Of a DNA stretch of 64,000 nt, positions 1-64,000 are shown one piece after another (positions within the stretch are counted from its first letter, which is position 1; the number at the start of each line of letters is the position of its first letter). The position numbers and the translations under genes are program-made. The notes beneath the pieces are model-generated. The model was not told the DNA's origin. It saw only the letters and a list, made by a program, of their open reading frames with translations, and did no database searches. The stretch lies in IMG/VR virus record IMGVR_UViG_3300010389_000001, positions 168,534-232,533 of that record. One strand, 5' to 3'.

Positions 1-1
1 A

Positions 2-220
2 ATGTTGACTTTTGCTTTTATGTCTTTTTCTGTTGTAACAATAAATATACTTCTTTCTACATTTGGAAGAATTGCTTTTAATGGATTTGAGATAGGCTTT
101 GCCTCCATGGAAGCTTCCGCTATGACAGCTTACCTTGGCGCTACATTTACAGCTTATGTAACACGAAGGTGGACTGATGCGAAGCACAACCCGCTCGAAG
201 AAGAGGGCAAAGAGGAGTAG
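2..220 (+). CDS. small membrane protein, holin-like (may be 5'-truncated at the window edge)
   Basis: Two hydrophobic segments (FAFMSFSVVTINILLSTF; SAMTAYLGATFTAYVT) and a charged C-terminal tail (KHNPLEEEGKEE); first of a cluster of small membrane genes. Confidence 0.4.
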   Translation: MLTFAFMSFSVVTINILLSTFGRIAFNGFEIGFASMEASAMTAYLGATFTAYVTRRWTDAKHNPLEEEGKEE

Positions 221-222
221 GC

Positions 223-561
223 ATGCTTGAATGGATAAAAGAAACTTGGAAAAATTTTAGCTTAAAAATTAAGTTTATTTTTGCCGCAGCACTTGGGCTA
301 TTTGGATTTTTTACCTTTATATTTGTAAGCAAAAAAGTTAATGCAAAACAAATACTAACTTTAGAGCTAAAGAATTTGGAAGAAAGAATAAATATAAAAA
401 AGACTGAAGGGGATATAGCCGAAAACAATAAAGAGTTAATCGAGCTAGAGAAAAAAGCCAGTATAATAAAGGAACAAATAGAAAATATTGATGCTGGAAA
501 AAGCTCTGAACTTGTTACAAAAGAAGAGCTATTTAATTTTTTTGATAGCAGAGGATTTTAA
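223..561 (+). CDS. N-terminally anchored coiled-coil membrane protein (i-spanin-like topology)
   Basis: SD GAGGAG upstream; one TM segment (FIFAAALGLFGFFTFIFVS) followed by a heptad-rich K/E/L region; stop overlaps the next start (TAATG). Confidence 0.45.
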   Translation: MLEWIKETWKNFSLKIKFIFAAALGLFGFFTFIFVSKKVNAKQILTLELKNLEERINIKKTEGDIAENNKELIELEKKASIIKEQIENIDAGKSSELVTKEELFNFFDSRGF

Positions 562-764
562 TGTTAGATAAAATAAATAATTTAATTAATTATATCGATA
601 ATGAAGATTCTGTTTTTCATAAAAAACTTATTGTAATTGCAAAAAGATTATCAGATCCAATTCATCATATTGAGATTGACGTTAAAACTCTTAGGTCAAT
701 GGTAAAGCCGGAATTGGCAGATACAGATATAGAGATCCCAAGAGTAGAGATTCCAATAGGGTAG
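561..764 (+). CDS. hypothetical protein (67 aa)
   Basis: SD GAGGA upstream and TAATG coupling to the previous gene; no recognised motif. Confidence 0.6.
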   Translation: MLDKINNLINYIDNEDSVFHKKLIVIAKRLSDPIHHIEIDVKTLRSMVKPELADTDIEIPRVEIPIG

Positions 765-772
765 GCCGATAT

Positions 773-1207
773 ATGATTTGCTTTTTTAAACACCTTTTTT
801 CTTCTCTCATCTGTTTAAACCTATTGATAGCTCCAACTGCATATGCCGGAAAAATTTTGCCAGCAGGCAGTAAGCTTTCTGAAGAATCTTATGTTTTTAC
901 TATTGACGAGGCGACTTCTTTAATGGAAAGGCTAAAAGAGCTTGAAGAAAAAGAAAAAGAACTTGTAAAGCTTAGGGAGCTTGAGCAAATTAGAATAAAG
1001 CAAATTGACTTATTTAAATTAAACGAAGAATATTATAGCCTTCAAATTGACAGGTATAAGGAATTAGATTTAAATAATCAAAAGATTATAAATAAGTATC
1101 AAAAAAGAAATCAGTTTAGCGAACTTGAAAGGGCTGGAACTTTTATTCTGGGCTTTGGCCTTGCCTTTGGGTCCATATATGCCGCAGATAAGCTTAACTC
1201 AAATTAA
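773..1207 (+). CDS. exported coiled-coil protein with C-terminal TM segment (spanin-like topology, unproven)
   Basis: Signal-peptide-like N-terminus ending in AYA, central coiled coil (LMERLKELEEKEKELVKLRELEQ), C-terminal hydrophobic segment (GTFILGFGLAFGSIYAA); no clear lipobox. Confidence 0.4.
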   Translation: MICFFKHLFSSLICLNLLIAPTAYAGKILPAGSKLSEESYVFTIDEATSLMERLKELEEKEKELVKLRELEQIRIKQIDLFKLNEEYYSLQIDRYKELDLNNQKIINKYQKRNQFSELERAGTFILGFGLAFGSIYAADKLNSN

Positions 1208-1257
1208 AATTAATCTTTTGCTAATTTTTAGTTATAGTTAAATAATTGGAATTTTAA

Positions 1258-4200
1258 ATGGCTAAGTCAAATTACCCGGATAAGTTAGATACATCGATTG
1301 AGATACCAGCAGTTAGAGACAACATAGTTGAGGTAGGTTCTGATGTTATCAATAGCTTAAGGGCTGCAATATTTCAAATAGAAAGAACTCTAGGAATAAA
1401 TCCGCAGGGTGCCACTGGTAATACTGTAGCCAGCCGTATCGGAAAATCATTAGATTCTAATGGAAATATATTAAAAGAGGCGCTAGACTCTGCCGGCTTG
1501 CTATCCGGTCCCGTATCAGACAAGGATATATCAAAAACTGCTGCAATCAATGAATCAAAGCTAAATCTTGATTACCCAACAACTCTGCTTCAGGACGAAA
1601 TTTCACAAATAACAAGTCAGCTCGATCTTATCGAGTCTGCCGTAAACGACCTTTCGACGACTTTGGCCATCCATATCAATCCTCTTGCTACAGGAAGGCA
1701 TAGTGGTATTGCGATTAATATAGATGCTATATCCAGCACCGGCTCTGGGGACGGAATTACCTCATTGGAAGCAACGACTTCTCAGGGCGCCTTTGAAAGC
1801 TTGTTCTCATCTCATATCAATTATGATGGAACTAATATATCTGCAGATAATCGCTCGCATTTATCTAGCCAGATCTTCTTTGATAACAACAATGTATCAA
1901 CTTACATTCCCTCATCAGACACCCAAGGCGCAATAGAGGACCTCGTAGACACCATAATTGGTCAGGCAGATGTTCATCAGAACTTATTCCATTCAAATTC
2001 AATTGAAAGATCATCACTTTTGGTTGATCCCAATAATCCAGCTCGCGGAACTCAAATTATATCTAATGAAGCAGCAACTTATCCTGCATCTGTAGCCTCT
2101 TCTGATCTAGGAGTTTCTAGGATTTTTCTCACGGACACCCCGAGCAGCCCTGAAGAAGCGATTGATATATCCGATATACTTGTAGTAACAAACATTGATG
2201 AAGAAACTGAATATCAGGTATTTCAGGCAAATTATTCTTCAGACGGGTTAAAGCTAGAATCGCTAGATGTTTATGGAAGATTTCCCGAGGCATCGCCAGC
2301 GGGAATAACCGTAAGTTTATATCGCAACAAAAATAGAGAATCAAGTAGCGCTGGCTTGCTTATTGGTGTTAGAGAATATGATTCATTAGATGGAACATCT
2401 TATACAAATGCTGATATTATTCAGATTTCAAACCCGAGTGCTACGAATATAGTTACAAAAAAAATAAAGCCTCAGGAAATTACAGATCTAAATAGATACA
2501 TAGAAATTTCAATTGATGACACTCCGCCTGTTGAGCTAGATCTATACGATCCTTCTCTGTCACTGACCGGGATTAGTCAAAATATAAACTCTATTGTAAA
2601 AAGATTAAATGAGCAATTTACTGCGAATAGGCTAAGCGCATCTGCCTATAGAGTTGACTATGATGATTCTAACTCTAGCGAGATTGCAATTGTTCACTCC
2701 ATAGGCAATTCAACCACCTCAGAGCATACGATTAAGATCTCAAGGGGCTCGGATGATGCAATTGACTCACTTGGCCTATCTGAGATAGATGACAAAACTA
2801 TTGTTGGAACAGTAGGTAATAGCTTTTATATTCAAGGAAAGGGATATAATGATCTTGCTATTCTTCTTGATGAAACCGGATTAATTCTAACGGGCGGTAC
2901 ATCCGAGATATTCTTGGGCAACATTAATCCAATTGAGTTGGGCGTAAAGGTTGGGGATGTTATTTCCATTTTTGGCTCAACTGCCGATGATGGAACTTAT
3001 GTAATTACGTCTATTTCAAGCAATACCATTATTGTAAATCGGGAGCAGCTGCCCGGCAGACAGTGGGCCTCCCTGGCCGGAGAAGATGCAAGATTTGTCG
3101 TATACTCTAGAGCCGCGTCCCTTAATGGAATGGCTTTCAAAGGCACACTTGGCGGATCCTCTATTTTATCTATAATTGAATTATTTTTAGATAAGAATAG
3201 AATATTAAACTATAATGAACTGCTAACTTATGGGCAGGAGTCATACCTTGGTTCGGAAAATTTAGTTTCTCCATGTAATGTATTTGGAAAAACGGAGAAT
3301 TATACCGAAGATAATCCTGGAACTTTGCTAATAGAAAAAGCTTTGCCGGATCCGGCTAACGAAGAAGTTTTGATATCACTAGATGGCGGAGAAAAAGTTA
3401 GTATCTATAAAGCCAAGAGCAATTATGTTACGGTATACTCTGGAAAATATGATTTATCTTTAACCCTATTTATTGCAGATTCAGGACTAATTAATACAAA
3501 GCTGGTTGCAGATGGAAGTTCATTTGAGATTAGCTTATTTGGCTATAAGTCTGTAAATAAAGAAGAAAATATTATTCTAGGAAAAGTCCTTTACGAATCA
3601 GGTGTATCTAGGATATCAGGATTTGGCAGAAGCTACCCAAGAGTCTTCAGGGATCTGAGAAAAGGCGTGACTGGAACAAAAGATCTTGGAAGCGATGTAA
3701 GAAAAGATATTTTAATACAGCCTCATTTAGATAAGCGATCAAATGGAGTAGTAAGAGGTCTGGAAGTCTTTGATGTTGTTGATAACGGAGATACTTATAC
3801 TCTTAGTATTGCTTCCGGAACTTGCTATGTAAGGGGCAAGAGGTTTGAAGTAAGCGAGTACGAAGGATATATAACGGACATAGTAACGGCAGGCTCACCA
3901 CCGTCTGTCGATAAATTCTTTGTTGCTATAGACGAATGGGGGCAGATCGTATTTTCTCCGGCAGACCCAGTAAGTTGCGGCTGCATGCTTGATCCAGCTT
4001 ATTACTGTATACTAGCATCTGTAGAAAATAACCTTAGCACAATCAATGCTATAGATCTCAGGTTGTTTATTGACGATCTTGATCTTAAGATTCTAAACTC
4101 CATAACCGTCAGTCCGCAGGATGGAATGGCACATTTTTCAGAAATCCCAAAGGCTCTAAGGTACGCCAAAAGATTCTCTGAAATCTTCCCTAACGCTGGC

Positions 4201-5817
4201 ACTCCAACTATACATCTGAAGTCTGGCACTCACAGGGTCGTTGTTGATCACGGCGTAGATCTAGCGGATGCCGACGCAAGCATAAAAGCTCAAGAAAGAT
4301 ATAACCAAGGAATGTGGATTAACTTCCCCGTAAACATAATTGGTGAAGGCGAGTCGACCATTCTGGACATGATATATGCATACAACGACCTGCCGGAAGG
4401 TTCGGATAACAGAACCTCTCCTGGCACAGATATGCTTGGAGAAATCACAATAGCAGGACCCGGCTTTACAGAAACTCCGTCTGGAGCATCCGATGTAGTC
4501 AATTCCGGATATGTAAGCCTATCCAATTTTAAAGTCAGACTTGGTTCAATAAAAGTATTTGATGCTTTAATATCTGATGCAGGTCCTATCGATTTCGGCG
4601 TTAATATGAGCGAAGTAATATTCGATTTCTCAGAAAAAGAAAGCTTTGAATTTCAGAATGCCGGTGTGATAATAAGAAATCAAAGCCTAACTGCGACCGA
4701 CCCCGCTGGAAATATAAATATTAATGACTGCATTTTTATAAATAGCAATATAACAATAGGCGGAATTCAAACAGAATATTTCTTTAACTCAATTATATCT
4801 AATAATGTATTTAAATCTCAAGAAACTCCTCCGACCGAAGGCGCTACAAACTACGCTATACGCTGCACGGCATCTGGAAATATATTTAGCTTTGATGATT
4901 GTCCTTCAGAAAATAATGTAAACATTATTGGAAATATTATCGGAGACAACTTTATCCCCAATAGGGATAGTGGTGGACCTACGATTGATCATGACGGAGA
5001 TTATCCCTGGGGAGAAAGATTCAGCAGAGATGTCAATATTGGTTCCAAGCTAAGCGTTGTAAAGAATGCGGTAATTGACGGATCTACATCAGTCGGTGTT
5101 GACTTAGAGGTAGGTAATGACGCCTCAATTGCAGGAGCGCTTTCTGTAGGCACCACTATAGAGGCTGCGTCATCTGTGACTGCGCAAGAATACCTATACG
5201 GAGTTACCACAAAGAAGATTAACACCAAGTTCTTTGCGGAGGATATCGGGTGGACCGCTGTTAATGATCAGTACAGAGCTTATTATGAGCCTGGAAGCTC
5301 TTTCACAGGATCTACTACAGTCTTCTGCAGAGAGGCTGAAATATATCGCACCACTGGTGCAGCACCAGAAGAATTCGGCTTACCTGTTCGATATTTTGAA
5401 ATACCTGATAATTCATTTAGAACTTCATTTAGAATAAAACTTACTCCTGGCTCAAAAATAGAGCGCATCGGAATTGGAGCCCTTGTCAATAAGGGCGGCG
5501 GACCAACGGCCCCAAGCACACTGACTCCGGGAACGGAAGTAACACTAAGCTTGTATAAGCTAGATGCAGATGGAGATCTTTTATCAAATCCGTTAATACT
5601 TGTTGGATCAGAAATTTTTGAAACAAGCCTAAATTTAACTGACTTTTTTGAAGAATATACTTTTAACTTTTCTTCGTATAATGAAACTGTTGATATAACA
5701 GATAATCATTATCTAGTATCCATAAGCCATGATGATCCGTCTAATGATCTAAGCGTTGCATACCTAAGGGTCAGGACTGAAATAAGCTCGGTAGAAGAAG
5801 GAATTGGAGCCTCGTAA
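1258..5817 (+). CDS. large virion protein, tailspike/tail-fibre-like (paralog 1)
   Basis: 1519 aa, beta-rich and acidic. N-terminal region is paralogous to 5817..9440. The segment after TIHLKSGTH resembles a parallel beta-helix (N/I-rich: ININDCIFINSNI, ISNNVF, VNIIGNII), followed by 6-residue beta repeats (~5030-5185) and a C-terminal beta-sandwich-like region. Confidence 0.6.
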   Translation: MAKSNYPDKLDTSIEIPAVRDNIVEVGSDVINSLRAAIFQIERTLGINPQGATGNTVASRIGKSLDSNGNILKEALDSAGLLSGPVSDKDISKTAAINESKLNLDYPTTLLQDEISQITSQLDLIESAVNDLSTTLAIHINPLATGRHSGIAINIDAISSTGSGDGITSLEATTSQGAFESLFSSHINYDGTNISADNRSHLSSQIFFDNNNVSTYIPSSDTQGAIEDLVDTIIGQADVHQNLFHSNSIERSSLLVDPNNPARGTQIISNEAATYPASVASSDLGVSRIFLTDTPSSPEEAIDISDILVVTNIDEETEYQVFQANYSSDGLKLESLDVYGRFPEASPAGITVSLYRNKNRESSSAGLLIGVREYDSLDGTSYTNADIIQISNPSATNIVTKKIKPQEITDLNRYIEISIDDTPPVELDLYDPSLSLTGISQNINSIVKRLNEQFTANRLSASAYRVDYDDSNSSEIAIVHSIGNSTTSEHTIKISRGSDDAIDSLGLSEIDDKTIVGTVGNSFYIQGKGYNDLAILLDETGLILTGGTSEIFLGNINPIELGVKVGDVISIFGSTADDGTYVITSISSNTIIVNREQLPGRQWASLAGEDARFVVYSRAASLNGMAFKGTLGGSSILSIIELFLDKNRILNYNELLTYGQESYLGSENLVSPCNVFGKTENYTEDNPGTLLIEKALPDPANEEVLISLDGGEKVSIYKAKSNYVTVYSGKYDLSLTLFIADSGLINTKLVADGSSFEISLFGYKSVNKEENIILGKVLYESGVSRISGFGRSYPRVFRDLRKGVTGTKDLGSDVRKDILIQPHLDKRSNGVVRGLEVFDVVDNGDTYTLSIASGTCYVRGKRFEVSEYEGYITDIVTAGSPPSVDKFFVAIDEWGQIVFSPADPVSCGCMLDPAYYCILASVENNLSTINAIDLRLFIDDLDLKILNSITVSPQDGMAHFSEIPKALRYAKRFSEIFPNAGTPTIHLKSGTHRVVVDHGVDLADADASIKAQERYNQGMWINFPVNIIGEGESTILDMIYAYNDLPEGSDNRTSPGTDMLGEITIAGPGFTETPSGASDVVNSGYVSLSNFKVRLGSIKVFDALISDAGPIDFGVNMSEVIFDFSEKESFEFQNAGVIIRNQSLTATDPAGNININDCIFINSNITIGGIQTEYFFNSIISNNVFKSQETPPTEGATNYAIRCTASGNIFSFDDCPSENNVNIIGNIIGDNFIPNRDSGGPTIDHDGDYPWGERFSRDVNIGSKLSVVKNAVIDGSTSVGVDLEVGNDASIAGALSVGTTIEAASSVTAQEYLYGVTTKKINTKFFAEDIGWTAVNDQYRAYYEPGSSFTGSTTVFCREAEIYRTTGAAPEEFGLPVRYFEIPDNSFRTSFRIKLTPGSKIERIGIGALVNKGGGPTAPSTLTPGTEVTLSLYKLDADGDLLSNPLILVGSEIFETSLNLTDFFEEYTFNFSSYNETVDITDNHYLVSISHDDPSNDLSVAYLRVRTEISSVEEGIGAS

Positions 5818-8800
5818 TGTCTAAGTCAAATTATCCGGAAAAATTAGACACATCTGTTGAGATTCCTGCCGTAAGAGACAATGTTACGGAAATTGGATCG
5901 GATGTTCTCAACAGCCTTCGTTCGGCCATATTTAATATCGAAAGAACACTTGGCATCAATCCCCAGGGAGTTGCCGGAAATACTCTGGCCTCTAGGCTGG
6001 CAAACTTAATAGATGAAAATGGAAATCTAAAAGACGAAGCCCTAGTTAAAGCTGGCATTTTATCTGGCCCAATATCTGATAAAGATGTTTCAAAGACTGC
6101 TGCAATAAAAGAATTTAAGTTAGATTTGGATTATCCTACGACTCTTCTTCAGGATGAGATATCTATTTTAGATTCAAAAATCCAGCAATTTGTCGAAGCA
6201 ATAAATGAATTAAATGCAATTGTTTCAACACATGTTAACCAAAATGCAATAAATCGCCATCTTGCAAAAGCCATAACTGTAGAAGAAGCTGATATTGTGC
6301 CATCTGATGTAGGATTGAATTCAATAGAAGCGCAGGGCCTGCAGGAGTTTATTCAAGCTCTTTTTAACTCCCACATATCATACACTGGCACTAATATATC
6401 AGAGGCCAATAATTCTCATAAAGCTGACCAGATTTTTTACGATAACTCAGAGAATAGCGATATCATATTATCCAATAGCGTTCAGGGCGCAATAGACGAT
6501 CTTGCGGATATCGAAGGAGTTGGACTAAGGAGTTCCATATTACAGCTAAACTCTAACGGAAGAATAAGAACTGGCTCCCAAATAGATGCATTTGAGGGGA
6601 ATGATTCTGGAAGCCTTATAGTCGATCTAACGGAAATTACTTATGCAGATTACTCCGGCGCATCAACGACTGAGATTTCTTTCAGCGAATCTCCAAGCCT
6701 CCTGCTTGATATAAATAAATTTGATATTCTAGAAATCTCAGAATCTTTAAATGAAGATGATAATGGCGAATATGTAATAGCCTCTTTTCAGACCAATGTA
6801 GATGATACCTTGAGTTCTGTAACTATATTCGGTGGACCAAAGAGCAGCTTTACTAGCGGCACTCTTGCTAGAGTTAAGAAGAATACTTATCAGGTCCATA
6901 ACAGGAACGGCCTAAATTGCTCCGTCAGGCCCAGGGCAGGCTTCACAAATACTCCGTCGATTCAGGCGGCTATGCCAAACTCCGCAACAGTTATATCTTC
7001 TAGAGCTGACTTTTCAAGGCTAGAGAGTGGTGTTTACGAAAATCTATCATTAGAAATAGATGGAGGCGCTGCTATAGACATTCCTGTGTATAGCTCTGAT
7101 TATTCAATCCATAATGTAGATATTGCGGTTTCTAATATAAACAGATATTGTGTTCAAAATAATCTGAATATATTTGCTTATAAACTAAGAACAAATAGCT
7201 GCTATGAACTTGCTATATCGCATAACATTCCAAATCACTCTGCGGATACAAAGGTTAGATCATTAAAAGTTGTTCAATCTGGCTCCTTGGATGCATCAGG
7301 CATTCTTGGTTTTGAAGATTTAGTAGACAAAGAGATTCGAGGATCATTTGGAAACTCCTTCCACATCAACGGGCTAATACTAAATGAATTCGGCTCGGTA
7401 AAAACTTATACAGGGTCAACAATTACAATTGGGTCTGGAACAACAACTCTTGAAACATTAGAGTTAAACTTCCTGGAGCTTGGAATAAGGGTTGGCGATC
7501 TTTGCGTAATAGATGGATCATCTGTAGATTCAGATAATGGTACTTACACAGTAAATGCTGTTGAAAGCGATAGAGTAACGCTAGACTACACAACAAGCTT
7601 GTTTAGCGGCGAAGCAGATGAAAGTTCTTTATTTACATTTATAAGATGCACTGCACCCATATCTGAGCTAAACTTTATTGATATTAATGGATCGATGCTT
7701 CTTGATATTTTTGCCGATGAGAATCTTAATATTCATCATAACAGAAGAGCAGATATAGTAGGCTCCTTTAACTCGTCGAATTTCTTCTTGGTTGTAACAG
7801 ACATATCTAAAAACTTTATAACCGAAGAAGATCAGTATACGTTAAGGGTTAAAAATGATGGCTTGGCGTCGATCAAGCTTTCTTCTGGCGGCAGCTATGG
7901 CGAAGAGGTGTTCGTAGGAAGCACTGGAGACTACATAATTCCTTTCTCGGACGGTATGGAGTTTATCAAGGTAAAGGTATTCGTTCCGAATGAGGCCTCT
8001 CCAATATTTGTGCCATCATCTTTAACAATAGATATAATTGGATATTCAGAAATACCAGATAGCGTTCTTCATCTTTCTCGCTGTCTTTTCTCCCCAGAAT
8101 TTGGCACAGTAATAGAGGATATAAACGCTGGGCTTGGAGAGACGGGTGCTGTAGGTCTAATTGACAAAAGAATTTCAGGAACAGTCGATGATACCATTAT
8201 ATCCGAACCATTTTTAGAGAGATATATTCAGGGGCCAAGAAATGAGCTTAGATCAAATGGAATCATAAGAGGTCTTGAGATTTTAAATCTAAGCTTATCT
8301 TCCGGAGTTGCTACGTTCGATGTAACACCAGGAATAGTCGTTGTTAATGGTCTAAGAGTCGAATTCTTAGGAAAAGAAGGATTTACATTTGACTATTCAA
8401 CGGGGGCAACTGACAGCTTTTACATAGCCATAGACAACGAGGGGTGCATAAAAGCTTTAAGCGAAGTAGATAAAACTGGAGGAACAGATTATAGTTCTGC
8501 ATTTTCTCCAGAGACAAATTTACACATAGCATATTATGATTCTAATTTATCTGAGCTATATGATTTAAGATTCTTTATAGACAGAATTGATTACAAGATA
8601 CTAAACCAGTTAATTGTTTCTCCCGAAAAACACTTTGGACAATTTAGTAGTTTGGATAGCGCTGTAAAATATTGCAGAGTTTTTTCAAAAATATTTAAAG
8701 ACCAAAGCAAGCCAAAGATCACTCTTGCTCCGGGTACACACATTGTTAATAATGAAATTTTTATAGACTTTGACTTAGAGATAGAGGGAGCGGGACCAGA

Positions 8801-9440
8801 GAGTATTATTCAAAGAGGCCCGGATTACCTGCTACAGTTCCTCGGACCGCTCGATAATAATAGACCTGTTTTTCAGATTGGCACACAAGGCGTCGACAAA
8901 GATAATCGTGGAGTAAATAATTTTACGTATGGTGTTAAGCTATCTAACTTTACTTATAAAGGTGTTGATGGAAGCGAGGCGCTAGGAAATATAAAGCCAG
9001 AGTGCTTTATAATATTTAGCCATGATGTTGCAGAGCCACTAAATTCCAAGTCTGCGTCATTTCATATGAATAACATAATATTATCGACGGAGAACTATGG
9101 CCCAGGCCAAGGAAATGATTGGAGAGAGATCATAGCTATAGGCGCACCAGCAAGCGCATCCTTGATCGAGGGAGCGGAATTTCAAAATGTTTTAATTACA
9201 AACTGCTTCTTTAGAAGCTTTGGGACTTACCAGAACCCTACAGCAAGTGGAGTTGTAACTCTAACAAACTCGTACGGGCTAGGTGATAACCCAGTATACT
9301 CTAACATCGTCCTAACAAACTGTATTAGAGACCTTACGGCTTACGACTCGTTAGCGTTCACTCCAGCTTTTATTGCCGCTCCTAGCACAAATGTAGATAC
9401 GGTTAACGTTATAGAGGTAAATAATGTCTCAATTGAGTGA
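5817..9440 (+). CDS. large virion protein, tailspike/tail-fibre-like (paralog 2)
   Basis: 1207 aa; begins MSKSNYPEKLDTSVEIPAVRDN versus MAKSNYPDKLDTSIEIPAVRDN in the previous gene; C-terminal beta-helix-like region after ITLAPGTH (NVLITNCFF, NIVLTNCI). Confidence 0.6.
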   Translation: MSKSNYPEKLDTSVEIPAVRDNVTEIGSDVLNSLRSAIFNIERTLGINPQGVAGNTLASRLANLIDENGNLKDEALVKAGILSGPISDKDVSKTAAIKEFKLDLDYPTTLLQDEISILDSKIQQFVEAINELNAIVSTHVNQNAINRHLAKAITVEEADIVPSDVGLNSIEAQGLQEFIQALFNSHISYTGTNISEANNSHKADQIFYDNSENSDIILSNSVQGAIDDLADIEGVGLRSSILQLNSNGRIRTGSQIDAFEGNDSGSLIVDLTEITYADYSGASTTEISFSESPSLLLDINKFDILEISESLNEDDNGEYVIASFQTNVDDTLSSVTIFGGPKSSFTSGTLARVKKNTYQVHNRNGLNCSVRPRAGFTNTPSIQAAMPNSATVISSRADFSRLESGVYENLSLEIDGGAAIDIPVYSSDYSIHNVDIAVSNINRYCVQNNLNIFAYKLRTNSCYELAISHNIPNHSADTKVRSLKVVQSGSLDASGILGFEDLVDKEIRGSFGNSFHINGLILNEFGSVKTYTGSTITIGSGTTTLETLELNFLELGIRVGDLCVIDGSSVDSDNGTYTVNAVESDRVTLDYTTSLFSGEADESSLFTFIRCTAPISELNFIDINGSMLLDIFADENLNIHHNRRADIVGSFNSSNFFLVVTDISKNFITEEDQYTLRVKNDGLASIKLSSGGSYGEEVFVGSTGDYIIPFSDGMEFIKVKVFVPNEASPIFVPSSLTIDIIGYSEIPDSVLHLSRCLFSPEFGTVIEDINAGLGETGAVGLIDKRISGTVDDTIISEPFLERYIQGPRNELRSNGIIRGLEILNLSLSSGVATFDVTPGIVVVNGLRVEFLGKEGFTFDYSTGATDSFYIAIDNEGCIKALSEVDKTGGTDYSSAFSPETNLHIAYYDSNLSELYDLRFFIDRIDYKILNQLIVSPEKHFGQFSSLDSAVKYCRVFSKIFKDQSKPKITLAPGTHIVNNEIFIDFDLEIEGAGPESIIQRGPDYLLQFLGPLDNNRPVFQIGTQGVDKDNRGVNNFTYGVKLSNFTYKGVDGSEALGNIKPECFIIFSHDVAEPLNSKSASFHMNNIILSTENYGPGQGNDWREIIAIGAPASASLIEGAEFQNVLITNCFFRSFGTYQNPTASGVVTLTNSYGLGDNPVYSNIVLTNCIRDLTAYDSLAFTPAFIAAPSTNVDTVNVIEVNNVSIE

Positions 9441-9882
9441 TAGAGAAAAGTCTGCCATAGACGCTATATACGATATGGAGAACAGGCTGAAGGAAATGGA
9501 GAAAAAGCTTAAAGCCAGTGAAGGAAAGCTTGACCTAGTTCTTGCTAAGCTTGATAAACTTAGTAAGCAATCCCCTGTTGTTAAGATAAATAGCCCGCCC
9601 AAATCTGTTAGTCAACAAAAAGTTGAAAAATTATTATTGGGAGCAGTTAAAGTCTTTGGACACATAGTTAATAAATCACAGACACCATTGGTTGGCGTTC
9701 AAGTAAAGATCTATGATGACAAGAATGAACTTGTTAAAGATTTAAAAACAGATGACAATGGCTATTGGGAGGCTAGACTGCCTGGTGGCAGGTACGGCGT
9801 AGAATATCTGCACAAAAATTTTAAGCCAGTAAATAAGACTATAGAATTTAAGAAGGAAGACAAGTCTTATGAAGTGAGGTAG
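9424..9882 (+). CDS. coiled-coil plus carboxypeptidase-regulatory/Cna-B-like beta-sandwich protein
   Basis: SD GAGGT; N-terminal coiled coil; C-terminal pattern VFGHIVNKSQTPLVGVQVKIYD...TDDNGYWEARLPGGRYGVEYLHKNF is typical of transthyretin-like Cna-B folds. Confidence 0.6.
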   Translation: MSQLSDREKSAIDAIYDMENRLKEMEKKLKASEGKLDLVLAKLDKLSKQSPVVKINSPPKSVSQQKVEKLLLGAVKVFGHIVNKSQTPLVGVQVKIYDDKNELVKDLKTDDNGYWEARLPGGRYGVEYLHKNFKPVNKTIEFKKEDKSYEVR

Positions 9883-9885
9883 AGG

Positions 9886-10248
9886 TTGTTCGTAGTAAGG
9901 TTTTATAACAGAAATTTTAAAGATAATGAAGTCCTAAATAAGACTATAGCAAAATTATCATCTTTAGTAAAAAGCAAAAGAAAGTCAAAAACTAGAATAA
10001 TAAAAGATTCAAGTTGTGTCGAAATTATTTCTGGTAATTTAAATGCTTCTAATATAGAAGATGAAGTTATAGTTGAGCTTACTACGAAAAAGATTTTGAG
10101 GATCTCAAAAGAGCAGCTACAATCAAAGCATGAGTTAGACAGGTTTATTAGAGAGATCGAAAGCTTTTGCAATCAAGCGTCAGAAAGTGAAGAAGTTAAG
10201 TATTTGCCCTTAAACTTTAGGGAATTCAGGGATAAAAAAACAGATTAA
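9886..10248 (+). CDS. hypothetical protein (TTG start)
   Basis: GAGGTAGAGG directly upstream of TTG; fills the gap between co-oriented genes. Confidence 0.6.
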   Translation: MFVVRFYNRNFKDNEVLNKTIAKLSSLVKSKRKSKTRIIKDSSCVEIISGNLNASNIEDEVIVELTTKKILRISKEQLQSKHELDRFIREIESFCNQASESEEVKYLPLNFREFRDKKTD

Positions 10249-10265
10249 AGTAATCAGGGCTTGAA

Positions 10266-11072
10266 ATGATAGACGAACAAAATCTGCCGGGAACAGCGCT
10301 CAACGGCGATCACATTGTTTATTCAAGCTTTTTTGCTGATAATTTCGTAGTACAGCAGAGCGCAATAGTTCATCCAAAGGCGCTACTCATCGACGGTCTG
10401 AGAAAGATATTCCAAAATGACTCTGTCTTTACCTATCGCGATGACGAATTCGGGTATCCGCTAACGCCCGATCTAACTGGCCTGGATGTCGACTCAGAGC
10501 TAACAACAAAGATCCTCATATCTGATACGTTCAGGTATGAGGTAAAGTTTTTTCCTGCGATCCTGGTAAAGTCAAATGGCGGATCTTATAAGCCGCTCTC
10601 TTTCAATCAAAATATGACTTATAAGTATAGGACCGATGTGATAGAGAATGAGTATGGTGCCAGAAAAGTTTTCAGCACTCCAACTCATAGGGTCTATGCG
10701 GGAAGATGGGAGATGAGATTTGATGTTCAGATCTACTCCGAAAGTCAGGCCGAGCTTCAAGAGTTGACAGACATAGTTTCTCTCGCCTTGCAGTACTCTC
10801 TTTGGAATGAGCTTAGAGCAAATGGCCTTTTCATAAGCAGTCTATCAATCGGCGGCGAATCTGCCGAGCCATATGCTAATGATTATGTTTATAACAACAC
10901 AATATCATTGACGACATTATCCGAATGGAGAGTCGAAATTCCAATAGAAAATATTGTTGAAAAAATAGCATTTACACTAGAGCCAACCTGGACTCCAATA
11001 CCGGGCGTAAAAACGAATGGCGACTCATTATCGAGAAGGTTTAGTGAAATAGTTGATTTGACCGAAATTTAA
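10266..11072 (+). CDS. putative tail completion/terminator protein
   Basis: Lies immediately upstream of the sheath gene; pattern FPAILVKS...MRFDVQIYSESQAELQELTDIVSLAL resembles tail-terminator (gpU/gp15-like) proteins. Confidence 0.55.
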   Translation: MIDEQNLPGTALNGDHIVYSSFFADNFVVQQSAIVHPKALLIDGLRKIFQNDSVFTYRDDEFGYPLTPDLTGLDVDSELTTKILISDTFRYEVKFFPAILVKSNGGSYKPLSFNQNMTYKYRTDVIENEYGARKVFSTPTHRVYAGRWEMRFDVQIYSESQAELQELTDIVSLALQYSLWNELRANGLFISSLSIGGESAEPYANDYVYNNTISLTTLSEWRVEIPIENIVEKIAFTLEPTWTPIPGVKTNGDSLSRRFSEIVDLTEI

Positions 11073-11079
11073 AATGAAA

Positions 11080-11112
11080 CTACTAATAATAAACAATTTG
11101 ATGACATATAAT
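11080..11112 (+). promoter_or_regulatory. candidate promoter upstream of the sheath gene
   Basis: CTACTAATAATAAA (11080-11093) recurs with 13/14 identity at 51607-51620; TATAAT at 11107-11112; SD GGAGG before ATG 11131. Confidence 0.4.
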
Positions 11113-11130
11113 ATATGCGGAGGATTTTAA

Positions 11131-14100
11131 ATGGCTAACATACCTGGAGTATCAGGATTTATACAGCCCGGAGCTTTTGCCAGAGATAGAGTTATCTCCA
11201 GGGGCGTGTCTATTCCTGGTGGAATTAGAATAGTTTGTATTATGGGTGAAGGCCTTAGAGAAGAGACCATCATTGAGTCAGCCGCTGGCTTGGGTCAGGA
11301 TGGAAGCGCTGATTGCAGCCCTACCGGCTCCGCTGATGGAAGGTTCTTTAGACTCCAGAATTGGCCGGTTGTAAGCGGCAGAACAGAGCTTAGGCTAAAT
11401 GGAACTCTTCTTTTTGGAAAAGAGGAGGAGATCGATGCCTCTGGTTTAGCTTCTCCGTTTGACTTTAGACTTGATCCAGAGACTGGCTGCATAGAGCTTA
11501 GAGGAGCTTCTATAGGCGACCAGGATGGAAAGGGCTTCTCTGCTTCCTCTTCAAATATCGGAACAGGAATTATCGTTGAGAATGATGACTGTGATCCGCT
11601 TGTTACACTCGATATCTTGGATGACTCCGCGCCAAGTGAGAGATGGACAATCAAGTGCGTATCTGTAGTCAGAGATTCTAACGGCGACCCCATTCCTGGC
11701 CTGTCAACTTTCACGGCAACGGGCTCTGTCTCCGGCCAGATCTACGACGACTCAGGCGCTCCAATAACATTCACGAGCGGTTACTTCACTAGTAACGCTG
11801 GTGCGGTATCTGGAAATGTATCAGAGTGCGATGACGGCTTTACGGTCGCCTATGGTGACATCTCAGGCTCAGCCTTCCCACAGGGCCTCGTCAAGATTAG
11901 AGAGGGCGATACCTCTCTTGATACATCAAATACATTTATTGTCCCTGGAGCAGATCTTGTTTCACAGGGTCAGGCTCTTCCTGGCGATTTCCTTTGTCTC
12001 GATGGCTATGCGGGTCATGAGATCGAGTCAATTGACTATGACGGCAGCGACACCACTATCACGGTTATAAGCGACAGCCTTGGTCCTGCAGATCCTGCAT
12101 GGGGTGAGGAGCCTGACGACGCTCTCGATTGGACGATTAAGGCTACAAACATCTTAATCGATGACGACTCAGTAGCTCATGATGAGATTACTGGCGAGCC
12201 TGCATCAGAGGGAAGCTTCTCTTCCGGCGATATCGGCAAGACGGTTCTAATTTGCCCCGGCGGAGCTTTCGGCGGTGGCAGATTTGTTATAACGGATGTA
12301 ACTTCAACAAGAAGAGTTCGCTTAGTATCACTAGAGGATGATAGCGTATCATTTGAAGACCTAGAGGGTCTGGGCGCTACCGGCCTTGGTGCTACTGGCC
12401 TTACATTCCATCTGCTTCAGAACAACGGCCTGCTTCTTCTTGGAATTCAAGAGGGCGGAACAGCCTTTGAGGTTGGCGATAAGTTCTTTGTTGATGTAAG
12501 CTCAAGAGCATTAGCTCAGGGCGACAATCTGGTTGCCAAGTATATCTACGAGTTGGACCTAAATGATCCTCAGTTCTTTACTGAGGCAAACGATCTATTC
12601 CTAAAGCACGGACTTGTATCAGAGGAGAACACACTATCCCTGGGTGCTCAGCTGGCGCTTGAGAACGGAGCGCCTGGCGTGCTAGCAGTACAGTGTAAGC
12701 CGGCCGTTCCAAGAAGAACGTCCGTAACCCTCCTAGAAGAAAGAGATTCTCTCGGAAATGGTGGATTCTCTGCATGTTATGATGCCGGCACTGAGTCAGC
12801 AGATGCATGTGAGGTCGATGATCTCAGATTCGTTATCCCGAGACCAACGGAGGGCCTTAGAAACGGCCGTCCCGATCCGGATTCCAGAGTCAACATTTTT
12901 GTTGTAAGAGATGGAGCAGAAACTCAGGTATTCCCTAACAAGGTTGCTTTCTATAACTCCCAGCTTGAGACAGATATCCAGCAGGGTCAGTGGATTGCAA
13001 GCTCTGACAATGCATTCTCTTACACAATTGTAAATTCAGAGACAGATATTCTTGCGAGCGGCGATAACGGAACACTCGATGTCGAGTCTGGCAGAGAATA
13101 CTTTACAACTCCAGAGATTGATTTCGACGGAGCAAATGTCGGCGACGTAATTGTCATAACGAGCATGGAAGATGCCTCTGGAACAGTATACACTTCAGTC
13201 GAAGAAATATCTGAGCAGCTATTCGGAGTAGCTCTCCTAGTGCCTTCAGTCGAGCTTCTGATTGATTCAGTTCAGGATGACTCATTGGTTTACGTTTCAG
13301 CAGAGAATGGCGAAACGCTAAATCTATTAAGCTCTTACTCAGACATCCAGTTCTTTGTAAAGGACCCTGCAAATACCAACGCAGACGATGCCTCACTCCT
13401 TCTGCACCGCGACCTAGTATCCAGCGGAGTAATCAGAGAGGGTGATGGAATCAGAATCTCCTATGTAGATGAGAACGATGCAGACTTCTTCGATACAAAT
13501 TGGTTTGAGGCACTTGAAGCACTTGAGGCTTCAGAGGCACAGATTGTTGTACCGCTTCCGAACCAGGCTATTTCATCAATCTTTAGAGCTACTGTAAACC
13601 ACTGTGAAAACATGAGTTCTATTGTAAATAGAAAGGAAAGAGTTGCATTTATTGGAGCCCAGAGAGGAGTTACTCCGGCCGCATTGATTGGAACTGAAGA
13701 AGTTGCTGTTGAAGATATCGGTATAATTGAGGGAATTCAGGGAGATGATCCGGAAGAGGTTCTCGCAGGAAATACCGAAGACCTAGTCAACTTTAAGTTA
13801 AGCGATAATTACACCAGCAACAGATGCGTCTATCTCTACCCAGATGAGATCGTAAGAAATGTAAATGGAACAAATGTTTCTCTGCATGGATTCTACGCAG
13901 CTGCAGCTGCCGCAGGATATCTTTCTGCAAGACAGAATGTTGCAATACCTCTGACGAACAAGGTTCTTTCTGGATTCTCACTAACCAGAGATAAGATCTT
14001 TAGACCGATTATACAGAATCAGCTTGGCGCCGTTGGAGCTACCCTGCTTCAGCCTGTAGCGGGCGGCGGAAGAGTTCTCGCAGGAAGAACTACCAGCCAG

Positions 14101-14406
14101 TCAGGGTTCGTAGAGGACGAGGAGATCTCAATTATATTCATCAGGGATTTCGTAAAGAGAGCGTTGAGAAACTCTCTTGCAGGCTTTATCGGCGGAGTCC
14201 AGAACCCCGACGTAAATCTTCTTATATCACAGAGAACAAGATCAATTATGTCAGGGCTGGTAAGCCAGGGCCTCGTAACCGTCTTTGACAACATTAAGGT
14301 TGAGCAAGATAAGGTTGACCCAAGGCAGATAAATGTGTTCCTCCGATTTACACCGGCGTACCCCATTAACTACGTATTCATCGACATTGAGGTCGGCATA
14401 ATCTAA
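11131..14406 (+). CDS. contractile tail sheath protein (enlarged, 1091 aa)
   Basis: N-terminus PGVSGFIQPGAFARD and C-terminal sheath signature (EEISIIFIRDFVKRALR...VEQDKVDPRQINVFLRFTPAYPINYVFIDIEV); strong SD; upstream of a tube gene. Confidence 0.9.
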   Translation: MANIPGVSGFIQPGAFARDRVISRGVSIPGGIRIVCIMGEGLREETIIESAAGLGQDGSADCSPTGSADGRFFRLQNWPVVSGRTELRLNGTLLFGKEEEIDASGLASPFDFRLDPETGCIELRGASIGDQDGKGFSASSSNIGTGIIVENDDCDPLVTLDILDDSAPSERWTIKCVSVVRDSNGDPIPGLSTFTATGSVSGQIYDDSGAPITFTSGYFTSNAGAVSGNVSECDDGFTVAYGDISGSAFPQGLVKIREGDTSLDTSNTFIVPGADLVSQGQALPGDFLCLDGYAGHEIESIDYDGSDTTITVISDSLGPADPAWGEEPDDALDWTIKATNILIDDDSVAHDEITGEPASEGSFSSGDIGKTVLICPGGAFGGGRFVITDVTSTRRVRLVSLEDDSVSFEDLEGLGATGLGATGLTFHLLQNNGLLLLGIQEGGTAFEVGDKFFVDVSSRALAQGDNLVAKYIYELDLNDPQFFTEANDLFLKHGLVSEENTLSLGAQLALENGAPGVLAVQCKPAVPRRTSVTLLEERDSLGNGGFSACYDAGTESADACEVDDLRFVIPRPTEGLRNGRPDPDSRVNIFVVRDGAETQVFPNKVAFYNSQLETDIQQGQWIASSDNAFSYTIVNSETDILASGDNGTLDVESGREYFTTPEIDFDGANVGDVIVITSMEDASGTVYTSVEEISEQLFGVALLVPSVELLIDSVQDDSLVYVSAENGETLNLLSSYSDIQFFVKDPANTNADDASLLLHRDLVSSGVIREGDGIRISYVDENDADFFDTNWFEALEALEASEAQIVVPLPNQAISSIFRATVNHCENMSSIVNRKERVAFIGAQRGVTPAALIGTEEVAVEDIGIIEGIQGDDPEEVLAGNTEDLVNFKLSDNYTSNRCVYLYPDEIVRNVNGTNVSLHGFYAAAAAAGYLSARQNVAIPLTNKVLSGFSLTRDKIFRPIIQNQLGAVGATLLQPVAGGGRVLAGRTTSQSGFVEDEEISIIFIRDFVKRALRNSLAGFIGGVQNPDVNLLISQRTRSIMSGLVSQGLVTVFDNIKVEQDKVDPRQINVFLRFTPAYPINYVFIDIEVGII

Positions 14407-14429
14407 AAAAACATTCCATATTTTTGGAT

Positions 14430-14467
14430 CCCCCCGGTACAATAGTGCCAGGGGGTTTTTTTGTTTT
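14430..14467 (+). terminator. intrinsic terminator after the sheath gene, overlapping the start signals of the next gene
   Basis: CCCCCCGGTAC-AATA-GTGCCAGGGGG stem-loop followed by TTTTTTTGTTTT. Confidence 0.75.
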
Positions 14468-16206
14468 ACGCAAAATGTTACGAATGCAATTCCAAGATGG
14501 AATATGCAAGAAAAAACGCTGCAGCTAGAGCTGAAAAAAACAAGATAGTATGCAAGACCTGTAAGAAAAGAAAAAAGGAAGCAAGAGAGAGGGCTTGCCC
14601 ATCTTGTAGTTGCCCTATAATATACAAGACATATGCCGGCTTTAAAAAGGGCGAGGAAAGTGATGCGCTATGCCCTTCTTGTGCAAAGCTTACACAATAT
14701 GAAGCTAGGCATTCAATTAAATGCTCAGAGTGTTCGGGGACACACTTTGTAAAGAGAGAAGAAACTTTAAAGAAAATGAGCAAAATGAGTCAGCCTTTTA
14801 TCTGCGGAAGCTGCAAGAAAAAGGCCAGACTAAGCATTGTTTACTCTAGAGATTGCGTAACTTGCGGTAAAAGCATAACTTATAAGAACAAATATAATTA
14901 TAATGCATCAATTAAAAGAAGCAAAAAAGCAAGGTGCGCTTCCTGCGCTCGCACGAATGGCTTCGTACTTCCCATGGAAAGGCCATGTCCAAAATGTAAT
15001 AAGATTATTCATTATAAAACAAAAGATAGCTGCGCGAGAGCCAATAAGCATGACTCGTTCTGCAAGTCCTGCGCACTGTCCGGAAGAATGCCTTCCGATC
15101 GAGCAATTGAGGCTGCGAGAAAAGCAAGGATCGGCAGAGTTGCCTCTCCTGAGGAGCTTAAAAGAAAGGAGGCAACTCTTCTTGAGAAATATGGGGCAAA
15201 AAGCTACCTTGGAACTGACGCTCACAGAAGGATGATGGTTGATTCTGGAGCGTGGAAAGACTATGACGGAAAAACAATAAAGCAAATAGCTAATGAAAAT
15301 GGTCTTCCAGAAAGCGTTCATTCTTCTCTATACAAATGGGTTGCAAGCTCTGATGAAATAAGCTATGATGATATAGCAGAATATTGCAGCAGTTATGAGA
15401 AGAAAATAAGCAACCTAGAAAATCTGGCGTCATTAGCCCTTGGCATCGATCATTTTAATAAAAAAATAAGTGAAGAATTGCCCTATAGGCCAGACTTTAA
15501 GATAAGTGATAAAATATTTTTAAATGTCGATGGCCTTTACTGGCATTCGGAACTTCACTCCGATAGGAAATATCATTTTGATATGAGGAAGAGTTATGAG
15601 GAAGCTGGCCTTAGGATAATTCAGTTCAGAGAAGACGAAGTTAATAAAAAAATGCATATTATCAAATCTATGATAGATAATGCTAGCGGACTTATTAAGA
15701 GTAAGATAGGCGCCAGAAAGTGTAAGATCGCCAAGCCTACGACCGATGAGGCAGAGTCTTTTCTGAGAGAGAACCACATCAAGGGCTACATTACATCGAG
15801 GCATTTGGGCTTATATTATAATGATCAGCTTGTTTCGCTAATGTCGTATAAGCTAAGAAAATCATATGTAAAAATAGACAGATTCTGCTCTAAGGCCGGC
15901 TGGTCTGTGCAGGGAGGGTTCTCTAGATTATTCAAAGAGGTTGAGAGGCAAAATGATCAAGATCTGCCGATTCATTATTGGGTTGATCTCAGATATGGCA
16001 CTGGAGACTTTCTTTTAAGCCAAGGCTTTAAACTTGAAAAAGAAACCCTTGGATGGGAATGGACCGACTTTAAAAAGACTCATAATAGGCTTAAGTGCAG
16101 GGCAAATATGGATGATAGATGCCTCTCTCAGTCGGAGCATGCAAAAGAGCTGGGATTATTTAAAATATATGATGCAGGCCAAAGACTTTACATCAAAAAT
16201 AAATAA
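14461..16206 (+). CDS. free-standing homing-endonuclease-like protein (Zn-ribbon repeats, DUF559/VSR-like nuclease, Hef-like/GNAT-like C-terminal domain)
   Basis: Ten CxxC motifs in the first ~205 aa; NUMOD3-like SGRMPSDRAIEAARKARIG; nuclease core YRPDF...LNVDGLYWHS...GLRIIQFREDE; C-terminal IGARKCKI...FLRENHIKG...RFCS...GGFSRL...IYDAGQ. Basic composition, unlike the acidic flanking tail genes. TTG start inferred; the alternative is ATG 14497. Confidence 0.7.
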   Translation: MFYAKCYECNSKMEYARKNAAARAEKNKIVCKTCKKRKKEARERACPSCSCPIIYKTYAGFKKGEESDALCPSCAKLTQYEARHSIKCSECSGTHFVKREETLKKMSKMSQPFICGSCKKKARLSIVYSRDCVTCGKSITYKNKYNYNASIKRSKKARCASCARTNGFVLPMERPCPKCNKIIHYKTKDSCARANKHDSFCKSCALSGRMPSDRAIEAARKARIGRVASPEELKRKEATLLEKYGAKSYLGTDAHRRMMVDSGAWKDYDGKTIKQIANENGLPESVHSSLYKWVASSDEISYDDIAEYCSSYEKKISNLENLASLALGIDHFNKKISEELPYRPDFKISDKIFLNVDGLYWHSELHSDRKYHFDMRKSYEEAGLRIIQFREDEVNKKMHIIKSMIDNASGLIKSKIGARKCKIAKPTTDEAESFLRENHIKGYITSRHLGLYYNDQLVSLMSYKLRKSYVKIDRFCSKAGWSVQGGFSRLFKEVERQNDQDLPIHYWVDLRYGTGDFLLSQGFKLEKETLGWEWTDFKKTHNRLKCRANMDDRCLSQSEHAKELGLFKIYDAGQRLYIKNK

Positions 16207-16307
16207 TTTATATGAATATATTTTTGATGTAACAAATATCATTTTCTATTTATAATTATTTTATAGTAGATAAGCCTAGTTTCATCAACCTTAATTAGGA
16301 GAATATA

Positions 16308-16937
16308 ATGGCCGAATATCCAAATACAGGCACCATTTTTGATAATCCAGATAATGGCAGTAAAACAAGAACTGGCCTATCTACTCAGATTGTCGTCTAT
16401 GTAGAGGGCGAGCCGGTTGGTGCGATACAGTCCTTTAACGAAAGTCAGAACCGAAGCGTAAAGCCTATTTCTGAGGTCGGAACGGATGGCGTTATTGAGC
16501 TGGTGCCTAACCAGCCTGCAAAGATATCGCTTACCATCAACCGAATCGTGTTCGATGGCCTTTCTCTTCCGGAGGCTTTCTCAAGAGGATATCGCAACAT
16601 CCACGCTCAGAGAATACCTTTTGACATCGTTGTAATAGATAAATTTACTGGAGACGGAGATAACGCCGTAGTTACAACTTACCATAACTGCTTCTTTACG
16701 CAGCTTGGAAAGAACTACACTGTAAATGATTATACGATTCAAGAGAACGCAAGCGTTACAGCAGAGTTTATGTCATCCACGAGAGCTGGGGGCCCCGTTG
16801 CCGATAGCCAGGGCGTATCTGGCGCCAGAGAGATTCCTGGAAGACAGACAGATTCAGTGGAGCAGTCTGCAGATACCGGCGTAAGACGCGGCCCGCTTGA
16901 CTTCTCAGGGCTAATCTCCGCTGCATACGGCAGCTAA
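16308..16937 (+). CDS. tail tube protein
   Basis: Follows the sheath; SD AGGAG; motif IVVYVEGEPVGAIQSF...EVGTDGVIELVP...PFDIVVIDK...TYHNCFF...YTIQENASVTAE matches contractile-tail tube proteins. Confidence 0.85.
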   Translation: MAEYPNTGTIFDNPDNGSKTRTGLSTQIVVYVEGEPVGAIQSFNESQNRSVKPISEVGTDGVIELVPNQPAKISLTINRIVFDGLSLPEAFSRGYRNIHAQRIPFDIVVIDKFTGDGDNAVVTTYHNCFFTQLGKNYTVNDYTIQENASVTAEFMSSTRAGGPVADSQGVSGAREIPGRQTDSVEQSADTGVRRGPLDFSGLISAAYGS

Positions 16938-16959
16938 TTTTAGCAATAAATATTTACTG

Positions 16960-16993
16960 AAAAGCACCATCTTAGCATGGTGCTTTTTCTTTA
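16960..16993 (+). terminator. intrinsic terminator after the tail tube gene
   Basis: Perfect inverted repeat AAAAGCACCAT-CTTAGC-ATGGTGCTTTT followed by a T-rich tract. Confidence 0.85.
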
Positions 16994-16998
16994 TGCGG

Positions 16999-17004
16999 TA
17001 TAAT
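16999..17004 (+). promoter_or_regulatory. candidate -10 element for the chaperone/tape-measure genes
   Basis: TATAAT just after the terminator and upstream of SD AGGAG and ATG 17024; no convincing -35. Confidence 0.35.
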
Positions 17005-17023
17005 ATCCTAAATAGGAGTAACT

Positions 17024-17509
17024 ATGCCAAAGGTTAGAGCCAGTTTGTCTGATGGTAACCGCATGGAAGAAATGCAGGAGCTTTTATCACCAGAGGCTAA
17101 CGCCGAAGAGGATAGCGGTGATGTGGATCCCGCCAAAATTTCTGACCTAAAGAACCTGATTCTTCTAGGCAAATTAACAGAGACTGTAAGGATTGGTGGG
17201 TTTAGCTTTGAGCTATCAACTTTATCTGCAAATGAGCAAGCAGAAGTAATGAAGACTCTAATGAAGGCAGAAGAAATGGATAGGGTTCTGCATTCAAAGT
17301 CTATTGCAATCTCCTATTGTATAAAGAAAATAAACTCTGTACCCCTCTCTGAGCTTGCCGCTGAGCACCCCGGCGATAGCGAGGATGAAAGAAGAGTTGC
17401 CTTTGTACTGGATATGCAGACCACTTTGGTTGAGAAGATATTTACAGAGTATGAAGCTCTAGTCGCAAGGTCAGGACAAGAAGTAGGTTTTGATTCTGTA
17501 AAAAAATAG
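17024..17509 (+). CDS. tail assembly chaperone (gpG-like)
   Basis: Between tube and tape measure; 161 aa, acidic and helical; ends GTA AAA AAA TAG. Confidence 0.75.
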   Translation: MPKVRASLSDGNRMEEMQELLSPEANAEEDSGDVDPAKISDLKNLILLGKLTETVRIGGFSFELSTLSANEQAEVMKTLMKAEEMDRVLHSKSIAISYCIKKINSVPLSELAAEHPGDSEDERRVAFVLDMQTTLVEKIFTEYEALVARSGQEVGFDSVKK

Positions 17510-17943
17510 CAGCGGAGCCATACCACAGGCTCCGCTGGAAGTTATGCAAAATATGGGGCTGCAAAGTTGATGATCCAATCTTTAATGATATCAACAATGC
17601 CCAGTGGGCTTGGTACGCAAGCATGGTTGCTGCAGATCAGAAGGAAACTTATGATCTTTATCTAGACTTCTCTGAATATTTGGCTTCTTTCTGGAATGCA
17701 GAGGCTGTGCAAAAGATTAAGAGTTCAAGAGTAAGGCCCGAAGATCAAGGGTTCGCATCCGATGAGGAATTCGAAGAACAGGTGCTAACAGGAGCATTTA
17801 AGGAAAATGATATTGTTAAGGCTATAAAAGATAAGTATAAAAATACTAATTTAGCTGATAATAATATGGGCTCCAAGGAAAGAACGAGAAGACTGCCGAA
17901 GGACCTATCTGGGATCAGGGATTTATTCGGAGATAGCGACTAA
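17024..17943 (+). CDS. tail assembly chaperone frameshift product (gpGT-like, ~306 aa); includes the tracked ORF 17623..17943
   Basis: The -1 frame from 17506 reads IAAEPYHRLRWKLCKIWGCKVDDPIFNDINNAQWAWYAS and joins MVAADQKETY... without a stop; ATG 17623 has no SD; the stop overlaps the tape-measure start. Confidence 0.8.
17500..17537 (+). promoter_or_regulatory. programmed -1 ribosomal frameshift signal
   Basis: Slippery heptamer A AAA AAA (17500-17506) in frame before TAG, then a perfect 10-bp stem CAGCGGAGCC (17510-17519) / GGCTCCGCTG (17528-17537) with an 8-nt loop; the -1 frame is open through to 17943. Confidence 0.85.
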
Positions 17944-19862
17944 TGGCATTGGATAAAGAAAATCTGAAAGCATTAGGCCAAGGGTTAGATGCATTTACAA
18001 ATTCTGTAAAAACTGCCGAAAAAGCTTTGGGGGATTTTTTCGCCCTAGGCTCCAGAACCCCCAACAGCCTTGGGCCTGCGACTCCTGCTTTAAATGATCT
18101 GAAAAAAGCAATTCAGGGTGTGGGGCAAATCGCAACCGGTACTGCCGGCGCCATCGACGCAATGATTGACGGGCTGGGTTCTGGAGGCTCTGCTATTGGA
18201 GGCTTTTCTGGTGCCCTAGTCGACCTTACGTCGGGACTGGTAAATACGCTTCCTGAGGCTATAGTCGGTATGGCGGAGGTTGTCGCCGGAGCGTTTGATG
18301 GCCCAACGAAAGATCTAAGAGCTTTTGATGCGAGCATATTCGAGGTGGGCAAGAGATTCGGTGATCCAATTCAGTCATCAAAAGATTTTGCTGATGCAAT
18401 AAAAGCTATACCGGCGTCGGAATTTGGGCAGGCACTGTCATTAACAAGAGATGAGTTAAGTAAATTTTATAGCAGAGCGGCTCAATATAATTTGACTCAG
18501 GAGATGTTAAACGAAACTGTGTCAACAGGCATTGGGGAAACAAACCTTCTTGCTGCGGCTTATGCTTTTGGAGAGTCTGCAGCGATGGGTGCCGGTGAAA
18601 CAATGCGCCTGTTAGATACAATCATAAATAAACAGGGTGTATCGGCTGGTGAGGCGGCAGAGATGCTTGGCGTTTACTCAGGAGTCGCAAAAGAAGTTGG
18701 CATAGCGATAGACGATGTTGCTTCAACGCTTAATTCGGCAGTATCCCAGTTCTCTAAGCTTGGAATATCTGCAGATTTTGGTGCGCCAATCCTAGAGGGG
18801 TTCGGAAGAGTCGTCAAAGATATGGGGCTTGGTATAGATGAGGCAACCTCCTTGACCCAGGGGCTTGCCAGCGCACTTGGAGGGCTCACAACTGATTATG
18901 CGAATGCTTATGTCATGTTTCAAAGGGGAGGGCTAGATATCGGAGCGGGTGGGGGCGCCCTTGGGGCTTCTATAGGGCTTCAGGCAGAGCTGCTTAGGGC
19001 TGAGCAGACCGGTGATCAGGCGGCGATAGGTGCTCAGCTCGTCGGAGCGATGAAGGATACTCTGGCATCGTTTGGCGGAGGAAACATAGTTACTGTTTCT
19101 GAGGCCGCAGAGAGCCCGGAGCTACAAACTCAATTTTATACCCAGCAGCAGCTTCTTATGAATCAGTTTGGGATAAGGGATCAAGCTTCTGCGACGAGAA
19201 CTCTCGAACTCTTGGCCGAGATTGATGATGCAACACGATCAGGCAATATGGAGGCCAAAGAAGAGCTTCAGAAACAACTTGAAAATGAGGTAGAAGGAAG
19301 AGATAAGACTCTGGATGTTTTGGAGCAAATAAACAGAGAGATTGCGGCTCAAAGTAATCTGCTGGCTATTGCTGCCAGAGAGGACCTTGAAGCCTTATCA
19401 AATCTTGGTTTTGATATAGCAAAAGAATTTGCTTCGCCAAAAATTGCGGAGGCCGGATCGGCTGGAGTGGGGGCCATAGAGTCGGGAGGGGATTCGTTCC
19501 AGAGAGTTTTAGATTCAATAAGGAGCTTCTTTAGCTCCGAAGGTGCAGAGGGCAAGCTGGTGCAGGAGGTCGAAAAAAGGGGTGCGATTGCAAAGGCGGC
19601 TCAGGAATCAACTCCCGATGTAAATCTTACGAATAAGGAATTATCCGCCATATCGGCGAGAGTTGCCTTGGCGGACAAGCAGATAAGCAAGGAAGAATTT
19701 AAGGCTATTTTTAAAGAGGCTATTATAGAGGGCATTGCTTCTGGCGACAGGGACTTGTCAAATCTAAATGTTACAATTGATTTTGCAAACGAAGAAATGA
19801 GGAAGGTATTTAAGGGCGTTGGAGCTGCCGTTAAAGAAATTAGTGAAGTTGGGGGTCCATAA
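17943..19862 (+). CDS. tape measure protein
   Basis: Directly after the chaperone pair; 639 aa, Ala/Gly-rich and helical. Confidence 0.75.
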   Translation: MALDKENLKALGQGLDAFTNSVKTAEKALGDFFALGSRTPNSLGPATPALNDLKKAIQGVGQIATGTAGAIDAMIDGLGSGGSAIGGFSGALVDLTSGLVNTLPEAIVGMAEVVAGAFDGPTKDLRAFDASIFEVGKRFGDPIQSSKDFADAIKAIPASEFGQALSLTRDELSKFYSRAAQYNLTQEMLNETVSTGIGETNLLAAAYAFGESAAMGAGETMRLLDTIINKQGVSAGEAAEMLGVYSGVAKEVGIAIDDVASTLNSAVSQFSKLGISADFGAPILEGFGRVVKDMGLGIDEATSLTQGLASALGGLTTDYANAYVMFQRGGLDIGAGGGALGASIGLQAELLRAEQTGDQAAIGAQLVGAMKDTLASFGGGNIVTVSEAAESPELQTQFYTQQQLLMNQFGIRDQASATRTLELLAEIDDATRSGNMEAKEELQKQLENEVEGRDKTLDVLEQINREIAAQSNLLAIAAREDLEALSNLGFDIAKEFASPKIAEAGSAGVGAIESGGDSFQRVLDSIRSFFSSEGAEGKLVQEVEKRGAIAKAAQESTPDVNLTNKELSAISARVALADKQISKEEFKAIFKEAIIEGIASGDRDLSNLNVTIDFANEEMRKVFKGVGAAVKEISEVGGP

Positions 19863-20821
19863 TGGAAGGAATAGGTAGACAGACAATAATTTTCTTTTTG
19901 CCAAATGATATGGACGCTTTTTTGAGCGATCAGAGTCCAAGCACAAATTCAAGCAGCTTAAGAGATGAGAATGTTGGGTGGTTTAAGACTCAGCTTTATA
20001 TGAACCCTCAGAGCTTTGATATTAATGAAAAGAAATTTATTAAATCAGATCTAACAAAGGGCGGATTCGTAACCCAGTATTGGGGAGAGGATCTAACCAG
20101 AATAAGCATTGCTGGTACAACAGGTTCTTCTGGAATAGAGGGGATCAATGTTTTGCGCTCTATTTATCGTCATGAGCAGGGACAGTATAGAAAGCTGCTA
20201 GAAGATAGAAGAAATAAGCTGGCAGAAGAAGCCGCCACCATACAGGCGCAAGCAATAGCAGAGGCTCAGTCAAGAGAAGGCATCGGAGGATTCTTTGTTA
20301 ACGCTGCAGACTTGCTTACAGGAGGAGCTTTTACTCAGACGGTAGACGGTCTTCAAAATTCAGTTGAGCTAATAAGCAATGCTATAAATGGAGAATCTCA
20401 GATAGAAGGAAATACGTTTAGATCAATACCCACTCTTGCTGCACTTGCAACAAATGTAGATATGTATTATCAGGGCGAGTTTTTTAGGGGATATTTTGAG
20501 TTTTTTAACGTAAGAGAAAACTCTAATGAGCCGGGACATTTTAATTACAGCACAAGCTTTGTTGTTACGAGAAGAACGGGAAGAAGAAGTAACTTTATGC
20601 CATGGCATAGAAATCCTTTGGATGCTAGCGGAGTAGCACAAATGAGCAAGGGAGTTACGGAGGCAAAGGGAGATCCCCTGACGGGCGGTGATAACTTCTC
20701 CTTCCCCATTGGCGGATATGAGGAGGAAAATGCAAGACCGGAAGTTTCTATCACTCAGGATGTAGAAGCAGAAATAGATTTAGAAATATCCCTGCCGCAA
20801 AATAGGCCCGGCCAAGGCTAA
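19862..20821 (+). CDS. tail tube initiator / baseplate protein (gp48/gp54-like)
   Basis: After the tape measure; motifs LYMNPQSFDI...TKGGFVTQYWGEDLTRISIAGTTG and YYQGEFFRGYF...FNYSTSFVV resemble tube-fold initiators. Confidence 0.65.
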   Translation: MEGIGRQTIIFFLPNDMDAFLSDQSPSTNSSSLRDENVGWFKTQLYMNPQSFDINEKKFIKSDLTKGGFVTQYWGEDLTRISIAGTTGSSGIEGINVLRSIYRHEQGQYRKLLEDRRNKLAEEAATIQAQAIAEAQSREGIGGFFVNAADLLTGGAFTQTVDGLQNSVELISNAINGESQIEGNTFRSIPTLAALATNVDMYYQGEFFRGYFEFFNVRENSNEPGHFNYSTSFVVTRRTGRRSNFMPWHRNPLDASGVAQMSKGVTEAKGDPLTGGDNFSFPIGGYEEENARPEVSITQDVEAEIDLEISLPQNRPGQG

Positions 20822-20851
20822 AATAATACAAAAGGTTAAGTAAAATACAAT

Positions 20852-23800
20852 ATGTCCTATGAATTGTCAAAAAGAATATATCAGACATGGCAACAAGCTA
20901 AATCTAATATAATAAACGGAGTTAGCCCGGCTTATCTCGATGTAAATTCTCATCCGCTAATTAACACTGGGGCTTCAATATTTTTTAATCAAGATCAATC
21001 TGTATCTGTAACTCCAGATACAAGAAATCACATTGCTATGTCTCCCGAGGCAACTGTTCTGATTAAAAAGAAGGTATTCTCGACCCTTAAAGGATCCAAC
21101 GATTTAAGGTTCATGGACAAAACCGAGAAGATGCTATTGAGGGCTACGAAGGCTCTTTTTGCCTACAAGGTTCAGCAGATCAGGGCTTATGAAAGTCTAA
21201 CAAAGTTTGACAGCTTTTTTCAAAATAATAACTCTTATAGCCTTTCTTTGCTCTCATCTTTTATAAATGAGTCAAGCGCGATATTAAATGCAGATGAAAA
21301 CTTAAAGCAAAATTTAGCAGAAGAAGGCACGGGATTCTTTGATGACTTAGCGAACATCCTATCTTCGAGTAGCTCTGTTGAAAATTTAACCGCAGTCAAC
21401 GATGATATTATATCTATCCTGAAAAGAAATGCATTCTCAGAGGATGCTGGATTGACCACTTGGATTGTAGATCCTGAGAATCCCGAGAATTACATAATAG
21501 GTCCTGGAACTGGCGTTATAGAGCTAACTATGTTTCGTGGATTCAGAACATCGGTAGGCAATGACTCATCTCCTTCTTCTGCAAGTTTGAATATAACTTA
21601 TCCGTATAGAATTGGAAATGTGTCCGAAGAAGATATTGAGATTGCAATTCAGGAGGCTCTAAAAGGCACGCTTGGGCTATTCAATGAGCTGCTGAACGGA
21701 GGAATATCAAGCCAATCGCTTGCCGGCCAGACAGCTTATGTAGATGGAGCCTCTATTATTTCTTCTGCATTTGAGCTTTCAAACGAAAGTTTATTTAATA
21801 CTGCAATAGACACTGGATACATAAGAGAAAGACTTAGAACGTTCTATCTGGGGAAGCCATTTATTAGCGCTTCTGATATAGTTCATTTTTACATAAAGGG
21901 AAATAGAACTTTTACTGATTTCTCTTCTGAAAATTCAACTTATTCTGAGGAAACAACCGAATCTCCATTTGACGAAGAGTACATGGAGATAGATGAGACC
22001 ATCCTAAAGGCTGAGCATCAGCTTTACACCGCTGGCGCCATAGATTATGAGAAATATAAAAAACTCAGAAGAAGGCAAGATAATTCTTTTGGAATGATTC
22101 ATGTGTATGCGGGTTTAGTCACAAATACTTCCGAATCCTTCTCGGGTGGTTTCTGGGATCTATCGGTAAGCATAACAGACAATATGTCTTGGTTAAAGTG
22201 GAGTAGATTTCAAACTGAGCCGCCGATATCTGACCCCAAGAATGTTCTTGAAGACCCACTTACTCCATTTGAGTTTGAGAAAGATCCACAGGGAAAAATT
22301 ATTAGCTCAAGCAGAGATCTTCTTTATGAAAACAAGCAGCTGCTTCAGTCTGGCTTATTGAGCTATGATTCCGGACTGCTTGCCGGCCAAAATGCTTCGG
22401 AAGGAAACCTTATTCAGGGGCAATACAATGGAATAGGATCGCTGCGCGGCAAAAAGGTAATGCAGCATCCAAGCGGTTTTGTTTATAGATGGAAGACAGG
22501 CATAATCACTGCTACTGCAGGTTTTGCTGCGACTGATCCTTCAGAGCAAAATAGAAGCCAATCTAATATTTGGGGGCAGAACTATCAATTGACAGTAACA
22601 AATACTGTCTTAAACAACCTGGATATTCCAAATATACTAAGCATATTAATTGTTGGACAGCCTTATAATATAGAGACTTTTATTGAACAAGCTTATACTG
22701 CTCACAATATTTCAGACAGATCAACTCGATTACAGAATAGGGACGCTCTGACTGGAGTTTTGGATGTTATCCGAAAGCAAAATGTTTACTATGGCAATTT
22801 TCATCCATATAGAATGCTAAGCATGAGTGTTGCTACAACCCAAAGAATGCTAAACAATGCTGGTAACAGAGATGATGCAAATAATAATATTGAAGTCCTC
22901 CAGAGAAAGAAAAGGGAAATCCGCAGTAGGATAAGAGCCTTGGAGGGAGGGCAGTCTGTAACTCCGATTATTGAGTCACTTAATAGGGAGATTGAGACAA
23001 TCGATGCCGCTCTTAGGGAGCAGGTAAAAGTTGCGGTTAATTCGGAGAGGGCATTAACATCAGAGGATAGGGTGGGGATACAAATAAGTCTTGGGGGCTC
23101 CACAAACTTACCTCTATACGATAACGAAGACGAAAATAACGACGTAACTAGAGCGATGATGCTTGTAGGTGCTCAAAGAAGAATCGAAGATGTAAGATTA
23201 AATAGGGATAGGAATTTATTTGTTGTTTCGGATCAGTATGACTCTGCTGATATACGCCCATTCGTTTTAAATCTAAATAAAAGTGGATGGAGATTATTTG
23301 AGGGCAAATATCAGGATGTTTGGCAGATGTGCAACCAGGCATCTAACTATTTGGAACTAGAATTTTTTGCGAATTCGCAGGGCCACCTTGAGTTTAGACC
23401 TCCGCTTTGGAATAGAATTCCTCTAACAATTTTAAAAGAAGCGATAATAAAGCAAGAATCTGAAGATGTAGAGGTTATTCCAAGATTTATTACAGACTTA
23501 TTCAATACTCGAATCGAAGCACTATATCTTCAAGTACATACTCAAAATGTAAAGATTGTATTGGCAGCCCTGATGCTTGGAAGGTATCCTGACAATACCC
23601 TTATACCGAATGTTAAGTCAACTGGAGCGAGATCTTTAACATTCTTTGGCGTAGAGCTTAATGACCAAAAGGGCGTTAATAAAGCTGTAAATAATGTTGG
23701 CAATTCCTTATCTGGCCTTCCGGAGGACTCCGCCCTTAGATTAAGGCAGACAAACTTTGAGACCAGCGCCAATACAAAGCTTGGCCAGGCATTTGGAGAA

Positions 23801-25726
23801 AACCTTGATCTTGGAGTTTCATTTCAGGAGAAGGGGGACGTTTTAAAGGGTGATACTGAAACTATTTTGGGTAATTTCGATTCAGTAATTCAAGAGCAAG
23901 CTTCTTTGTTAAATGATATTGAGAATGTTATTGAAGATACAAGCGGTACAGTTAAGCCTGCCGCACAATACACTGCAGATGACTTAAATAACATCCGAGA
24001 TACCTTTAGAAAACAATTCGGAAAAGACCCAGCATCGGGGCTGCCTCTATCGGACAGGCAAGGTCAGGGTTTCACCAATAAAGATTTAGTTTATTCAATA
24101 AGCGATAAGGAAAAAATTGATCAAGCAATAGGCAATGCAGATCAAATAGCAAGAGCATTAAAGAAGGCTATTTCGGATAGAGACAGCTATGTAACAATGC
24201 TTCAGGCTAACCTTCTAAAATCAAAGGAGCTTGAGGAGATAAAGGAGCTTTTGCTTACAGGCGGCAACGAAGACTTTGAGGGATCTCAAAATAGTATATC
24301 TCCATTTTTATCGGATACAGCAGATTTCCTGGCAAAATCGGCAAACGGTCTTCAGACTGCGTCTGATATAATAACTGGGAAGCTAGCAGAGGGAACTGTT
24401 TATGATCACCTGATTGAAGATGATACAAGAAATCTTCTTGGCTATGGATCCGGAAAGAGATTTATCCTAAAAGATGAGCATATAAAGGCAATAACCTTCA
24501 ACGAGAAGCCTCCAGGATTTACAAGACTCGACATTCTTGGCGGCGCACCACTGGGATTCGATCAGGCCTTAAACAGGTCATTTGATGGCCTTTATTTCTG
24601 GGCCGGCGCAACAGATTTTGATTTATGGAGGCAGTACGGATATAAGTCGACGAGCGTATCTCTTCCGTTCGTATCTGATCCAGAGGGCCAAGGGAAGCCT
24701 TATGCTTACCTGAAGCTTGCAATGGAAAAGCTAAATATAAATACCGCAAGCGCGACTGTTGTGGGTAATGAATTTTACCAGCCAGGAGATACGATTTACA
24801 TACCATCGAAGGGCCTGCTTTATTATGTTCAATCTGTAAATCACAGCTTTGATTATGGGTCAAAGAATTTTACAACGACACTAGACTTGCAGTATGGACA
24901 TCCTGCTGGGAATTACATACCAAGCCCTCTTGATGTAATTGGGCAGCAATTGGTTTCAAACATATTGGAAGATCCCGCAATTATTTACAGATCAGATGAA
25001 TCTGACGACAATTACTCTCCTCTCCGCCCCGACTCTTCTCTCGTGTTTCCTACGGGCGGAGCTGGGCCTGCTGAACTGCTGGCCTTCTCTGATAATCAGG
25101 TGAGATTCACAAATATGATGATTGATATAATGGCGAGGATCGCTGGCAGCAATTATCTTCTAATTCGAGGGTTCGTAACTGATGAAAACGCAGATACTAA
25201 AGATACTTTGGAGAAAATGGCTATCGTAAGGTATCTTTTTGAAAATCCAAGTCAGCTAACTCAATCCAATCAGTTTAGCCTGGGGGATGATCTGATAGAG
25301 CCTTTTGCCTCGCTAGGAACAACGACAAGCTCAGTTTTTGGAGGCGGCTCCGTTGGAACGACAAAGACGCTGGCGCCAATGAGGCTGCCGAATAACCTTC
25401 CGGTAACTCCTATAAGTCCTAGGAAAATTATAGAACAGGTATCCTATTTTAAGAGAAGAGATAGGGATACCCTGGGAGAGATAAGATGCCTTGATAGAGA
25501 TTTGGTTACAGCTATGCAGATTGATGCAGGGCAGTTTGAATCAGTATCATCGGATATTGTAAATGGGATCTTTCCGAAGGGAGGCCCCCGCCAGTCCAGC
25601 TGGCTTGACCTAAGAGATGAGGTTTCTGGTTTTAACTTTACATCTTCATTTAAGTCAAACGTAATAGAAGTCGGTGTATTAAAGATACCAAGCAGCCTTT
25701 TAGCTAAGGCTAGCTCAACAGAGTAA
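20852..25726 (+). CDS. baseplate hub protein (gp27/gpD-like, enlarged)
   Basis: 1624 aa; hub-type motifs LEFFANSQGHLEFRPP and TASATVVGNEFYQPGDTIYIPSKGLLYYVQSVNHSFDY...TTTLDLQYG; sits directly before the spike gene. Confidence 0.7.
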   Translation: MSYELSKRIYQTWQQAKSNIINGVSPAYLDVNSHPLINTGASIFFNQDQSVSVTPDTRNHIAMSPEATVLIKKKVFSTLKGSNDLRFMDKTEKMLLRATKALFAYKVQQIRAYESLTKFDSFFQNNNSYSLSLLSSFINESSAILNADENLKQNLAEEGTGFFDDLANILSSSSSVENLTAVNDDIISILKRNAFSEDAGLTTWIVDPENPENYIIGPGTGVIELTMFRGFRTSVGNDSSPSSASLNITYPYRIGNVSEEDIEIAIQEALKGTLGLFNELLNGGISSQSLAGQTAYVDGASIISSAFELSNESLFNTAIDTGYIRERLRTFYLGKPFISASDIVHFYIKGNRTFTDFSSENSTYSEETTESPFDEEYMEIDETILKAEHQLYTAGAIDYEKYKKLRRRQDNSFGMIHVYAGLVTNTSESFSGGFWDLSVSITDNMSWLKWSRFQTEPPISDPKNVLEDPLTPFEFEKDPQGKIISSSRDLLYENKQLLQSGLLSYDSGLLAGQNASEGNLIQGQYNGIGSLRGKKVMQHPSGFVYRWKTGIITATAGFAATDPSEQNRSQSNIWGQNYQLTVTNTVLNNLDIPNILSILIVGQPYNIETFIEQAYTAHNISDRSTRLQNRDALTGVLDVIRKQNVYYGNFHPYRMLSMSVATTQRMLNNAGNRDDANNNIEVLQRKKREIRSRIRALEGGQSVTPIIESLNREIETIDAALREQVKVAVNSERALTSEDRVGIQISLGGSTNLPLYDNEDENNDVTRAMMLVGAQRRIEDVRLNRDRNLFVVSDQYDSADIRPFVLNLNKSGWRLFEGKYQDVWQMCNQASNYLELEFFANSQGHLEFRPPLWNRIPLTILKEAIIKQESEDVEVIPRFITDLFNTRIEALYLQVHTQNVKIVLAALMLGRYPDNTLIPNVKSTGARSLTFFGVELNDQKGVNKAVNNVGNSLSGLPEDSALRLRQTNFETSANTKLGQAFGENLDLGVSFQEKGDVLKGDTETILGNFDSVIQEQASLLNDIENVIEDTSGTVKPAAQYTADDLNNIRDTFRKQFGKDPASGLPLSDRQGQGFTNKDLVYSISDKEKIDQAIGNADQIARALKKAISDRDSYVTMLQANLLKSKELEEIKELLLTGGNEDFEGSQNSISPFLSDTADFLAKSANGLQTASDIITGKLAEGTVYDHLIEDDTRNLLGYGSGKRFILKDEHIKAITFNEKPPGFTRLDILGGAPLGFDQALNRSFDGLYFWAGATDFDLWRQYGYKSTSVSLPFVSDPEGQGKPYAYLKLAMEKLNINTASATVVGNEFYQPGDTIYIPSKGLLYYVQSVNHSFDYGSKNFTTTLDLQYGHPAGNYIPSPLDVIGQQLVSNILEDPAIIYRSDESDDNYSPLRPDSSLVFPTGGAGPAELLAFSDNQVRFTNMMIDIMARIAGSNYLLIRGFVTDENADTKDTLEKMAIVRYLFENPSQLTQSNQFSLGDDLIEPFASLGTTTSSVFGGGSVGTTKTLAPMRLPNNLPVTPISPRKIIEQVSYFKRRDRDTLGEIRCLDRDLVTAMQIDAGQFESVSSDIVNGIFPKGGPRQSSWLDLRDEVSGFNFTSSFKSNVIEVGVLKIPSSLLAKASSTE

Positions 25727-25736
25727 CGGAGAGCGC

Positions 25737-28100
25737 ATGTCTGCTGAAGAAATACAAGGTGCCTTGAGCAATCTAAAGATATTTGAGGCTATAGTCGATC
25801 GCGTTGACCCTGATACTGGCAATATTTATATAAAGGCATCTAGTTCATCAGATATAACTGATCCGGATATCATCCCGCCCATTTACTACGGCGGTTTAGA
25901 TGGAACAGGCCTATTTATGCACCCCCGACCGGGTGATGTAGTTATTTGCGCAAGAGTTTTTCCTGGAGGCAAGGGCATAACTCAGGGAATTAGAGTTATT
26001 CCGAAGACATCATTAACCGCCGATAACGAGAATATAGTAAGGAGCGACTCCGAAAACCTCGGCGCGGGAATGCCGGAGTATCCAGCGGTAAAACAGGGAG
26101 AGGTAAAAATAAGAGGCCTCTCTGGCAAGGTGGACATTACGGGAGATGGAGAGCGGGGAGGAGGAGTTTCTGTAGGCACCTTATCTGGCGATGGCTTACA
26201 CGTAAAGGAAAATGCCTCTACAAACTCAGCAGTTACTATAGTTGGAAATTCTTTAAAAGTTACAAATGATGCAACAAGAGTTAGCTCAAGAAATATATAT
26301 AGATATAAGAAAAATGATCCAGAGTCTTCAAATAAAGTATCTGCAAATAGCTATTTTCAAATAGAAGATATTGATAGAGGAAAAAAGAGAGGAACATTTC
26401 CCGGTCTTGAGGCTTCTGAGTCTGCATTATTAAGCGGCTTTAGAAACCCCGGATTATCAGAGTATAGATTTGTTGCAAATGAGTTTTCTGAAACAGATTA
26501 TTTCGAAGGCTGGGATAATGAGTCTGGCAAAAGAGATTCTGAAAATATAAAGAAATTTGCTACCAATAAGCTGATGAGATCTCTTTCTTTTGAGAATGCC
26601 CTTCATCTTGCTCCGCACCAGCTTGTTGAAGTTGTTATTGGCAATGTTGTAAACTCAAGAGGCGAAGCTTTAGATATCAATTATGGCTCAGTAGTTTTGG
26701 GCAACGCGCTTGGACTGCCGGTTGGAGATGGCTCAATATCCCAAGTATATGAGGATGCTAGGCTAAAGTCAAGAAGAAGTATTGGTTATCATTTTCAGCT
26801 GTCCACGAATAGTCTTTCTGCTGAAATATCTAACGATATGGACAATTTTGTTTTTGCCGTAGACAAAGAGGGCGTGCTAAAGGCCAATATTCCAGCGTCA
26901 TCTAACACTGGAAATGTGCTTTATCCAACGGCTGCGGAATTCTACCAGGAAGATTCTGGCAAGGTAAAGACAGAGTATGCGTTTGACAAGAAAAGAGAGA
27001 AGATTCCAATAACTCTTGCGAAAAGGGCTAAGGGCGAAACTGCTATTCTGTATCCGTCTATAATAACGGAAGATAATGAGATCCCCGAAAGATACACTGG
27101 AGTTAGGTTTTCTAACGAAAATAACTATTTTAAAGGATTCTCTGATACTGCAGATCCGCTGGATGCCCAGACTGTAAGGGTTAATCCGACCAAGCATCAT
27201 AATATGTATGCTGCAGCGGAGATGCTAATCGCAAATAAGGTTGTGAGAGTAAACGTTCCGGTCACAAGCGCAGAATGCACAGGCTATATTGCAGGGACTT
27301 CCATAAGGTCAAGCTTTGAAATAAGGGCGGATAGTAAAGACGGAAAATATACATACCCAAATTATATGTCGACTGTAACTATCGCCCCAGATAAGCCAGC
27401 CATAGGGACAGGCGGCGGCACAGTTGTAGCCGGATTAGATTATTCTAAAGAAATAAAATTTGCAAATAGCTTTACGCTTTCCGAGGGAGAGGCCGGGATA
27501 TCTGCAAGGAACATAAGCAAAGATGGTGAAGAAAGAAGCAGCCCGGGTGGAAAGAGCGCGAACATAAATCTGGAAGGTTCCCTTGAGCTTTCGGTCGGAA
27601 AAGACAATTTTGATCAAAAGTCAATTCTTTTAGATACGGCCGGAGGCATGGTTGCATGGTTTGGGAAAGATAAAAATGGTCGATCTATTGTGGCTCAAAC
27701 AGATGGATCAGTCCTGCTGAATGTCGGTGGAATGAATGGAGATACTTTTAATAAGGGCAGCTTTGACTTAAGGGTAAACGTATCAAACAAGGGGTGGGTT
27801 GGAGATGAGCGAGAGGGCATAAATGACTCAGATTATCTTATATCAATAAGCGAGAACGGCCTAGTAATTGCTGGCATGAAAAAGAATGCTCCTATGATCA
27901 TAAGAAATGATGGAGATCTTATGATTGAAAGTTCAACAAAGCTTATTCTTAGCGGCATGTCGGTAGCAGTAAGGGAAGGCTGTAGACCTGAAAGGAAGAC
28001 TCACATAGGCCCTGAGTCTGCTGATACTCCAGAGGCAAATGAAAAGGGAATTCTAGAAATAGGAAGCTGCTACGTTGAAGCTTTTGGCGAAGACTCATAG
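25737..28100 (+). CDS. baseplate central spike (gp5/VgrG-like)
   Basis: N-terminal OB-fold pattern FEAIVDRVDPDTG...GLFMHPRPGDVVICA; C-terminal Gly-rich beta-strand repeats (SILLDTAGGMVAWFGKDKNGRSIVAQTDGSVLLNVGG). Confidence 0.65.
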   Translation: MSAEEIQGALSNLKIFEAIVDRVDPDTGNIYIKASSSSDITDPDIIPPIYYGGLDGTGLFMHPRPGDVVICARVFPGGKGITQGIRVIPKTSLTADNENIVRSDSENLGAGMPEYPAVKQGEVKIRGLSGKVDITGDGERGGGVSVGTLSGDGLHVKENASTNSAVTIVGNSLKVTNDATRVSSRNIYRYKKNDPESSNKVSANSYFQIEDIDRGKKRGTFPGLEASESALLSGFRNPGLSEYRFVANEFSETDYFEGWDNESGKRDSENIKKFATNKLMRSLSFENALHLAPHQLVEVVIGNVVNSRGEALDINYGSVVLGNALGLPVGDGSISQVYEDARLKSRRSIGYHFQLSTNSLSAEISNDMDNFVFAVDKEGVLKANIPASSNTGNVLYPTAAEFYQEDSGKVKTEYAFDKKREKIPITLAKRAKGETAILYPSIITEDNEIPERYTGVRFSNENNYFKGFSDTADPLDAQTVRVNPTKHHNMYAAAEMLIANKVVRVNVPVTSAECTGYIAGTSIRSSFEIRADSKDGKYTYPNYMSTVTIAPDKPAIGTGGGTVVAGLDYSKEIKFANSFTLSEGEAGISARNISKDGEERSSPGGKSANINLEGSLELSVGKDNFDQKSILLDTAGGMVAWFGKDKNGRSIVAQTDGSVLLNVGGMNGDTFNKGSFDLRVNVSNKGWVGDEREGINDSDYLISISENGLVIAGMKKNAPMIIRNDGDLMIESSTKLILSGMSVAVREGCRPERKTHIGPESADTPEANEKGILEIGSCYVEAFGEDS

Positions 28101-28153
28101 TAATATTCTTTTAATATTTTAAGTATAATTTAAGCTGGAAAAGTAGGTAATCA

Positions 28154-31100
28154 ATGGCAAGCATTTTAGAGTTAATAGTCGGAGCTATTAATGAGAAAGA
28201 AGATTATACTTCTGTTGAAATAAACTGTGAGGATAAAGGCGGATCCGGCAAAAGCCTTTTCCCGCCAAAAGCGCTGGAGGTTTTATTCCCTGATCAGGGC
28301 AGCGAGAACATTGTGCCTCTTAATGGCGGCTCTGTTGTAAAGATACAGCTGGGTAGAGATATCGATCCCGAGTCATATGCCGGAGTTACCTCGAAGATAA
28401 GCAGCAAGCTCACAGGCATTGGAAGCCTAACTAACTTCGTAAGCAATAAAAGCACTCTAGCAGAAAGTGGATCAAGTCTGGCCGAACTTTATGTAAAGAT
28501 TAACAGCTTTCTTGAAAAGACTGGCTTTTTTCAAAAAAGCCTCAGGTCACTTGGCGTTCCTACTCTTGCCTTATCTTCTGTAATTTCCGAAGATATAGTT
28601 GACTTTGAGGATCTAGAATCAGAAATAGAAAGAACGAGATTACTTGGCGTGCGAAGCAATGAGTTATCTGTAATTGGTTCTTTTAAATTTATACCATTTG
28701 AAACTATTAAGCAAATTTATAAAATAGCAAAAGAGGGCTATGGATATAATGTATCCATATCAGGAAATACATTTTTTGAGATTGCAGAAAAGCTAGATTC
28801 AAATCCTGAAGATGAAGATATTTCAAAAGCAATTTTAAATATATTTCCAATACTCAGAATTGATGATGACTTTATTTTCGGCGATGATATTCAGCAGTTA
28901 ATTGGATACTACACTATATATAAAGATTCAATATACGTAAAAACTCCAGACTTAAGCGCTAGGGATTCTTCCGGTTATTCGATCAACCCATACGACATCG
29001 GCGTAGACAATGTGCAGGATTATGTTAACTTTGCCTTTGAAATGATCACGAGCGAGACAATAACTAGCTCTGGTTATGACGCAATAGCTTTTGATTACTT
29101 AGCTCCACCAAGCATAGAGGTTTTGGATCAAGATTACGAATTCCCGGCGATTAAGGAGAATGGAAGCATCTCTGTGGAGATTAGCGCTAGCGGAGCTGTA
29201 GATGGCGCCTCCTATTATCTTTCGCCAATAGATAAGGCAACTACTGCAAAAATACAGGGCGTTAAAAATGTAAGAAAAGTATCTGATGCCGTAGAATTTT
29301 TTACTGCGCCGAATCTAGCTGTTCCTTATTATTCAGATTCAGAGGGTTTGAAGCCAGTATTCGTTATGGACGACTCATTTACGTCGGATGATTTCGGAAC
29401 GAAGATTAACTACAGCTATACCAACGATGATATAAAAAAGCTTGGAGACCAAATCATTGTATCTCTTGCATCATCTAATATATTTGTTTCATCAACAGAA
29501 ACAGATATTGACAATTATGAAATTGAAATAAACAAAGAAACTATAGGCTTAAGCCAACTGGGCGTACCACTTTTTGTTAGCGAGGGAACCATAGGTGTAA
29601 CAAGCTCTCAATATTGCGGAATTGCAAACAGGCCTGATATATTTCTGGGAAGCAGAGAAGAAGATGCATCTTACAGGAGAAATGATAGAAAGTATTTAAG
29701 CGATAAAATTTACGCCTCGAAAGAGTTCTTTATGTCGCTAACTCCAAATATAGCCAGAGAAGAGCAAATACCAAAACTTTGGATAAAAGCTAAGGGCGGC
29801 CCTAGCAATGCGGATTCGAATGGGCGAAGATTTATAGAATTTGGTGAAGCACAAAATGGCTTCCTGGCCCTGGATGATTTTGGTAGCCCAAATGGAAATA
29901 CAGATGTAGAGTTTGCGTTATATGCTGTCGATAAGCTTGGGCAGATATCAAGAGCTTATGGGCCAAATATTGTCGTAACTAAAAATGAGGTGTTGACTCT
30001 TGGGGTAAGTCCCGATGGATTCAAGGATGATGGAGTTATTATTCAGGTAGGCTCTGCAATGCCCACCCTAACTATAGAGCTTGAAGAGTCAACCAAATTT
30101 GAATCTCTAGTTGCATGGAGCCAAAAGTCTGGTGGAATCAAGTTGTTTGAGATAAATCCATCGGAAGTAGATATAGTAAACACATCTAGTGGATTTACTA
30201 TATCATTTAATGGTATAAGCGTAGAAGAAGTAGTCGGAACAGCCAATGGAGTAGTTTGGCTTGAGATAAATGGATCTGAAAACCGTATTCAGCTCTTTAT
30301 TGCAGATCCGGACGTAACCTCTATTGACCAGCTCCCTGGTCCGCTAACAGAAAAAGTAGAGTTTATTGATCCTAATGGGCTAAAGGCAAAGAGATTTGGA
30401 AAAACAATTGACTCAATACCGATACTCCTAGATGGATCAAACGCTGAAATAACATTAAAGTATAAAAAGAAAATATTTAAGCAAGGCTCAGAAATTTATG
30501 CTTATTTTGCTTTCTGCAAAAATAAGGATGAGGAAAACTACAAAATACTATCCGAAGATGTATCACCTTTGACGGGGACTTCTGGAGGTATTTGCGAAGT
30601 CTTTCTAGATGGCCTTGGGTATTGGGTGCCAACAAATATAGAGTACAAGTTTGGCTCTAGTTATTTCAGCAGAATATCCAACAAGAAGGCTTTGTTGAAG
30701 TTTCCTGGTCCAGCCGGAAATATAAATATAAGTAGATTTGGAAGGTTTACTGGAAATAGTTTGCAGTCGCCAGCATGCATAATCCTGACAAATAGTAAGC
30801 TTAGCCCGGCGCAGGATGGATCATTTATATCATTAATCTCTGCAGATAATGAATATGCAAAAATATCCATAGGATCGAATACTAGTGTTGGCGAAGAAGA
30901 CAGAAAACCAGCATTCATAAATCCTCCCCATATCCTTGGGATGGTTGCCGGTATACCGGACTCTGATCAATTTGCCTCATCGTCTAAGGTTATGGGTGAT
31001 TATTTTCAAGATATAAGAGGCGTTAGTAATGCCGCCCAGATAAGTAATGAAGATGTGGTTGGGCCTATAATTACTTCTGATCGCCTAGATCGATTGGCCC

Positions 31101-34100
31101 TAATTTTCACTGGCTCAAACAATGAAAGAAGAGTATCGAAAGCTTACACTGCATATATAGGGTCAACAAGGGTAAGGAGAAGGCAGCGAGCAGGAAAGAT
31201 AAAAAGGATTTCCAGTGATGAAAACCTTCTCTTAATGAATCTAAAAAAGATAAAAGATGTAAGAGACGTAGGCTGGACCAATATCCGAATAGAGAAAGAA
31301 GATAAAAGATTTAATGTTAATTACGACTCTACCGTGTATAACGTATCGACGGTAAAGTTCTCATGCACTGGAGAAAATCCGGACCCAAACTGCTCAGAAG
31401 ATGAGGCTGACCCTGGAATAACAAAAACCGAAGGAAGTGGCAAGAACGCCATATCTGTACTAAGAAAAGAGAATAAATTTATTCTAGCGAATGATGGAGA
31501 AAATAAGCTCATATGCTCTGAGTCAGCAAATATATTCCCAGATGTAAATAACGGCGGGTTATCACCGTTGCCTTACTATCCCCAGTTTGATGGCACAAGA
31601 TCATTTAGCCTAGGAAGTTGCTCTGGAGGTGGCCTCCAAATATTTGATAAAGGGTCATCTTATGCTTACTTTAGAAATCCGATAAAAATATTTCCAGATA
31701 CAGATCTGCTTCTGAATTTATTTCTTACTGATACTGATACGGTTAACAATCCGTCAGGAGAGATGACCACTGTAAGAAAAAATGGGTCTATAACCGTTAG
31801 TAATAATCTTGACGAGCTAAAAGAAACTTATAACAAAATATCAGGGCAAGCAGATGAGGCGAACGCAAAGCTTGATGAGGCCAGTGCTAAGCTCGAAGAA
31901 GAAAGTCAGAATAGAGATCCCGACGGTCTAAGTCGAACAGAAGAGGAGATAAATCAGGATAAAGAAGATATTCAAAAGTCTAAGGAAATTTACACTGAGT
32001 CTGATGAAAGTGCGCAAGAAGGAATTAGCGCTGTTGAGAAAGCTGAGGCGGAGGAGGCGGCCGCACAACAGGTCCGAGATTCACTGGATCCAAATTCTCC
32101 AGAGGATATAGTGGCTAGCGCAGATGCTGCACTCAAAGATGCGCAAGATGCAGCAAATAAAGCTTTGAACGCAGCAAATGAGGCTGTAGACGGACTTAAC
32201 AACGCCCTCAATGTGCTTGAAAATCTGAATGATGAGCTATCAAGAAAGCTTATGATAGCAAACGGACTAATTAATGAAGCGGAAGATGCGCTAACGGTAT
32301 CAAGGTCCGATAGCTTCTATGGAGTTAGAATAGCTGATATGGCAATAAGCAAGACCGCCGCCATATCGACTGGCAACATTGATTCTTCAAATAAAAATGA
32401 GATATGGCTAAATATCAAAACAAGATTTGATCAGACTGCAGCAATAAAGTTTAACTCACCTGAGATTCTTTCAATAACAACTGATGGAAAAGATTTTCTT
32501 CCAGGTAAGTTCTCTGAGATAAAACTCGGTGATGGAAGAAATATACTTCTGCTTACAACGGTCGGAACAGACAGGAATACGAAATTAGAAATAAATAAAA
32601 TAAGAACAGACTTTACGATACAAAATGAGTTAGGCATACTTAAGGACTTATCTGTAATAATCGAGTCAAAAAATGAGTTCTTATTATCTGGATCAAAACC
32701 ATGTCTTGAGATTGCGCTAACAAATTCAAATCAAGAAAGGCTGCTTTTGTCGAATCTAGACAATAATTTGGCAATTGACCTTCAATCGACATATGAACGC
32801 TTTCTTATAGGCGGAGATAGAGTCAAGAAGGGCGTTCCGAGCACTCTAAAGGACACTCTAGCGGATAATCCTCTTAAGTTTATAAACGTTAGCTTGGAAA
32901 AGGCAAATATTCCAAAAGAATTTATGCAGAGCTTCTGCGATATGTCCTTCCATCTGACAGCGGAACTATCTCTTCAGCTTAGAAATTTTAGAGTTCTTCT
33001 TGTGCCAATCAAAGTAATCCTATGTATAGTTGATGTAATCTGTGCCTTACTTCACCCTATCCGGCTTGCATTCGCAATAATAAGACTATTCCTTTGCCTG
33101 TATGATTTAATCCTACTCTTGCCACAGCTTTCTGTGCCCGCCATGCTAATAAATCTGCTGCTGCATATTCTTGAGTTGTTACTTTGCGTAATTGTAAAAA
33201 TGCTAAGCATCGTTAACGCAATAAACGAAATAATATCAGCATTTGACGTTGCAATCAGGGATAAAAATTATCCGGCAATTATCGCTCTGGAGGAAACACT
33301 AAATGAGCATTTAGCCAGCTTGGAAGCAGATCTGGAGGTGCTTGAGCCTATCCTAACGATACTTGGATTATTCCTTGAGCTTTTGCAGCTTGTTTTCGCA
33401 TTCCCATGCCAGGTTGGATCAGATGAGGATGCGCCCTCCTGCATTGACCCCTCAATGATTGCCGGGATAATACTGAGCAAAGTTGCTCCATCTGGACGAA
33501 TAGAGCCAGACGCCCTACTTCCGATGGCTCAGACTTACACCACGCTTGACCCGGCAGATGGGACAAATGGAAATACTCCAAGCTCGGATAATGATAACGA
33601 CGAGGACAGATTTGGTAGAGTAGACGTTCTGAAAGAAGCCAAAGAAAATGTAGGAGCGACAGTTGTTCCTGATAATTCAGGCTATGGAGGAAGGGAGCTT
33701 ACAGGCCTAACGGATTCCCTGACCGGTGAGCCAAAAGTTATTGGAGAAGGAGGCTTCTTCTCCGGGGATAACGATGAGGATGGAAGGCACGATAACGTTG
33801 ATTATACGACACTTAGATTTGATGAAGGCGGAGATAACTTCCAGGCAACATTTGGTGTGTCATTTACAAAGTCGATAAAGAAGTTTAATCTTTTCACTGG
33901 ACCAGACCCAAGGCTTGTAACTTTCCAATTTAACGAAAGAGGCTTAACTAATCCATTGGCCTTTAACTGGTTCTTAGCAGCTTTCTTTAGAAAAAAGAAT
34001 ATAGACTTGTTCCAGACTCTGGATTCACCGCCGGGCTTTGTAATTCCAGATGGCAACTCCTTAATCGTCAACAGCGATCAAGTAGGCTTTACGTCACCAG

Positions 34101-35998
34101 TTGATGGTTCTTCTGACTTTACAAACGGAGGATTTACTGGATTCTACCTAGAAGAGAGAGCTGGAGGGACTTATCAGCCTAAGCTTTTGACGGCAACAAT
34201 TGAGGTTGAAGTAAGAGGGGTCGATGAAAATGGACAAGAGACGGTGGAGATCGTAGAGGAGACGCAGGATATAGGTCAGATTCCTATGATAGCTCTTGTT
34301 GACGATGAGTTTAACGTTTATTACGTAGAGGAAGGCGATGGCGGAACTGGAGGCATTATCGTTGAGGATATCGACGGAGTTCAGTGCATAACCTCTATTA
34401 GTGCAAAAATGATAAATTATCCAACTGCACCAAAGAAGAAGTTCTCAAGAGAGGATCGCGAAGTCTACAGGTCCGCTGAGGAGCTAAAGCCAAAGAGCGT
34501 TAGGGGCGAGGAGCTTAAAGACGGGAAAACTCTGACCGGCCCAAGAGATGACCCGGCTGTTCCGACGCCACCAATACCTGTTGTTGTGGGCGGACCTGGA
34601 GATATAGATCTCGGGCAGATACTAGTTTATGAGCAAGCCAATGCAAACTGGTTATCTGGAGAGTTTGATCCAGATGAAGGCCTGGAATATGGCAGTGAAT
34701 TCTTTACGAGCGAAGCTGATGGCCAAATATTTAAGCCAACTAAGTTTAATAAAGATTTTGGCTCATTTACCGCGCAGTATATACAAGAAGAAATGGCAGA
34801 GGGAAGAAGTGTTAAGGGGGTGCTAATTGATAATATTTCAGCTCCGCCATTCCCAGAATATGGAGTATATGATTGGGCCAATGGATCAAAGAAAGAGCAG
34901 AATGATTTCGGAGACTCCATTGATTCAATTAAGGTATTTGACTTTCCAACACTTCACTTTGTAGATATGCGCCATCTAAAAGATGATATTCTGGCAGCTT
35001 GCTTTGGGCGGCCTGACTCGCTTCTGCTGGATAATGATGTATTTACCGACGAGGGAATCGGAGATCTAGAGGATCTTATCGAGGAGACACAAGATTGCGT
35101 TCAGTCATTCCTAGACTTCTTCCTATCGGACAAAGAAGTATCTCCAGGGACTCCAGAGGGTGTGGTTCCGAGGATTAGGGCACAGCTTGAGCAGGGCATT
35201 GTTCCGGAGCCAGTTGTTGTAGACAATGTTATTTCAAAATATAATGAGACAAGAGAGTGTATACAGGATAAGGTTGACAGAGCATGCAAGTTTGTTTTGA
35301 ATCCTTTGAACACATCCTTTAAGCTGCTTAATGACATAGACGAATCTCCTCTAACAAATTACATCAATCCAGAGCAGGAAGATCTTGCGAATCTAATTAA
35401 CTATGACTTAGTAGATGAGCTTGAGCTTGACTCAGAGCTTCAAGGGTTCCCGAAAATTACAGGCGCAATGGAATATGCTTCCGGAATAGGCGATTCTGCG
35501 GCAGTTAGAGTTGGCGAAAAGGCAGTAATAAGGATAATCCCAAGAGATTGTTATGACGATACGCTGCCTTCTAATTTGGATCTAACTGATTCTATTAAAA
35601 TACAGATATTAGAAGACGGAACTGGCGGAGCAGCTTTAGTTGCCCCAGGTGAAGGACCCGAGTTATTTGTTAAAAATGAAGGAGAATATACGGCGGCAAT
35701 ATCATCAGACTCTCCTGGAGTGGTTAAGATAAAGGCGACCGTTTGCTCAGTTACTGTTCAGGCGGTCACAGATCAGTCTATTCGCTCTTCAGTTTCTTCT
35801 GCTGAGGTAGACTGCGTTGATGACGATGGCGTAGATCCAGATGACGTTGGCTCGTTTGCCCCGGGAGCTTTAACGAAGGTCGATAGAATTTTAACTATAC
35901 TATTTACTTCTGCTCCGGTAACAATGGCTGCAGAGGGCGATGCCGGAAGGCTCGCGACACCAAGGGACCAGGTATTCGGTACTAATCTGGAGAATTAA
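28154..35998 (+). CDS. 2614-aa multidomain virion-associated protein of unknown function
   Basis: Uninterrupted ORF with TATAAT at 28124-28129 upstream; beta-rich N-terminal half, coiled coil (~31800-32290), long hydrophobic Leu/Ile/Cys segment (~32993-33409) and a C-terminal invasin/Big_1-like Ig pattern (~35495-35760). Confidence 0.75.
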   Translation: MASILELIVGAINEKEDYTSVEINCEDKGGSGKSLFPPKALEVLFPDQGSENIVPLNGGSVVKIQLGRDIDPESYAGVTSKISSKLTGIGSLTNFVSNKSTLAESGSSLAELYVKINSFLEKTGFFQKSLRSLGVPTLALSSVISEDIVDFEDLESEIERTRLLGVRSNELSVIGSFKFIPFETIKQIYKIAKEGYGYNVSISGNTFFEIAEKLDSNPEDEDISKAILNIFPILRIDDDFIFGDDIQQLIGYYTIYKDSIYVKTPDLSARDSSGYSINPYDIGVDNVQDYVNFAFEMITSETITSSGYDAIAFDYLAPPSIEVLDQDYEFPAIKENGSISVEISASGAVDGASYYLSPIDKATTAKIQGVKNVRKVSDAVEFFTAPNLAVPYYSDSEGLKPVFVMDDSFTSDDFGTKINYSYTNDDIKKLGDQIIVSLASSNIFVSSTETDIDNYEIEINKETIGLSQLGVPLFVSEGTIGVTSSQYCGIANRPDIFLGSREEDASYRRNDRKYLSDKIYASKEFFMSLTPNIAREEQIPKLWIKAKGGPSNADSNGRRFIEFGEAQNGFLALDDFGSPNGNTDVEFALYAVDKLGQISRAYGPNIVVTKNEVLTLGVSPDGFKDDGVIIQVGSAMPTLTIELEESTKFESLVAWSQKSGGIKLFEINPSEVDIVNTSSGFTISFNGISVEEVVGTANGVVWLEINGSENRIQLFIADPDVTSIDQLPGPLTEKVEFIDPNGLKAKRFGKTIDSIPILLDGSNAEITLKYKKKIFKQGSEIYAYFAFCKNKDEENYKILSEDVSPLTGTSGGICEVFLDGLGYWVPTNIEYKFGSSYFSRISNKKALLKFPGPAGNINISRFGRFTGNSLQSPACIILTNSKLSPAQDGSFISLISADNEYAKISIGSNTSVGEEDRKPAFINPPHILGMVAGIPDSDQFASSSKVMGDYFQDIRGVSNAAQISNEDVVGPIITSDRLDRLALIFTGSNNERRVSKAYTAYIGSTRVRRRQRAGKIKRISSDENLLLMNLKKIKDVRDVGWTNIRIEKEDKRFNVNYDSTVYNVSTVKFSCTGENPDPNCSEDEADPGITKTEGSGKNAISVLRKENKFILANDGENKLICSESANIFPDVNNGGLSPLPYYPQFDGTRSFSLGSCSGGGLQIFDKGSSYAYFRNPIKIFPDTDLLLNLFLTDTDTVNNPSGEMTTVRKNGSITVSNNLDELKETYNKISGQADEANAKLDEASAKLEEESQNRDPDGLSRTEEEINQDKEDIQKSKEIYTESDESAQEGISAVEKAEAEEAAAQQVRDSLDPNSPEDIVASADAALKDAQDAANKALNAANEAVDGLNNALNVLENLNDELSRKLMIANGLINEAEDALTVSRSDSFYGVRIADMAISKTAAISTGNIDSSNKNEIWLNIKTRFDQTAAIKFNSPEILSITTDGKDFLPGKFSEIKLGDGRNILLLTTVGTDRNTKLEINKIRTDFTIQNELGILKDLSVIIESKNEFLLSGSKPCLEIALTNSNQERLLLSNLDNNLAIDLQSTYERFLIGGDRVKKGVPSTLKDTLADNPLKFINVSLEKANIPKEFMQSFCDMSFHLTAELSLQLRNFRVLLVPIKVILCIVDVICALLHPIRLAFAIIRLFLCLYDLILLLPQLSVPAMLINLLLHILELLLCVIVKMLSIVNAINEIISAFDVAIRDKNYPAIIALEETLNEHLASLEADLEVLEPILTILGLFLELLQLVFAFPCQVGSDEDAPSCIDPSMIAGIILSKVAPSGRIEPDALLPMAQTYTTLDPADGTNGNTPSSDNDNDEDRFGRVDVLKEAKENVGATVVPDNSGYGGRELTGLTDSLTGEPKVIGEGGFFSGDNDEDGRHDNVDYTTLRFDEGGDNFQATFGVSFTKSIKKFNLFTGPDPRLVTFQFNERGLTNPLAFNWFLAAFFRKKNIDLFQTLDSPPGFVIPDGNSLIVNSDQVGFTSPVDGSSDFTNGGFTGFYLEERAGGTYQPKLLTATIEVEVRGVDENGQETVEIVEETQDIGQIPMIALVDDEFNVYYVEEGDGGTGGIIVEDIDGVQCITSISAKMINYPTAPKKKFSREDREVYRSAEELKPKSVRGEELKDGKTLTGPRDDPAVPTPPIPVVVGGPGDIDLGQILVYEQANANWLSGEFDPDEGLEYGSEFFTSEADGQIFKPTKFNKDFGSFTAQYIQEEMAEGRSVKGVLIDNISAPPFPEYGVYDWANGSKKEQNDFGDSIDSIKVFDFPTLHFVDMRHLKDDILAACFGRPDSLLLDNDVFTDEGIGDLEDLIEETQDCVQSFLDFFLSDKEVSPGTPEGVVPRIRAQLEQGIVPEPVVVDNVISKYNETRECIQDKVDRACKFVLNPLNTSFKLLNDIDESPLTNYINPEQEDLANLINYDLVDELELDSELQGFPKITGAMEYASGIGDSAAVRVGEKAVIRIIPRDCYDDTLPSNLDLTDSIKIQILEDGTGGAALVAPGEGPELFVKNEGEYTAAISSDSPGVVKIKATVCSVTVQAVTDQSIRSSVSSAEVDCVDDDGVDPDDVGSFAPGALTKVDRILTILFTSAPVTMAAEGDAGRLATPRDQVFGTNLEN

Positions 35999-36000
35999 TA

Positions 36001-38037
36001 ATGGCTAATGAAGAGCTTATTGAAAGACTGTCTAGAACCAGTGTAGCTGGATCAAATTACTTAAAAGAAGCACTGTCTAAAGCTTTGGGTGTTTTAGCAG
36101 ATGAGGGAACTGGCGATAATCAAGAAATAGTTCAGGGAATTGAGGCGCCTAACAATAAAGATAGTATAGAGCAGTATAAAAAAATCTTTTCTGAGATATC
36201 AGAAGAATTCAATGGTTTATTTCAAAGCCTTGAAAGTATAAGGTCTTCTTATTTGCCTTATAGCTTTGTTGCTGATGCTATTAACCAAAACAGTGGTCAA
36301 ACAGAGTCTCTGATAGAAATCTCCAGTCAGGAGTCCTTAAAGGAATCCTATGAGAATGCGTTCTTTAGAATGCTTGGCCTGCCCTCTACAGCCGATTTGG
36401 AAGATGATGTCGAATTAATCTGCGTAGATACAAGGGGAAATATAGAGCGACTGAAAAAGGATGAGTATACGCGGAGCATTCTTGACGCTAGGCAAGTTGA
36501 GGTTGGAGACAGAGATACCTCTGTTTCTATCGAGGTTTATAATTTAATTCAAAATCCAGATCCTATTCAAGTATTGGTCGAGAGTGGATATGACGAAAAT
36601 CGAGGAGAAGATCTCGATAAGCCTAGTGACCGTCTCGTCAAAACTCTTGAGATATTAAAAGAGCTTTATGATCTCGGTACTACGAGGGGGGAGAAGGCTC
36701 AGCAGCTTGCACAAGGCAAGTTATCAGCATCTATAGTCAAAGTCCCTGATGCGGAATTAAATGAGCCAGGTAGAGTTAGGCAGAATAAATTGCAAGAAGA
36801 TATCTTTAACTTTACATCTAATTTTAAAGAAGAAAATGATGGAGATGAGAATCCTAATTTTAGCAGCAGTTTTAAGCAAATTATAACCAGTATAGTCGGA
36901 GCTACTGAGCCAACTTATCCTGAGATTGGAGTGGAGCTAAGGGATGCCATATTTGCTCGGTATATATTAGGAATCGAGAGTAATACAATTGGAACGCTCG
37001 ATCAAAGTCCAAACTTTTGGAGATACTGCAGCCTATTATTTCCCCCTGTCCAAGATGGAAGAATTGCCAAATGTATCAATGAGCCGGAAGCAATTGTTGC
37101 AGAGCCGTTTCTGCCAGAAACAATGAGGAAGGTAAATTCAAAGAAGATGAGATCCAGCTTGCTTGAGGCTATAATTAGAATAAGGCTCGATATTGTAACA
37201 GGCACATCGAACCTTCGTCTATCAGATTTCTCTAGACCAGCCTTCTCTTTTGGCAGCGACAATCCTAATGGAGTAAGGTACAATGACATTGCGGAAAATT
37301 ATGGCATATTGGAAGCTTATTTGATTGCAAGATTATTTAACTCATTTTCAGGGATAGCTTCATTCACAAAAGAAAATATAAAGCAAATGCTTATACAGCA
37401 GTCAAATACCGGCCTCGTGCCGGCCCAGGAAGGCAGAAGAGCCAAACAAAATGATGGTTCTGCGGGAGAGGCCAAGAAGAAGGAGGATAGCCCTGAAGTC
37501 AAAAGGCTAAAGGCAACCAAGGCAATAGATGATTCGATGCTTCTTTTGTTAGGGGAAAATAATCTAAATAAAGCTCTAGACTTACAGGAAAATGTAGCAA
37601 GATCTTCTAGTGTTCATGATGCGCATCTTATGGAAATAGTAACTGCGGCAGTCACCTATCCCTCTAAGTGGACAGATAAAAAACTAAAAGAGATTGAAGA
37701 AAGAAATCTTGCTGACGCAAGAACCAAGCTCGATAAAAATAGATCCAAGATAGATAAGACGATGGGCAGATCCAAGGGAGTCGGGGTAATAGATATAATG
37801 TCATATGTTATTGCAATGTTTTCTGTAGAAGAAAAAGTACTACTTAGCCTTCTTAATGAAAGACAATTTTCATATCTAAAGAAGGAATTTCCTAAAGACT
37901 TTTTCAACGATACAGATAGAATAGAGATATCTTCTGCAGTAAATCTATTATCTTCAGCAGCATACGATGCATACGAGCTTTTTAGATCGATTTTATCTGA
38001 TAAACAAGTGGGCGGTTTATTTATTTACGATGACTAA
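36001..38037 (+). CDS. hypothetical helical protein (678 aa), probably virion-associated
   Basis: Starts 2 nt after the previous stop, inside the baseplate block; no family recognised. Confidence 0.7.
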   Translation: MANEELIERLSRTSVAGSNYLKEALSKALGVLADEGTGDNQEIVQGIEAPNNKDSIEQYKKIFSEISEEFNGLFQSLESIRSSYLPYSFVADAINQNSGQTESLIEISSQESLKESYENAFFRMLGLPSTADLEDDVELICVDTRGNIERLKKDEYTRSILDARQVEVGDRDTSVSIEVYNLIQNPDPIQVLVESGYDENRGEDLDKPSDRLVKTLEILKELYDLGTTRGEKAQQLAQGKLSASIVKVPDAELNEPGRVRQNKLQEDIFNFTSNFKEENDGDENPNFSSSFKQIITSIVGATEPTYPEIGVELRDAIFARYILGIESNTIGTLDQSPNFWRYCSLLFPPVQDGRIAKCINEPEAIVAEPFLPETMRKVNSKKMRSSLLEAIIRIRLDIVTGTSNLRLSDFSRPAFSFGSDNPNGVRYNDIAENYGILEAYLIARLFNSFSGIASFTKENIKQMLIQQSNTGLVPAQEGRRAKQNDGSAGEAKKKEDSPEVKRLKATKAIDDSMLLLLGENNLNKALDLQENVARSSSVHDAHLMEIVTAAVTYPSKWTDKKLKEIEERNLADARTKLDKNRSKIDKTMGRSKGVGVIDIMSYVIAMFSVEEKVLLSLLNERQFSYLKKEFPKDFFNDTDRIEISSAVNLLSSAAYDAYELFRSILSDKQVGGLFIYDD

Positions 38038-38096
38038 TCGAGTCTCATAGTCTTTCTATTATTTTTATAGTAAAAAAGAGAACTTAGGAATAATAG

Positions 38097-38528
38097 ATGT
38101 CTTTTGATTTAAAAATAAAGAATGGCGATATATCTCTTAATAATGATGGGTCTTTAACTACTGTAGTTGGCAACAATAAGCTTCGTCAGGATATTCTAAA
38201 GATACTCTTAACAGATTTCGGCAGCAATAAGTACCATAAAAGATATGGGAGTTATATTGGGCGCTTAAATATCGGAGATGTTGCCGATAGTCAAATAATA
38301 AGCTTGGATTTAGAGCGTTCAGCTAGAAATGCCGTAAAGAATCTAATGGCGCTCCAGAGGGCTCAGTCTGCAAGGCAAGGTCTGAGTCCAGGTGAAATAA
38401 TCGTTGATATAAACAGCGTTACAGTAGAGCGGGACGAGTTAGATCCAAGACTGTATAATGTAAGTGTATCGGTACTTACAAGAGAGCTGACAGACTTAAC
38501 AACATCATTATCGGTAAGGATTGCTTAG
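38097..38528 (+). CDS. baseplate wedge subunit, gp25/gpW-like
   Basis: 143 aa; MSFDLKIKNGDI...LRQDILKILLT...YHKRYGS...IVDINSVTV...YNVSVSVLT; directly before baseplate J. Confidence 0.85.
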   Translation: MSFDLKIKNGDISLNNDGSLTTVVGNNKLRQDILKILLTDFGSNKYHKRYGSYIGRLNIGDVADSQIISLDLERSARNAVKNLMALQRAQSARQGLSPGEIIVDINSVTVERDELDPRLYNVSVSVLTRELTDLTTSLSVRIA

Positions 38529-38536
38529 GAGTTATA

Positions 38537-41500
38537 ATGGCAAATTTTAGATCATTCAGCGAAATCGTTTCCTCGATGATACAGAGGCTTGGCTTATCAC
38601 AGCCTAATCTGGATACAAAGCCGGGCACTGTTTCTAGGGATGTTTTCATTGACCCTGTTGCCGATCAAATATCGAGACTCTATTCAACCTTATCTGTTGT
38701 TTCCGAAAAGCAATCTCTTGCGACAACTTCTGGTGCAGATTTAGATCGGTTGGCATCAAACTTTGGCGTAACAAGAAATACAGGCTCATCTGCAAACGGA
38801 CTTGTTATTTTTGCAACAAATAACTTGGCATCCGATATATCCATACCAAATGGCACTGTGGTTACCGCAAGAAATGGTGCGAGCTTTAGAACCATTGGAA
38901 ACTTTGTAATGGCATCTGCAGATAAAAATAGATACGCTGCGAATGCAACGAGGCTGAGAAGAGCGCTAAATATTGCGGGTTTAAATAGCACTTATGTAAT
39001 TGAAGTTCCGATACAGGCAGAAAGACCGGGAACTACAGGAAATGTTTCTTCGCTGCAAATTGTGAGAACAAATCTTCAGGCGACTTTATCTGTAATCAAC
39101 CTTGTTGCAACTACGGGCGGAATAAACCGCGAAACAGACGCTTCTTTTAGAGCAAGAATTCTATCTGTATTTAGTGGGGCAAATATAGGGACTTCTCTGG
39201 GGTATCGAAATGCCCTGCTTGGAGTGGACGGTGTCGTTGACGCGCTAGTCGTTGAACCGGGCAACTCTCTAATGCTCAGAGACGGAACAGAGACGATAGC
39301 CCTAGAGGATGGAACCAGCAGAATTCTGAATTCAGGGACGGGCGGAAAAGTTGATATATACGTTCTCGGAAGAAAGGTGGAGCCGGTAACTGAATCTTAT
39401 ATATTTACCGATTTCTCTGGAACCGGAGATATTAGCGATGAAAGAAATGATTTTATACTTGGTCAGGGAAATCAGGATAAGACGAGGACATCAGAGGAGA
39501 GAAGAGTTATAGCCTTTAGGGACGGAACTCTTCCGGCGCAACCAATAGACTCTATTGTTTCACTAGTAGGAAGTCAATCTGGCCCATTGACAGAAGCCTT
39601 TGTTGATGAGAATGGAGTTAAAAGAGGTAACTTCGAGTTAAAAAAAGACTTTAATGAAGACACGGGAGGCAGCCCGTTCGGCTTTGATAAGATTAGTTAT
39701 ATATCGAACATAAAGAAAGTAAGAGCAGAGCCTATAATTAAGGGAGAAAGATTCTCTCTAGACATACCAAGTTTTACCGACATTGATGTCCTTAACGGAG
39801 TCTATCTGGATAGAGTAGAGTCTGGAGAAAATGCCGATGTTAGCTCCGCTGGATCTAACTTCATTAAGCTAAAGCACGTTCCGGTAGTCAAGGTTACAAG
39901 CGTTCAGAACAAGACTACTGGTGAGATCTACTCTGTAGTTAATCAGAATTTAGAGAATGGACTTAACTACACGGGGCTGATAGAAATAAGCGGAAGATCA
40001 CTGCCTAATGCTTCGAACATTCTGAGTGTAAATTATACTTGGCGACAATTCTACGATAAGAATATTGATTTTTCCGGCGGAGATGACTATCAGTTTAAAG
40101 ATCCTAATGCTGGAGATGTTATAGATTGGAGTCAGACCGGAGGTATATTTGAAGAGGAGTCCGTAATATCAAGAACGGCTGACGATATAGACTATGAAGT
40201 AGAGCTTGATTACGATGTAAATAGAATTATATCTATCTATACAAAGGATATTGCCCAAGCAACGATCGAGTCCATCACAAGGCCTGACGGAACGACTGGA
40301 GTTGGAGCAAGATTGTCCCTAGACGATGAGGCTGTCACAAACATAATATCAATCAGAAGGGTTTCCGACGCCCTAGAGTTATATAATACGGAAAAGGCCG
40401 ATGGAGAATTTTCGTCTAGAGATATTTATCTTCCGTCTGACTCACAGGGCCTGATTGGTGATGAGATAGTAGTTGATTATAATAAGGTGGAGATATTTGA
40501 CTTAGACGGTACAGACGGATCATATTACGGAAATGTAGCGGTCCTACCATCCGAGGGCATCCTTGAGGCGGAGGGTCTTACCGAGCTGGTAGATTCAACG
40601 TTCTTGTCCGAAGACCCCGTGTACGTAACTTACGTTTATGATTCATCTTCAGTCTATCCTGCAACTCAGCTAACTGACCTCCCAATAACTGGTGACGACA
40701 ATTCTGATACCCTCTCTAGTGCCTCTGGGTCTGGGGCTGCCGGCTCCAATCAGCCTATATTCTTTGATCGCACTTCTGATTTTTCAGCAAATCCAATAAA
40801 TAGATTTGGCCCGACTTATCTATCTGTTTCGGTATCCGGAACAACGTCACCTGGTAAGATCAAAATTTTGGGCACATCCCTAAATGTGTATACACTAGAT
40901 ATAGTTGCAGGAGTAAGCATATCTGGCAGCAAGGTTGACTTGGAAACGGAAATAAAAAATGCACTTGGATTAAATGAGCTAAATGAAGACATCGGTATAG
41001 CCAGGATATTCTCAGTTTCAAAGCTTGATGGCAATGGTGATCCCAGCGATTTATTTAGCAAAGTTGGACACGGCCTATCTTCGATCGAGTTTACGGTTGG
41101 CACGGCAAGCTTGGATCAGACGCTTAACAATTATGAGTTTACGATACCGTCCAACGAGGTCAATCGCAACATCACTCTGTCATCATCAGATAGGGTTAGA
41201 GTAGAGCTTTGTGTTTATAATAGAAACGAGTCTGAAGAGCTTTTCTTTAGCGCTCCATCGGAGAGGACCACATCTAATCGTTACGGAAGAATCGCCAGCA
41301 TATCGGTATCATCAGGTTTTCGGGATAACATCGGCGGATTGACTGGCTCAGTATCTATTGCTTCATTAAATCAGCCACTATTGTCTAGCCAGTATCAAAT
41401 AGATTACGATTTTGTTTCTCCAAAAGAAGGCGAAAGAATTACGGTATCATACAATATAAATAAGCTTATACTTGATGCCACGAGGGAAATCGAAAGAGTC

Positions 41501-41857
41501 AGGCCGATTACTGCAGATGTCCTTGTGAAAGAAGCCGAGGAGATTCAGGTAGATGTTGCCGGTACAATTTTGATAAATGATGATGCACTAATCAATACGG
41601 ATAGTATTCTGGAAAGTGTATCGAATGCAGTAACAAACCTTCTTTCAACCTCTTCTCTCGGTGGCACAGTCGATTATTCAGATGTTATCGCTACCGCCGC
41701 AGCACAAAATGGTGTTGACTCAGTAAATATATCAATATTTAACGAAACAGAGCTTTCCGGAAGAAGGCCATTTATAAGAGCGCTTGATAATCAATATATT
41801 TCTCCAGGAGTAATATCTTTTGAGGCAGTGTCAAGAAATAAATTTAGAATCAACTAG
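38537..41857 (+). CDS. baseplate J-like wedge protein (enlarged, 1106 aa)
   Basis: Classical N-terminal motifs TSGADLDRLASNFGVTR, IPNGTVVT, AERPGTTGNV, GGINRETDASFRARI, ALLGVDGVVDA; J-like C-terminus (DVIATAAAQNGVDSV). Confidence 0.9.
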   Translation: MANFRSFSEIVSSMIQRLGLSQPNLDTKPGTVSRDVFIDPVADQISRLYSTLSVVSEKQSLATTSGADLDRLASNFGVTRNTGSSANGLVIFATNNLASDISIPNGTVVTARNGASFRTIGNFVMASADKNRYAANATRLRRALNIAGLNSTYVIEVPIQAERPGTTGNVSSLQIVRTNLQATLSVINLVATTGGINRETDASFRARILSVFSGANIGTSLGYRNALLGVDGVVDALVVEPGNSLMLRDGTETIALEDGTSRILNSGTGGKVDIYVLGRKVEPVTESYIFTDFSGTGDISDERNDFILGQGNQDKTRTSEERRVIAFRDGTLPAQPIDSIVSLVGSQSGPLTEAFVDENGVKRGNFELKKDFNEDTGGSPFGFDKISYISNIKKVRAEPIIKGERFSLDIPSFTDIDVLNGVYLDRVESGENADVSSAGSNFIKLKHVPVVKVTSVQNKTTGEIYSVVNQNLENGLNYTGLIEISGRSLPNASNILSVNYTWRQFYDKNIDFSGGDDYQFKDPNAGDVIDWSQTGGIFEEESVISRTADDIDYEVELDYDVNRIISIYTKDIAQATIESITRPDGTTGVGARLSLDDEAVTNIISIRRVSDALELYNTEKADGEFSSRDIYLPSDSQGLIGDEIVVDYNKVEIFDLDGTDGSYYGNVAVLPSEGILEAEGLTELVDSTFLSEDPVYVTYVYDSSSVYPATQLTDLPITGDDNSDTLSSASGSGAAGSNQPIFFDRTSDFSANPINRFGPTYLSVSVSGTTSPGKIKILGTSLNVYTLDIVAGVSISGSKVDLETEIKNALGLNELNEDIGIARIFSVSKLDGNGDPSDLFSKVGHGLSSIEFTVGTASLDQTLNNYEFTIPSNEVNRNITLSSSDRVRVELCVYNRNESEELFFSAPSERTTSNRYGRIASISVSSGFRDNIGGLTGSVSIASLNQPLLSSQYQIDYDFVSPKEGERITVSYNINKLILDATREIERVRPITADVLVKEAEEIQVDVAGTILINDDALINTDSILESVSNAVTNLLSTSSLGGTVDYSDVIATAAAQNGVDSVNISIFNETELSGRRPFIRALDNQYISPGVISFEAVSRNKFRIN

Positions 41858-41865
41858 GAATAGCA

Positions 41866-44800
41866 ATGCTTAGACCTGTATCATTTTCTGCAATTTCAAG
41901 CACTGAGCTTAAAATTGTTTTTAACAAAAAGTTAAGCCAATTAATTACCAAAGATAACTTTCTAATAACGTCAATCGACGGTAACACAGAGGGACTGGAA
42001 ATATCTGGCGTTACCGTGGATGACAACGTAGTTGTCTTAAAGACTAGACCTCAGACTTCTGGCAATTATTATCTACTAAGCCTGCTAGATCTAGATGATA
42101 TTAAGTTTAAATCAGAAAATGGCATCGGCCTAATAAACGATGATGTTTCAAGGCAGCTTTACTTTGTAGGTATAAGCAATAGAAATCCGATTAAAGATAG
42201 CATATATCAGGTTCTACCAGATATATATTCACTACAGAACTCGAACATATCTAATATAGTAGACGCTCAAGCAGAGCAGATTTACAAAGCTCAGAAAAGT
42301 GTCGGCGAAGTTCTTTCTGATAACTATATAAAGCAAACTGTTGTAGATGAGCTGCGCACAAGAGCGCCTGGAGCTACAGATAGGCTGGCCAACGAGAACG
42401 CTTACGCTGTAGATAGGGTGTCTAAGGAGCCTACCGGGGATTTGCTGAGGTTCAAATCGCTTCAGTATAATGAGGATTCTGCTGTACCTGGAAATAACTC
42501 TTTTCCAAATTACCCAGTGTCTCTTCAGGAAGAATATGTAGAGCTTGAGGAGGTTTCTTTATTTTCAGAAAACAATTCATTTAAAAACTTTACTCTGTCT
42601 CTTTCAAACAAGAATGTCATATCTGTCAAAGAGATTATTTACATAAAGCCAGATGATACTGAGGACTGTGATGGGAATCTTGGCACGAGATATCGGCTGG
42701 ATATTTATAAGTACTCCTTAGCAGAAAATAAGTACGATCCGAATTTTGCATTTAAAAATATAAATCTAGAATCAAATCAGGTCCAAATATCCGAGTTTGG
42801 AAATATTCAGAGACCAGGCTTTAATGATAAATTTTTAGTTTCTTATGTTTATAAGGATTTGTCGACTAATGTTGATGAAGAAACTCTGCAGGTCTTTAAT
42901 ATAGTCGATGTGCCGAGCGAGAGCGTGCCTTCAAGCTCTACTAGATTCTTTATTAAGAATGCCCCCATTGTTGATTTTGAGGGCGAGACTGGCGATCTTG
43001 GCGATATTGTCTTTTCTACAAATGAGAATGCTATCGAATCAGGCAATCCTTTTCGCAAGGAAATTGCATTTAATTCATCCAAATTGCCTTCTGAGATTGG
43101 CGAATATACGGTAAATTACGCTACTGGCGAAGTGATTGTAGCTGGAGCGAATTTTGTTGGAGAGGGTACCGGAAGGGTCGCCTATACCGCTGCATATTCT
43201 TACAAAAATAGCTTTACGAGAAATCTAGATTACTACGTAAAGGATAATGATATAGTTGCCACTCCGAACAGGTCGCTGGCCGAGAGCGAAGTTGAGCTAG
43301 AGTTTGGCTACGAGAAGATTCTGGTAAAAGATATTGACTATAAAGCCGACTGCCATGTAGAAGTAATAAATGAGCAGGTAAAAAATGACATAGTCTCATC
43401 ATTTGTTATTCGAACAAAAAAGCATCCAATTACAAATGTTTTTAAGATCTTCAACCAGACTACCGGTGAGATTTATCAGCCAGTTTACTACTCGAATACT
43501 GATATCCAGTTTTCTGGCAGAAGATCTCCAGAAATAAGGGAAGCTTATGAGGTTGCAAGTTTTGCGCAATCAGACAGGGAAGACCTTATTCCGTCTGGCT
43601 CATTTGTAATCCCGGCCTTCTCTGTCTCAATTGACGCAATTCCGTCTAATGCAAACATAAGAATATCTCCCGGAATTCCCAGCGAGCTTATAAGCGCAGG
43701 AACAACGACCTACTTTATAAGAAGCTTCGGACTAAATGGCACTGATGCTGTCGAAGATATAGAGATAAAGTTTTTTGGAGAGCCTGATTCAAACGGGTTA
43801 ATAAATAGTATCGGCATTTTAAGTACAGCTCAGCCACCATCCTTGTTTGAAGAGGTTACTATAGGCCCCGCTGGATATGCGTTTGATTTATCTAATGCGA
43901 TGATTATTTCTGATACAGATAGCTACATTGGATCATTTTTAAATACTTCTGCTGACTTTTCTGATAAAGATCTTTTCGGGGCAGAGAAATTTTATGAGCC
44001 CCTATCTCTTGCTCCGGAGCTAAAGAGGGTTAATTCAGAAAGCTTTTTATCAACCATAGAGTACGATAGCTATGATGGGTTTATCGACAATATTTCAAGA
44101 TTAAGAATATCTGGAGATTACTCTGTAGACTATGAAAACGGAAGAGTATATGTTGCGACTAATAACTTTAATGTCGAAGGCTTTGGCGTTATAACCTACA
44201 GGTACAATTCGGCCTTGACCAGAAGCAAGAATGTTATAGCGGTAACTGAAGCCTCAAGAAAGATTAATGAATCAAATTCCGTCTTTGATTCGGCTAAAAA
44301 CTATGACAATATTTCAAATGATTTTGAGTCTATATCTGTGCTTGATCTGGAAAGTTCTACGACTTTGTGGGCAAACTCTTTTGCCTTAGACTTAGATAAT
44401 AATTCAAGAGAAACAAATGTTATTCTCGATGACTACACAGTCGTGCTGCAGAATAACATAAAGTCCATAAGATCAGTTGTAGATTACAAATATATTTATG
44501 GAGAAAATTTAAACTATACCGATCCGGACAGCAGAGTCTCCGAGCTTTCTTCTGGCGAGCTAATCGGCAATAATGATTATAACCTTTACGTTCCAGGTGT
44601 AACAAGCTTCGAAAAAAATGTATTAGATTTAAAGCGTTATTACTCAACTAAAGTTTTCTCAAATGAAGATAACTTTATAATAAGGGTAAATGACCCTATG
44701 GCGTCCGGAGTTTACAGGGCGATCTATAACCCTACGGGCGAAGAAATTTTTGATGAAAAGCTAAATGTAACAAAAATTTCTGATATGCTTATCGTTGCAA

Positions 44801-47800
44801 CTGGCACTGATGGCACCGGGCTCTATGCTGAAATAAAGTCTGGTCCGAATCTATCGCTTATAGATACTGATGGCGATTTCTTGCTTGATCTAAACGGTTC
44901 AAGGTTTGTAATCACTGGCGTTGATGAGCTTCTTTCGAGAATTTACATAGACTCTCCGGCTGCCAATGCATCCGATAAATTTGAGCCAGAACTCGGAGCG
45001 GCAGAAGTTATAAACAAAGTAACGATAGAATACAATGATGCCGGAATAGTCATATCCATTCCGACTGACTCATTCCTTTCTAATGGGGACTCTGTTACTG
45101 TCGAATACATTACGGAAAATATTCCGACTATAGGTACGAGGCTCGCTGTAGATTATAATTACGGATCACTTTACCTATCCTATAGCTTCCTTTACGATGA
45201 TCTTTATGTCTCTTATGAATATGGCGATAACGAAATTGATTGGTCAATCAGCGATTCAATCGAAGAAGGCGAAGAGTACTATGTAAGCTACAGATATGGC
45301 GCGCTAAGAGACGCTCTACGAAATAACTTTGGCATATTGACAAAGATTCCTTTCTTTCAAAACTTTGACCTTACTACCGACCGAGAAGTTTATCGAGATG
45401 CCCTGAGCGGAACGATAGAGTCTTTCGCCACAGGCCCGACGCTGCCTTCTTTCGAAAATCTAATAGAATCCTTTACTGACATGACGCCGGAAATATCCGA
45501 AACGGCATTCAGTACCTGGGTGTTGGGAAGAAATTATCTCGATCCAGAAAAGGTTGTTGCCGATGGTAATCTTGAATTTTTGCCATCCAAATTTAATGAT
45601 GGACTCTTGATTAAAGATGGCATAACTGTTACTACACCATCTCTTTCAAATATAAATTTAACAGAGGGCACAGTTTCTGCTTGGCTAACTCCAAACTGGA
45701 ATGGTATCGATAATGATGCTGAAATAGAAATTGAAATTGATAACCTTGGCGAAAAAGTTTATTCTTATATGAATGGTCAAAATCCATTCGATTTTGAATC
45801 GAATTTCAGACTATTTTCAGAAAAAGATAACTTTAGCATTATTGATAGCTCAAGAGGCGGAATAACAGCAAATAACAAAAGAGTTTATTTAGATGGCGAA
45901 GATGAGAAGATCGAGTTTTCCAGCTACCTACTAAGTAAAGAAGATGCTCTTCTAAACAGAATCTCTAGATCCAAGCTGGAAGTAGAACTTTCTTTTAATT
46001 ATTTCTTTAAAAATGGACTCTATGATTTTGGTAAATCTTTTGATGAATTATCAGGCGGCTTTGGTGATTACGGATCCAATGTAAATGCGGCAGCCCTATC
46101 AGAGTTCATAGCAGGAAGCTTAATCGTAGACGATAGCAATAAAAGTATAGTAACACTATTTTCATTAAAGCCATTGCTTGTAAACAATTATGAGCTTGCA
46201 GTGTTTGCTATCGACGAATTTGATATAACTAAAAATGATTTTGATAAATATGATCGATATCATAAAACATCACTTTGCTCATGCGCAATAAAAGATACGG
46301 TTGATACCTTATCCTTATTTAGGGATAAAGACTTTAATGCTGTAACCGTTACTTTTGATGCTGCCGTTAGTACTCAGCTAATGCTTGATACCGATGTTGT
46401 GACTGATAGTGGAGCTAATGCCTTTGTCTTTATAGACTCAAGCGAAAATATCTTTAAGGTTATGGCATTCTTAAACTCTGATTTGGAAGAAGTAACTGGA
46501 TCCATACCTGAAGAGATATTTGGAGTAGTTGTAAGCAGAATTCCGATTAATAAGCCTGAGATATCAGCCATGGGATCTGACGCTATAAACTCAACTTATC
46601 CATCTGGAGCATGTGTATTGGCCTATGGTACGGCGACAATATTAACTGATAGCAATACCGCCTCTAATAAGATTTTTGGATATGAAGAAAAGAGCTTTGT
46701 TCTTGATCTGATGAGCGATATTTCAATAACAGTAGATAGAAGGCCTGTAGAAAATACTGTAAATATACTCTTAAATGCAGAGTCTATAGATCTGTTTTAT
46801 ACTGATGTAATTGATTCGAGCGATAGCTCATTTTACTCAGTCTTTGGCTTAGATGAGCTGGCAGGAGATCCTACCACTTCTGAGTATGGATCATTATCCA
46901 TAGGTTCTTTGCAGTCAGAGATTAACTCCGAAATAAATATAACAAAGTTTGTTTATACTCTAAATAATCGCTTTAATTTAAACGATATATTTATCGGTAA
47001 GAACGGACTATCTCCTAAAACAAACCCATTTAAGATATCAAAAGAAAGCTTCTACCCGATTGGTTCTTCTCCGTATAACTTGCAGGATGATGAAGGAATA
47101 TTTATTTGGTATGACGAACTTTGCAGCTCAGAGCTGTCGAGCGATGCAGGCCAGTGGATATTTAGAAGCCGTATAGCAGAGGATGCGAATGTACCTGTTG
47201 ATGTTGTAGTAACTGGTGAAGACTATTTCTTTGTTTATGACCTAGTTCCGCTGAATTACAACCTAACCGGAAGGCTAATTACGGATGGTGAATTTTCATC
47301 AGTCAACAGGTCGCATAGAAAAGAGGATTCTAGCTGCGCCGATGGAGTTATTTGCTCTTCCTCGTTTAGGTATTGTGGTGATGGCAAGCTTGAGGATTCT
47401 GGCTGGCTAAAAATAAATGAGACTAATTCAGATATAATTAATGCAATTATTGGGGGCTCTCAAAACGACAGAGGGCATTGGGCTAAGACTGTGGACTTTG
47501 GTACATCCAACTCATCTGGAATTTACACCATTGGACCATCTATATTTGATGAAAACTCAGATGGAAACAACTCTGTTTACACTCCAATGCCATGTCCCGG
47601 TGGCAATTATTCTGTGTCAGTTAACTTCAGGGTAGATAGTTATGAAGAAACTGAGCTAAGTACATTTAGCGGAGATATCTCCGGCAAATCTGTGGGTATA
47701 GCGCCAATCCATGTATTCGATGGAGAAATAAACATCAAGCTGATGCTTGGAGTCACAAATGCCGGTCAGAGCGTCATACTGGTTATCGATGCACATGCCC

Positions 47801-50800
47801 TTGAAATCGTTGATATAGCTTACTTTGAATGGCAGAATAGCAGCTTTAACAAGATCGTCCTAAGAAAGGCTGACGATCAAATATTTGTAGAGACAGAAAC
47901 AGAGATCATATCTAGGCTTTCTACTTATGATTTTGAGACAGCTCAATATGACAGTTGCGATATAATGTCTGAACCATTTTTCGCAATAAACCTTTTTGAT
48001 TCAGCATCATTAAACGCACAGGCGTTCCATCAGTCATTCCCTGGAAATGTGATGTCTATTTCCCTAATTGAATTCGATGGCATTCATACTGATGGCCAAG
48101 ACCTTCTGGATGACAAAGATACTTATATCTCAACCGATAAAAAGATCGAATTCTCATTCTTCGCGGAGAAGCTTGTTGATGGATATGAAGATGGATATAT
48201 TGACGACTACCTTGACGGTTATGTTGACGGATATGGTGATGAGGTATCATTTGATGTCGATGAGCTTCGCTTTACATCCGACAAGTTAAGATATCTTTTT
48301 GACTCAGGAGAGTCTGACAGCAAGAATCGTATATCAATATTTAAGGATGGCAAGGGCTTCTTGAACTTCAGGGTTTATGACAATGGGTTTACAACCAATG
48401 GTTATCCTGCAATGTACAATATTGCAAAAAATATAAAGAACTTTAAAGCAGGAGAGATTCATCACATTGCTGCAAGCTGGAGGTTAAATACCTTATATGA
48501 AAAAGATGAGATGCATCTTTTTGTTGACGGACAAGAGGCTCCAAATATATTTAGATTCGGCGGCCCAATTAAGGCAAAGATAAATGATAAGTTCTCTGGA
48601 ATAGAGAAGGAAACATTGCAGGATTTTATAACAGATCTAATTACCTACTATCCGGTTATTAGTGATGGTACAATTTTAGCAGGTTCTGCTACACTATCAT
48701 CTTCGCTATTTGAGTTCACCCCTGAGATGTATGGTAGAGCGATAATATTTAGTTCATCTGAAGATGCCAGCATATACGTTGGAGGGAAATACATTATCGG
48801 CCAGAAGGTTGGCAATGGCGTTACGATACTTGATCCAGATACCCTTCTTCCCGTCATCTTTAATGTTTCCGCGAATGATATCAACTTCTCTCTTGCCCCC
48901 TCGGCAGGTATAAAGAGCGCTATAAATACCGATCTTGTTAATTCATCATTCTCAATCTATATAACGAAATGTGATCAGAGCGAGGAAGAGATCGGCGGAA
49001 CTAAGTATAGTGTAAAAAATGGGCAGATAACAATCGAAAATGAAGGATCCGTCATTAGCCCCAAGTATCGGACAAACGCGCAGTCTGGCATAATAGAGTT
49101 TGTTGGCCTAGACAAAGATTGCAATTGGAATACAACCGTAAGCATATCCGACCTAGATATTCACATAAAAACTTTTGGATTGCTATTTAGGGGAGTTAAC
49201 GAAAGAGTTCACCTATCTAGTTCGTCATATCTTCCCGGCTCTTCTTACCTTGAGCCTGTGAAGCATACGGGCCAAAGCTACCTAAAGACGCTTGGCGGCA
49301 AGAGCGTATTTATGGCCCATGCAGTTGAGCCCATATCTCTATCATCAGTAAGCATAACGAGAATCGTAAAAGAAAGATATATACCAGAGTGTACAATAAC
49401 TCCTGGATTCGAAAACTACTCTGCAACTTTTCTTACAGATATAAGCGATTCAAAGCTATCATCAGAGTATGAAAGAGTTTCAAAGACTAACTTTGGAAGA
49501 TATTTAACCTTAAATGTTGATTCAGACAATATTATCTTCTGCGAAGAAATGGTAGATGGTTATTCGGAGGAAGAAAATATACTGATTATCAGAGGAGAAA
49601 CTGTAGACGGCTCAAACTTTGAGGAATTTGAAGTAAGAGGAAACGGAGATATAGTTGGCGAAAAACTATTCCTTACCGTTGACTCAATTGAGGGCAGCTT
49701 AACTTTGGCCGACCCATATTATGAGCCGCTTGTCATTGAGCTAAAAGAGCGAGATCCAATAACTGTTCAAAATAGCAGTGGGGAATACGCAGAAATATTC
49801 AAATATTACAATGGAAGCTTTATAATAAGCTCGTATGGAACAGACGGCGCTATACCATTTGAGCTTGTATCTGGAGATTATATCGTAAAGTATCCGGCAT
49901 TCTTAAATGTAAAGATTCCCAATGTTGGGCACGACTTATTCTTTGGAACAGATTTCGAGGGGAGCAATTCAATAAATGGAATCATTGACGATCTAAAGAT
50001 CATAACAGAAATGTCATCAGATACAAGAGTTTATGAGAAGTTTACAAGTGGAACCAGAAGTATAACGAGAGACTTTGTCTCGCCTAATCCAGCTTGCTAC
50101 GATGATCAAACTCTACTATTAGTTAATTTTGATAATCCAATTGATCTGCAGTCAAGAAGGCTGAGACAGAAAGAGTTTTTGAATAAAGAATTTAACTATA
50201 AGTTTAAGTTAGACTTGGATGACAGAGAAAGGCTGCTTGAGGTCATAAATAACCAGGCAGAATTTGAGTCTCGTATGATAAGGCTTGGTTTTGATGCAGA
50301 TGTTGCAAGACAAACCTTTATTGAGTGTAATCAGGCGGAAGGCGGTCCTCTATTTAATGATGCAAGGTATGTCCGAAATGACAAAATGCTTGTTAGCTCG
50401 ATGAGCGTTAATGATAACTTTGGATTATCTGGCATTTTTGCCGGCAGACGCCCAGTAACACTAAATAATGATCTTTCTATATTCAGAAAGAATGGTGGTA
50501 CGATTGAATTCTGGGTTAGCCCAATTCTAGATACACTAAATGACTCAACTTTAAGGTATTATGTGGATATATCTTCGGTAAATACAAAGAGGGTTCAGTC
50601 TACATCTCCCATCGAGATTGAGCTGCCGAGCCCTGCCGGCAAGATACTTAGCGTAAAACTTCTAGATCGGAGCAAGAGGTTTGCAAAATTCTATAATAAG
50701 GATGAAGAAGATAGCATCCTCTTTGATGAAATTGAAAGAAGCAACCTCTCCGGACTTCTAGATGGCGGTACGGGCGTTTCAAAGGATTTCTCAAGAGGAT

Positions 50801-51603
50801 CAGCCTTATCTCCAAATGGCCGAACCATAAGGCTGAAGGAGGCGCTACCAGGGTTTAATGTTGATGTGATCGTAACTTACATTCCGCTTGGCTTAAATGG
50901 CGAAAGAGTATCGGTTTACAAGACCGAAGAAAGCGAAGTAGTATTTTCAATCAGCGATGGAGAAAGACAAATACTAACTGGAATCGATGTAGATTGGAAG
51001 AGAAATACATGGCATAGAGTAAAGTGTGTTTGGAAGGCTAACTCAAGCGATGACTTTATAAAGATATTCGTTGATGGGGCTGCTGCAACATCAATTAGAT
51101 ATGGAGATCCTGGTCTTAAATATGGTGGAGGAAGTGTATACGGAGAAAGCCCGAATTCCACAAATAATTCAAATAAGAGAAGAAAAATCTCGCTCACAGA
51201 TGACTTTAGAGTTATATCAATTGGCGGAAGCGTGTTGGATAACAAGACCGCACTTGCTAGAATTGATAATCTTCGAATGAGCAATAAGCCTCGGGATAAT
51301 ACAAGATCTCCAAGTGGAGAAAGCATCGATCTTGATTACTCAGAAAACTTGGGCACAGTACTTCCTGTAACCAAGGATGATGCAACAACGTTCTTGCTTG
51401 ATCTCAACTTCGATGAGAATCCAGAATACGCTCAAGTCACTGACCCAGTTAGGGGAATCTTTAATTTCGATATAGAAATCTTTGACGAATTTGAAAAAAT
51501 TAATACAGAAGAAATAGAAGATTTAATCGTAGAATTAGTTAACAGATTGAAGCCTTCTCATACTAATGCTTTGGTTAAATTTCCGAGAAATTTATGCAAA
51601 TAA
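41866..51603 (+). CDS. giant baseplate wedge protein (gp7/gpI position) with LamG-like domains
   Basis: 3245 aa after baseplate J; N-terminal Ig-like strand (FSAISSTELKIVFNKKL); YxVxYxxGxI motifs; LamG signatures EGTVSAWLTP, HHIAASW...MHLFVDG and GTIEFWVSP...WHRVKCVW...IFVDG...IDNLRMS; C-terminal LVNRLKPSHT is typical of wedge subunits. Confidence 0.75.
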   Translation: MLRPVSFSAISSTELKIVFNKKLSQLITKDNFLITSIDGNTEGLEISGVTVDDNVVVLKTRPQTSGNYYLLSLLDLDDIKFKSENGIGLINDDVSRQLYFVGISNRNPIKDSIYQVLPDIYSLQNSNISNIVDAQAEQIYKAQKSVGEVLSDNYIKQTVVDELRTRAPGATDRLANENAYAVDRVSKEPTGDLLRFKSLQYNEDSAVPGNNSFPNYPVSLQEEYVELEEVSLFSENNSFKNFTLSLSNKNVISVKEIIYIKPDDTEDCDGNLGTRYRLDIYKYSLAENKYDPNFAFKNINLESNQVQISEFGNIQRPGFNDKFLVSYVYKDLSTNVDEETLQVFNIVDVPSESVPSSSTRFFIKNAPIVDFEGETGDLGDIVFSTNENAIESGNPFRKEIAFNSSKLPSEIGEYTVNYATGEVIVAGANFVGEGTGRVAYTAAYSYKNSFTRNLDYYVKDNDIVATPNRSLAESEVELEFGYEKILVKDIDYKADCHVEVINEQVKNDIVSSFVIRTKKHPITNVFKIFNQTTGEIYQPVYYSNTDIQFSGRRSPEIREAYEVASFAQSDREDLIPSGSFVIPAFSVSIDAIPSNANIRISPGIPSELISAGTTTYFIRSFGLNGTDAVEDIEIKFFGEPDSNGLINSIGILSTAQPPSLFEEVTIGPAGYAFDLSNAMIISDTDSYIGSFLNTSADFSDKDLFGAEKFYEPLSLAPELKRVNSESFLSTIEYDSYDGFIDNISRLRISGDYSVDYENGRVYVATNNFNVEGFGVITYRYNSALTRSKNVIAVTEASRKINESNSVFDSAKNYDNISNDFESISVLDLESSTTLWANSFALDLDNNSRETNVILDDYTVVLQNNIKSIRSVVDYKYIYGENLNYTDPDSRVSELSSGELIGNNDYNLYVPGVTSFEKNVLDLKRYYSTKVFSNEDNFIIRVNDPMASGVYRAIYNPTGEEIFDEKLNVTKISDMLIVATGTDGTGLYAEIKSGPNLSLIDTDGDFLLDLNGSRFVITGVDELLSRIYIDSPAANASDKFEPELGAAEVINKVTIEYNDAGIVISIPTDSFLSNGDSVTVEYITENIPTIGTRLAVDYNYGSLYLSYSFLYDDLYVSYEYGDNEIDWSISDSIEEGEEYYVSYRYGALRDALRNNFGILTKIPFFQNFDLTTDREVYRDALSGTIESFATGPTLPSFENLIESFTDMTPEISETAFSTWVLGRNYLDPEKVVADGNLEFLPSKFNDGLLIKDGITVTTPSLSNINLTEGTVSAWLTPNWNGIDNDAEIEIEIDNLGEKVYSYMNGQNPFDFESNFRLFSEKDNFSIIDSSRGGITANNKRVYLDGEDEKIEFSSYLLSKEDALLNRISRSKLEVELSFNYFFKNGLYDFGKSFDELSGGFGDYGSNVNAAALSEFIAGSLIVDDSNKSIVTLFSLKPLLVNNYELAVFAIDEFDITKNDFDKYDRYHKTSLCSCAIKDTVDTLSLFRDKDFNAVTVTFDAAVSTQLMLDTDVVTDSGANAFVFIDSSENIFKVMAFLNSDLEEVTGSIPEEIFGVVVSRIPINKPEISAMGSDAINSTYPSGACVLAYGTATILTDSNTASNKIFGYEEKSFVLDLMSDISITVDRRPVENTVNILLNAESIDLFYTDVIDSSDSSFYSVFGLDELAGDPTTSEYGSLSIGSLQSEINSEINITKFVYTLNNRFNLNDIFIGKNGLSPKTNPFKISKESFYPIGSSPYNLQDDEGIFIWYDELCSSELSSDAGQWIFRSRIAEDANVPVDVVVTGEDYFFVYDLVPLNYNLTGRLITDGEFSSVNRSHRKEDSSCADGVICSSSFRYCGDGKLEDSGWLKINETNSDIINAIIGGSQNDRGHWAKTVDFGTSNSSGIYTIGPSIFDENSDGNNSVYTPMPCPGGNYSVSVNFRVDSYEETELSTFSGDISGKSVGIAPIHVFDGEINIKLMLGVTNAGQSVILVIDAHALEIVDIAYFEWQNSSFNKIVLRKADDQIFVETETEIISRLSTYDFETAQYDSCDIMSEPFFAINLFDSASLNAQAFHQSFPGNVMSISLIEFDGIHTDGQDLLDDKDTYISTDKKIEFSFFAEKLVDGYEDGYIDDYLDGYVDGYGDEVSFDVDELRFTSDKLRYLFDSGESDSKNRISIFKDGKGFLNFRVYDNGFTTNGYPAMYNIAKNIKNFKAGEIHHIAASWRLNTLYEKDEMHLFVDGQEAPNIFRFGGPIKAKINDKFSGIEKETLQDFITDLITYYPVISDGTILAGSATLSSSLFEFTPEMYGRAIIFSSSEDASIYVGGKYIIGQKVGNGVTILDPDTLLPVIFNVSANDINFSLAPSAGIKSAINTDLVNSSFSIYITKCDQSEEEIGGTKYSVKNGQITIENEGSVISPKYRTNAQSGIIEFVGLDKDCNWNTTVSISDLDIHIKTFGLLFRGVNERVHLSSSSYLPGSSYLEPVKHTGQSYLKTLGGKSVFMAHAVEPISLSSVSITRIVKERYIPECTITPGFENYSATFLTDISDSKLSSEYERVSKTNFGRYLTLNVDSDNIIFCEEMVDGYSEEENILIIRGETVDGSNFEEFEVRGNGDIVGEKLFLTVDSIEGSLTLADPYYEPLVIELKERDPITVQNSSGEYAEIFKYYNGSFIISSYGTDGAIPFELVSGDYIVKYPAFLNVKIPNVGHDLFFGTDFEGSNSINGIIDDLKIITEMSSDTRVYEKFTSGTRSITRDFVSPNPACYDDQTLLLVNFDNPIDLQSRRLRQKEFLNKEFNYKFKLDLDDRERLLEVINNQAEFESRMIRLGFDADVARQTFIECNQAEGGPLFNDARYVRNDKMLVSSMSVNDNFGLSGIFAGRRPVTLNNDLSIFRKNGGTIEFWVSPILDTLNDSTLRYYVDISSVNTKRVQSTSPIEIELPSPAGKILSVKLLDRSKRFAKFYNKDEEDSILFDEIERSNLSGLLDGGTGVSKDFSRGSALSPNGRTIRLKEALPGFNVDVIVTYIPLGLNGERVSVYKTEESEVVFSISDGERQILTGIDVDWKRNTWHRVKCVWKANSSDDFIKIFVDGAAATSIRYGDPGLKYGGGSVYGESPNSTNNSNKRRKISLTDDFRVISIGGSVLDNKTALARIDNLRMSNKPRDNTRSPSGESIDLDYSENLGTVLPVTKDDATTFLLDLNFDENPEYAQVTDPVRGIFNFDIEIFDEFEKINTEEIEDLIVELVNRLKPSHTNALVKFPRNLCK
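48178..48240 (+). repeat. D(G/D)Yx tetrapeptide tandem repeat x5 in the wedge protein
   Basis: DGYE-DGYI-DDYL-DGYV-DGYG; 12-nt units with synonymous variation. Confidence 0.85.
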
Positions 51604-51606
51604 TCT

Positions 51607-51620
51607 CTATTAATAATAAA
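51607..51620 (+). promoter_or_regulatory. candidate phage promoter motif CTATTAATAATAAA
   Basis: 13/14 match to 11080-11093; intergenic, 31 nt upstream of ATG 51652 (SD AGGAG). Confidence 0.4.
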
Positions 51621-51651
51621 AGCTTTATCGAGAATAAAAGATTAGGAGCAA

Positions 51652-54600
51652 TTGATGTCAAAGAACAGTAGGGAAAATCTGCCTAGGGTTAATTTTTTTG
51701 ACGGACAAAAGGTTACTGAGTCAGATCTTGACACCGAGCAGATTCATCATAGAAATTTGGCTTCAAATATCATCTTGGACTTTCACCAAAATGGTGTAGT
51801 CAGGGATAGCATTTTTGAGAGCAGAGTTCTTTTTGACACGGCATCTCCTGGTGATTTTTCCGCTGAACCAAATGAATCAGAGGTAAAAATCGGTGCTGGC
51901 AAGTTCGACGGTTCTGCAATTTATTTTGATCGCCAGCCGAGCGATACAACCTATGGAAATAGACTTGAGGTAACGGCATCAAACCTTAGCGTAGGAGGAA
52001 GGCTTAAGGCTAAGGTGCTTATTCTCGGATTGAGGTATAGCTCAACCAAGACTCAGGGGGAGCTTGTAACGGAGTTGATTGAGTTTGATTCAAACGGCAC
52101 CAGAATAACTAACAACTACTACACTAGAGTAATCTCTGTCTTTTTCAATAACTTCTCTGGAGGAACAGGCAAGAGCGAGTACGCCGCTATGGCAGAAAGC
52201 GTCCAGACGAATGCAGCCGATGGAAAAATTGTTTTTAGGGAGTCCGAGCCGCTAAGAGTATTTCCAAAGACAGATACCTTCTCTCAGGTTGAATCGCCAA
52301 ACTACGGTCTTGCGTCATTTGTTACATCTTCAACTAGCAGATCAATTGAGGATGAAATAAGGACGGCTCTTGGTACAACATACAACTTTAACGAACTTTA
52401 TTTTGAGCTAGAAGCTTCCAGCAACTTTTTGTTCGAGCCTGATGCAGATCAAACCATCCAGTACGGCCAGAAGTTTCTATCTAAGACAAACAATCTTCAA
52501 AGAATTGATCTACTCTTTTACGTTCAAAGAGACGATTCTGCGCCAGTCGGAAGCGAGTACGATTTCTCCGGTGAGATCGTTGTGTCGGTTCACAAGCTGC
52601 TTGATAACATATCCTGCATAACTGATCCCAACCCCGAGAATCTACTGGACTTTGATCCAAATCCATCCCCGCTAATAGAGGTTGCTTATTCTCAAGAGGA
52701 TTTTGCTGAAATTGGCGTAAAGCTAGACGAAAATCCGCAGATTGTTAGTATCGATCTATCAACTACGCTGATTGCAGATCCAAACATAGAGCCGTCCCTG
52801 GAAGAGGATAAGTTCTATGCCGTACTTGTATCAAGAAGGGGAAATAACAGCCGTGGAACACTCGGAATTCCCGCAGGATATTATAAGCCCTCTAGAAAGA
52901 CCGATAATGGCCAAGATTTAAATCCGCAAGAAAGATTTGGAAGACAAGACTATAGACTTATAGAATACGATCCAACTAACTCATCTTATGTTGACTATCC
53001 AGATTTATCTATGTGGATTGTTGTCCACTCTGATTCCATAGAAATAACTGATGGGCAAGCTTATACGACTGACGGTTTCCCAGTATCAGTACCAAAGACG
53101 GTAGAGTACGTTGGTTCGACCAGAATACCATTCTTTATAAGAAATATTCCCTTAGCCTCTGTTGCAGAGGGAGAGAAGAATTATGTAGTGCTTTACCGTG
53201 AGGATGAATTTGTTGATCCGGCTACTCACCCAAGAACCGGCAACTTTGTTTACACGAATATTAAAGATGCGCCATCAATTGGCGTCCTAACTGAGTCAGA
53301 GCTTGATGAGCAGCTCGATGATTCTCCCCTCATTTTGAGCAGAGTTACTGACAAAAATGCAAGAGATGCACAAGATATAAGCGGAACTGCCGATAAGCCG
53401 GGACTTATAGGTCGAGATTATGCACTATTTATAGATCCGGGATCAGACGTTCTGATACAAAACTTGGTAGGAAGAATTTTCACTCCAGATCTAGATTGCG
53501 AATGCAATTCAAGATACCGAATTACAAGCGTTGAATGCAGCGCCCTCAGACTTGGCGATTTAAACAACGACGGAGAATACACATCCGATGATATCAGCAT
53601 TCTTTTGGATGTCGTTGGCAACACGCTTGGTGCGCAAACAACGGATCGCAGAATTCTGGGTGGAGAACTCGATATCGTAGAGTTTCTGCAATCAGATCTA
53701 AATAATGATGGTACAGTAGACGGCGAAGATATAGAGCTTCTAGAAGATGCGGTCGATGGATATGTAAACTTTGAGGCGGAAGAAGTTATCAAGGTTCTAA
53801 AGGTATCTTTAGAAAACATAACAGATGATAGCAACTTCCCAACTTTATTCAACTCTGCCGATGAAGTTTCTTCGAGCTTATCTGCAAGCACAGATCTTGG
53901 AACAAATACAATAAGCTTTACCGTAAGCAAAGAGCAAGAGGGTCTTGCAATAAGGGCTGGAGACAAAGTCATCGTTCCTGCCACTTCTGTTGACAGTGGT
54001 GAATATTTTGTTGCAACAAAGACCTTTGATGTAGACACCCTAGAGGTAATCCTGACAGTCAAAGATGCTGGCGGAGGAGAGCCCACCTTTGATGGGTCAT
54101 CCGGGTTTGACGTAGTGGTAGTTAGTGGGACTGCAGTAAACATGTTTGCAGATAATTTAAACCTGCTAAAAACTCCATATGCAGAGAAAAACTGGTCTAT
54201 ATCTTATTCCGGAGTTCTTCATCTAGAATCTCAGATAGAAGCTTGCGATCTCAGAAGATTTGTGGAGACAAACCTAATCGAAGAAGTGGCAGGATCATGT
54301 GTCTGCGAAACAGAAGAGTGTATTCAGCCGGATGCATGCAGCCCCATCCTCAGAAATCAAAAGATCCTTCCAAATGACCTCTACATCCCCAATGGCGAAA
54401 TCTATAGCGAGCCTGGCGTTCCCTATCATGGAGATATTGAGTATTCAACAATCTCTATAGCTATGCCGCCAGGAACGATTGAAGATTGTCAAATTGATCT
54501 TTACAATAACTTTATAAAATCCGATGCCGGTGGTTGCAAGACTGCCTCCGGCTATCCCGCTATGGTCTTTTCCGATGGTACCTACGTCGGCTGCGAAGAC

Positions 54601-56217
54601 TCGGGCGGAGAAACCGATCTAACAAAGGGTAGAGTAAAGATAACGCAATGTATAGCCAGCCTTCACGTCGATGCTCTCGTTGACGGCTACGCTGTTGATG
54701 GCTATGCCGATGAAGAAGCAAACAACTTAATTGATGAGATTATAAGCGAAACGTTTGTTGATTATAGCTATCCTACATCAGTTGGCTTCTCTGATTGGAC
54801 GGTGACGGACCCATCTGGAGGAACTTATTTCGTAATAACAACAGATCCTTTCGCAAATACTCCAGCTACCTTCCTGCTGGAAACCACCAGCGCACCAGAA
54901 AGAACTGCAATAATCGATTATCCTGCCGCTCTCGATCCAATTTCCGGCGACTTTGTAATAGATTTTGTAGCATCAAGATCAACGTGGTCAGACTCTGGCT
55001 TAATCGCTGGAAAGGTCAGCTTTTTCGGTGAGGTAGAAATTGTTAATGGTGACGGAACAACCTGTAACCTAAAGATTGGCTGGAGAGTCTCTGCCGGAGA
55101 TTCAACCGAGATGTTCTACTCCGGAACTCTATCTGATACTTCCACGGGAACCGTTCTAAACGACTTTGATAGAGCCATTGTCGCCAAAGATGACCTTGGG
55201 GACGAGATTACATTTAGATTAAGAAGAACAAGCGAAGCTGTTTTCGGAATGTACTATGACGAGACACTTCTAGACGAGGACAGCATTGATGGAAAATTCA
55301 GCAAAATTGGTTCGACGCCAAGCTTCTCACCGGGAGCTGGGGATGCATCCTTGGCCTTTAAGCTATCCCAGCAGCTTACTCCAAATGCCGGCCAGGTATT
55401 CTTTGCAAAGATTCATAGTACAGCGGTCAGGTATAACCTGACGAGCCTTGATAATACTGGTAATAACTTTGTTGAAATCTCCAGAGACTCATCAACAAAT
55501 ATCATTAACAGAGCAACTGTTGGGTTCCCAATTTCTCTAAACCGGAGAACAAACATTGTATCTGCAAGCATGAAGTTTACATTATCTGATGCTTATCCAG
55601 GAGGGGATACTTTTAACCTTATACCCTTAGAAGTTATAAACGCAGATAATCTTGGAACTATAATCGATTATCCTCAAACAATCAACGAGTCACTGATATC
55701 TTCATTTACACCCGGCCCACTTGCCGCTGGGTCTGACATTACAGTTGATGTTACCGGTATGGCTGTATATTTCCTTTCCAGAACCGGGCATCTGCCAGGC
55801 TTCTCTAAGGCGATCGTAGTAGAGCCATCTTCTGGTGCAAACTCAGCTCTTTATATAGATGGAGATATAAGCTTTGACATTGCTTATGAGGATATTACGT
55901 CGGGAGTAATCTTTAAGATTGGAGCTAGCATAGATCCTTCGACTGGGATTGTATCGTTTAGCACAAGAAATATTCTATATGATGCATTAAATAAGGCTAA
56001 TAGAACCGTACTTTCTTTTGGCATTCACCTAAAGAAGTCTGGATTTAGGAATGATGATATTTACATTGGCATTAAGGACCTTGAGAAGCTCGGCATAGGC
56101 ACCTGCAAAGATGAGACTGCTATTGCCGATGAAGATCTTTGCTTCTTTATCACCGGAGATACTGCCACGGGCACCTTTGTTGAGGGCCCGTTCCCCTGTA
56201 ACTTCCATCTCCCATAG
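51652..56217 (+). CDS. baseplate/tail structural protein with a dockerin-like domain
   Basis: N-terminal LPRVNFFDGQKVTESDLDTEQ motif as in contractile baseplate/fibre-attachment proteins; duplicated Ca-binding loops GDLNNDGEYTSDD and SDLNNDGTVDGED (53551-53760); Cys-rich. Confidence 0.7.
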   Translation: MMSKNSRENLPRVNFFDGQKVTESDLDTEQIHHRNLASNIILDFHQNGVVRDSIFESRVLFDTASPGDFSAEPNESEVKIGAGKFDGSAIYFDRQPSDTTYGNRLEVTASNLSVGGRLKAKVLILGLRYSSTKTQGELVTELIEFDSNGTRITNNYYTRVISVFFNNFSGGTGKSEYAAMAESVQTNAADGKIVFRESEPLRVFPKTDTFSQVESPNYGLASFVTSSTSRSIEDEIRTALGTTYNFNELYFELEASSNFLFEPDADQTIQYGQKFLSKTNNLQRIDLLFYVQRDDSAPVGSEYDFSGEIVVSVHKLLDNISCITDPNPENLLDFDPNPSPLIEVAYSQEDFAEIGVKLDENPQIVSIDLSTTLIADPNIEPSLEEDKFYAVLVSRRGNNSRGTLGIPAGYYKPSRKTDNGQDLNPQERFGRQDYRLIEYDPTNSSYVDYPDLSMWIVVHSDSIEITDGQAYTTDGFPVSVPKTVEYVGSTRIPFFIRNIPLASVAEGEKNYVVLYREDEFVDPATHPRTGNFVYTNIKDAPSIGVLTESELDEQLDDSPLILSRVTDKNARDAQDISGTADKPGLIGRDYALFIDPGSDVLIQNLVGRIFTPDLDCECNSRYRITSVECSALRLGDLNNDGEYTSDDISILLDVVGNTLGAQTTDRRILGGELDIVEFLQSDLNNDGTVDGEDIELLEDAVDGYVNFEAEEVIKVLKVSLENITDDSNFPTLFNSADEVSSSLSASTDLGTNTISFTVSKEQEGLAIRAGDKVIVPATSVDSGEYFVATKTFDVDTLEVILTVKDAGGGEPTFDGSSGFDVVVVSGTAVNMFADNLNLLKTPYAEKNWSISYSGVLHLESQIEACDLRRFVETNLIEEVAGSCVCETEECIQPDACSPILRNQKILPNDLYIPNGEIYSEPGVPYHGDIEYSTISIAMPPGTIEDCQIDLYNNFIKSDAGGCKTASGYPAMVFSDGTYVGCEDSGGETDLTKGRVKITQCIASLHVDALVDGYAVDGYADEEANNLIDEIISETFVDYSYPTSVGFSDWTVTDPSGGTYFVITTDPFANTPATFLLETTSAPERTAIIDYPAALDPISGDFVIDFVASRSTWSDSGLIAGKVSFFGEVEIVNGDGTTCNLKIGWRVSAGDSTEMFYSGTLSDTSTGTVLNDFDRAIVAKDDLGDEITFRLRRTSEAVFGMYYDETLLDEDSIDGKFSKIGSTPSFSPGAGDASLAFKLSQQLTPNAGQVFFAKIHSTAVRYNLTSLDNTGNNFVEISRDSSTNIINRATVGFPISLNRRTNIVSASMKFTLSDAYPGGDTFNLIPLEVINADNLGTIIDYPQTINESLISSFTPGPLAAGSDITVDVTGMAVYFLSRTGHLPGFSKAIVVEPSSGANSALYIDGDISFDIAYEDITSGVIFKIGASIDPSTGIVSFSTRNILYDALNKANRTVLSFGIHLKKSGFRNDDIYIGIKDLEKLGIGTCKDETAIADEDLCFFITGDTATGTFVEGPFPCNFHLP

Positions 56218-56241
56218 ATGCAGCCCTGATTAGAGATTGAA

Positions 56242-56598
56242 ATGAATAGACTTAATAGATTAGCGCGCATATTAAAAATTGCTCAGATGTCTGATGCTGG
56301 TTCCGAAGATCATAAGATCAGACAAACCGAGGAGCGCGCAGGCATGACTCTAGAAGAATTCGAGAATAAGGTAGCTCGACTAATTTTGAAAGAAAGAATT
56401 AGATCAGAAGAGACAGAAGAGATAGGCATCGAGATGGATATGAGTGAACTAGAAATTGATGGCCCTACAATGGTCAGGGCGCTCTTAGACGGTGCCGATA
56501 AAGTGGCTGATCCTGCGTTCTTCCCATACACATTCTTGAGCGAAAGAAAGACTCCTGAAGATTATTTTAATTTTCTGAAGCAGAATGGCGTTATCTAA
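56242..56598 (+). CDS. hypothetical protein (118 aa)
   Basis: Co-oriented ORF with a GAGA purine tract upstream; no recognised motif. Confidence 0.6.
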   Translation: MNRLNRLARILKIAQMSDAGSEDHKIRQTEERAGMTLEEFENKVARLILKERIRSEETEEIGIEMDMSELEIDGPTMVRALLDGADKVADPAFFPYTFLSERKTPEDYFNFLKQNGVI

Positions 56599-56640
56599 GG
56601 CTGTTCAGAAAATAAGTCCAATATTTAGTACAATATCTGC

Positions 56641-57723
56641 ATGAAAAATGTAAATATTCGCTGCGAGTCTATGCTTGGAACAAGCCATAGCTGGGCTGTT
56701 ACTATGCGGAATCTTTTGGGCAGTCTACATGACCTTGGCTGCGACCTTCATCTGAAAAGCATCAATGGAACCTCACTTTTGCCGGCAAAATTGAGTCGGC
56801 TTATCCGAGATGTAAGTGATCCTGATATAGATATCGCTTATACGCTTCCGAGAAATTTCGAGCATAGGTTTAAGAAGAATGCAAAGCTTAAGTTGGCCAT
56901 CTATAACTATGAAACAAGTATCATGCCCCAGGTCTGGAGAGATTCTATAAAGCATATTGATTATGCCCTGCCCTCTTCACACTTTTCTAAAAAAGTTTTT
57001 GTAGACTCAGGTTGGCCAGAAGATAAATGCATAGTAGTTCCTCACGGAATTAATTTATCTGACTTTAGTAACAAGAAAAAAATAAAGCTAACTAATGATA
57101 GTAGATTTAGATTTTTAAACGTTTCTATACCTCATTATAGAAAAAATTTAGATCGTCTTATTGATGCTTATTACACTGCTTTCACAAATAAAGATGACGT
57201 ATGCCTGGTGCTAAAGACAAGCTTAAAGGCGCCAAAAAATTATTTTGAGTGTGACGTAAAAAAGCAGCTGATGATTGTTCAAAATAAGCATAGAAAGAGA
57301 ACCGATCTGCCCATGATCGAAATTGTTCAAAAAAGGTACGAAAGCATAGTGCCCCTATATAACGCTTGTGATGCCCTTGTGAGCGCCACATCCGCCGAAG
57401 GCTTCGGGCTACCCCTACTAGAGGGTCTGGCGGCAGGAATGATCGTTGTAGCCCCTCGCTTCTCTGGTCATCTTGATTTTCTTACGGACAAGAACTCTGT
57501 TCTTTACGATTATAAGATCGTTGATGCAGAAAAGCGGTATCAATATTGGCGGCCAACGCCGGGGGCTACAACGAGCCTGCCCGATATAAAGGCTCTCGCA
57601 GAGTCGATGCACAAAGTATATCGCAATCACGCTTCTCTCAAGGCTAAGTTTAGAAAAAATGCTCTAGAGACTGCAAAAAGATTTACTTGGGAGAATGCCG
57701 CAAAAAGCATTTTGGAAATATAA
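56641..57723 (+). CDS. GT-B fold glycosyltransferase, GT4-like (1 of 7)
   Basis: SATSAEGFGLPLLEGLAAG (E-x7-E motif), HYRKNLDRLIDAY, terminal RFTWENAA. Confidence 0.9.
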   Translation: MKNVNIRCESMLGTSHSWAVTMRNLLGSLHDLGCDLHLKSINGTSLLPAKLSRLIRDVSDPDIDIAYTLPRNFEHRFKKNAKLKLAIYNYETSIMPQVWRDSIKHIDYALPSSHFSKKVFVDSGWPEDKCIVVPHGINLSDFSNKKKIKLTNDSRFRFLNVSIPHYRKNLDRLIDAYYTAFTNKDDVCLVLKTSLKAPKNYFECDVKKQLMIVQNKHRKRTDLPMIEIVQKRYESIVPLYNACDALVSATSAEGFGLPLLEGLAAGMIVVAPRFSGHLDFLTDKNSVLYDYKIVDAEKRYQYWRPTPGATTSLPDIKALAESMHKVYRNHASLKAKFRKNALETAKRFTWENAAKSILEI

Positions 57724-59213
57724 TGATTGTTCTAGATTTAAAAAATAAAAAAGACTGGAATATGAATGGCGTAAACTGTGAATCTAGCGTAAAAATGAAT
57801 AATAAAGGTTATTTTTATTCATTTATTGATAAGCCTGGTGAATACGAGTTTCGTATATTATCAAAAAATATTTCAGGTAATGGTCTTTTTTATTTAAGGG
57901 TAGTTAGCGAAAAAGATAAAATATTGTTCAATAAAAAGATAAAGTTTACATCAAAAAGCTGGAATGAATCAATCTTTAAAATAAGCTTAAAAGACTTTGG
58001 CAAAAAAGCAAAAGTCCTGATAACAAGAGAGCTTGACGGAATTGGCAGGATAGAAATCGGAAGACTTACCGTTAAGATTTCGGAAGAAGTTCTTCCGAAG
58101 GAATCTAAAAGACAAAAATCTATAGCGGACAATAAGCTTATAAGATGCGAGTCTGCAGTTCGCGCTGCAGTCATTATTCCATATGCAATATACGGCGGAG
58201 CAGAAGTTTATTTAAGAAATTTATTCTGCCACAGACCTGCTGGACTAGAGGTAGATTTTTTATTTTTAAAACCAAATAAGTTATCAGATTATCTAAAAGA
58301 ATATGACTGCTTTAATCTTGGAAGCTTAAGCAAATTGAAGCATCAGCTGATAAAAGAAAATTATGATAAAATTATTTACTACAACAGCAAAAGTGTATAT
58401 TCTTTTATTTTAAATTTAAAGCAGAATAATCTTATTTGCTCCGATTTAATAGAAATATATCATAGCAATTTTAAGTGGTCTGATTCATTATCTTCGCTAA
58501 ACTCAAGGAGCGGCATATCCAAGATAATTAGAGTTGCTGATAATCTGTGCAATGATATTTCCGGAGACTTTAGCCTAAAAACAATACCTGTAAGCATAGA
58601 TGTTGAAAAATATAAGCCGAAAGACTCCCCGATCAAAGAGCTTATTGGGGAAGGAGAAGGGGGCATGCTCTTTGGGATGGTTGCTCGCCTGTCTCCCGAA
58701 AAGAATATATCGTATGCTATCGATTTATTTAAGCGATTGAGCAATCATAGGCTGATTGTAATCGGAGATGGCCCGTTGCGCAATAGTCTCAAAGAAAAAA
58801 TAGTCAAAGAAAAAATTGATAATGTAAAGCTTATTGGTTACAAAGAAAATGTTTATGAATATTATAATTTATTAGATGTTTTTTTGCTTACCTCAAAGTT
58901 TGAAGGAACGCCAATATCTATAATTGAAGCTATGTCGTATAATCTTCCTATATTTACAACGGATGTCGGAGAAATAAGAGCTTCTCTATCTTATGTAGAA
59001 GGAATAGGTTATCTAACCGGGGAGTTGGATGAGGATGCGAAAATGATAAGTGATTTTAAATTTGATGAATCTATAAATTGTAGAGAGTGGGTCCTAAAAA
59101 ATAATAATTCACTTATTAATTCGAGCATGTTCTTTGGCGAGATAATTGGAAATTCTCTAACTTACTCAGAGTTAGATTTATCTTTGCCAATTTTAAGCGG
59201 AGCTTATTTTTAA
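57723..59213 (+). CDS. GT4-like glycosyltransferase with an extra N-terminal beta-sandwich region (2 of 7)
   Basis: YGGAEVY, VARLSPEKNI, LTSKFEGTPISIIEAMSY. Start placed at ATG 57723 (TAATG overlap) rather than the tracked TTG 57687. Confidence 0.85.
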   Translation: MIVLDLKNKKDWNMNGVNCESSVKMNNKGYFYSFIDKPGEYEFRILSKNISGNGLFYLRVVSEKDKILFNKKIKFTSKSWNESIFKISLKDFGKKAKVLITRELDGIGRIEIGRLTVKISEEVLPKESKRQKSIADNKLIRCESAVRAAVIIPYAIYGGAEVYLRNLFCHRPAGLEVDFLFLKPNKLSDYLKEYDCFNLGSLSKLKHQLIKENYDKIIYYNSKSVYSFILNLKQNNLICSDLIEIYHSNFKWSDSLSSLNSRSGISKIIRVADNLCNDISGDFSLKTIPVSIDVEKYKPKDSPIKELIGEGEGGMLFGMVARLSPEKNISYAIDLFKRLSNHRLIVIGDGPLRNSLKEKIVKEKIDNVKLIGYKENVYEYYNLLDVFLLTSKFEGTPISIIEAMSYNLPIFTTDVGEIRASLSYVEGIGYLTGELDEDAKMISDFKFDESINCREWVLKNNNSLINSSMFFGEIIGNSLTYSELDLSLPILSGAYF

Positions 59214-60310
59214 TGACCCAGAGATCAATAAGATTATTCGGTAATCCCCAGGATTTTACAGGATATGGAAACGCCACTCAGGCTATATCCATGGCCCTTG
59301 ATTTATCCGGGATACCGACAAAGTATGTCTTCTCTGGGCCAAATAAGCATTTCTCAAAAAAGCTTCGTCAACATAACTGTAAACCTGATGTTGATTTATA
59401 CATACAAACTCCCCCATTTTCTAGGCACAGGTCTCTGAATTATAGAATTGGGTATTTTTACTGGGAAACGGATAAACTACCGAACTTGTGGGCTAAAGAC
59501 ATAAAGACAAGTCTGGATGAGATATGGGCTCCATGCCAACTTGTAAAAGATGTTTGCTTAAAGGCCGGCTTCAAGGGTCCAATTAAAATAATTCCTACGC
59601 CAGCTCTGAGCCCCACGTCAAGCTCTAAAATACAAATTCCATCTAAATTTAAAAATTTAGTTTTAGATGAAAGCGTATTTAAATTTTATTCAATTTTTCA
59701 ATGGAATGAGCGAAAAGGATATCATAAGTTAATAAAAAGTTATTATGAAGAATTTTCATCTAAAGATAATGTGATCTTGATCCTAAAGGTTAATCCAATT
59801 AACCATAAGCTTCACGGAATGCAAAAAATAAAAGATGATATTTTAAAAATAAGATCGCTAGTTAAGAGGTCAAAAAAAGATTTACCAAAAATCTTCTTGT
59901 CCACAGATCATATCGATCGCCATCTTTTAGACGCTCTACATCATACTTGTGATGCGTTCGTTCTCCCTCACCATGGAGAGGGGTGGGGTATGCCAATACA
60001 TGATGCAATCAACCATAATAATTTTATAATTACAACGAAGTATGGAGGAGTAACTGAATGGCTAAATAATGAGAACTCCTTTATAATAAAGCATTCTATG
60101 ACAGCCGCAAAGTCCATGAATTGGAATCCATGGTATGAGCCAAGTCAAAGGTGGGCAAATCCAAGTGCCAATAGCTTAAAGAGGCAGATGAGAAGCTGCT
60201 ATGAAGACAGAAATAACTTTGATTATAAGAAGGAAAATCTAAATCAAATTACTAATTTATTTACTATAGATAAGTGCGCTCTTAATATTAAGAAAGCATT
60301 AGAAGCGTAG
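59213..60310 (+). CDS. GT4-like glycosyltransferase (3 of 7)
   Basis: TGYGNAT, FYWETDKLP, QWNERKGYHKLI, LPHHGEGWGMPIHDA; paralogous to 56641..57723. Confidence 0.88.
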   Translation: MTQRSIRLFGNPQDFTGYGNATQAISMALDLSGIPTKYVFSGPNKHFSKKLRQHNCKPDVDLYIQTPPFSRHRSLNYRIGYFYWETDKLPNLWAKDIKTSLDEIWAPCQLVKDVCLKAGFKGPIKIIPTPALSPTSSSKIQIPSKFKNLVLDESVFKFYSIFQWNERKGYHKLIKSYYEEFSSKDNVILILKVNPINHKLHGMQKIKDDILKIRSLVKRSKKDLPKIFLSTDHIDRHLLDALHHTCDAFVLPHHGEGWGMPIHDAINHNNFIITTKYGGVTEWLNNENSFIIKHSMTAAKSMNWNPWYEPSQRWANPSANSLKRQMRSCYEDRNNFDYKKENLNQITNLFTIDKCALNIKKALEA

Positions 60311-60316
60311 TTCGTT

Positions 60317-61252
60317 ATGTCAAAAAGATATATTATAGCAGATTGGCTAGTGCATGGCGGTCATCAATATGAGTTTTTTAAAACTGGGCATGACTTCTTC
60401 TGCGCTAACCCGGATGGCTCCGCGCCTGATCCAAAGTCATTGGGCCGACCGATAAATGAAAATGTGAAGTATGTAAAACAAAGCGCTCTTCAGGAAAAGA
60501 GGGTTTCCATTATAATGGTAAGAAGCCCTATTAAGGCAGAAAAGTACAATCGCCTTAGAGGAAAGTACGCCTTTAATAAGCCTCCTGGTATTGCGGTAGT
60601 GCAGACAACAAATCCTTTTGTTCCACCAAGATGGGTGCGATGCGTTGTGTGGAACTCTGAGCATTGTATGAAGTTACATTCTAAAGCAATCGGTTGGGCA
60701 AAGCACTTCTATATTCCGCACGGCTTTGATCCGAATGAATTTAGCAACCTGGGGCTGCAGAGAAATGGCAAAATGCTCGGCGCAGGAAGCCTGTATAGGC
60801 AAAGAGACAATCTATTGGGTTATCGCGAATGGAGGTGGGTTGCAGATCGTCTAAAGGATCGCTGCGCCCTCATAGGGCACGGAAATGACGACCCAGAGTC
60901 AATAGGCAGCCACTCTCTCGATCGCTTGGTAAAGATATATAATGAGCATTCCGTATTTCTAAATACAACAAAACATAGTGCTATGCCGAGAACCAGAGCG
61001 GAGGCCATGATGTGCGGCATGCCGCTTGTTTCTACCGCAAATTATGGTATAGAAAAATATCTTATAAACGGAAAAAATTGTATTATAGCAAATGGCAAGC
61101 AGGATATGCTAGAGGGAGTGAAAAAGATATTGGACTCGCCTTCGATGCAGGAAGATTTTTCTTCGGCCTCAAGAGAAACTGCTTTAAAATACTTTCATAT
61201 AAATGAGTATCTTAATAGATGGAAACAAGTTTTTGAAGAGGCTTTAAAATGA
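60317..61252 (+). CDS. GT-B glycosyltransferase (4 of 7)
   Basis: YIPHGFD, FLNTTKHSAMPRTRAEAMMCGMPLVST, LINGKNCII, RWKQVF. Confidence 0.82.
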   Translation: MSKRYIIADWLVHGGHQYEFFKTGHDFFCANPDGSAPDPKSLGRPINENVKYVKQSALQEKRVSIIMVRSPIKAEKYNRLRGKYAFNKPPGIAVVQTTNPFVPPRWVRCVVWNSEHCMKLHSKAIGWAKHFYIPHGFDPNEFSNLGLQRNGKMLGAGSLYRQRDNLLGYREWRWVADRLKDRCALIGHGNDDPESIGSHSLDRLVKIYNEHSVFLNTTKHSAMPRTRAEAMMCGMPLVSTANYGIEKYLINGKNCIIANGKQDMLEGVKKILDSPSMQEDFSSASRETALKYFHINEYLNRWKQVFEEALK

Positions 61253-62115
61253 AAAAAATACTGCTTTTAACTGACTCTTATAATTGGGCTACTTATTTTA
61301 GAGCAGTAAATCTTAAGCATAATTTAAAAAACTATGATTTTACAATTCTATCCTTCGAAGATAAGCACAAAGTAGATTTTAATGATTTTGATATTGTTTA
61401 CATAACAAATTGGCCAATATACGGATACGTTCGAGATAAAATTTCTAGCAGAAGAGGCTACAAGCTCGTTACCGGAGTATCAAGTCATATAGGCAGGAAA
61501 AGCGCGCGTGAAATGAGAACATTTTTTTCCTCTTTTGACGCTATAGGTCTTTCAAATAACTTTTTAATGAAAGAATTCGCTAGTGCAAAATTTAAAAAGC
61601 TTGTTTATACGCCATTTGGTGTAAATCATAATATCTTTAATAAAAAAACAAATCCGGCGGACTACAAACACGTATTTGGATGGGTTGGCAATAAAGATAG
61701 GCCGGTAAAGCGATATTCCGAAATAAAAGAAGCAATACAAAGCTTGGGCACAACATATGAGCTGAGAACCGTTGGAAGCTCTAACAATTTTTCCAGGGAA
61801 AAGATGGCAAAATTTTACAACTCTATAGGTACCCTTATTTGCTTCAGCGAATCAGAGGGCACTCCGAATCCAGTATTGGAGGCCGCCATGTGTGGGAGGG
61901 CCATAATTTCTACAAATGTAGGCAATGTTCCTCAGCTGATGTCTAAGGTAAGGGAGTTTACTCCAATAGACTCTAGAAAATCTCTTATAGATCAAATTTT
62001 TGAATATAAGAATAAGAAAGACCTTGCATCTTTCGGGTCAGATATAGAGGCGATTGCGAAAAGGGAGTGGACCTGGGAGAGGCAATCAAAAAGATTCGTA
62101 AAATTATTCGAGTAA
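61249..62115 (+). CDS. GT4-like glycosyltransferase (5 of 7)
   Basis: TPFGVNHNIF, FGWVGN, CFSESEGTPNPVLEAAMCGRAIISTNVG, WTWERQ. Confidence 0.88.
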   Translation: MKKILLLTDSYNWATYFRAVNLKHNLKNYDFTILSFEDKHKVDFNDFDIVYITNWPIYGYVRDKISSRRGYKLVTGVSSHIGRKSAREMRTFFSSFDAIGLSNNFLMKEFASAKFKKLVYTPFGVNHNIFNKKTNPADYKHVFGWVGNKDRPVKRYSEIKEAIQSLGTTYELRTVGSSNNFSREKMAKFYNSIGTLICFSESEGTPNPVLEAAMCGRAIISTNVGNVPQLMSKVREFTPIDSRKSLIDQIFEYKNKKDLASFGSDIEAIAKREWTWERQSKRFVKLFE

Positions 62116-62118
62116 ATC

Positions 62119-63141
62119 ATGCAAAGAATTTTAATTACAAGTACTCAATACCCCTATTATGGCGGTGCGGCAACAAACGCATATGCTTTAATAAAGCATT
62201 TTAGAAAGCTAGGCATAAAAGTATGTGGTACATTTTTCGAAGAGAAAAGCGTAAATGCTGATCCAGACTCTATTGGAGGAGTATTTCTTGCCTCAAAGAA
62301 AGATGTGCAAAGTTGTAAAAAAAAGATAAATCAGTATCTAAAAGGAGAGCCCGATGTTGTGCTTTGCAAAAATTACGTTGCGCCAGTCTTGTCCAGGAAG
62401 ATTTATCCAAATTCAAAAATATTTTACTTAGCTTCTGGCTGTCCCCACATGATGGAGCTATCATCAAAAGATATATCTGCAATTAAATACTTAAAATCAT
62501 CTAGGTCTATAGAATTTGCTGCTGAAAAAAGCGCGATAAAATCTTCTGACTTTATTGTTCCAAATAGCGAAATTGGAAGAAGATTGCTGCAAAAACATTA
62601 TGGCAATTCAAAGAAAATTTTAAACTCATTCAATACATCGCTTGAAATAAATAGAAAGCCCAGATCCATTGAGTTTGATCGTAGAAATTATGACATAGGC
62701 TTTATATGCTCTAATTTTAATAGAACAGTAAAGAACTCAAGATTAGCTTTATCTATTTTTAGTAATTTTAAATCAAATAAAAAAATTGCCATAGGAAATA
62801 ACTCATCTGCTTTTAAATCAGTAGACAGAACTACAGTTATGAACTCTAAAGATAATGACTTTATCATAAGGACTCTTTCACAAACAAAATTGATTATCTG
62901 CCCATCTTATTACGATGCATCACCAAATATCGTGCGAGAAGCTATTTTATGCGGATGCAATGTTTTGGTTTCAAAAAACTGCGGATGGAGTGAGGCTTAC
63001 CCAAGAACAAGCGTGTGTGAAGATATCTATGATAAAAAAGAGTGGGTCGCTAAGGCGAAATTTTTAGTTAAACGAAATGTAAAATATGACTACAAATATA
63101 ATGCAGATATAGTCAGATATCTTGAGGGTGCATTAAAATGA
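62119..63141 (+). CDS. GT-B glycosyltransferase (6 of 7)
   Basis: PYYGGAATN, VPNSE, RTVKNSRL, ICPSYYDASPNIVREAILCGC. Confidence 0.8.
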   Translation: MQRILITSTQYPYYGGAATNAYALIKHFRKLGIKVCGTFFEEKSVNADPDSIGGVFLASKKDVQSCKKKINQYLKGEPDVVLCKNYVAPVLSRKIYPNSKIFYLASGCPHMMELSSKDISAIKYLKSSRSIEFAAEKSAIKSSDFIVPNSEIGRRLLQKHYGNSKKILNSFNTSLEINRKPRSIEFDRRNYDIGFICSNFNRTVKNSRLALSIFSNFKSNKKIAIGNNSSAFKSVDRTTVMNSKDNDFIIRTLSQTKLIICPSYYDASPNIVREAILCGCNVLVSKNCGWSEAYPRTSVCEDIYDKKEWVAKAKFLVKRNVKYDYKYNADIVRYLEGALK

Positions 63142-63952
63142 AAAGAGTTTTATTTATAGTTGATAAGCCGGGCTGGGCCTATGATGATGCAGCTCAAAAT
63201 TGGAAAAGACTACTTTGCAAAGAATATAAAATAGATATTCTACATCTGGCTGAATATGATGGCGTTCGCCCAGATCATAGATTTTACGGACTAATTAAAG
63301 AATATCAAGATTGTGCAATAAATAATCAATCTGCAGATTTAAAAGATTTAATATCAGAAAAAAATTTGTTTTTATGCAAAGGAATTAAGGCAGAGCCAGT
63401 TTTTGATCATAATAATTATGATATAATTTATTTATTTTATCACAGAGCACTATGTGATTCAAGGCTTCTTGCTACACCAATCCCACTTGAAAAAGTTGTA
63501 ATTGCTATAAATAATGAAAAGTGGACAGATCTTGGCGCAAAAAAAGAATATGATACATATATGAAGGGAGTGGGCGGCATTTCTGTATGCAACTCTTTTG
63601 TTGAAAAATCTTTCAGTGGATTAAACCCAAATATTTTTAGAGTCTCTCAATCTATTAACAAAGATGTATTTTTCAAAATAAAAGATAATGCCAAAAGTAA
63701 TCGTTTTATAGCCGGCTGGTCTGGCAATTATAAAAATCCTTTAAAAAATTTTGAACTAATAAAAGAAGCTATTTCAAATACTAAAGCTAGATTTACCTAT
63801 GCGAATAACCTTTCCAGAAAAGAGCTTAACGTATGGTATAATAACATAAACTGCGTGGTATGCGCTAGTGTGTCTGAGGGCGGCCCCCTTATGCTCTTGG
63901 AAGCCGGAGCAGTGGGGCTTCCTGTGATAACCTCTAAAGTTGGGTTGGCTAG
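63138..63952 (+). CDS. GT4-like glycosyltransferase, 3'-truncated (7 of 7; absent from the ORF track)
   Basis: ATGA overlap with the previous gene; my translation reads MKRVLFIVDKPGWAYDD...AGWSGNYKNPLKNF...CASVSEGGPLMLLEAGAVGLPVITSKVGL and then runs into adapter sequence. Confidence 0.85.
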
Positions 63953-64000
63953 CTGTCTCTTATACACATCTCCGAGCCCACGAGACGTAGAGGAATCTCG
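63953..64000 (+). other. Illumina Nextera adapter read-through (technical artefact)
   Basis: CTGTCTCTTATACACATCT (Tn5 mosaic end) + CCGAGCCCACGAGAC + index GTAGAGGA (N712) + ATCTCG (start of the P7 side). Confidence 0.98.

Follow-up and report, generated by a model that had tools for sequence, protein, structure and literature searches.

To our knowledge, how contractile-tailed phages get across the cytoplasmic membrane has only recently begun to be resolved, and for T4 alone, where the tape measure protein mediates it. In T4 and numerous other phages, the transmembrane segment of this protein serves as an anchor or conduit. In the virion the helical segment is shielded, and it is thought to enter the inner membrane after ejection and there to form or seed the DNA channel. 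In the T4 tape measure protein a transmembrane helix is predicted, and the protein co-purifies with membranes; such helices are reported to be common in tape measure proteins (bioRxiv 10.64898/2026.03.06.709160).

The putative tail protein described here, P0001, resembles tape measure proteins of myoviruses and siphoviruses (T4 gp29 residues 205-518, T5 pb2, lambda gpH) in carrying a hydrophobic helical segment. It differs from them in that its gene comes after the spike and not before the tube initiator, in having four hydrophobic helices with a cysteine and proline signature where tape measure proteins have one or two, and in that the segment is embedded among beta-sandwich domains while a separate tape measure-like gene exists. 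The colicin pore domain, the diphtheria toxin T domain, the Bcl-2 family and ClyA hold one or more hydrophobic hairpins among amphipathic helices in their soluble forms, and a hydrophobic helical hairpin with amphipathic helices on its flanks is present in P0001. By contrast, P0001 carries two hairpins in place of one, together with five invariant cysteines, and is a giant protein encoded in a virion module. The original prediction had likened its layout to that of T3SS translocators and alpha-pore-forming toxins; kinship with T3SS translocators, ClyA or colicins was not supported, the matches being to generic helical bundles (ClyA, Z 9.6, rmsd 12.2 A). That no known pore-former was matched by fold or sequence in the databases searched counts against a membrane reading.

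T6SS spike effectors (prePAAR/Eag class; VasX) are similar in having a spike-adjacent gene, hydrophobic helices and a neighbouring gene that possibly shields them, whereas P0001 has no PAAR or prePAAR motif and no toxin domain, and its gene has a fixed, syntenic position, unlike cargo that varies. The podovirus ejection (pilot) proteins (T7 gp14-16; P22 gp7, gp20 and gp16) are also large; for these virion proteins it has been proposed that they refold across the envelope to deliver DNA. They reside in the capsid, and their genes are among the head genes, whereas the P0001 gene lies in a contractile-tail baseplate block, and no sequence or fold similarity to them was found in PHROGs or in fold searches of the PDB and BFVD. 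The Big_1-type domains of invasin, intimin and FdeC and the Ig-like domains of phage virions have the same fold as residues 2447-2530 of P0001, and the N-terminal half of P0001 also contains Ig/IPT-like sandwiches, as in phage virion Ig-like domains. The domain at 2447-2530 is a single accessory domain and is uninformative on the function of the hydrophobic module.

The gene and its slot in the baseplate block

The window, a stretch of 64,000 nucleotides, is part of a 232-kb IMG/VR myovirus contig from an uncultured marine jumbo phage. P0001 is encoded in a baseplate block by an open reading frame at 28154-35998 on the + strand that starts with ATG, has no internal stop and encodes 2614 aa. 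This reading frame and the sequence strings quoted from it in the original prediction were all located where that prediction had them. It had also described a protein without a signal peptide, and none is apparent; the N-terminus is polar. P0001 has 34 full-length homologues, which are metagenome-derived and 31-62% identical to it. No sequence match to P0001 was found in Pfam, PHROG, NCBIfam or the PDB, and searches of Pfam, PHROGs and NCBIfam with P0001 and three neighbours gave nothing usable. A tblastn search with P0001 and two short homologues against 50,697 GenBank phage records returned zero matches. Sequence and profile searches of the PDB with the whole P0001 family and with the module gave only coiled-coil or designed-helix noise. 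Fold searches with both AlphaFold2 models (Foldseek and VIA-align in the PDB; BFVD; AFDB clusters; ESM Atlas) returned only Ig-like and generic helical-bundle matches, with queries of 1200 residues, a size that reduces sensitivity for single domains.

The lineage of P0001 consists of large, uncultured marine and aquatic myoviruses and is compatible with the 'moraphage' lineage (PMC12619734). Features of the contig that match that lineage are a class II aaRS, several glycosyltransferases, T4-like tail genes and the lack of HSP70. In a survey of this possibly related lineage, the tape measure gene could not be found (PMC12619734).

The gene order at the locus is tape measure-like, tube initiator, hub, spike, P0001, a 678-aa helical protein, gp25-like and gp6-like. 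The tape measure candidate (639 aa; 17943-19862, + strand) matches Pfam TMP_3 with an E value of 0.005. It has no hydrophobic helix (maximum 19-residue Kyte-Doolittle mean 1.28, positive insertion energy), and neither does its orthologue in a related locus, L007. The baseplate hub candidate (1624 aa; 20852-25726, + strand) is Mu gp44/gpP-like as judged from a weak atlas feature match and its position, and has orthologues in loci L001, L003, L005 and L007. The original prediction placed P0001 beside the spike. In agreement with this, the protein encoded just upstream (787 aa; 25737-28100, + strand) is a central spike candidate of the gp5/gpV type on atlas features; it has no Pfam match and its language-model features group it with the Gp5_OB and Phage_base_V clusters (0.92, 172-175 shared features). 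Neither the spike candidate nor the hub candidate had a match in the PDB. Orthologues of the spike candidate occupy the same slot in related loci.

Downstream of P0001 is the gene for the 678-aa helical protein, P0036 (36001-38037, + strand), which has a semi-hydrophobic C-terminal helix and 71 homologues. A search with the P0036 profile recovers a counterpart encoded behind the module protein in L007 (E 6e-18) and in L005 (E 4e-9), hydrophobic windows included. A predicted complex of P0036 with residues 1560-1800 of P0001 scored 0.00, with a pLDDT of about 50 for the partner, and speaks neither for nor against an interaction. The next two genes encode a gp25-like sheath initiator (38097-38528, + strand; Pfam PF10934, E 3.7e-7) and a gp6/Baseplate_J-like protein (38537-41857, + strand; Pfam PF04865, E 6e-26).

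The block of hub, spike, P0001 or its counterpart, partner, gp25 and gp6 is collinear and orthologous in five independent loci, in an order like that of Mu gp42-48. The hydrophobic module recurs in proteins of ~2600, ~2000, ~1500 and 620-830 aa, in the same slot every time, and a homologue of P0036 is always encoded downstream of it. The synteny check suggested with the original prediction shows that the P0001 gene is real and conserved, and that it has a fixed slot in a baseplate-hub block across very divergent phages.

The hydrophobic module

The conserved module comprises residues 1585-1777 (32906-33484, + strand) and has seven predicted helices, four of which are membrane-competent (1613-1633, 1635-1655, about 1661-1683 and 1730-1752). 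Kyte-Doolittle means over 19 residues exceed 1.6 in P0001 at 1611-1697 and 1729-1755. With means of 2.4-2.7, the module is the strongest hydrophobic stretch of the tail gene module. Among the 23 large + strand open reading frames checked between positions 223 and 56598, windows above 2.0 occur in the P0001 module only. The sheath and a 3245-aa reading frame each just exceed 1.6, and two small upstream reading frames also exceed it. On the Wimley-White octanol scale, insertion of each of the four segments is favourable, at -4.7 to -11.1 kcal/mol. The long, proline-containing hydrophobic segment of the original prediction is confirmed, with helices bounded by P1635, P1657, P1662 and P1751, and its membrane competence is borne out on these admittedly crude hydrophobicity scales.

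The module has the signature C-x5-C-x3-[NH]-P ... [RK]-x3-C-x2-[DE]-x5-P ... P-C-x10-C. Near-invariant positions in 113 module sequences are C1624, C1630, C1648, C1752, C1763, D/E1627, R/K1644, P1635 and P1657. The module is 75-86% identical to that of P0001 in 28 aligned full-length homologues, whereas identity is only ~30% over the greater part of the N-terminal two thirds. In distant relatives it is 79% and 64% identical, compared with 47-58% for gp25 and gp6 from the same pairs of genomes. Judged from these alignments, the module forms the family core, being its best-conserved part and the sole part kept in every size class. An ESM Atlas feature search with it found unnamed viral clusters only. 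The module is a new, unannotated family of four-helix, cysteine-studded domains.

Two features of the module sit uneasily with a membrane reading. Conserved charged residues lie within its hydrophobic helices. In addition, ~45 acidic, amphipathic residues separate the third and fourth of these helices (TM3 and TM4), and this linker would need to cross the membrane or lie on it.

The AlphaFold2 pLDDT of module helices 1585-1655 is only 53-65. In the monomer model, helices 1657-1754 are bundled with amphipathic helices at 2299-2378, a packing inferred from helical-bundle superpositions spanning model residues 246..966. This predicted packing would fit a latent pore-former and a permanently buried core equally well.

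Flanking domains of the giant protein

The N-terminal half (residues about 37-1110; 28262-31483, + strand) is predicted to form an alpha/beta domain at 38-300 followed by several Ig/IPT-like beta-sandwiches (AlphaFold2 model me9a7496386bb, pLDDT 75.5, pTM 0.77). Its fold matches are generic Ig-array and IPT/TIG structures only, and the short homologues are without it. An acidic helical region rich in Ala, Glu, Asp and Asn follows at residues 1216-1400 (31799-32353, + strand). The original prediction had read a coiled coil here as part of a core membrane device. The coiled coil stood at about 1320-1400, where the 3.5-residue hydrophobic periodicity is strong (power 2.9 versus 0.25 +/- 0.25; none of 2000 shuffles as high). 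Heptads are marginal at 1216-1262 (p about 0.05), and the acidic middle has no clear heptads. Searches of the PDB and NCBIfam with the region gave coiled-coil-type noise only. Its place in a core device is not supported, because the coiled coil lies about 277 residues before the module and is restricted to the largest size class, of 2300-3100 aa.

A beta-sandwich domain (residues 1436-1524; 32459-32725, + strand; AlphaFold2 model mb8171dc745f7, local pLDDT about 80) precedes the module. Two domains separate the module from the C-terminal Ig-like domain, and both are unmatched. The first, a beta-rich domain at residues 1834-2149 (33653-34600, + strand; pLDDT 75-88), had no fold match in the PDB, BFVD, AFDB clusters or ESM Atlas. 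The second is an alpha/beta region at residues 2153-2378 (34610-35287, + strand) with amphipathic helices predicted by AlphaFold2 at about 2299-2378.

An invasin-type pattern had also been claimed for the C-terminus. In AlphaFold2 superpositions, residues 2447-2530 (35492-35743, + strand) do have this fold: the model matches invasin 1cwv with a Z of 10.1 and an rmsd of 2.3 A over 93 residues (Foldseek probability 1.0), and further matches include FdeC and InvD (4e9l, Z 9.6; 5ldy, Z 9.1) and the Invasin_D3 and Big-1 clusters of AFDB. The claim did not hold at the level of Pfam profiles, as Big_1 and Invasin_D3 gave no match in P0001. A short homologue, P0173, has sub-threshold Pfam matches to Invasin_D3 (E 1.7e-6; 28.9 bits versus a cut-off of 33) and Big_1. 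Phage Ig-like domains are generally linked with the virion surface, and the many Ig-like domains of P0001 fit a virion-surface protein. A protein of 290 kDa would be hard to accommodate on or in a spike, which is a point against a membrane reading.

Possible roles of P0001 in infection

Our leading reading, to which we give a little less than an even chance, is that P0001 is a fixed, spike-proximal virion component with a latent membrane-insertion module. We infer its virion presence, shielded state, membrane insertion and conduit role from the location of the gene and the properties of the module. P0001 would be a fixed structural part of the baseplate centre, near the spike. Its core would be the helical module of ~190 residues, with two hydrophobic hairpin-like pairs of helices of ~21-25 residues each; the first hairpin seems to be closed by an acid-base pair that is conserved universally, and five near-invariant cysteines lie in the module. 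In the virion, the hydrophobic helices may be kept soluble by the downstream amphipathic helices and possibly also by the 678-aa neighbour. Sheath contraction would drive the spike through the envelope and free the module, which probably enters a host membrane during infection. Once inserted, it may anchor the tip of the tube or contribute to the DNA conduit. The conduit role appears to be left unfilled at this locus because the tape measure candidate lacks the usual membrane segment. Since the number of hydrophobic helices is even, neither large flank would need to leave the side on which insertion begins. In the giant version, the N-terminal Ig array of 1400-1600 residues and the coiled coil would be additions specific to this lineage, probably spacer or adhesion parts exposed at the surface.

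A more far-reaching proposal, which we regard as doubtful, is that this lineage shifted membrane breaching from the tape measure to a metastable, clasped, two-gene device mounted on the spike. The four helices would be held by a cysteine clasp (metal or disulfide) together with the interhelical salt bridge. When the sheath contracts, they would snap into the membrane of the host and open a DNA conduit, much as viral fusion proteins or alpha-pore-formers do. On this proposal P0001 would represent a class of phage entry proteins not described before, as well as a new protein domain.

A serious rival, if on balance a somewhat unlikely one, is that P0001 is a purely structural baseplate protein in which the hydrophobic helices are permanently buried as an oligomerisation core and never meet a membrane. 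One such core would be a bundle, trimeric or hexameric, that surrounds the hub and spike and is perhaps held together by metal or disulfides through the invariant cysteines. The structural location of the gene suits such a role, and so does the bundling of helices 1657-1754 with 2299-2378 by AlphaFold2. Extreme conservation on every helix face fits tight protein-protein packing, and invariant charged pairs and five cysteines in the helices are unusual for lipid-facing segments. However, the insertion energies and the proline-bounded helices of 21-25 residues are those of transmembrane hairpins, and hydropathy means as high as those of the module are seldom seen in soluble cores. The partner P0036 also retains a hydrophobic helix, and a buried core would leave the conduit role vacant.

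It is improbable that P0001 is a membrane-anchored morphogenetic factor outside the finished virion, with the module tethering P0001 and its partner to the infected cell's cytoplasmic membrane, where hub and baseplate assembly is organised. Four membrane-competent helices, a partner with one hydrophobic helix and the position of the gene pair among hub genes are consistent with this idea. However, the N-terminus has no signal or anchor, 2614 aa is very large for a chaperone, and an even number of helices would leave the two huge flanks on the same side. Moreover, Ig-like arrays and an invasin-type domain typify exposed virion or extracellular proteins and not cytoplasmic assembly factors.

The original prediction had also offered a tail-delivered effector, that is, a toxin on the spike like the T6SS spike-bound effectors with transmembrane domains. 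The adjoining spike gene, the hydrophobic helices and a downstream gene that could encode a chaperone are in keeping with this. Effector cargo is normally variable. We consider an effector very unlikely because P0001 has one fixed slot with collinear, orthologous neighbours in deeply divergent phages, and the hydrophobic module is its most conserved part. In addition, no toxin domain was recognisable in P0001 in Pfam, PHROG or NCBIfam, and no PAAR motif (PF05488) was found in P0001, or at E <= 1 across the contig, which is about 68% complete.

That P0001 is a true tape measure protein or a displaced fragment of one is scarcely credible despite weak PHROG matches to four tape measure families (9 member-family matches among 39 module sequences, best E 0.002) and a PDB profile match to a tape measure protein across the coiled coil (E 0.025), given the separate TMP_3-like gene of 639 aa in the canonical place ahead of the tube initiator, the position of the P0001 gene after the hub and spike, the beta-rich rather than extended helical prediction by AlphaFold2 for the N-terminal ~1100 residues and 1834-2149, and an hhalign probability of 1.4% for the module against T4 gp29. 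Homology to tape measure proteins is unsupported.

In P0001, a large group of uncultured aquatic jumbo phages carries a different candidate for membrane crossing, encoded next to the spike and accompanied by a conserved partner. If the module is membrane-active, it would be a new entry module; the homologues of 620-830 aa, or the module of ~190 aa alone, would provide a compact testable unit. If it is a buried core, it would still be the defining structural signature of the hub of these phages. Either way, the module signature can be used for annotating genomes of this kind.

Gene neighbourhood of the 2614-aa protein

The 2614-aa protein, P0001, is encoded by one uninterrupted ORF of 2614 codons at window positions 28154-35998 (+). 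The source IMG/VR record is 232,533 bp long, and the window is its last 64 kb. CheckV puts its completeness at approximately 68%, no terminal repeat was found in the 232,533 bp, and nearly all of its genes lie on one strand. The ORF is surrounded by a contractile-tail gene block that includes a sheath gene (11131-14406) with a weak Phage_sheath_1C match, a TMP_3-like, Gly/Ala-rich protein of 639 aa (17943-19862), and a tube-initiator-like protein (19862-20821), followed by a 1624-aa protein with features like those of Mu gp44/gpP hubs. Between this and P0001 is a 787-aa protein whose features cluster with Gp5_OB and Phage_base_V spikes, so the original prediction that P0001 lies beside the spike is reasonable. 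Directly downstream are a 678-aa helical protein (36001-38037 (+)), a gp25-like sheath initiator, and a Baseplate_J protein (E 6e-26).

After the gp6-like gene come a protein of 3245 aa that contains a LamG/concanavalin-like domain (41866-51603), a 1521-aa ORF (51652-56217), and a small ORF of 118 aa. The 3245-aa and 1521-aa proteins are likely to be giant components of the wedge or fibres, and both have orthologues in L005 and L007, loci encoding 755-aa and 1513-aa versions of P0001. The tail module is followed by a run of six family-1 glycosyltransferase genes, all complete (within 56641-63998), and by a 3'-open ORF that reaches the contig end (63138-63998). The glycosyltransferases may have a role in virion or DNA glycosylation; four core glycosyltransferase groups are described for the possibly related "moraphage" lineage (PMC12619734). 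Upstream of the sheath gene, at 1258-9440, are two large ORFs of 1519 and 1207 aa without any family match. Outside the window, the phage contig also carries the core of a class II aminoacyl-tRNA synthetase (G000:C1:47632-48582; tRNA-synt_2, E 6e-77); no HSP70 was found on the contig.

Domain layout and the conserved hydrophobic module

All sequence strings quoted in the original prediction were found in P0001. Two AlphaFold2 runs on family alignments predicted an alpha/beta domain (residues 38-300), several Ig/IPT-like sandwiches (~320-1066; N-terminal model pLDDT 75.5, pTM 0.77), a beta-sandwich (1436-1524), seven helices at 1585-1777, a beta-rich domain (1834-2149; pLDDT 75-88), an alpha/beta region (2153-2378), and an Ig domain (2447-2530); the tail after it is disordered, and the very C-terminus is conserved. 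Residues 1216-1400 form an acidic region of helix and coiled coil. The predicted coiled coil was confirmed at ~1320-1400 (heptad power 2.9 versus 0.25 +/- 0.25; 0/2000 shuffles as high) and was marginal at 1216-1262. It occurs at a constant offset in the largest size tier only, so it does not belong to the core. The proposed C-terminal invasin-like domain held as a modelled fold, with residues 2447-2530 superposing on invasin, FdeC, and InvD (Z 9-10, rmsd 2.3-2.7 A), but a Pfam search of P0001 did not detect it. A short homologue gave sub-threshold Invasin_D3 and Big_1 matches. Searches of PDB, BFVD, AFDB clusters, and ESM Atlas with the models returned no match except Ig-like folds.

We found 34 full-length homologues (31-62% identity) in metagenomes, many from Tara or other marine samples, on contigs of up to 348 kb; one is mis-binned as "Pacearchaeota". 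The gene is present on 24 IMG/VR contigs. Across 28 aligned full-length homologues, identity to P0001 is ~30% for most of the first two thirds of the protein and 40-65% for much of the last third, and it reaches 75-86% at residues 1600-1755. The module (1585-1777) is 79% and 64% identical to two distant relatives, compared with 58% and 48% for gp25 and 58% and 47% for gp6 in the same genome pairs. An exhaustive profile search gathered 232 proteins in tiers of ~2400-2800, ~2000-2170, ~1500-1600, and 620-830 aa. Within the 620-830-aa tier, the module is the only part that aligns significantly; it lies ~67 residues in from the N-terminus, and the ~450 residues after it include a linker rich in Cys, a region with a shared G-C-H-P motif, and an Ig domain.

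The seven helices (1585-1611, 1613-1633, 1635-1655, 1657-1702, 1706-1728, 1730-1754, and 1766-1777) contain the hydrophobic stretch noted originally, which is by far the strongest in P0001 and in the tail module. Wimley-White octanol energies are favourable for four segments even when charged residues are fully counted. Among + strand ORFs of at least 100 aa on the whole contig, only one other has at least two strongly hydrophobic windows. This 145-aa ORF has two (G000:C1:42340-42789, outside the window) and may encode a membrane protein, perhaps holin-like. Among 113 module sequences, C1624, C1630, C1648, C1752, and C1763 are each present in 106-113, and P1635 and P1657 in 112-113. Position 1627 is acidic in all 113 and position 1644 basic in 111. 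These two residues flank the N-P turn joining the first two hydrophobic helices, 7 residues on its N-terminal side and 10 on its C-terminal side respectively, and therefore probably form an interhelical salt bridge. H1600 and H1671, found in the large tiers, lie with the five cysteines in or next to the hydrophobic helices (1595-1763; window 32900-33450), an arrangement suggestive of a metal site or a disulfide clasp. The module represents a domain family not described before; its signature is sharp, and it has no annotated relative.

A conserved gene pair in the hub-spike slot

In L005, L007, and two loci with distant full-length relatives (L001 and L003), the module protein always follows hub and spike orthologues and precedes a 511-684-aa protein and then gp25-like and gp6-like genes. 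L005 has an additional acidic 108-aa ORF between spike and module protein (6708-7034) that is absent from the window. The profile of the 678-aa protein matches the downstream genes in L007 (E 6e-18) and L005 (E 4e-9). These partners (window 36001-38037; L005 9381-11078; L007 14551-16086) share a hydrophobic or semi-hydrophobic helix near the C-terminus, with a GVGxIDxxxxxIAxF region. Therefore, the module protein and the downstream helical protein are a conserved gene pair.

The gene is kept in the hub-spike slot over wide divergence. This argues that P0001 is a structural or entry component rather than variable cargo, and makes the tail-delivered effector of the original prediction unlikely.

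Readings of module function

The best-supported mechanism, put forward tentatively, is a latent membrane-insertion module. The hydrophobic helices would be shielded inside the virion, released upon contraction, and inserted into a membrane, where they might act as a conduit or anchor, a role held elsewhere by the membrane segment of the tape measure protein (TMP). A recent study of T4 found its TMP to carry a predicted transmembrane helix and to copurify with membranes, and reports such helices as common among TMPs (bioRxiv 10.64898/2026.03.06.709160). No hydrophobic helix was found in the TMP candidate at 17943-19862 (maximum KD19 1.28) or its L007 orthologue.

The main rival holds that the module stays buried for good, as an oligomeric core. 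The monomer model, conserved charges, and cysteines are compatible with burial and with membrane insertion alike. Helical-bundle superpositions across model residues 246..966 imply packing of helices 1657-1754 against amphipathic helices at ~2299-2378. A stronger version of membrane insertion, in which P0001 is a spring-loaded entry device, is less likely. The likeness in layout to T3SS translocators or alpha-pore-formers, drawn earlier, did not extend to kinship: PDB searches and fold comparison found no relationship to T3SS translocators, ClyA, or colicin. For TMPs, 39 module sequences gave nine weak member-family matches to tape-measure PHROGs (best E 0.002), and hhalign of the module against T4 gp29 gave a probability of 1.4%. 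No PAAR match turned up on the ~68% complete contig at E <= 1.

As a membrane-insertion module, it would be a case of a known concept, the tail-borne membrane-active segment, in a new carrier protein, at a new position, and with a new architecture.

What the first reader, a model, noticed from the sequence alone, without database searches (positions are those of the whole stretch)
53551..53760. Dockerin-like double calcium-binding loop inside a phage baseplate protein
Seen: GDLNNDGEYTSDDISILLDVV and SDLNNDGTVDGEDIELLEDAV, two DxNxDGxxxxxD loop-helix units about 46 residues apart. Knowledge: this duplication defines dockerins, which bind cohesins Ca-dependently in cellulosomes and also occur in non-cellulosomal surface proteins. 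Inference: a plug-in site for attaching accessory enzymes or fibres to the baseplate, or for binding a host cohesin-like surface protein.
Basis: partly seen in the sequence, partly recalled or inferred. Interest (0 to 1): 0.65.

Follow-up and report, generated by a model that had tools for sequence, protein, structure and literature searches.

The report
Dockerin-type calcium module in phage tail protein
A large, conserved tail-end protein of an uncultured marine jumbo phage carries a real dockerin-type double calcium-binding module, but no cohesin partner is encoded, so it more likely braces the phage protein itself than acts as a cellulosome-style plug.

Summary
Two DLNNDG loop-helix units lie at aa 635-646 and 681-692 of a 1520-aa ORF (window 51655-56217, +), 46 residues apart. 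The window holds three such motifs against none in 200 shuffles. The query itself falls just under Pfam's Dockerin_1 cut-off (21.4 vs 22.9 bits). However, 83 of 108 orthologues match it, a family profile hits only dockerins at the top of the PDB, and a confident AlphaFold model (pLDDT 88) has dockerins as its 13 best structural matches (Z up to 8.0). Calmodulin-type EF-hands do not compete. The module is inserted in a small beta-barrel in mid-protein and is followed by a Cys-rich segment and a ConA-like lectin domain. The gene follows gp25-like, gp6/J-like and a giant gene, which is the tail-fibre slot of a roughly 340-kb myovirus with no cultured relative. No Pfam cohesin is found in this record or in five relatives, three of them complete. 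The module is among the most conserved parts of the protein. A complex prediction gives weak support for docking onto the protein's own C-terminal half. Best reading: a calcium-stabilised contact module inside the virion. The plug-in and host-cohesin ideas are unsupported but not excluded. It is a new member of a known kind and of moderate interest.

The parts
51655..56217 (+). CDS of the 1520-aa dockerin-bearing virion protein (ATG at 51655, stop included). Length and sequence are conserved in more than 100 orthologues on phage contigs of up to 420 kb.
53515..53550 (+). Beta-strand aa 621-632 that leads into the module. It is preceded by the nearly invariant C615, C617 and C628 and forms one side of the small beta-barrel/hairpin that hosts the insertion.
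   Evidence: models; conservation; weak small-barrel matches (Z 3-4)
53551..53772 (+). Dockerin-type module, aa 633-706: loop 1, helix, 23-residue linker with two short helices, loop 2, helix.
53557..53592 (+). Calcium-binding loop 1, aa 635-646 (DLNNDGEYTSDD). The following helix is aa 644-651. This loop is degenerate in a few divergent orthologues.
53617..53694 (+). Linker aa 655-680 (family consensus GNTINSxTTERxILGGELDIxDFxKS). It is highly conserved, longer than in canonical dockerins, and has helices at aa 661-668 and 674-680.
53695..53730 (+). Calcium-binding loop 2, aa 681-692 (DLNNDGTVDGED). D681, D689 and D692 are invariant in 108/108 orthologues.
53722..53772 (+). Last helix and its tail, aa 690-706 (consensus DIELLEDAVDGYVNF). 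It is the most conserved face of the module; E697 is invariant.
53785..53817 (+). Beta-strand aa 711-721 that leaves the module and pairs with aa 621-632.
54415..54654 (+). Cys-rich segment aa 921-1000, the most conserved stretch of the protein (mean column identity 0.71-0.79).
54745..55446 (+). ConA-like lectin/glucanase beta-sandwich, aa 1031-1264. I saw no GH16 ExDxxE catalytic motif when reading the sequence by eye.
   Evidence: Z 15.9, rmsd 3.0 over 179 residues
38097..41857 (+). gp25-like (38097-38528) and gp6/Baseplate_J-like (38537-41857) wedge genes, which place the locus in a baseplate module.
41866..51603 (+). Upstream 3245-aa protein with a Laminin_G_3 hit. Its aa 1082-1212 weakly resemble the N-terminus of Bacillus phage G gp189, the gene that follows baseplate J there. 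It always precedes the target in relatives.

Best explanation
Residues 633-706 form a genuine dockerin-type module: two calcium-binding loops, each followed by a helix. The module is inserted into a loop of a small beta-barrel in the middle of a 1520-aa virion protein. That protein occupies the tail-fibre slot of the baseplate gene module (gp25-like, gp6/J-like, giant protein, then this gene) of an uncultured marine jumbo myovirus. Its distal half carries a ConA-like lectin domain, so it is probably a peripheral baseplate or receptor-binding protein. I infer that the module is a calcium-stabilised protein-protein contact element used inside the virion. It most likely docks through its conserved last helix and linker onto another part of the same protein, either in the same chain or in a neighbouring copy. 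It would be fully folded and rigid only at extracellular calcium levels. Shown here: the motifs, their conservation, the fold of the model, the gene order and the lack of a cohesin. Inferred: calcium binding, virion location, the contact partner and the role of calcium.
For: The sequence and its duplication are confirmed. The calcium-ligand positions are nearly invariant over 108 orthologues. Dockerin_1 is the best Pfam family for the cut-out (21.4 bits, E 2.9e-4). It matches 83 of 108 orthologue cut-outs, with a best E of 6.7e-9. Eighteen orthologues carry a precomputed PF00404 hit. The family profile finds dockerins as its top PDB hits, with E from 2e-4. In the model of aa 600-735 (pLDDT 88.3), the top 26 listed Foldseek hits and the top 13 VIA hits (Z 8.0-4.5, rmsd about 2.1-2.6 A over about 61 of 62-70 residues) are all dockerins, and unrelated rows fall below Z 4. 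No Pfam cohesin is found in six genomes of the clade. There is one dockerin-like locus per genome, always this gene. The module is more conserved than the protein's average: 0.62-0.71 against a typical 0.55-0.60 and a lowest block of 0.41. The conservation is asymmetric, with the last helix and linker fixed and the exposed face of the first helix variable. The model of aa 330-1520 has pTM 0.73, which implies defined packing between domains. In the complex prediction of the dockerin core (aa 633-706) against aa 736-1520 of the same protein, the verdict was 'weak support'. The scores were ipSAE 0.48, 0.49 and 0.00 (median 0.48) and the best of 3 controls was 0.00. The runs agreed in at least 0% of their contacts, and the partner's pLDDT was at least 74. 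In calibration the mark was reached by 58 of 80 solved complexes and 2 of 110 mismatched pairs. However, scores of 0.60 or less were reached by only 7 of those 80 solved complexes and by both of the mismatches that passed. The baseplate context rests, and the lectin domain.
Against: The query itself scores below Pfam's gathering cut-off (13.3 bits in the whole protein, 20.2-21.4 for the cut-outs, against 22.9). The fold evidence rests on predictions, not on a solved structure. I could not read model coordinates, so I do not know which surface of the module is buried. The complex result is weak: one of three runs scored 0.00, no contacts were reported, and the tool warns that such passes are more often wrong than right unless the guess was already likely. 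Virion location and calcium binding are untested. Pfam would miss a non-canonical partner with a cohesin-like fold.
Confidence: 0.45

Rival explanations
1. Plug-in site: the module binds another phage-encoded protein, such as a fibre, an enzyme or the upstream giant protein. That partner would carry a cohesin-like or other receptor domain too divergent for Pfam, and the binding would fasten it to the baseplate in a calcium-dependent way.
For: The module has a dockerin fold. The conserved face of the last helix and linker fits a conserved partner. The giant upstream gene is constant in all relatives examined. Many large virion proteins in the window have no recognisable domains and could hide a beta-sandwich receptor.
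Against: No cohesin is found, even at E<=10, in six genomes. The only small downstream ORF (56242-56598) is not conserved. The conserved downstream genes are GT4 glycosyltransferases, which are cytoplasmic enzymes. From general knowledge, phage assembly takes place at sub-micromolar cytoplasmic calcium, where dockerins are poorly folded. The only binding signal obtained points to the protein's own C-terminal half.
Confidence: 0.2
2. Host-binding dockerin: the module recognises a cohesin-like protein on the host cell surface and contributes to adsorption.
For: The protein sits in the receptor-binding position and carries a lectin-type domain. The module would be calcium-loaded outside the cell. 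From general knowledge, non-cellulosomal cohesins occur in many bacteria and archaea.
Against: The module is among the best-conserved parts of a protein whose lectin region is the variable part, which is the opposite of what is usual for host-contact surfaces. It lies in mid-protein inside a beta-barrel loop rather than at a distal tip. The host is unknown: the scan of the genome collection returned only one 4.3-kb contig in a Zixibacteria MAG, so no host cohesin can be named.
Confidence: 0.1
3. Purely structural calcium site: the two loops only stabilise the local fold of the protein in calcium-rich seawater, or act as a calcium sensor. The module would have no dedicated binding surface.
For: The calcium-ligand positions are the most invariant positions. 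From general knowledge, many dockerin-like modules outside cellulosomes have no known partner. The complex signal is only weak.
Against: Non-ligand positions that are probably exposed are also fixed. These include the last helix (E694, E697 invariant, D698, D701) and the linker (T657, T663, E664, R665). This suggests a constraint beyond metal binding, although internal salt bridges could explain it.
Confidence: 0.2

Closest known systems
Type I dockerin modules of bacterial cellulosomes (Pfam PF00404; e.g. PDB 4dh2_D, 2ccl_B, 4fl4_A, 2vn5_B)
   Same: It has two tandem 22-residue segments, each a 12-residue DxNxDGxxxxxD calcium loop followed by a helix. Dockerin_1 is the best Pfam family. The predicted fold superposes on dockerins at Z 7-8 and rmsd 2.1-2.6 A over about 61 residues.
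   Different: The module is inserted internally in a beta-barrel loop of a 1520-aa protein, not appended to the end of a secreted enzyme. The loops are 46 residues apart, against roughly 33 in canonical dockerins (from general knowledge), and the linker holds two short helices. Conservation of the two helices is asymmetric. The positions that carry the basic Lys/Arg recognition pair in C. thermocellum (17-18 of segment 2, from general knowledge) are an invariant Glu and a conserved Asp here. No cohesin is encoded. The query is below the Pfam cut-off.
Non-cellulosomal dockerin-like modules, including phage proteins that databases already label 'Dockerin type 1' or 'Dockerin domain-containing' (BFVD A0A8S5NQH0, A0A6J5RS54, A0A8S5UCJ3, A0A8S5M688)
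   Same: These are the best structural matches among viral proteins (probability 0.98-1.0). Their function is also uncharacterised and they have no known cohesin.
   Different: They are not detectable relatives of the rest of this protein. No GenBank phage record matches this protein or its module by tblastn. Every named member of this family is called 'hypothetical protein'.
EF-hand pairs (calmodulin type; Pfam EF-hand_1/5/6/7)
   Same: They share the 12-residue DxDxDG-type loop, and there are weak EF-hand Pfam hits (EF-hand_5 at 16 bits; 13-21 of 108 members).
   Different: The EF-hand hits score below Dockerin_1 and far below their own cut-offs. No helix precedes loop 1. No calmodulin-type chain appears among the structural matches above Z 4.
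ConA-like carbohydrate-binding modules of phage receptor-binding proteins (mycobacteriophage TM4 gp23 RBD 9n6a; Lactobacillus phage J-1 evolved Dit CBM2 5ly8)
   Same: The C-terminal domain aa 1031-1264 has the same beta-sandwich fold (Foldseek E about 1e-5; VIA Z 14.8-15.9). This fits a role in host glycan recognition at the tail end.
   Different: Sequence identity is only 6-12%. Those proteins have no dockerin module.

Membership tests
Dockerin (Pfam PF00404, Dockerin_1) | Two tandem segments of about 22 residues, each a 12-residue calcium-binding loop (DxNxDGxxxxxD) followed by a helix | tested here: met
   The loops are aa 635-646 and 681-692, each followed by a predicted helix. The two segments are identical at 11 of 22 positions. 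The feature is conserved in 108 orthologues.
Dockerin (Pfam PF00404, Dockerin_1) | HMM score at or above Pfam's gathering cut-off (22.9 bits) | tested here: inconclusive
   The query scores 13.3 bits in the whole protein and 20.2-21.4 bits as a cut-out, both below the cut-off. Among orthologue cut-outs, 83 of 108 match at E<=0.01, with a best E of 6.7e-9. Eighteen orthologues carry a precomputed PF00404 hit.
Dockerin (Pfam PF00404, Dockerin_1) | Dockerin three-dimensional fold | tested here: met
   This was tested on a predicted model only (pLDDT 88.3). The top 13 VIA matches are all dockerins (Z 8.0-4.5), with the next unrelated rows below Z 4. Foldseek's top 26 listed hits are dockerins, with TM-scores on the target of 0.54-0.72 except the 139-151-residue double-dockerin entries (0.32-0.38).
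Dockerin (Pfam PF00404, Dockerin_1) | Canonical size and spacing (about 60-70 residues, short linker) and position at a protein terminus | tested here: not met
   The loops are 46 residues apart. The 23-residue linker holds two short helices. The module is inserted at aa 633-706 of 1520, between two paired strands. The canonical values come from general knowledge.
Dockerin (Pfam PF00404, Dockerin_1) | Calcium-dependent folding and calcium binding | not testable with these tools
   Only the conservation of the ligand positions 1, 3, 5, 9 and 12 could be shown.
Cohesin-dockerin system | A cognate cohesin module (PF00963) in the same genome | tested here: not met
   No match at E<=10 was found in the 232-kb record or in five related records of 223-395 kb, three of them 99-100% complete. 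A profile of aa 330-1520 finds no cohesin in the PDB sequences. A partner that is cohesin-like in fold only is not excluded.
Cohesin-dockerin system | A cognate cohesin on the host cell | not testable with these tools
   The host is unknown. The genome scan gave only one 4.3-kb MAG contig.
EF-hand pair (calmodulin type) | Helix-loop-helix on both sites, with a match to EF-hand models or structures better than to dockerins | tested here: not met
   EF-hand_5 scores 16 bits against a cut-off of 25.9, and fewer members match than for Dockerin_1. No EF-hand protein appears among the top structural matches.
Myovirus baseplate / tail-fibre proteins | Homology to a characterised baseplate or fibre protein | tested here: not met
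   No PHROG, Pfam or PDB sequence match was found outside the dockerin module. No tblastn match was found in 50,697 phage records.
Myovirus baseplate / tail-fibre proteins | Gene position in the baseplate module | tested here: met
   The gene order is sheath ... gp25-like, Baseplate_J-like, giant protein with similarity to phage G gp189, then this gene. This order is kept in all 10 relatives examined.

The most novel reading that the evidence does not exclude
A cohesin-independent dockerin acts as a calcium-gated latch. In the calcium-poor cytoplasm the module is loose. After lysis into seawater (about 10 mM calcium) it folds and clamps onto a domain of its own lectin-bearing protein or of a neighbouring copy. 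This locks the receptor-binding apparatus of a jumbo phage into its infection-ready shape. If true, the dockerin fold would have a second partner type and a role in virion maturation.
Probability: 0.15. Interest if true: 0.65.

Novelty: new member of a known kind. Interest (0 to 1): 0.4.

Why it matters
Dockerins are best known as the plugs that build cellulosomes. Many dockerin-like modules outside cellulosomes have no known partner or role. Here one is fixed, with nearly invariant calcium ligands, in a core tail-end protein of a widespread clade of marine jumbo phages that has no cultured member. That gives a concrete, conserved test case for what a cohesin-less dockerin does. It also gives a first handle on an otherwise unannotated 1520-aa virion protein: a calcium site plus a lectin domain. 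If the module proves to be a calcium-dependent clamp or docking point, it would bear on how these phages assemble or arm their baseplates. It could also serve as a small orthogonal calcium-dependent binding tag. If it is only a structural calcium site, the finding is an ordinary annotation.

Tried and rejected
1. PHROGs on the target protein gave no family. PHROGs on the 3245-aa, 2614-aa and 678-aa neighbours also gave none.
2. tblastn of the whole protein and of the module against 50,697 phage records found nothing useful.
3. The ESM Atlas look-up holds the sequence but has no model and no usable hit.
4. PDB profile searches were uninformative for the rest of the protein. The N-terminal 340 aa gave no hit. 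For aa 330-1520, only the two dockerin rows appeared.
5. Pfam on eight other large virion proteins, run to look for a cohesin-like or other partner domain, found nothing relevant.
6. The 118-aa ORF just downstream (56242-56598) was considered as a partner or chaperone. I rejected it because none of 10 relatives has a match.
7. The reading 'isolated EF-hands' was rejected on Pfam ranking and fold matches.
8. A GH16 enzyme reading of the ConA-like domain was not adopted, because I saw no ExDxxE motif when reading the sequence. This is a reading by eye, not a test.
9. Host inference failed: the window has no tRNA, and the genome scan returned one short MAG contig.
10. Model coordinates are not exposed, so burial of the module's surfaces could not be measured. 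The complex job served as a proxy and gave only 'weak support'.
11. Literature searches found no described dockerin in a phage baseplate or receptor-binding protein in the held library.
12. I did not run the large representative-protein search, because no claim here rests on an absence of relatives.
Full report
OBSERVATION. They are residues 633-702 of an ORF of 1520 codons running from the ATG at 51655 to the stop at 56217. This ORF is letter-for-letter identical to database protein P0003. The loops begin at D635 and D681, 46 residues apart. The two 22-residue segments share 11 identical positions. The pattern D.[ND].DG.....D occurs three times in the six-frame translation of the window. Two are these loops and the third is at nt 33767 in another giant protein. 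It never occurs in 200 codon-shuffled windows.

WHAT GENOME THIS IS. The window is the last 64 kb of a 232.5-kb IMG/VR virus record that CheckV rates 68% complete. All large ORFs are on the + strand. Recognisable genes include:
- a 1091-aa tail sheath;
- an HNH/homing endonuclease;
- a gp25-like protein at 38097-38528;
- a Baseplate_J/gp6-like protein at 38537-41857.

The nearest cultured phage is only distantly related. It is Bacillus phage G, at about 30% identity over parts of the sheath and the J protein. After the J-like gene comes a 3245-aa protein. It has a Laminin_G_3 hit, and its residues 1082-1212 weakly resemble the N-terminus of phage G gp189 (pairwise E 9e-5). In phage G, gp189 is the gene that follows baseplate J. 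The target gene comes next. In the P2/Mu-type gene order W-J-I-H, known from the literature, this is the tail-fibre slot. 'Baseplate or tail-fibre protein' is therefore supported by gene position only. The protein matches no PHROG, no Pfam family outside the module, no PDB sequence and no GenBank phage record.

THE FAMILY. A word-index search found 108 orthologues. Almost all are 1500-1530 aa long and 34-73% identical in the searched region. They lie on contigs of up to 420 kb from marine and other metagenomes. Every member that carries a name is called 'hypothetical protein', and one sits in a MAG labelled Pacearchaeota. IMG/VR holds 25 related loci. They include complete or nearly complete genomes of 332, 335 (with terminal repeats) and 395 kb. 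In all ten relatives examined the order is the same: a giant protein, then the target, then an array of GT4 glycosyltransferases. The 118-aa ORF at 56242-56598 has no counterpart in any of them.

IS IT A DOCKERIN? The evidence comes from sequence and from predicted structure.

Sequence:
- Dockerin_1 is the best Pfam family for the query, but it scores below the gathering cut-off of 22.9 bits. The whole protein scores 13.3 bits and the cut-outs 20.2-21.4 bits.
- At family level the signal is clear. Dockerin_1 matches 83 of 108 cut-outs at E<=0.01, with a best E of 6.7e-9. EF-hand families match only 4-21 of them.
- Eighteen orthologues carry a precomputed PF00404 hit.
- A profile of the 136-residue region has dockerins in all but one of its 15 best PDB sequence hits, at E from 2e-4; that one is a serine protease whose structure (8x39) is a cellulosomal double-dockerin module.

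Structure:
- AlphaFold2 with the 108-sequence alignment gives a confident model (pLDDT 88.3, pTM 0.74).
- Its layout is strand 621-632, loop 1, helix 644-651, helices 661-668 and 674-680, loop 2, helix 690-700, strand 711-721.
- Foldseek's first 26 listed PDB hits are all dockerins (probability 0.66-1.0).
- An independent all-against-representatives search puts 13 dockerins on top. They score Z 8.0-4.5 with rmsd of about 2.1-2.6 A over about 61 of 62-70 residues. Unrelated chains start below Z 4, and no calmodulin-type EF-hand appears.
- Among predicted viral structures, the best matches are phage proteins already labelled 'Dockerin type 1' or 'Dockerin domain-containing'.

The dockerin identity stands, with three deviations. 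The module is inserted internally between two paired strands of a small beta-barrel. The loop spacing is 46 residues, with a 23-residue linker that holds two helices. The query itself scores below the Pfam threshold.

CONSERVATION PATTERN.
- Calcium-ligand positions 1, 3, 5, 9 and 12 are almost invariant. In loop 2, D681, D689 and D692 are 108/108.
- Loop 1 is degenerate in a few divergent members.
- Beyond the ligands, the linker (consensus GNTINSxTTERxILGG) and the last helix (consensus DIELLEDAVDGYVNF, E697 invariant) are fixed. The outward positions of the first helix (648, 649, 652) vary freely.
- The module's 40-residue blocks score 0.62-0.71 in mean column identity. Most of the protein scores 0.55-0.60, and the lectin region falls to 0.41-0.42.

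This asymmetry argues against the symmetric dual-binding mode of classical dockerins. The high conservation argues against a surface that diversifies with the host.

THE REST OF THE PROTEIN. A model of aa 330-1520 (pLDDT 83.8, pTM 0.73) reproduces the module. It also shows mostly beta domains, a highly conserved Cys-rich stretch at aa 921-1000, and a ConA-like lectin/glucanase sandwich at aa 1031-1264. For that sandwich, VIA gives Z 15.9 with rmsd 3.0 A over 179 residues. The Foldseek matches include the mycobacteriophage TM4 gp23 receptor-binding domain, the CBM2 of the phage J-1 evolved Dit, ERGIC-53 and galectins. I saw no GH16 catalytic motif by eye. Together this fits a glycan-recognising peripheral tail protein.

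IS THERE A PARTNER? The Pfam Cohesin model finds nothing, even at E<=10, in this record or in five relatives, three of them 99-100% complete. Each genome has a single dockerin-like locus, and it is this gene. Pfam on eight other large virion proteins shows no candidate receptor domain.

I used the one complex job as a proxy for the coordinates I could not read. It tested the dockerin core (aa 633-706) against aa 736-1520 of the same protein. The verdict was 'weak support':
- The ipSAE scores were 0.48, 0.49 and 0.00, with a median of 0.48.
- The best of 3 controls scored 0.00.
- The runs agreed in at least 0% of their contacts, and the partner's pLDDT was at least 74.
- In calibration the mark was reached by 58 of 80 solved complexes and 2 of 110 mismatched pairs. 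Scores of 0.60 or less were reached by only 7 of those 80 solved complexes and by both of the mismatches that passed. The tool therefore calls such a pass more often wrong than right unless the guess was likely beforehand.

These are parts of one chain in a model with pTM 0.73, so the prior for contact was not low. I treat the result as a hint of docking in the same chain or between copies, and no more.

MECHANISM. The best-supported reading is a calcium-stabilised contact module used within the virion. It probably engages its own protein through the conserved last helix and linker.

From general knowledge, dockerins fold on binding calcium, seawater holds about 10 mM calcium, and bacterial cytoplasm holds sub-micromolar free calcium. 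The module would therefore be fully rigid only after release from the cell. That makes a role after lysis (stabilising or arming the protein) more natural than cohesin-style assembly inside the cell. These steps are inferences.

The rivals are scored in their own sections. They are a plug-in for a phage partner with a non-canonical receptor domain (0.2), binding to a host cohesin (0.1), and a purely structural calcium site (0.2).

COMPARISON AND NOVELTY. In fold and motif the module is a dockerin. As a system it lacks the defining cohesin, and it differs in placement, spacing and symmetry. From general knowledge, dockerin-like modules without cohesins are known across life, and some phage proteins already carry the label in databases. 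In the held literature I found no description of one in a phage baseplate or receptor-binding protein. I therefore file it as a new member of a known kind in an unannotated, widespread family of marine jumbo-phage proteins. Interest is moderate (0.4).

LIMITS. All fold evidence comes from predictions. The host is unknown. Calcium binding, virion location and any partner remain untested.

Noticed in passing
window 56641-63998 (+): Seven tandem genes for GT4-type glycosyltransferases (Glycos_transf_1 / phrog_2170) follow the tail genes directly. The array is conserved in the same place in all relatives examined. It may glycosylate the virion proteins encoded just upstream or modify host glycans.
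   Followed up: partly
window 56242-56598 (+): A 118-aa ORF between the target and the first glycosyltransferase has no family hit and no counterpart in 10 related loci. In several relatives (L008, L012, L014, L020, L023, L025, L028) the glycosyltransferase starts within about 70 nt of the target's end. The ORF may be an accessory gene or may not be a gene.
   Followed up: partly
window 33767-33802 (+), inside ORF 28154-35998: A third DxDxDG-type loop (DNDEDGRHDNVD) lies in the 2614-aa protein upstream of the baseplate genes. It is a single copy and gives no Pfam hit.
   Followed up: no
window 41866-51603 (+): This is a 3245-aa protein with a Laminin_G_3 hit near aa 2144-2233. It also shows weak similarity (aa 1082-1212) to the N-terminus of Bacillus phage G gp189, the gene after baseplate J. 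It is probably a hugely expanded gpI/gp7-type wedge protein. Relatives have versions of 2350-3317 aa.
   Followed up: partly
window 14461-16206 (+): An HNH/homing-endonuclease-like gene (phrog_3339, phrog_559) sits between the sheath gene and the next tail genes.
   Followed up: no
window 54415-54654 (+), aa 921-1000 of the target: This Cys-rich stretch is the most conserved part of the protein (0.71-0.79 column identity). Three further nearly invariant cysteines (C615, C617, C628) lie just before the dockerin module. They may form disulfides or a metal site.
   Followed up: no
window 11131-14406 (+): The tail sheath is unusually long (1091 aa). Only its last 300 or so residues match sheath families, so it carries large extra domains.
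   Followed up: no
P0013 (NCBI MAG24568.1) and L036 (JAJRUL010000238.1): Orthologues of the target are filed in MAGs labelled Candidatus Pacearchaeota and Candidatus Zixiibacteriota. These are most likely phage contigs binned by mistake and should not be read as host assignments.
   Followed up: partly
window 57687-59213 (+): The listed TTG start overlaps the preceding gene by 37 nt. The relatives' homologues are 507-537 aa, so the true start is uncertain.
   Followed up: no

What the first reader, a model, noticed from the sequence alone, without database searches (positions are those of the whole stretch)
56641..63952. At least seven tandem GT-B glycosyltransferases directly after the baseplate genes: candidate virion glycosylation system
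Seen: seven co-oriented, mostly overlapping GT4-like genes (the array is cut by the contig end), with paralog pairs (56641/59213 and 61249/63138), no TM segments, and no flippase, polymerase or DNA-modification genes within the window. Knowledge: phage GTs modify DNA, host O-antigen (usually with membrane GtrA/B-type partners) or virion proteins (some mycobacteriophages; giant eukaryotic viruses). Inference: a soluble stepwise pathway building an oligosaccharide on tail or capsid proteins, larger than is usual for phages.
Basis: partly seen in the sequence, partly recalled or inferred. Interest (0 to 1): 0.72.

Follow-up and report, generated by a model that had tools for sequence, protein, structure and literature searches.

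The report
Huge-phage glycosyltransferase array beside tail genes
A huge uncultured aquatic phage carries at least eight sugar-adding enzyme genes directly after its tail-tip genes; four of them are conserved across a wide clade of 200–420 kb phages, and they most likely coat virion proteins with strain-specific glycans, although the target is not proven.

Summary
Seven co-oriented, abutting GT4-type (GT-B) glycosyltransferase genes lie at window 56641–63952, with two old paralog pairs and no predicted membrane segments.

New facts:
- The window is the 3' end of a 232.5-kb viral contig. The contig stops in a Nextera adapter, and an eighth GT fragment sits at the contig start.
- GT1–GT4 are a conserved core. 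In dozens of independent contigs they follow the same two giant genes (about 3,200 and 1,510 aa).
- GT5–GT7 and everything further downstream vary. In relatives this stretch is an island of up to about 38 kb making Kdo and nonulosonic-acid, amino, methylated, acetylated and sulfated sugars.
- Five lineage genomes, one 94% complete, showed no priming transferase, flippase, polymerase, thymidylate-synthase-type hydroxymethylase or C5 DNA methyltransferase.
- The closest cellular relatives of GT1 and GT3 are domains of giant multi-GT proteins. These lie within 10 kb of a flagellin gene in 16 of 38 well-flanked bacterial loci.

Verdict: virion-protein glycosylation is the best-supported reading (about 0.45), but the acceptor is inferred, not shown. 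Host-surface remodelling remains a serious rival. This is a new variant of a known kind, of moderately high interest.

The parts
38097..38528 (+). Baseplate protein, gp25-like (143 aa). Marks the start of the conserved tail-tip block.
   Evidence: phrog_2669 baseplate protein, E 1e-13. 55% identical ortholog in G001.
38537..41857 (+). Baseplate wedge subunit, gp6-like (1,106 aa).
   Evidence: phrog_6, E 9e-43. 51% identical ortholog in G001.
41866..51603 (+). Giant protein of 3,245 aa with a ConA/Laminin-G-like domain. Presumed distal tail or fibre protein and a candidate glycan acceptor (inferred).
   Evidence: Pfam Laminin_G_3 at residues 2144-2233. Homologs of 3,132-3,480 aa lie in the same position in the related contigs examined, but are shorter in L041 (1,245 aa called) and split into two frames in L032.
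51652..56217 (+). Protein of 1,521 aa with no family match, conserved immediately upstream of the GT core. Presumed structural protein and a candidate acceptor (inferred).
   Evidence: No Pfam or PHROG hit. Homolog lies directly upstream of GT1 in 53 of 57 metagenome loci. No homolog in 50,697 GenBank phage records.
56242..56598 (+). Small ORF of 118 aa, function unknown. This slot is variable.
   Evidence: No family hit. A 114-aa ORF occupies the same slot in L045. Other relatives carry HNH or LAGLIDADG ORFs or nothing here.
56641..57723 (+). GT1, a GT4-type glycosyltransferase (360 aa). It is the most conserved core member.
   Evidence: PF00534 39.7 bits, PF20706 GT4-conflict 28.1 bits, phrog_2170 E 2e-35. 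EX7E motif at residue 253. 50-79% identical orthologs. Related to flagellin-locus multi-GT proteins.
57723..59213 (+). GT2 (496 aa from the ATG at 57723; the ORF opens at TTG 57687). An N-terminal CBM-like beta-sandwich is followed by a GT-B catalytic part.
   Evidence: PF00534 86.7 bits. AF2 model with pLDDT 86.5. GT4 structures top the Foldseek hits. Residues 1-121 resemble the CBM_4_9 fold, TM about 0.8. 178 homologs, many on 200-420 kb contigs.
59213..60310 (+). GT3 (365 aa), an old paralog of GT1. It carries a conserved EX7D variant of the motif.
   Evidence: PF00534 32.3 bits. 23% identical to GT1, E 1e-20. EGWGMPIHD is conserved in 9 orthologs. Hits the same bacterial family as GT1.
60317..61252 (+). 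GT4 (311 aa), of the CgeB/Glyco_trans_1_2 type. It is the last core member.
   Evidence: PF13524 45.9 bits, PF00534 41.3 bits. Orthologs at 36-71% identity follow GT3 in 35 of 41 loci.
61249..62115 (+). GT5 (288 aa), part of the sub-lineage-specific module.
   Evidence: PF13692 34.7 bits. EX7E at residue 203. Present in 8 of 30 well-flanked loci.
62119..63141 (+). GT6 (340 aa), the weakest GT call. Part of the sub-lineage-specific module.
   Evidence: PF00534 24.8 bits (cut-off 26.4), PF13439 E 1e-3, phrog_2170 E 1e-8 over residues 4-297. Present in 5 of 30 loci.
63138..63952 (+). GT7, truncated (271 aa held). It is a paralog of GT5, and full-length orthologs are 342-354 aa.
   Evidence: PF00534 40.2 bits. 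EX7E at residue 247. 29% identical to GT5. Full-length genes in L134 and G004.
63953..64000 (.). Nextera transposase adapter plus index. This is an artefact, not phage sequence.
   Evidence: The sequence reads CTGTCTCTTATACACATCTCCGAGCCCACGAGAC + GTAGAGGA. The reverse adapter sits at genome positions 1-44.

Best explanation
The seven genes are the start of a phage-encoded, cytoplasmic, stepwise glycan-assembly system.

Four conserved GT-B enzymes (GT1-GT4) form a core that is genetically tied to the two giant tail-module proteins just upstream. GT5-GT7, and the genes the contig end hides, are a variable tailoring module.

The most likely mechanism has three steps. First, during late gene expression the soluble enzymes transfer sugars from nucleotide-sugar donors directly onto hydroxyl groups of newly made virion proteins. 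The giant fibre-like proteins are the prime suspects as acceptors. Second, GT1 and GT3 act on the protein or on the first sugars. Third, GT2, which carries a CBM-like glycan-binding domain, GT4 and the variable GTs extend and diversify the chain.

The result would be a lineage-specific glycan coat on the virion surface.

Shown: gene identities, GT-B fold, motifs, conserved synteny, the variable island in relatives, absence of the lipid-carrier and DNA-modification genes searched for, and homology of GT1 and GT3 to flagellin-locus enzymes.

Inferred: the acceptor, the order of action, the donors and the timing.
For: (1) GT identity. Pfam and PHROG matches for all seven genes. The GT2 model has pLDDT 86.5 with GT4 enzymes (BshA, HepE, MshA, PimB') as its best structural matches. 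EX7E is present in GT1, GT2, GT5, GT7 and the eighth fragment, and a conserved EX7D in GT3.

(2) Coupling to the tail genes. The order ~3,200 aa - ~1,510 aa - GT1-GT2-GT3-GT4 recurs in IMG/VR, ENA, Logan, NCBI and Tara contigs, down to 32% GT2 identity. In 74 metagenome loci the 1,521-aa homolog lies directly upstream of GT1 in 53 of 57, GT2 follows in 51 of 55, GT3 in 44 of 47 and GT4 in 35 of 41. The genes share a strand with gaps of -4 to +48 nt, and terminator-like sites are no more frequent than chance.

(3) No lipid-linked route. No Bac_transf, WecA-type, Wzx or Wzy/ligase family was found in G000, G005 (94% complete), G002, G004 or G006, while the controls rang. No hydrophobic segments were found.

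(4) No known route to a glycosylatable DNA base. No thymidylate-synthase family and no C5 DNA methyltransferase were found. T4-type DNA glucosyltransferases are not among the top 50 structural hits.

(5) Closest cellular relatives. The exhaustive search with GT1 found giant multi-GT proteins of 1,000-5,000 aa carrying up to 6 matched GT1-like stretches. One lies next to flagellin, FliS and five TPR-GT2 genes. Another lies next to FliT. A third lies beside a NeuB/DegT cluster and CheA. Of 80 bacterial loci of this family, 24 have a flagellin gene in the held flank, and 16 of the 38 loci of at least 18 kb do. GT1 and GT3 align full-length to all of these loci, whereas the other GTs hardly do.

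(6) Clade-specific sugar islands. Relatives carry variable clusters downstream. This parallels the fibril-glycosylation clusters of Megavirinae, which hold 6-33 genes and are clade-specific (PMC10117803).

(7) Best solved-structure relative of the GT1 profile. It is the chlorovirus glycosyltransferase B736L, E 2e-6. The best viral structural neighbours of GT2 are giant-virus GT1-family proteins.

(8) Precedent. Phage virion glycosylation by phage GTs is established for mycobacteriophages Che8, Corndog and Myrna (Freeman 2023, as summarised in PMC12363180 and PMC12619734).
Against: - No direct evidence names the acceptor.
- GT4 enzymes act on lipids, polymers, small molecules and proteins alike, and peripheral-membrane GT4s such as WaaG and PimA also lack membrane segments.
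- The structural proteins show no Ser/Thr-rich tails.
- The window's GTs carry no TPR or other recognisable protein-binding domain.
- The phage encodes no flagellin-like protein.
- The flagellin statistic comes from loci chosen by similarity to one flagellin-linked protein and has no matched control. In the tree, GT1 and GT3 sit on long stems rather than inside a flagellin-linked subclade.
- The end of a structural module is a common place for accessory genes, so position alone is weak evidence.
- Kdo and CMP-sugar genes in relatives also fit LPS or capsule work, or DNA hypermodification (bioRxiv 10.1101/2023.12.21.572611).
- The GT1+GT3 complex prediction gave no answer.
- The host is unknown.
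Confidence: 0.45

Rival explanations
1. Host envelope remodelling. The soluble or peripheral GTs use the host's own lipid carriers, flippases and ligases to change LPS, capsule or another surface polysaccharide of the infected cell. This would block superinfecting phages or stop progeny from sticking to debris. The variable island would supply the unusual donor sugars.
For: - This is the published reading of jumbo-phage and cyanophage GT clusters (PMC7824862; PMC12801897, which reports 13 GTs plus KdsA and KdsB in S-SCSM2R).
- Relatives encode KdsA-, KdsB- and KdsD-like enzymes, and Kdo is an LPS and capsule sugar.
- GT2's sequence and structure neighbours include WbnH, LPS galactosyltransferase, PglA and capsule polymerase Cps3D.
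- Lack of membrane segments does not exclude peripheral-membrane GT4s.
- Strain-level variability fits an arms race at the cell surface.
Against: - No priming transferase, flippase or polymerase/ligase was found in any of five lineage genomes.
- A four-GT core held next to the tail genes at 32% identity looks like a core virion-linked function, not an accessory gene.
- A lytic-type huge phage spending up to about 38 kb on the surface of a doomed host needs a special argument.
- The nearest cellular kin of GT1 and GT3 are found at flagellin loci rather than O-antigen loci.
Confidence: 0.25
2. Glycosylation of host proteins. The enzymes modify host flagellin, pili, S-layer or other host proteins during infection, to alter motility, adhesion or receptor availability.
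For: GT1 and GT3 are homologous to domains of giant enzymes encoded next to flagellin, FliS and FliT genes. No acceptor-like flagellin is encoded by the phage itself.
Against: - The core's conserved neighbours are phage structural genes, not host-takeover genes.
- The presumed late expression leaves little time for a host-directed effect.
- No TPR flagellin-binding domain is present in the window's GTs.
Confidence: 0.1
3. DNA hypermodification. The GTs build oligosaccharides on modified bases of the phage genome to escape restriction enzymes and CRISPR.
For: Phage GT-B and GT-A enzymes install mono- and di-saccharides, including Kdo and heptose, on 5hmC, with cytidylyltransferases encoded nearby (bioRxiv 10.1101/2023.12.21.572611). 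Relatives encode CMP-sugar synthetases.
Against: - No thymidylate-synthase-type hydroxymethylase and no C5 methyltransferase were found in five lineage genomes, including the 94%-complete one. The Tet_JBP search was empty, but its control was silent, so it is uninformative.
- GT2 groups with GT4 enzymes, not with T4 beta-glucosyltransferase.
- The array sits in the tail module, not in a replication or nucleotide-metabolism block.
Confidence: 0.07
4. Assembly artefact. The GT block is host DNA wrongly joined to a phage contig.
For: The contig ends in adapter sequence on both sides. GC falls to 0.32-0.36 in GT2, GT3 and GT5-GT7, against 0.40 for the window.
Against: - The identical junction and gene order occur in dozens of independent assemblies from different samples and pipelines.
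- The array lies internally in contigs of 200-395 kb.
- No relative of GT1 was found in 185,579 species genomes with the phage-type patterns.
- In three independent runs, related short contigs cover both sides of the junction at similar depth.
Confidence: 0.01

Closest known systems
Mycobacteriophage virion glycosylation (Che8, Corndog, Myrna; Freeman et al. 2023, cited through PMC12363180 and PMC12619734)
   Same: Phage-encoded soluble glycosyltransferases, with no export machinery, are proposed to decorate the phage's own structural proteins in the cytoplasm.
   Different: Those phages have a few GTs acting on the C-termini of capsid and tail-tube proteins. Here there are at least eight GTs, plus islands of tens of genes in relatives. 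No sequence relation was detected: tblastn with GT1 found Streptomyces, Arthrobacter and Microcystis phages but no mycobacteriophage. No Ser/Thr-rich tails were seen. There is no experimental proof here.
Fibril glycosylation gene clusters of Megavirinae giant viruses (PMC10117803; review PMC9614988)
   Same: Virus-encoded clusters combine nucleotide-sugar pathways for rare bacterial-type sugars with several GTs. Their composition is clade-specific, and their products coat surface fibres. The best viral structural neighbours of GT2 are giant-virus GT1-family proteins.
   Different: Those are eukaryotic viruses of another realm, with no gene-level orthology shown. Here a fixed four-GT core sits beside tail genes of a tailed phage, and the glycan and its carrier are unknown.
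Bacterial flagellin glycosylation islands (Maf, FlmG, GmaR-type systems; bioRxiv 10.1101/2022.03.25.485807, PMC11339370)
   Same: Glycosylation is cytoplasmic and acts directly on a filament protein before export. Nonulosonic-acid and Kdo donor pathways are encoded alongside. GT1 and GT3 are homologous (27-32% identity, full length) to GT-B domains of giant enzymes encoded next to flagellin genes.
   Different: The characterised flagellin transferases (Maf, FlmG, GmaR) belong to other families or carry TPR domains. The giant multi-GT proteins found here are themselves uncharacterised. The phage has no flagellin and its GTs are separate single-domain genes.
Jumbo cyanophage 'cell-wall/LPS' gene sets (S-SCSM2R, S-SCSM1, P-SSM2: PMC12801897; Iyer et al. 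2021: PMC7824862)
   Same: These are large aquatic phages with many GTs (up to 13), epimerases, KdsA and KdsB. The sets vary between related phages and their function is untested.
   Different: Those sets are read as host-surface modification and involve other GT families (GT2, 10, 11, 25). No conserved four-GT4 core beside giant tail genes has been described, and no homolog of GT2 or the 1,521-aa protein exists in GenBank phage records.
Moraphages (PMC12619734)
   Same: This is an uncultured aquatic jumbo-phage lineage of 200-307 kb in which four separate glycosyltransferase orthogroups belong to the core genome. Their function was left open between DNA, host and virion targets.
   Different: Identity with the present lineage could not be tested because the SPIRE contigs are not held. 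A family A DNA polymerase VOG is reported at 28 occurrences in the moraphage/ERM phage set, but PF00476 was absent from four genomes of this lineage. The portal here is nearest Bacillus phage G, at 32.5% identity. That paper does not describe the synteny with tail genes or the variable island.
Phage DNA sugar hypermodification (T4 alpha/beta-GT; 5mYOX/ThyS-linked GTs, bioRxiv 10.1101/2023.12.21.572611)
   Same: Phage-encoded GT-B enzymes, sometimes sequential, work with nearby nucleotide-sugar genes including cytidylyltransferases and Kdo.
   Different: No hydroxymethylation route was found. The fold neighbours are GT4 enzymes, not T4 beta-GT. The location is the tail module.

Membership tests
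GT4 / GT-B glycosyltransferases (Pfam Glycos_transf_1 clan) | The C-terminal Rossmann domain matches PF00534 or PF13692 above the curated cut-off | tested here: met
   Six of seven genes score above the cut-off. GT6 scores 24.8 against 26.4 but is supported by PF13439 and phrog_2170.
GT4 / GT-B glycosyltransferases (Pfam Glycos_transf_1 clan) | Two-Rossmann-domain GT-B fold | tested here: met
   Tested for GT2 only. The AF2 model has pLDDT 86.5 and the top Foldseek hits are BshA, HepE, MshA and PimB', with TM by target 0.6-0.73. The other GTs were not modelled.
GT4 / GT-B glycosyltransferases (Pfam Glycos_transf_1 clan) | EX7E nucleotide-sugar motif | tested here: inconclusive
   Present in GT1, GT2, GT5, GT7 and the eighth fragment. 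GT3 has a conserved EX7D. No aligned motif was found in GT4 or GT6.
GT4 / GT-B glycosyltransferases (Pfam Glycos_transf_1 clan) | Glycosyl transfer activity | not testable with these tools
   Needs an enzyme assay.
Phage virion-protein glycosylation systems (Che8/Corndog/Myrna type) | Glycans covalently bound to virion proteins, dependent on the phage GTs | not testable with these tools
   Needs virions, mass spectrometry and GT knock-outs. The lineage is uncultured.
Phage virion-protein glycosylation systems (Che8/Corndog/Myrna type) | Homology of the GTs to the mycobacteriophage enzymes | tested here: not met
   tblastn with GT1 against 50,697 phage records gave 85 records, none from Mycobacterium phages. 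GT2 gave 13 partial hits, none mycobacterial.
Lipid-linked surface polysaccharide pathways (Wzx/Wzy type) | Phage-encoded priming phosphoglycosyl transferase (Bac_transf or WecA type) | tested here: not met
   PF02397 and PF00953 are absent from five lineage genomes, while the controls rang.
Lipid-linked surface polysaccharide pathways (Wzx/Wzy type) | Flippase and polymerase/ligase | tested here: not met
   PF01943 and PF04932 are absent from five lineage genomes. ABC-transporter routes and GT-C enzymes were not searched.
DNA sugar hypermodification systems | A route to 5-hydroxymethyl pyrimidine (ThyS-type hydroxymethylase, or C5-MT plus 5mYOX) | tested here: not met
   PF00303 and PF00145 are absent. 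PF12851 is absent, but its control was silent, so that part is uninformative.
DNA sugar hypermodification systems | GT resembling T4 beta- or alpha-glucosyltransferase | tested here: not met
   No T4 DNA GT appears among the top 50 PDB matches of the GT2 model. The other GTs were not modelled.
Flagellin-locus giant multi-GT enzymes (uncharacterised bacterial family; Pfam GT4-conflict signal) | Full-length homology of the GT-B domain | tested here: met
   GT1 and GT3 align over about 360 aa at 27-32% identity (E down to 3e-40) to all 84 bacterial loci. GT1 matches PF20706 at 28.1 bits against a cut-off of 26. Exhaustive search.
Flagellin-locus giant multi-GT enzymes (uncharacterised bacterial family; Pfam GT4-conflict signal) | Fusion of several GT domains, often with TPR, in one giant protein encoded near flagellin | tested here: not met
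   The window's GTs are separate single-domain genes without TPR. No flagellin-like ORF occurs in G000, G001 or the G004 loci held.
Megavirinae-type virion glycosylation clusters | One cluster holding both nucleotide-sugar pathways and GTs, with clade-specific content | tested here: met
   Met in relatives. In this window only the GTs are visible because the contig ends.
Megavirinae-type virion glycosylation clusters | Products attached to surface fibrils | not testable with these tools
   Needs virion chemistry.
Moraphages (PMC12619734) | Core VOG set, e.g. a family A DNA polymerase VOG reported at 28 occurrences in the moraphage/ERM phage set | tested here: not met
   PF00476 is absent from G000, G005 (94% complete), G002 and G006. 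PhoH is present in two. A direct comparison with moraphage genomes was not possible.

The most novel reading that the evidence does not exclude
A widespread, uncultured clade of 200-420 kb aquatic phages builds a virus-encoded 'glycocalyx'. A fixed four-enzyme core, descended from the same family as bacterial flagellin-glycosylating giants, primes the phage's own giant tail fibres. A hypervariable island then adds Kdo or nonulosonic-acid sugars and sulfated, methylated and acetylated sugars in a strain-specific pattern. This would be the tailed-phage counterpart of Megavirinae fibril glycosylation, with roles in host recognition, camouflage or particle stability.
Probability: 0.3. Interest if true: 0.8.

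Novelty: new variant of a known kind. Interest (0 to 1): 0.62.

Why it matters
Virion glycosylation by a phage's own enzymes is proven only for a few actinophages with small GT sets. Complex virus-made glycans are otherwise known only from giant eukaryotic viruses.

If this module glycosylates the virion, a globally distributed group of huge aquatic phages makes elaborate, strain-specific glycans. That would bear on host range, grazing and particle fate in the sea, and on the immune visibility of phages. It would also supply a pool of soluble GTs, sulfotransferases and rare-sugar pathways for glyco-engineering.

The conserved four-GT core next to two giant proteins gives a concrete, testable enzyme-substrate hypothesis for an uncultured lineage. 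The link to flagellin-locus multi-GT proteins also flags an uncharacterised bacterial enzyme family.

Tried and rejected
- **DNA similarity to GenBank phages:** no match. tblastn with the 1,521-aa protein found nothing, and GT2 gave only partial hits.
- **Scans that found nothing:** the GT7 fragment against viral contigs, and the first genome-contig scan with phage GT1 patterns.
- **Ser/Thr-rich acceptor tails:** none stood out in the structural proteins.
- **Atlas search with the 1,521-aa protein:** scores under 0.7, uninformative.
- **Promoter and terminator scan:** counts at chance level, so it shows only that no strong terminator lies inside the block. A recurrent ACTAAT-like motif upstream of structural genes was seen but not tested.
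- **GT3 as an inactive partner (GtfB-like):** rejected, because it keeps a conservative EX7D.
- **GT2 as a TarM/SdgB/GtfA-type enzyme with an inserted DUF1975 domain:** suggested by length and sequence hits, rejected by the model, which puts a separate N-terminal beta-sandwich before the GT-B part.
- **GT1+GT3 complex prediction:** 'no answer', not evidence either way.
- **Read laying:** only short contigs of related strains mapped, and none bridged the junction.
- **Tree of GT1, GT3 and the bacterial domains:** the phage clades sit on long stems and are not nested in a flagellin-linked subclade.
- **Attempts to use L048's genome as a search centre:** failed because the genome is not held.
- **Tet_JBP search:** uninformative because its control was silent.
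- **Moraphage membership:** could not be tested directly.

Full report
**1. What is there**

The window is the last 64 kb of a 232,533-bp IMG/VR viral contig (G000:C1:168534-232533). The record is linear and CheckV estimates it at 68% complete. Nearly all genes lie on the + strand. The phage identity is clear:
- a portal whose nearest named relative is Bacillus phage G, at 32.5% identity;
- a prohead protease domain;
- a gp25-like baseplate protein at 38097-38528 and a gp6-like wedge protein at 38537-41857.

Two giant ORFs follow. The first is 3,245 aa and has a Laminin_G_3 domain. The second is 1,521 aa and matches no family. A 118-aa ORF comes next.

From 56641 to 63952 lie seven co-oriented genes that abut or overlap by -4 to +6 nt. 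All seven match Pfam Glycos_transf_1 / Glyco_trans_1_4 and PHROG 2170. Six score above the curated cut-off, and GT6 falls just below it but has supporting matches. GT1/GT3 and GT5/GT7 are old paralog pairs, at 23% and 29% identity, and no hydrophobic segments are present.

**2. The contig end**

Positions 63953-64000 are Nextera adapter plus index, and the first 44 bases of the contig are the other adapter. Directly after that first adapter, the contig start encodes the C-terminal 135 aa of an eighth GT.

This fragment is 61% identical to a GT that lies about 38 kb downstream of GT1 in a related phage. The two contig ends therefore probably face each other across a gap that holds more glycan genes.

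**3. Related phages: a fixed core and a variable island**

A scan of viral contigs with GT1 and its ortholog found eight related loci. These include contigs of 212-317 kb, one of them 94% complete. All show the order giant protein - ~1,520-aa protein - GT1-GT2-GT3-GT4, at 50-62% GT1 identity.

A homolog search with GT2 gave 178 proteins, many on contigs of 200-420 kb from JGI, ENA, Logan, NCBI and Tara. Seven of those contexts were inspected, down to 32% GT2 identity, and all repeat the same order (orthology).

In 74 metagenome loci:

| Feature | Loci with it / loci with enough flank |
|---|---|
| 1,521-aa homolog directly upstream of GT1 | 53 / 57 |
| GT2 next | 51 / 55 |
| GT3 after | 44 / 47 |
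| GT4 after | 35 / 41 |
| GT5 | 8 / 30 |
| GT6 | 5 / 30 |
| GT7 | 7 / 30 |

GT1-GT4 are thus a conserved core tied to the giant genes, and GT5-GT7 are a sub-lineage module.

The closest relative (L134, 64-81% identity over GT1-GT6) shows what probably follows the window: a full-length GT7 of 342 aa, a 381-aa gene, a 294-aa gene and two GT29-like genes.

**4. What lies downstream in relatives**

- *G004 (seven GT4s, like the window).* Downstream are two GT29 sialyltransferase-like genes, methyltransferases, a DHDPS-like gene, a KdsA-like DAHP_synth_1, a CMP-sugar synthetase, three sulfotransferases, WbqC, a GH130/43-like gene, GNAT, DegT, an RmlA-like nucleotidyltransferase, a 4,6-dehydratase, GSCFA and a UDP-sugar dehydrogenase.
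- *G001/G005.* Downstream are a GT2-like gene, two hexapeptide acyltransferases, a methyltransferase, AsnB-like amidotransferases, DegT, an oxidoreductase, two sulfotransferases, a dehydrogenase, an epimerase, phosphomannomutase, GlmS, GDP-mannose dehydratase, a mannose-6-P-isomerase-like cupin and two more GTs. Unrelated genes are interspersed.
- *More distant members.* These carry NeuB, CTP_transf_3, KdsA-like, SIS and GT8 genes.

None of these sugar-nucleotide genes has a homolog on the 232-kb G000 contig, apart from an AsnB-like gene. In G000 they are therefore either missing or in the unassembled part.

**5. Tests that separate the possible targets**

*Lipid-linked polysaccharide routes.* Bac_transf, WecA-type, Wzx and Wzy/ligase families are absent from G000, G005, G002, G004 and G006, with positive controls.

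*DNA modification.* No thymidylate-synthase family and no C5 DNA methyltransferase were found. The Tet_JBP search was empty but had a silent control. This matters because phage GTs can put Kdo, heptose and other sugars on 5hmC (bioRxiv 10.1101/2023.12.21.572611).

*Fold.* The GT2 model (pLDDT 86.5) has an N-terminal beta-sandwich at residues 1-120 and then a GT-B part.
- The GT-B part is closest to the GT4 enzymes BshA, HepE, MshA and PimB'. No T4 DNA glucosyltransferase is among the top 50 hits.
- Its best viral neighbours are giant-virus GT1-family proteins.
- The N-terminal domain resembles CBM_4_9 carbohydrate-binding modules, TM about 0.8. This fits an enzyme that holds a glycan while extending it. 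That last point is inference.

*Motifs.* EX7E is present in GT1, GT2, GT5, GT7 and the eighth fragment. GT3 has a conserved EX7D.

**6. Nearest cellular relatives**

An exhaustive profile-free search with GT1 found 15,131 relatives. Beyond the phage orthologs, the best are giant proteins of 1,000-5,000 aa with up to six matched GT1-like stretches. Their contexts are:
- P0130 lies next to a flagellin gene, FliS, five TPR-GT2 genes and a radical-SAM/methyltransferase giant.
- P0129 contains TPR and AsnB-like parts and lies next to FliT.
- P0146 lies beside a NeuB/DegT/epimerase cluster, with CheA nearby.
- P0271 has sugar genes nearby but no flagellar gene within 10 kb.

A scan of species genomes with this family returned 80 loci, mostly Verrucomicrobiota, Desulfobacterota and Planctomycetota. 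A flagellin gene lies within the held flank in 24 of the 80, and in 16 of the 38 loci of at least 18 kb. From general knowledge, a random 20-kb window holds a flagellin gene in roughly 1-2% of cases. That background figure is an estimate, not a measured control.

GT1 and GT3 align full-length to all of these loci (27-32% identity, E down to 3e-40), while the other GTs hardly do.

Three caveats apply. The loci were ranked by likeness to a flagellin-linked member. In the tree, GT1 and GT3 sit on long stems and are not nested in a flagellin-linked subclade. The phage has no flagellin-like gene.

The best solved-structure relative of the GT1 profile is chlorovirus glycosyltransferase B736L, at E 2e-6.

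**7. Interpretation**

The favoured reading is direct cytoplasmic glycosylation of virion proteins. The two giant proteins upstream are the most likely carriers. The core enzymes would start the glycan and the variable module would diversify it.

The steps that are shown and those that are inferred are listed under Best explanation. Confidence is about 0.45.

The main rival is host-envelope remodelling, which is the published view for jumbo cyanophage GT sets (PMC7824862, PMC12801897). Kdo genes and LPS-type structural neighbours of GT2 support it. The absence of any carrier or export gene, and the deep conservation of the core next to the tail genes, weigh against it.

Host-protein glycosylation and DNA hypermodification are minor rivals. 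A mis-join is excluded by the recurrence of the junction in independent assemblies.

**8. Relation to the literature**

- Mycobacteriophage virion glycosylation is the closest proven mechanism, but its enzymes are unrelated by sequence.
- Megavirinae fibril glycosylation clusters (6-33 genes, clade-specific; PMC10117803) are the closest analogue in design.
- The moraphage paper (PMC12619734) reports four GT orthogroups in the core genome of another, or perhaps overlapping, aquatic jumbo lineage and leaves their role open. The absence of a family A polymerase here argues that the lineages differ, but this could not be tested directly.
- No GenBank phage record carries GT2 or the 1,521-aa protein.
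- Related sequences occur in marine, sediment, aquaculture and freshwater metagenomes.

**9. Limits**

- The host is unknown.
- The membrane-segment test was crude.
- Only GT2 was modelled.
- ABC-transporter routes and GT-C enzymes were not searched.
- The flagellin statistic lacks a matched control.
- The complex prediction gave no answer.
- Read laying gave only short, non-bridging contigs.

Noticed in passing
window 63953-64000; genome contig positions 1-44: Both ends of the 232,533-bp contig are Nextera adapter sequence. The 3' end also carries the index GTAGAGGA. The adapter translates into spurious peptide at the end of GT7.
   Followed up: yes
G000 contig start, L010:45-452 (+): This is the C-terminal 135 aa of an eighth GT4-type gene. 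It is 61% identical to a GT lying about 38 kb downstream of GT1 in G001, so the contig ends probably face each other across a gap.
   Followed up: partly
L022:8233-10656 (-) in G001; 825-aa frames in G002 and G003: An 807-aa protein joins a GT4 domain to a tubulin/FtsZ GTPase domain. It is conserved in several relatives at the far edge of the sugar island.
   Followed up: no
L029:19792-20451 and L035:1552-2166 (G004); L134:9562-10891: These are pairs of short GT29 (sialyltransferase-family) genes, next to KdsA-like and CMP-sugar synthetase genes. The family is mainly eukaryotic and viral.
   Followed up: partly
L021:16245-16775 and 17716-18183 (G001); L035:4644-5333 and 10477-11151 (G004): Sulfotransferase genes of three Pfam families lie inside the phage sugar islands. 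This suggests sulfated glycans.
   Followed up: no
L031:13683-16982; L045:12610-15948: An ORF of 1,099-1,112 aa with no family match is inserted between GT3 and GT4 in two related phages.
   Followed up: no
L021:10185-13571 (-) in G001: A 1,128-aa protein has a PARP catalytic domain and a NUDIX domain. It lies inside the island.
   Followed up: no
L039:2351-3085; L042:7903-8589: LAGLIDADG- or HNH-type homing-endonuclease-like ORFs are inserted between the giant genes and GT1 in some relatives.
   Followed up: no
L012:16650-17026 and seven tRNA genes in L011/L012 (G000): The phage encodes a tmRNA (tag ANNNYHYNSVALAA) and tRNAs for Arg, Leu, Met, Lys, Pro, Thr and Ala.
   Followed up: no
L022:15625-16017 and 15031-15357 (G001): NifU-like and IscA-like iron-sulfur assembly genes sit in the island, next to a Fis-type HTH protein.
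   Followed up: no
L021:4102-6579 (-) in G001; L041:8067-8843: An 825-aa protein has a weak DUF5591 (archaeosine-TGT-like) match. A 258-aa homolog sits between the 1,508-aa gene and GT1 in L041. A link to 7-deazaguanine DNA chemistry was not examined.
   Followed up: no
L025, L026 (contigs of 46 kb, 82% identical at the 1,521-aa protein): Two assemblies of close relatives break 144 bases after the 1,521-aa gene, just before the GT array. This fits strain-level variability or a coverage change at that point.
   Followed up: no
G000 intergenic regions upstream of g190, g203, g213, g218, g221, g225 and g230: A recurrent ACTAAT-type AT-rich motif lies upstream of several structural genes and may be a late promoter. 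It is not present before GT1.
   Followed up: no
L048, L050, L051 and 80 bacterial loci L052-L131: Giant bacterial proteins of 1,000-5,000 aa carry up to six matched GT4 stretches, often with GT2, TPR, methyltransferase or AsnB parts. They are frequently encoded beside flagellin genes. This enzyme family appears to be uncharacterised.
   Followed up: partly
L010:9342-10265 (G000): A protein combines an ArdC-like anti-restriction N-domain with a zincin metallopeptidase.
   Followed up: no
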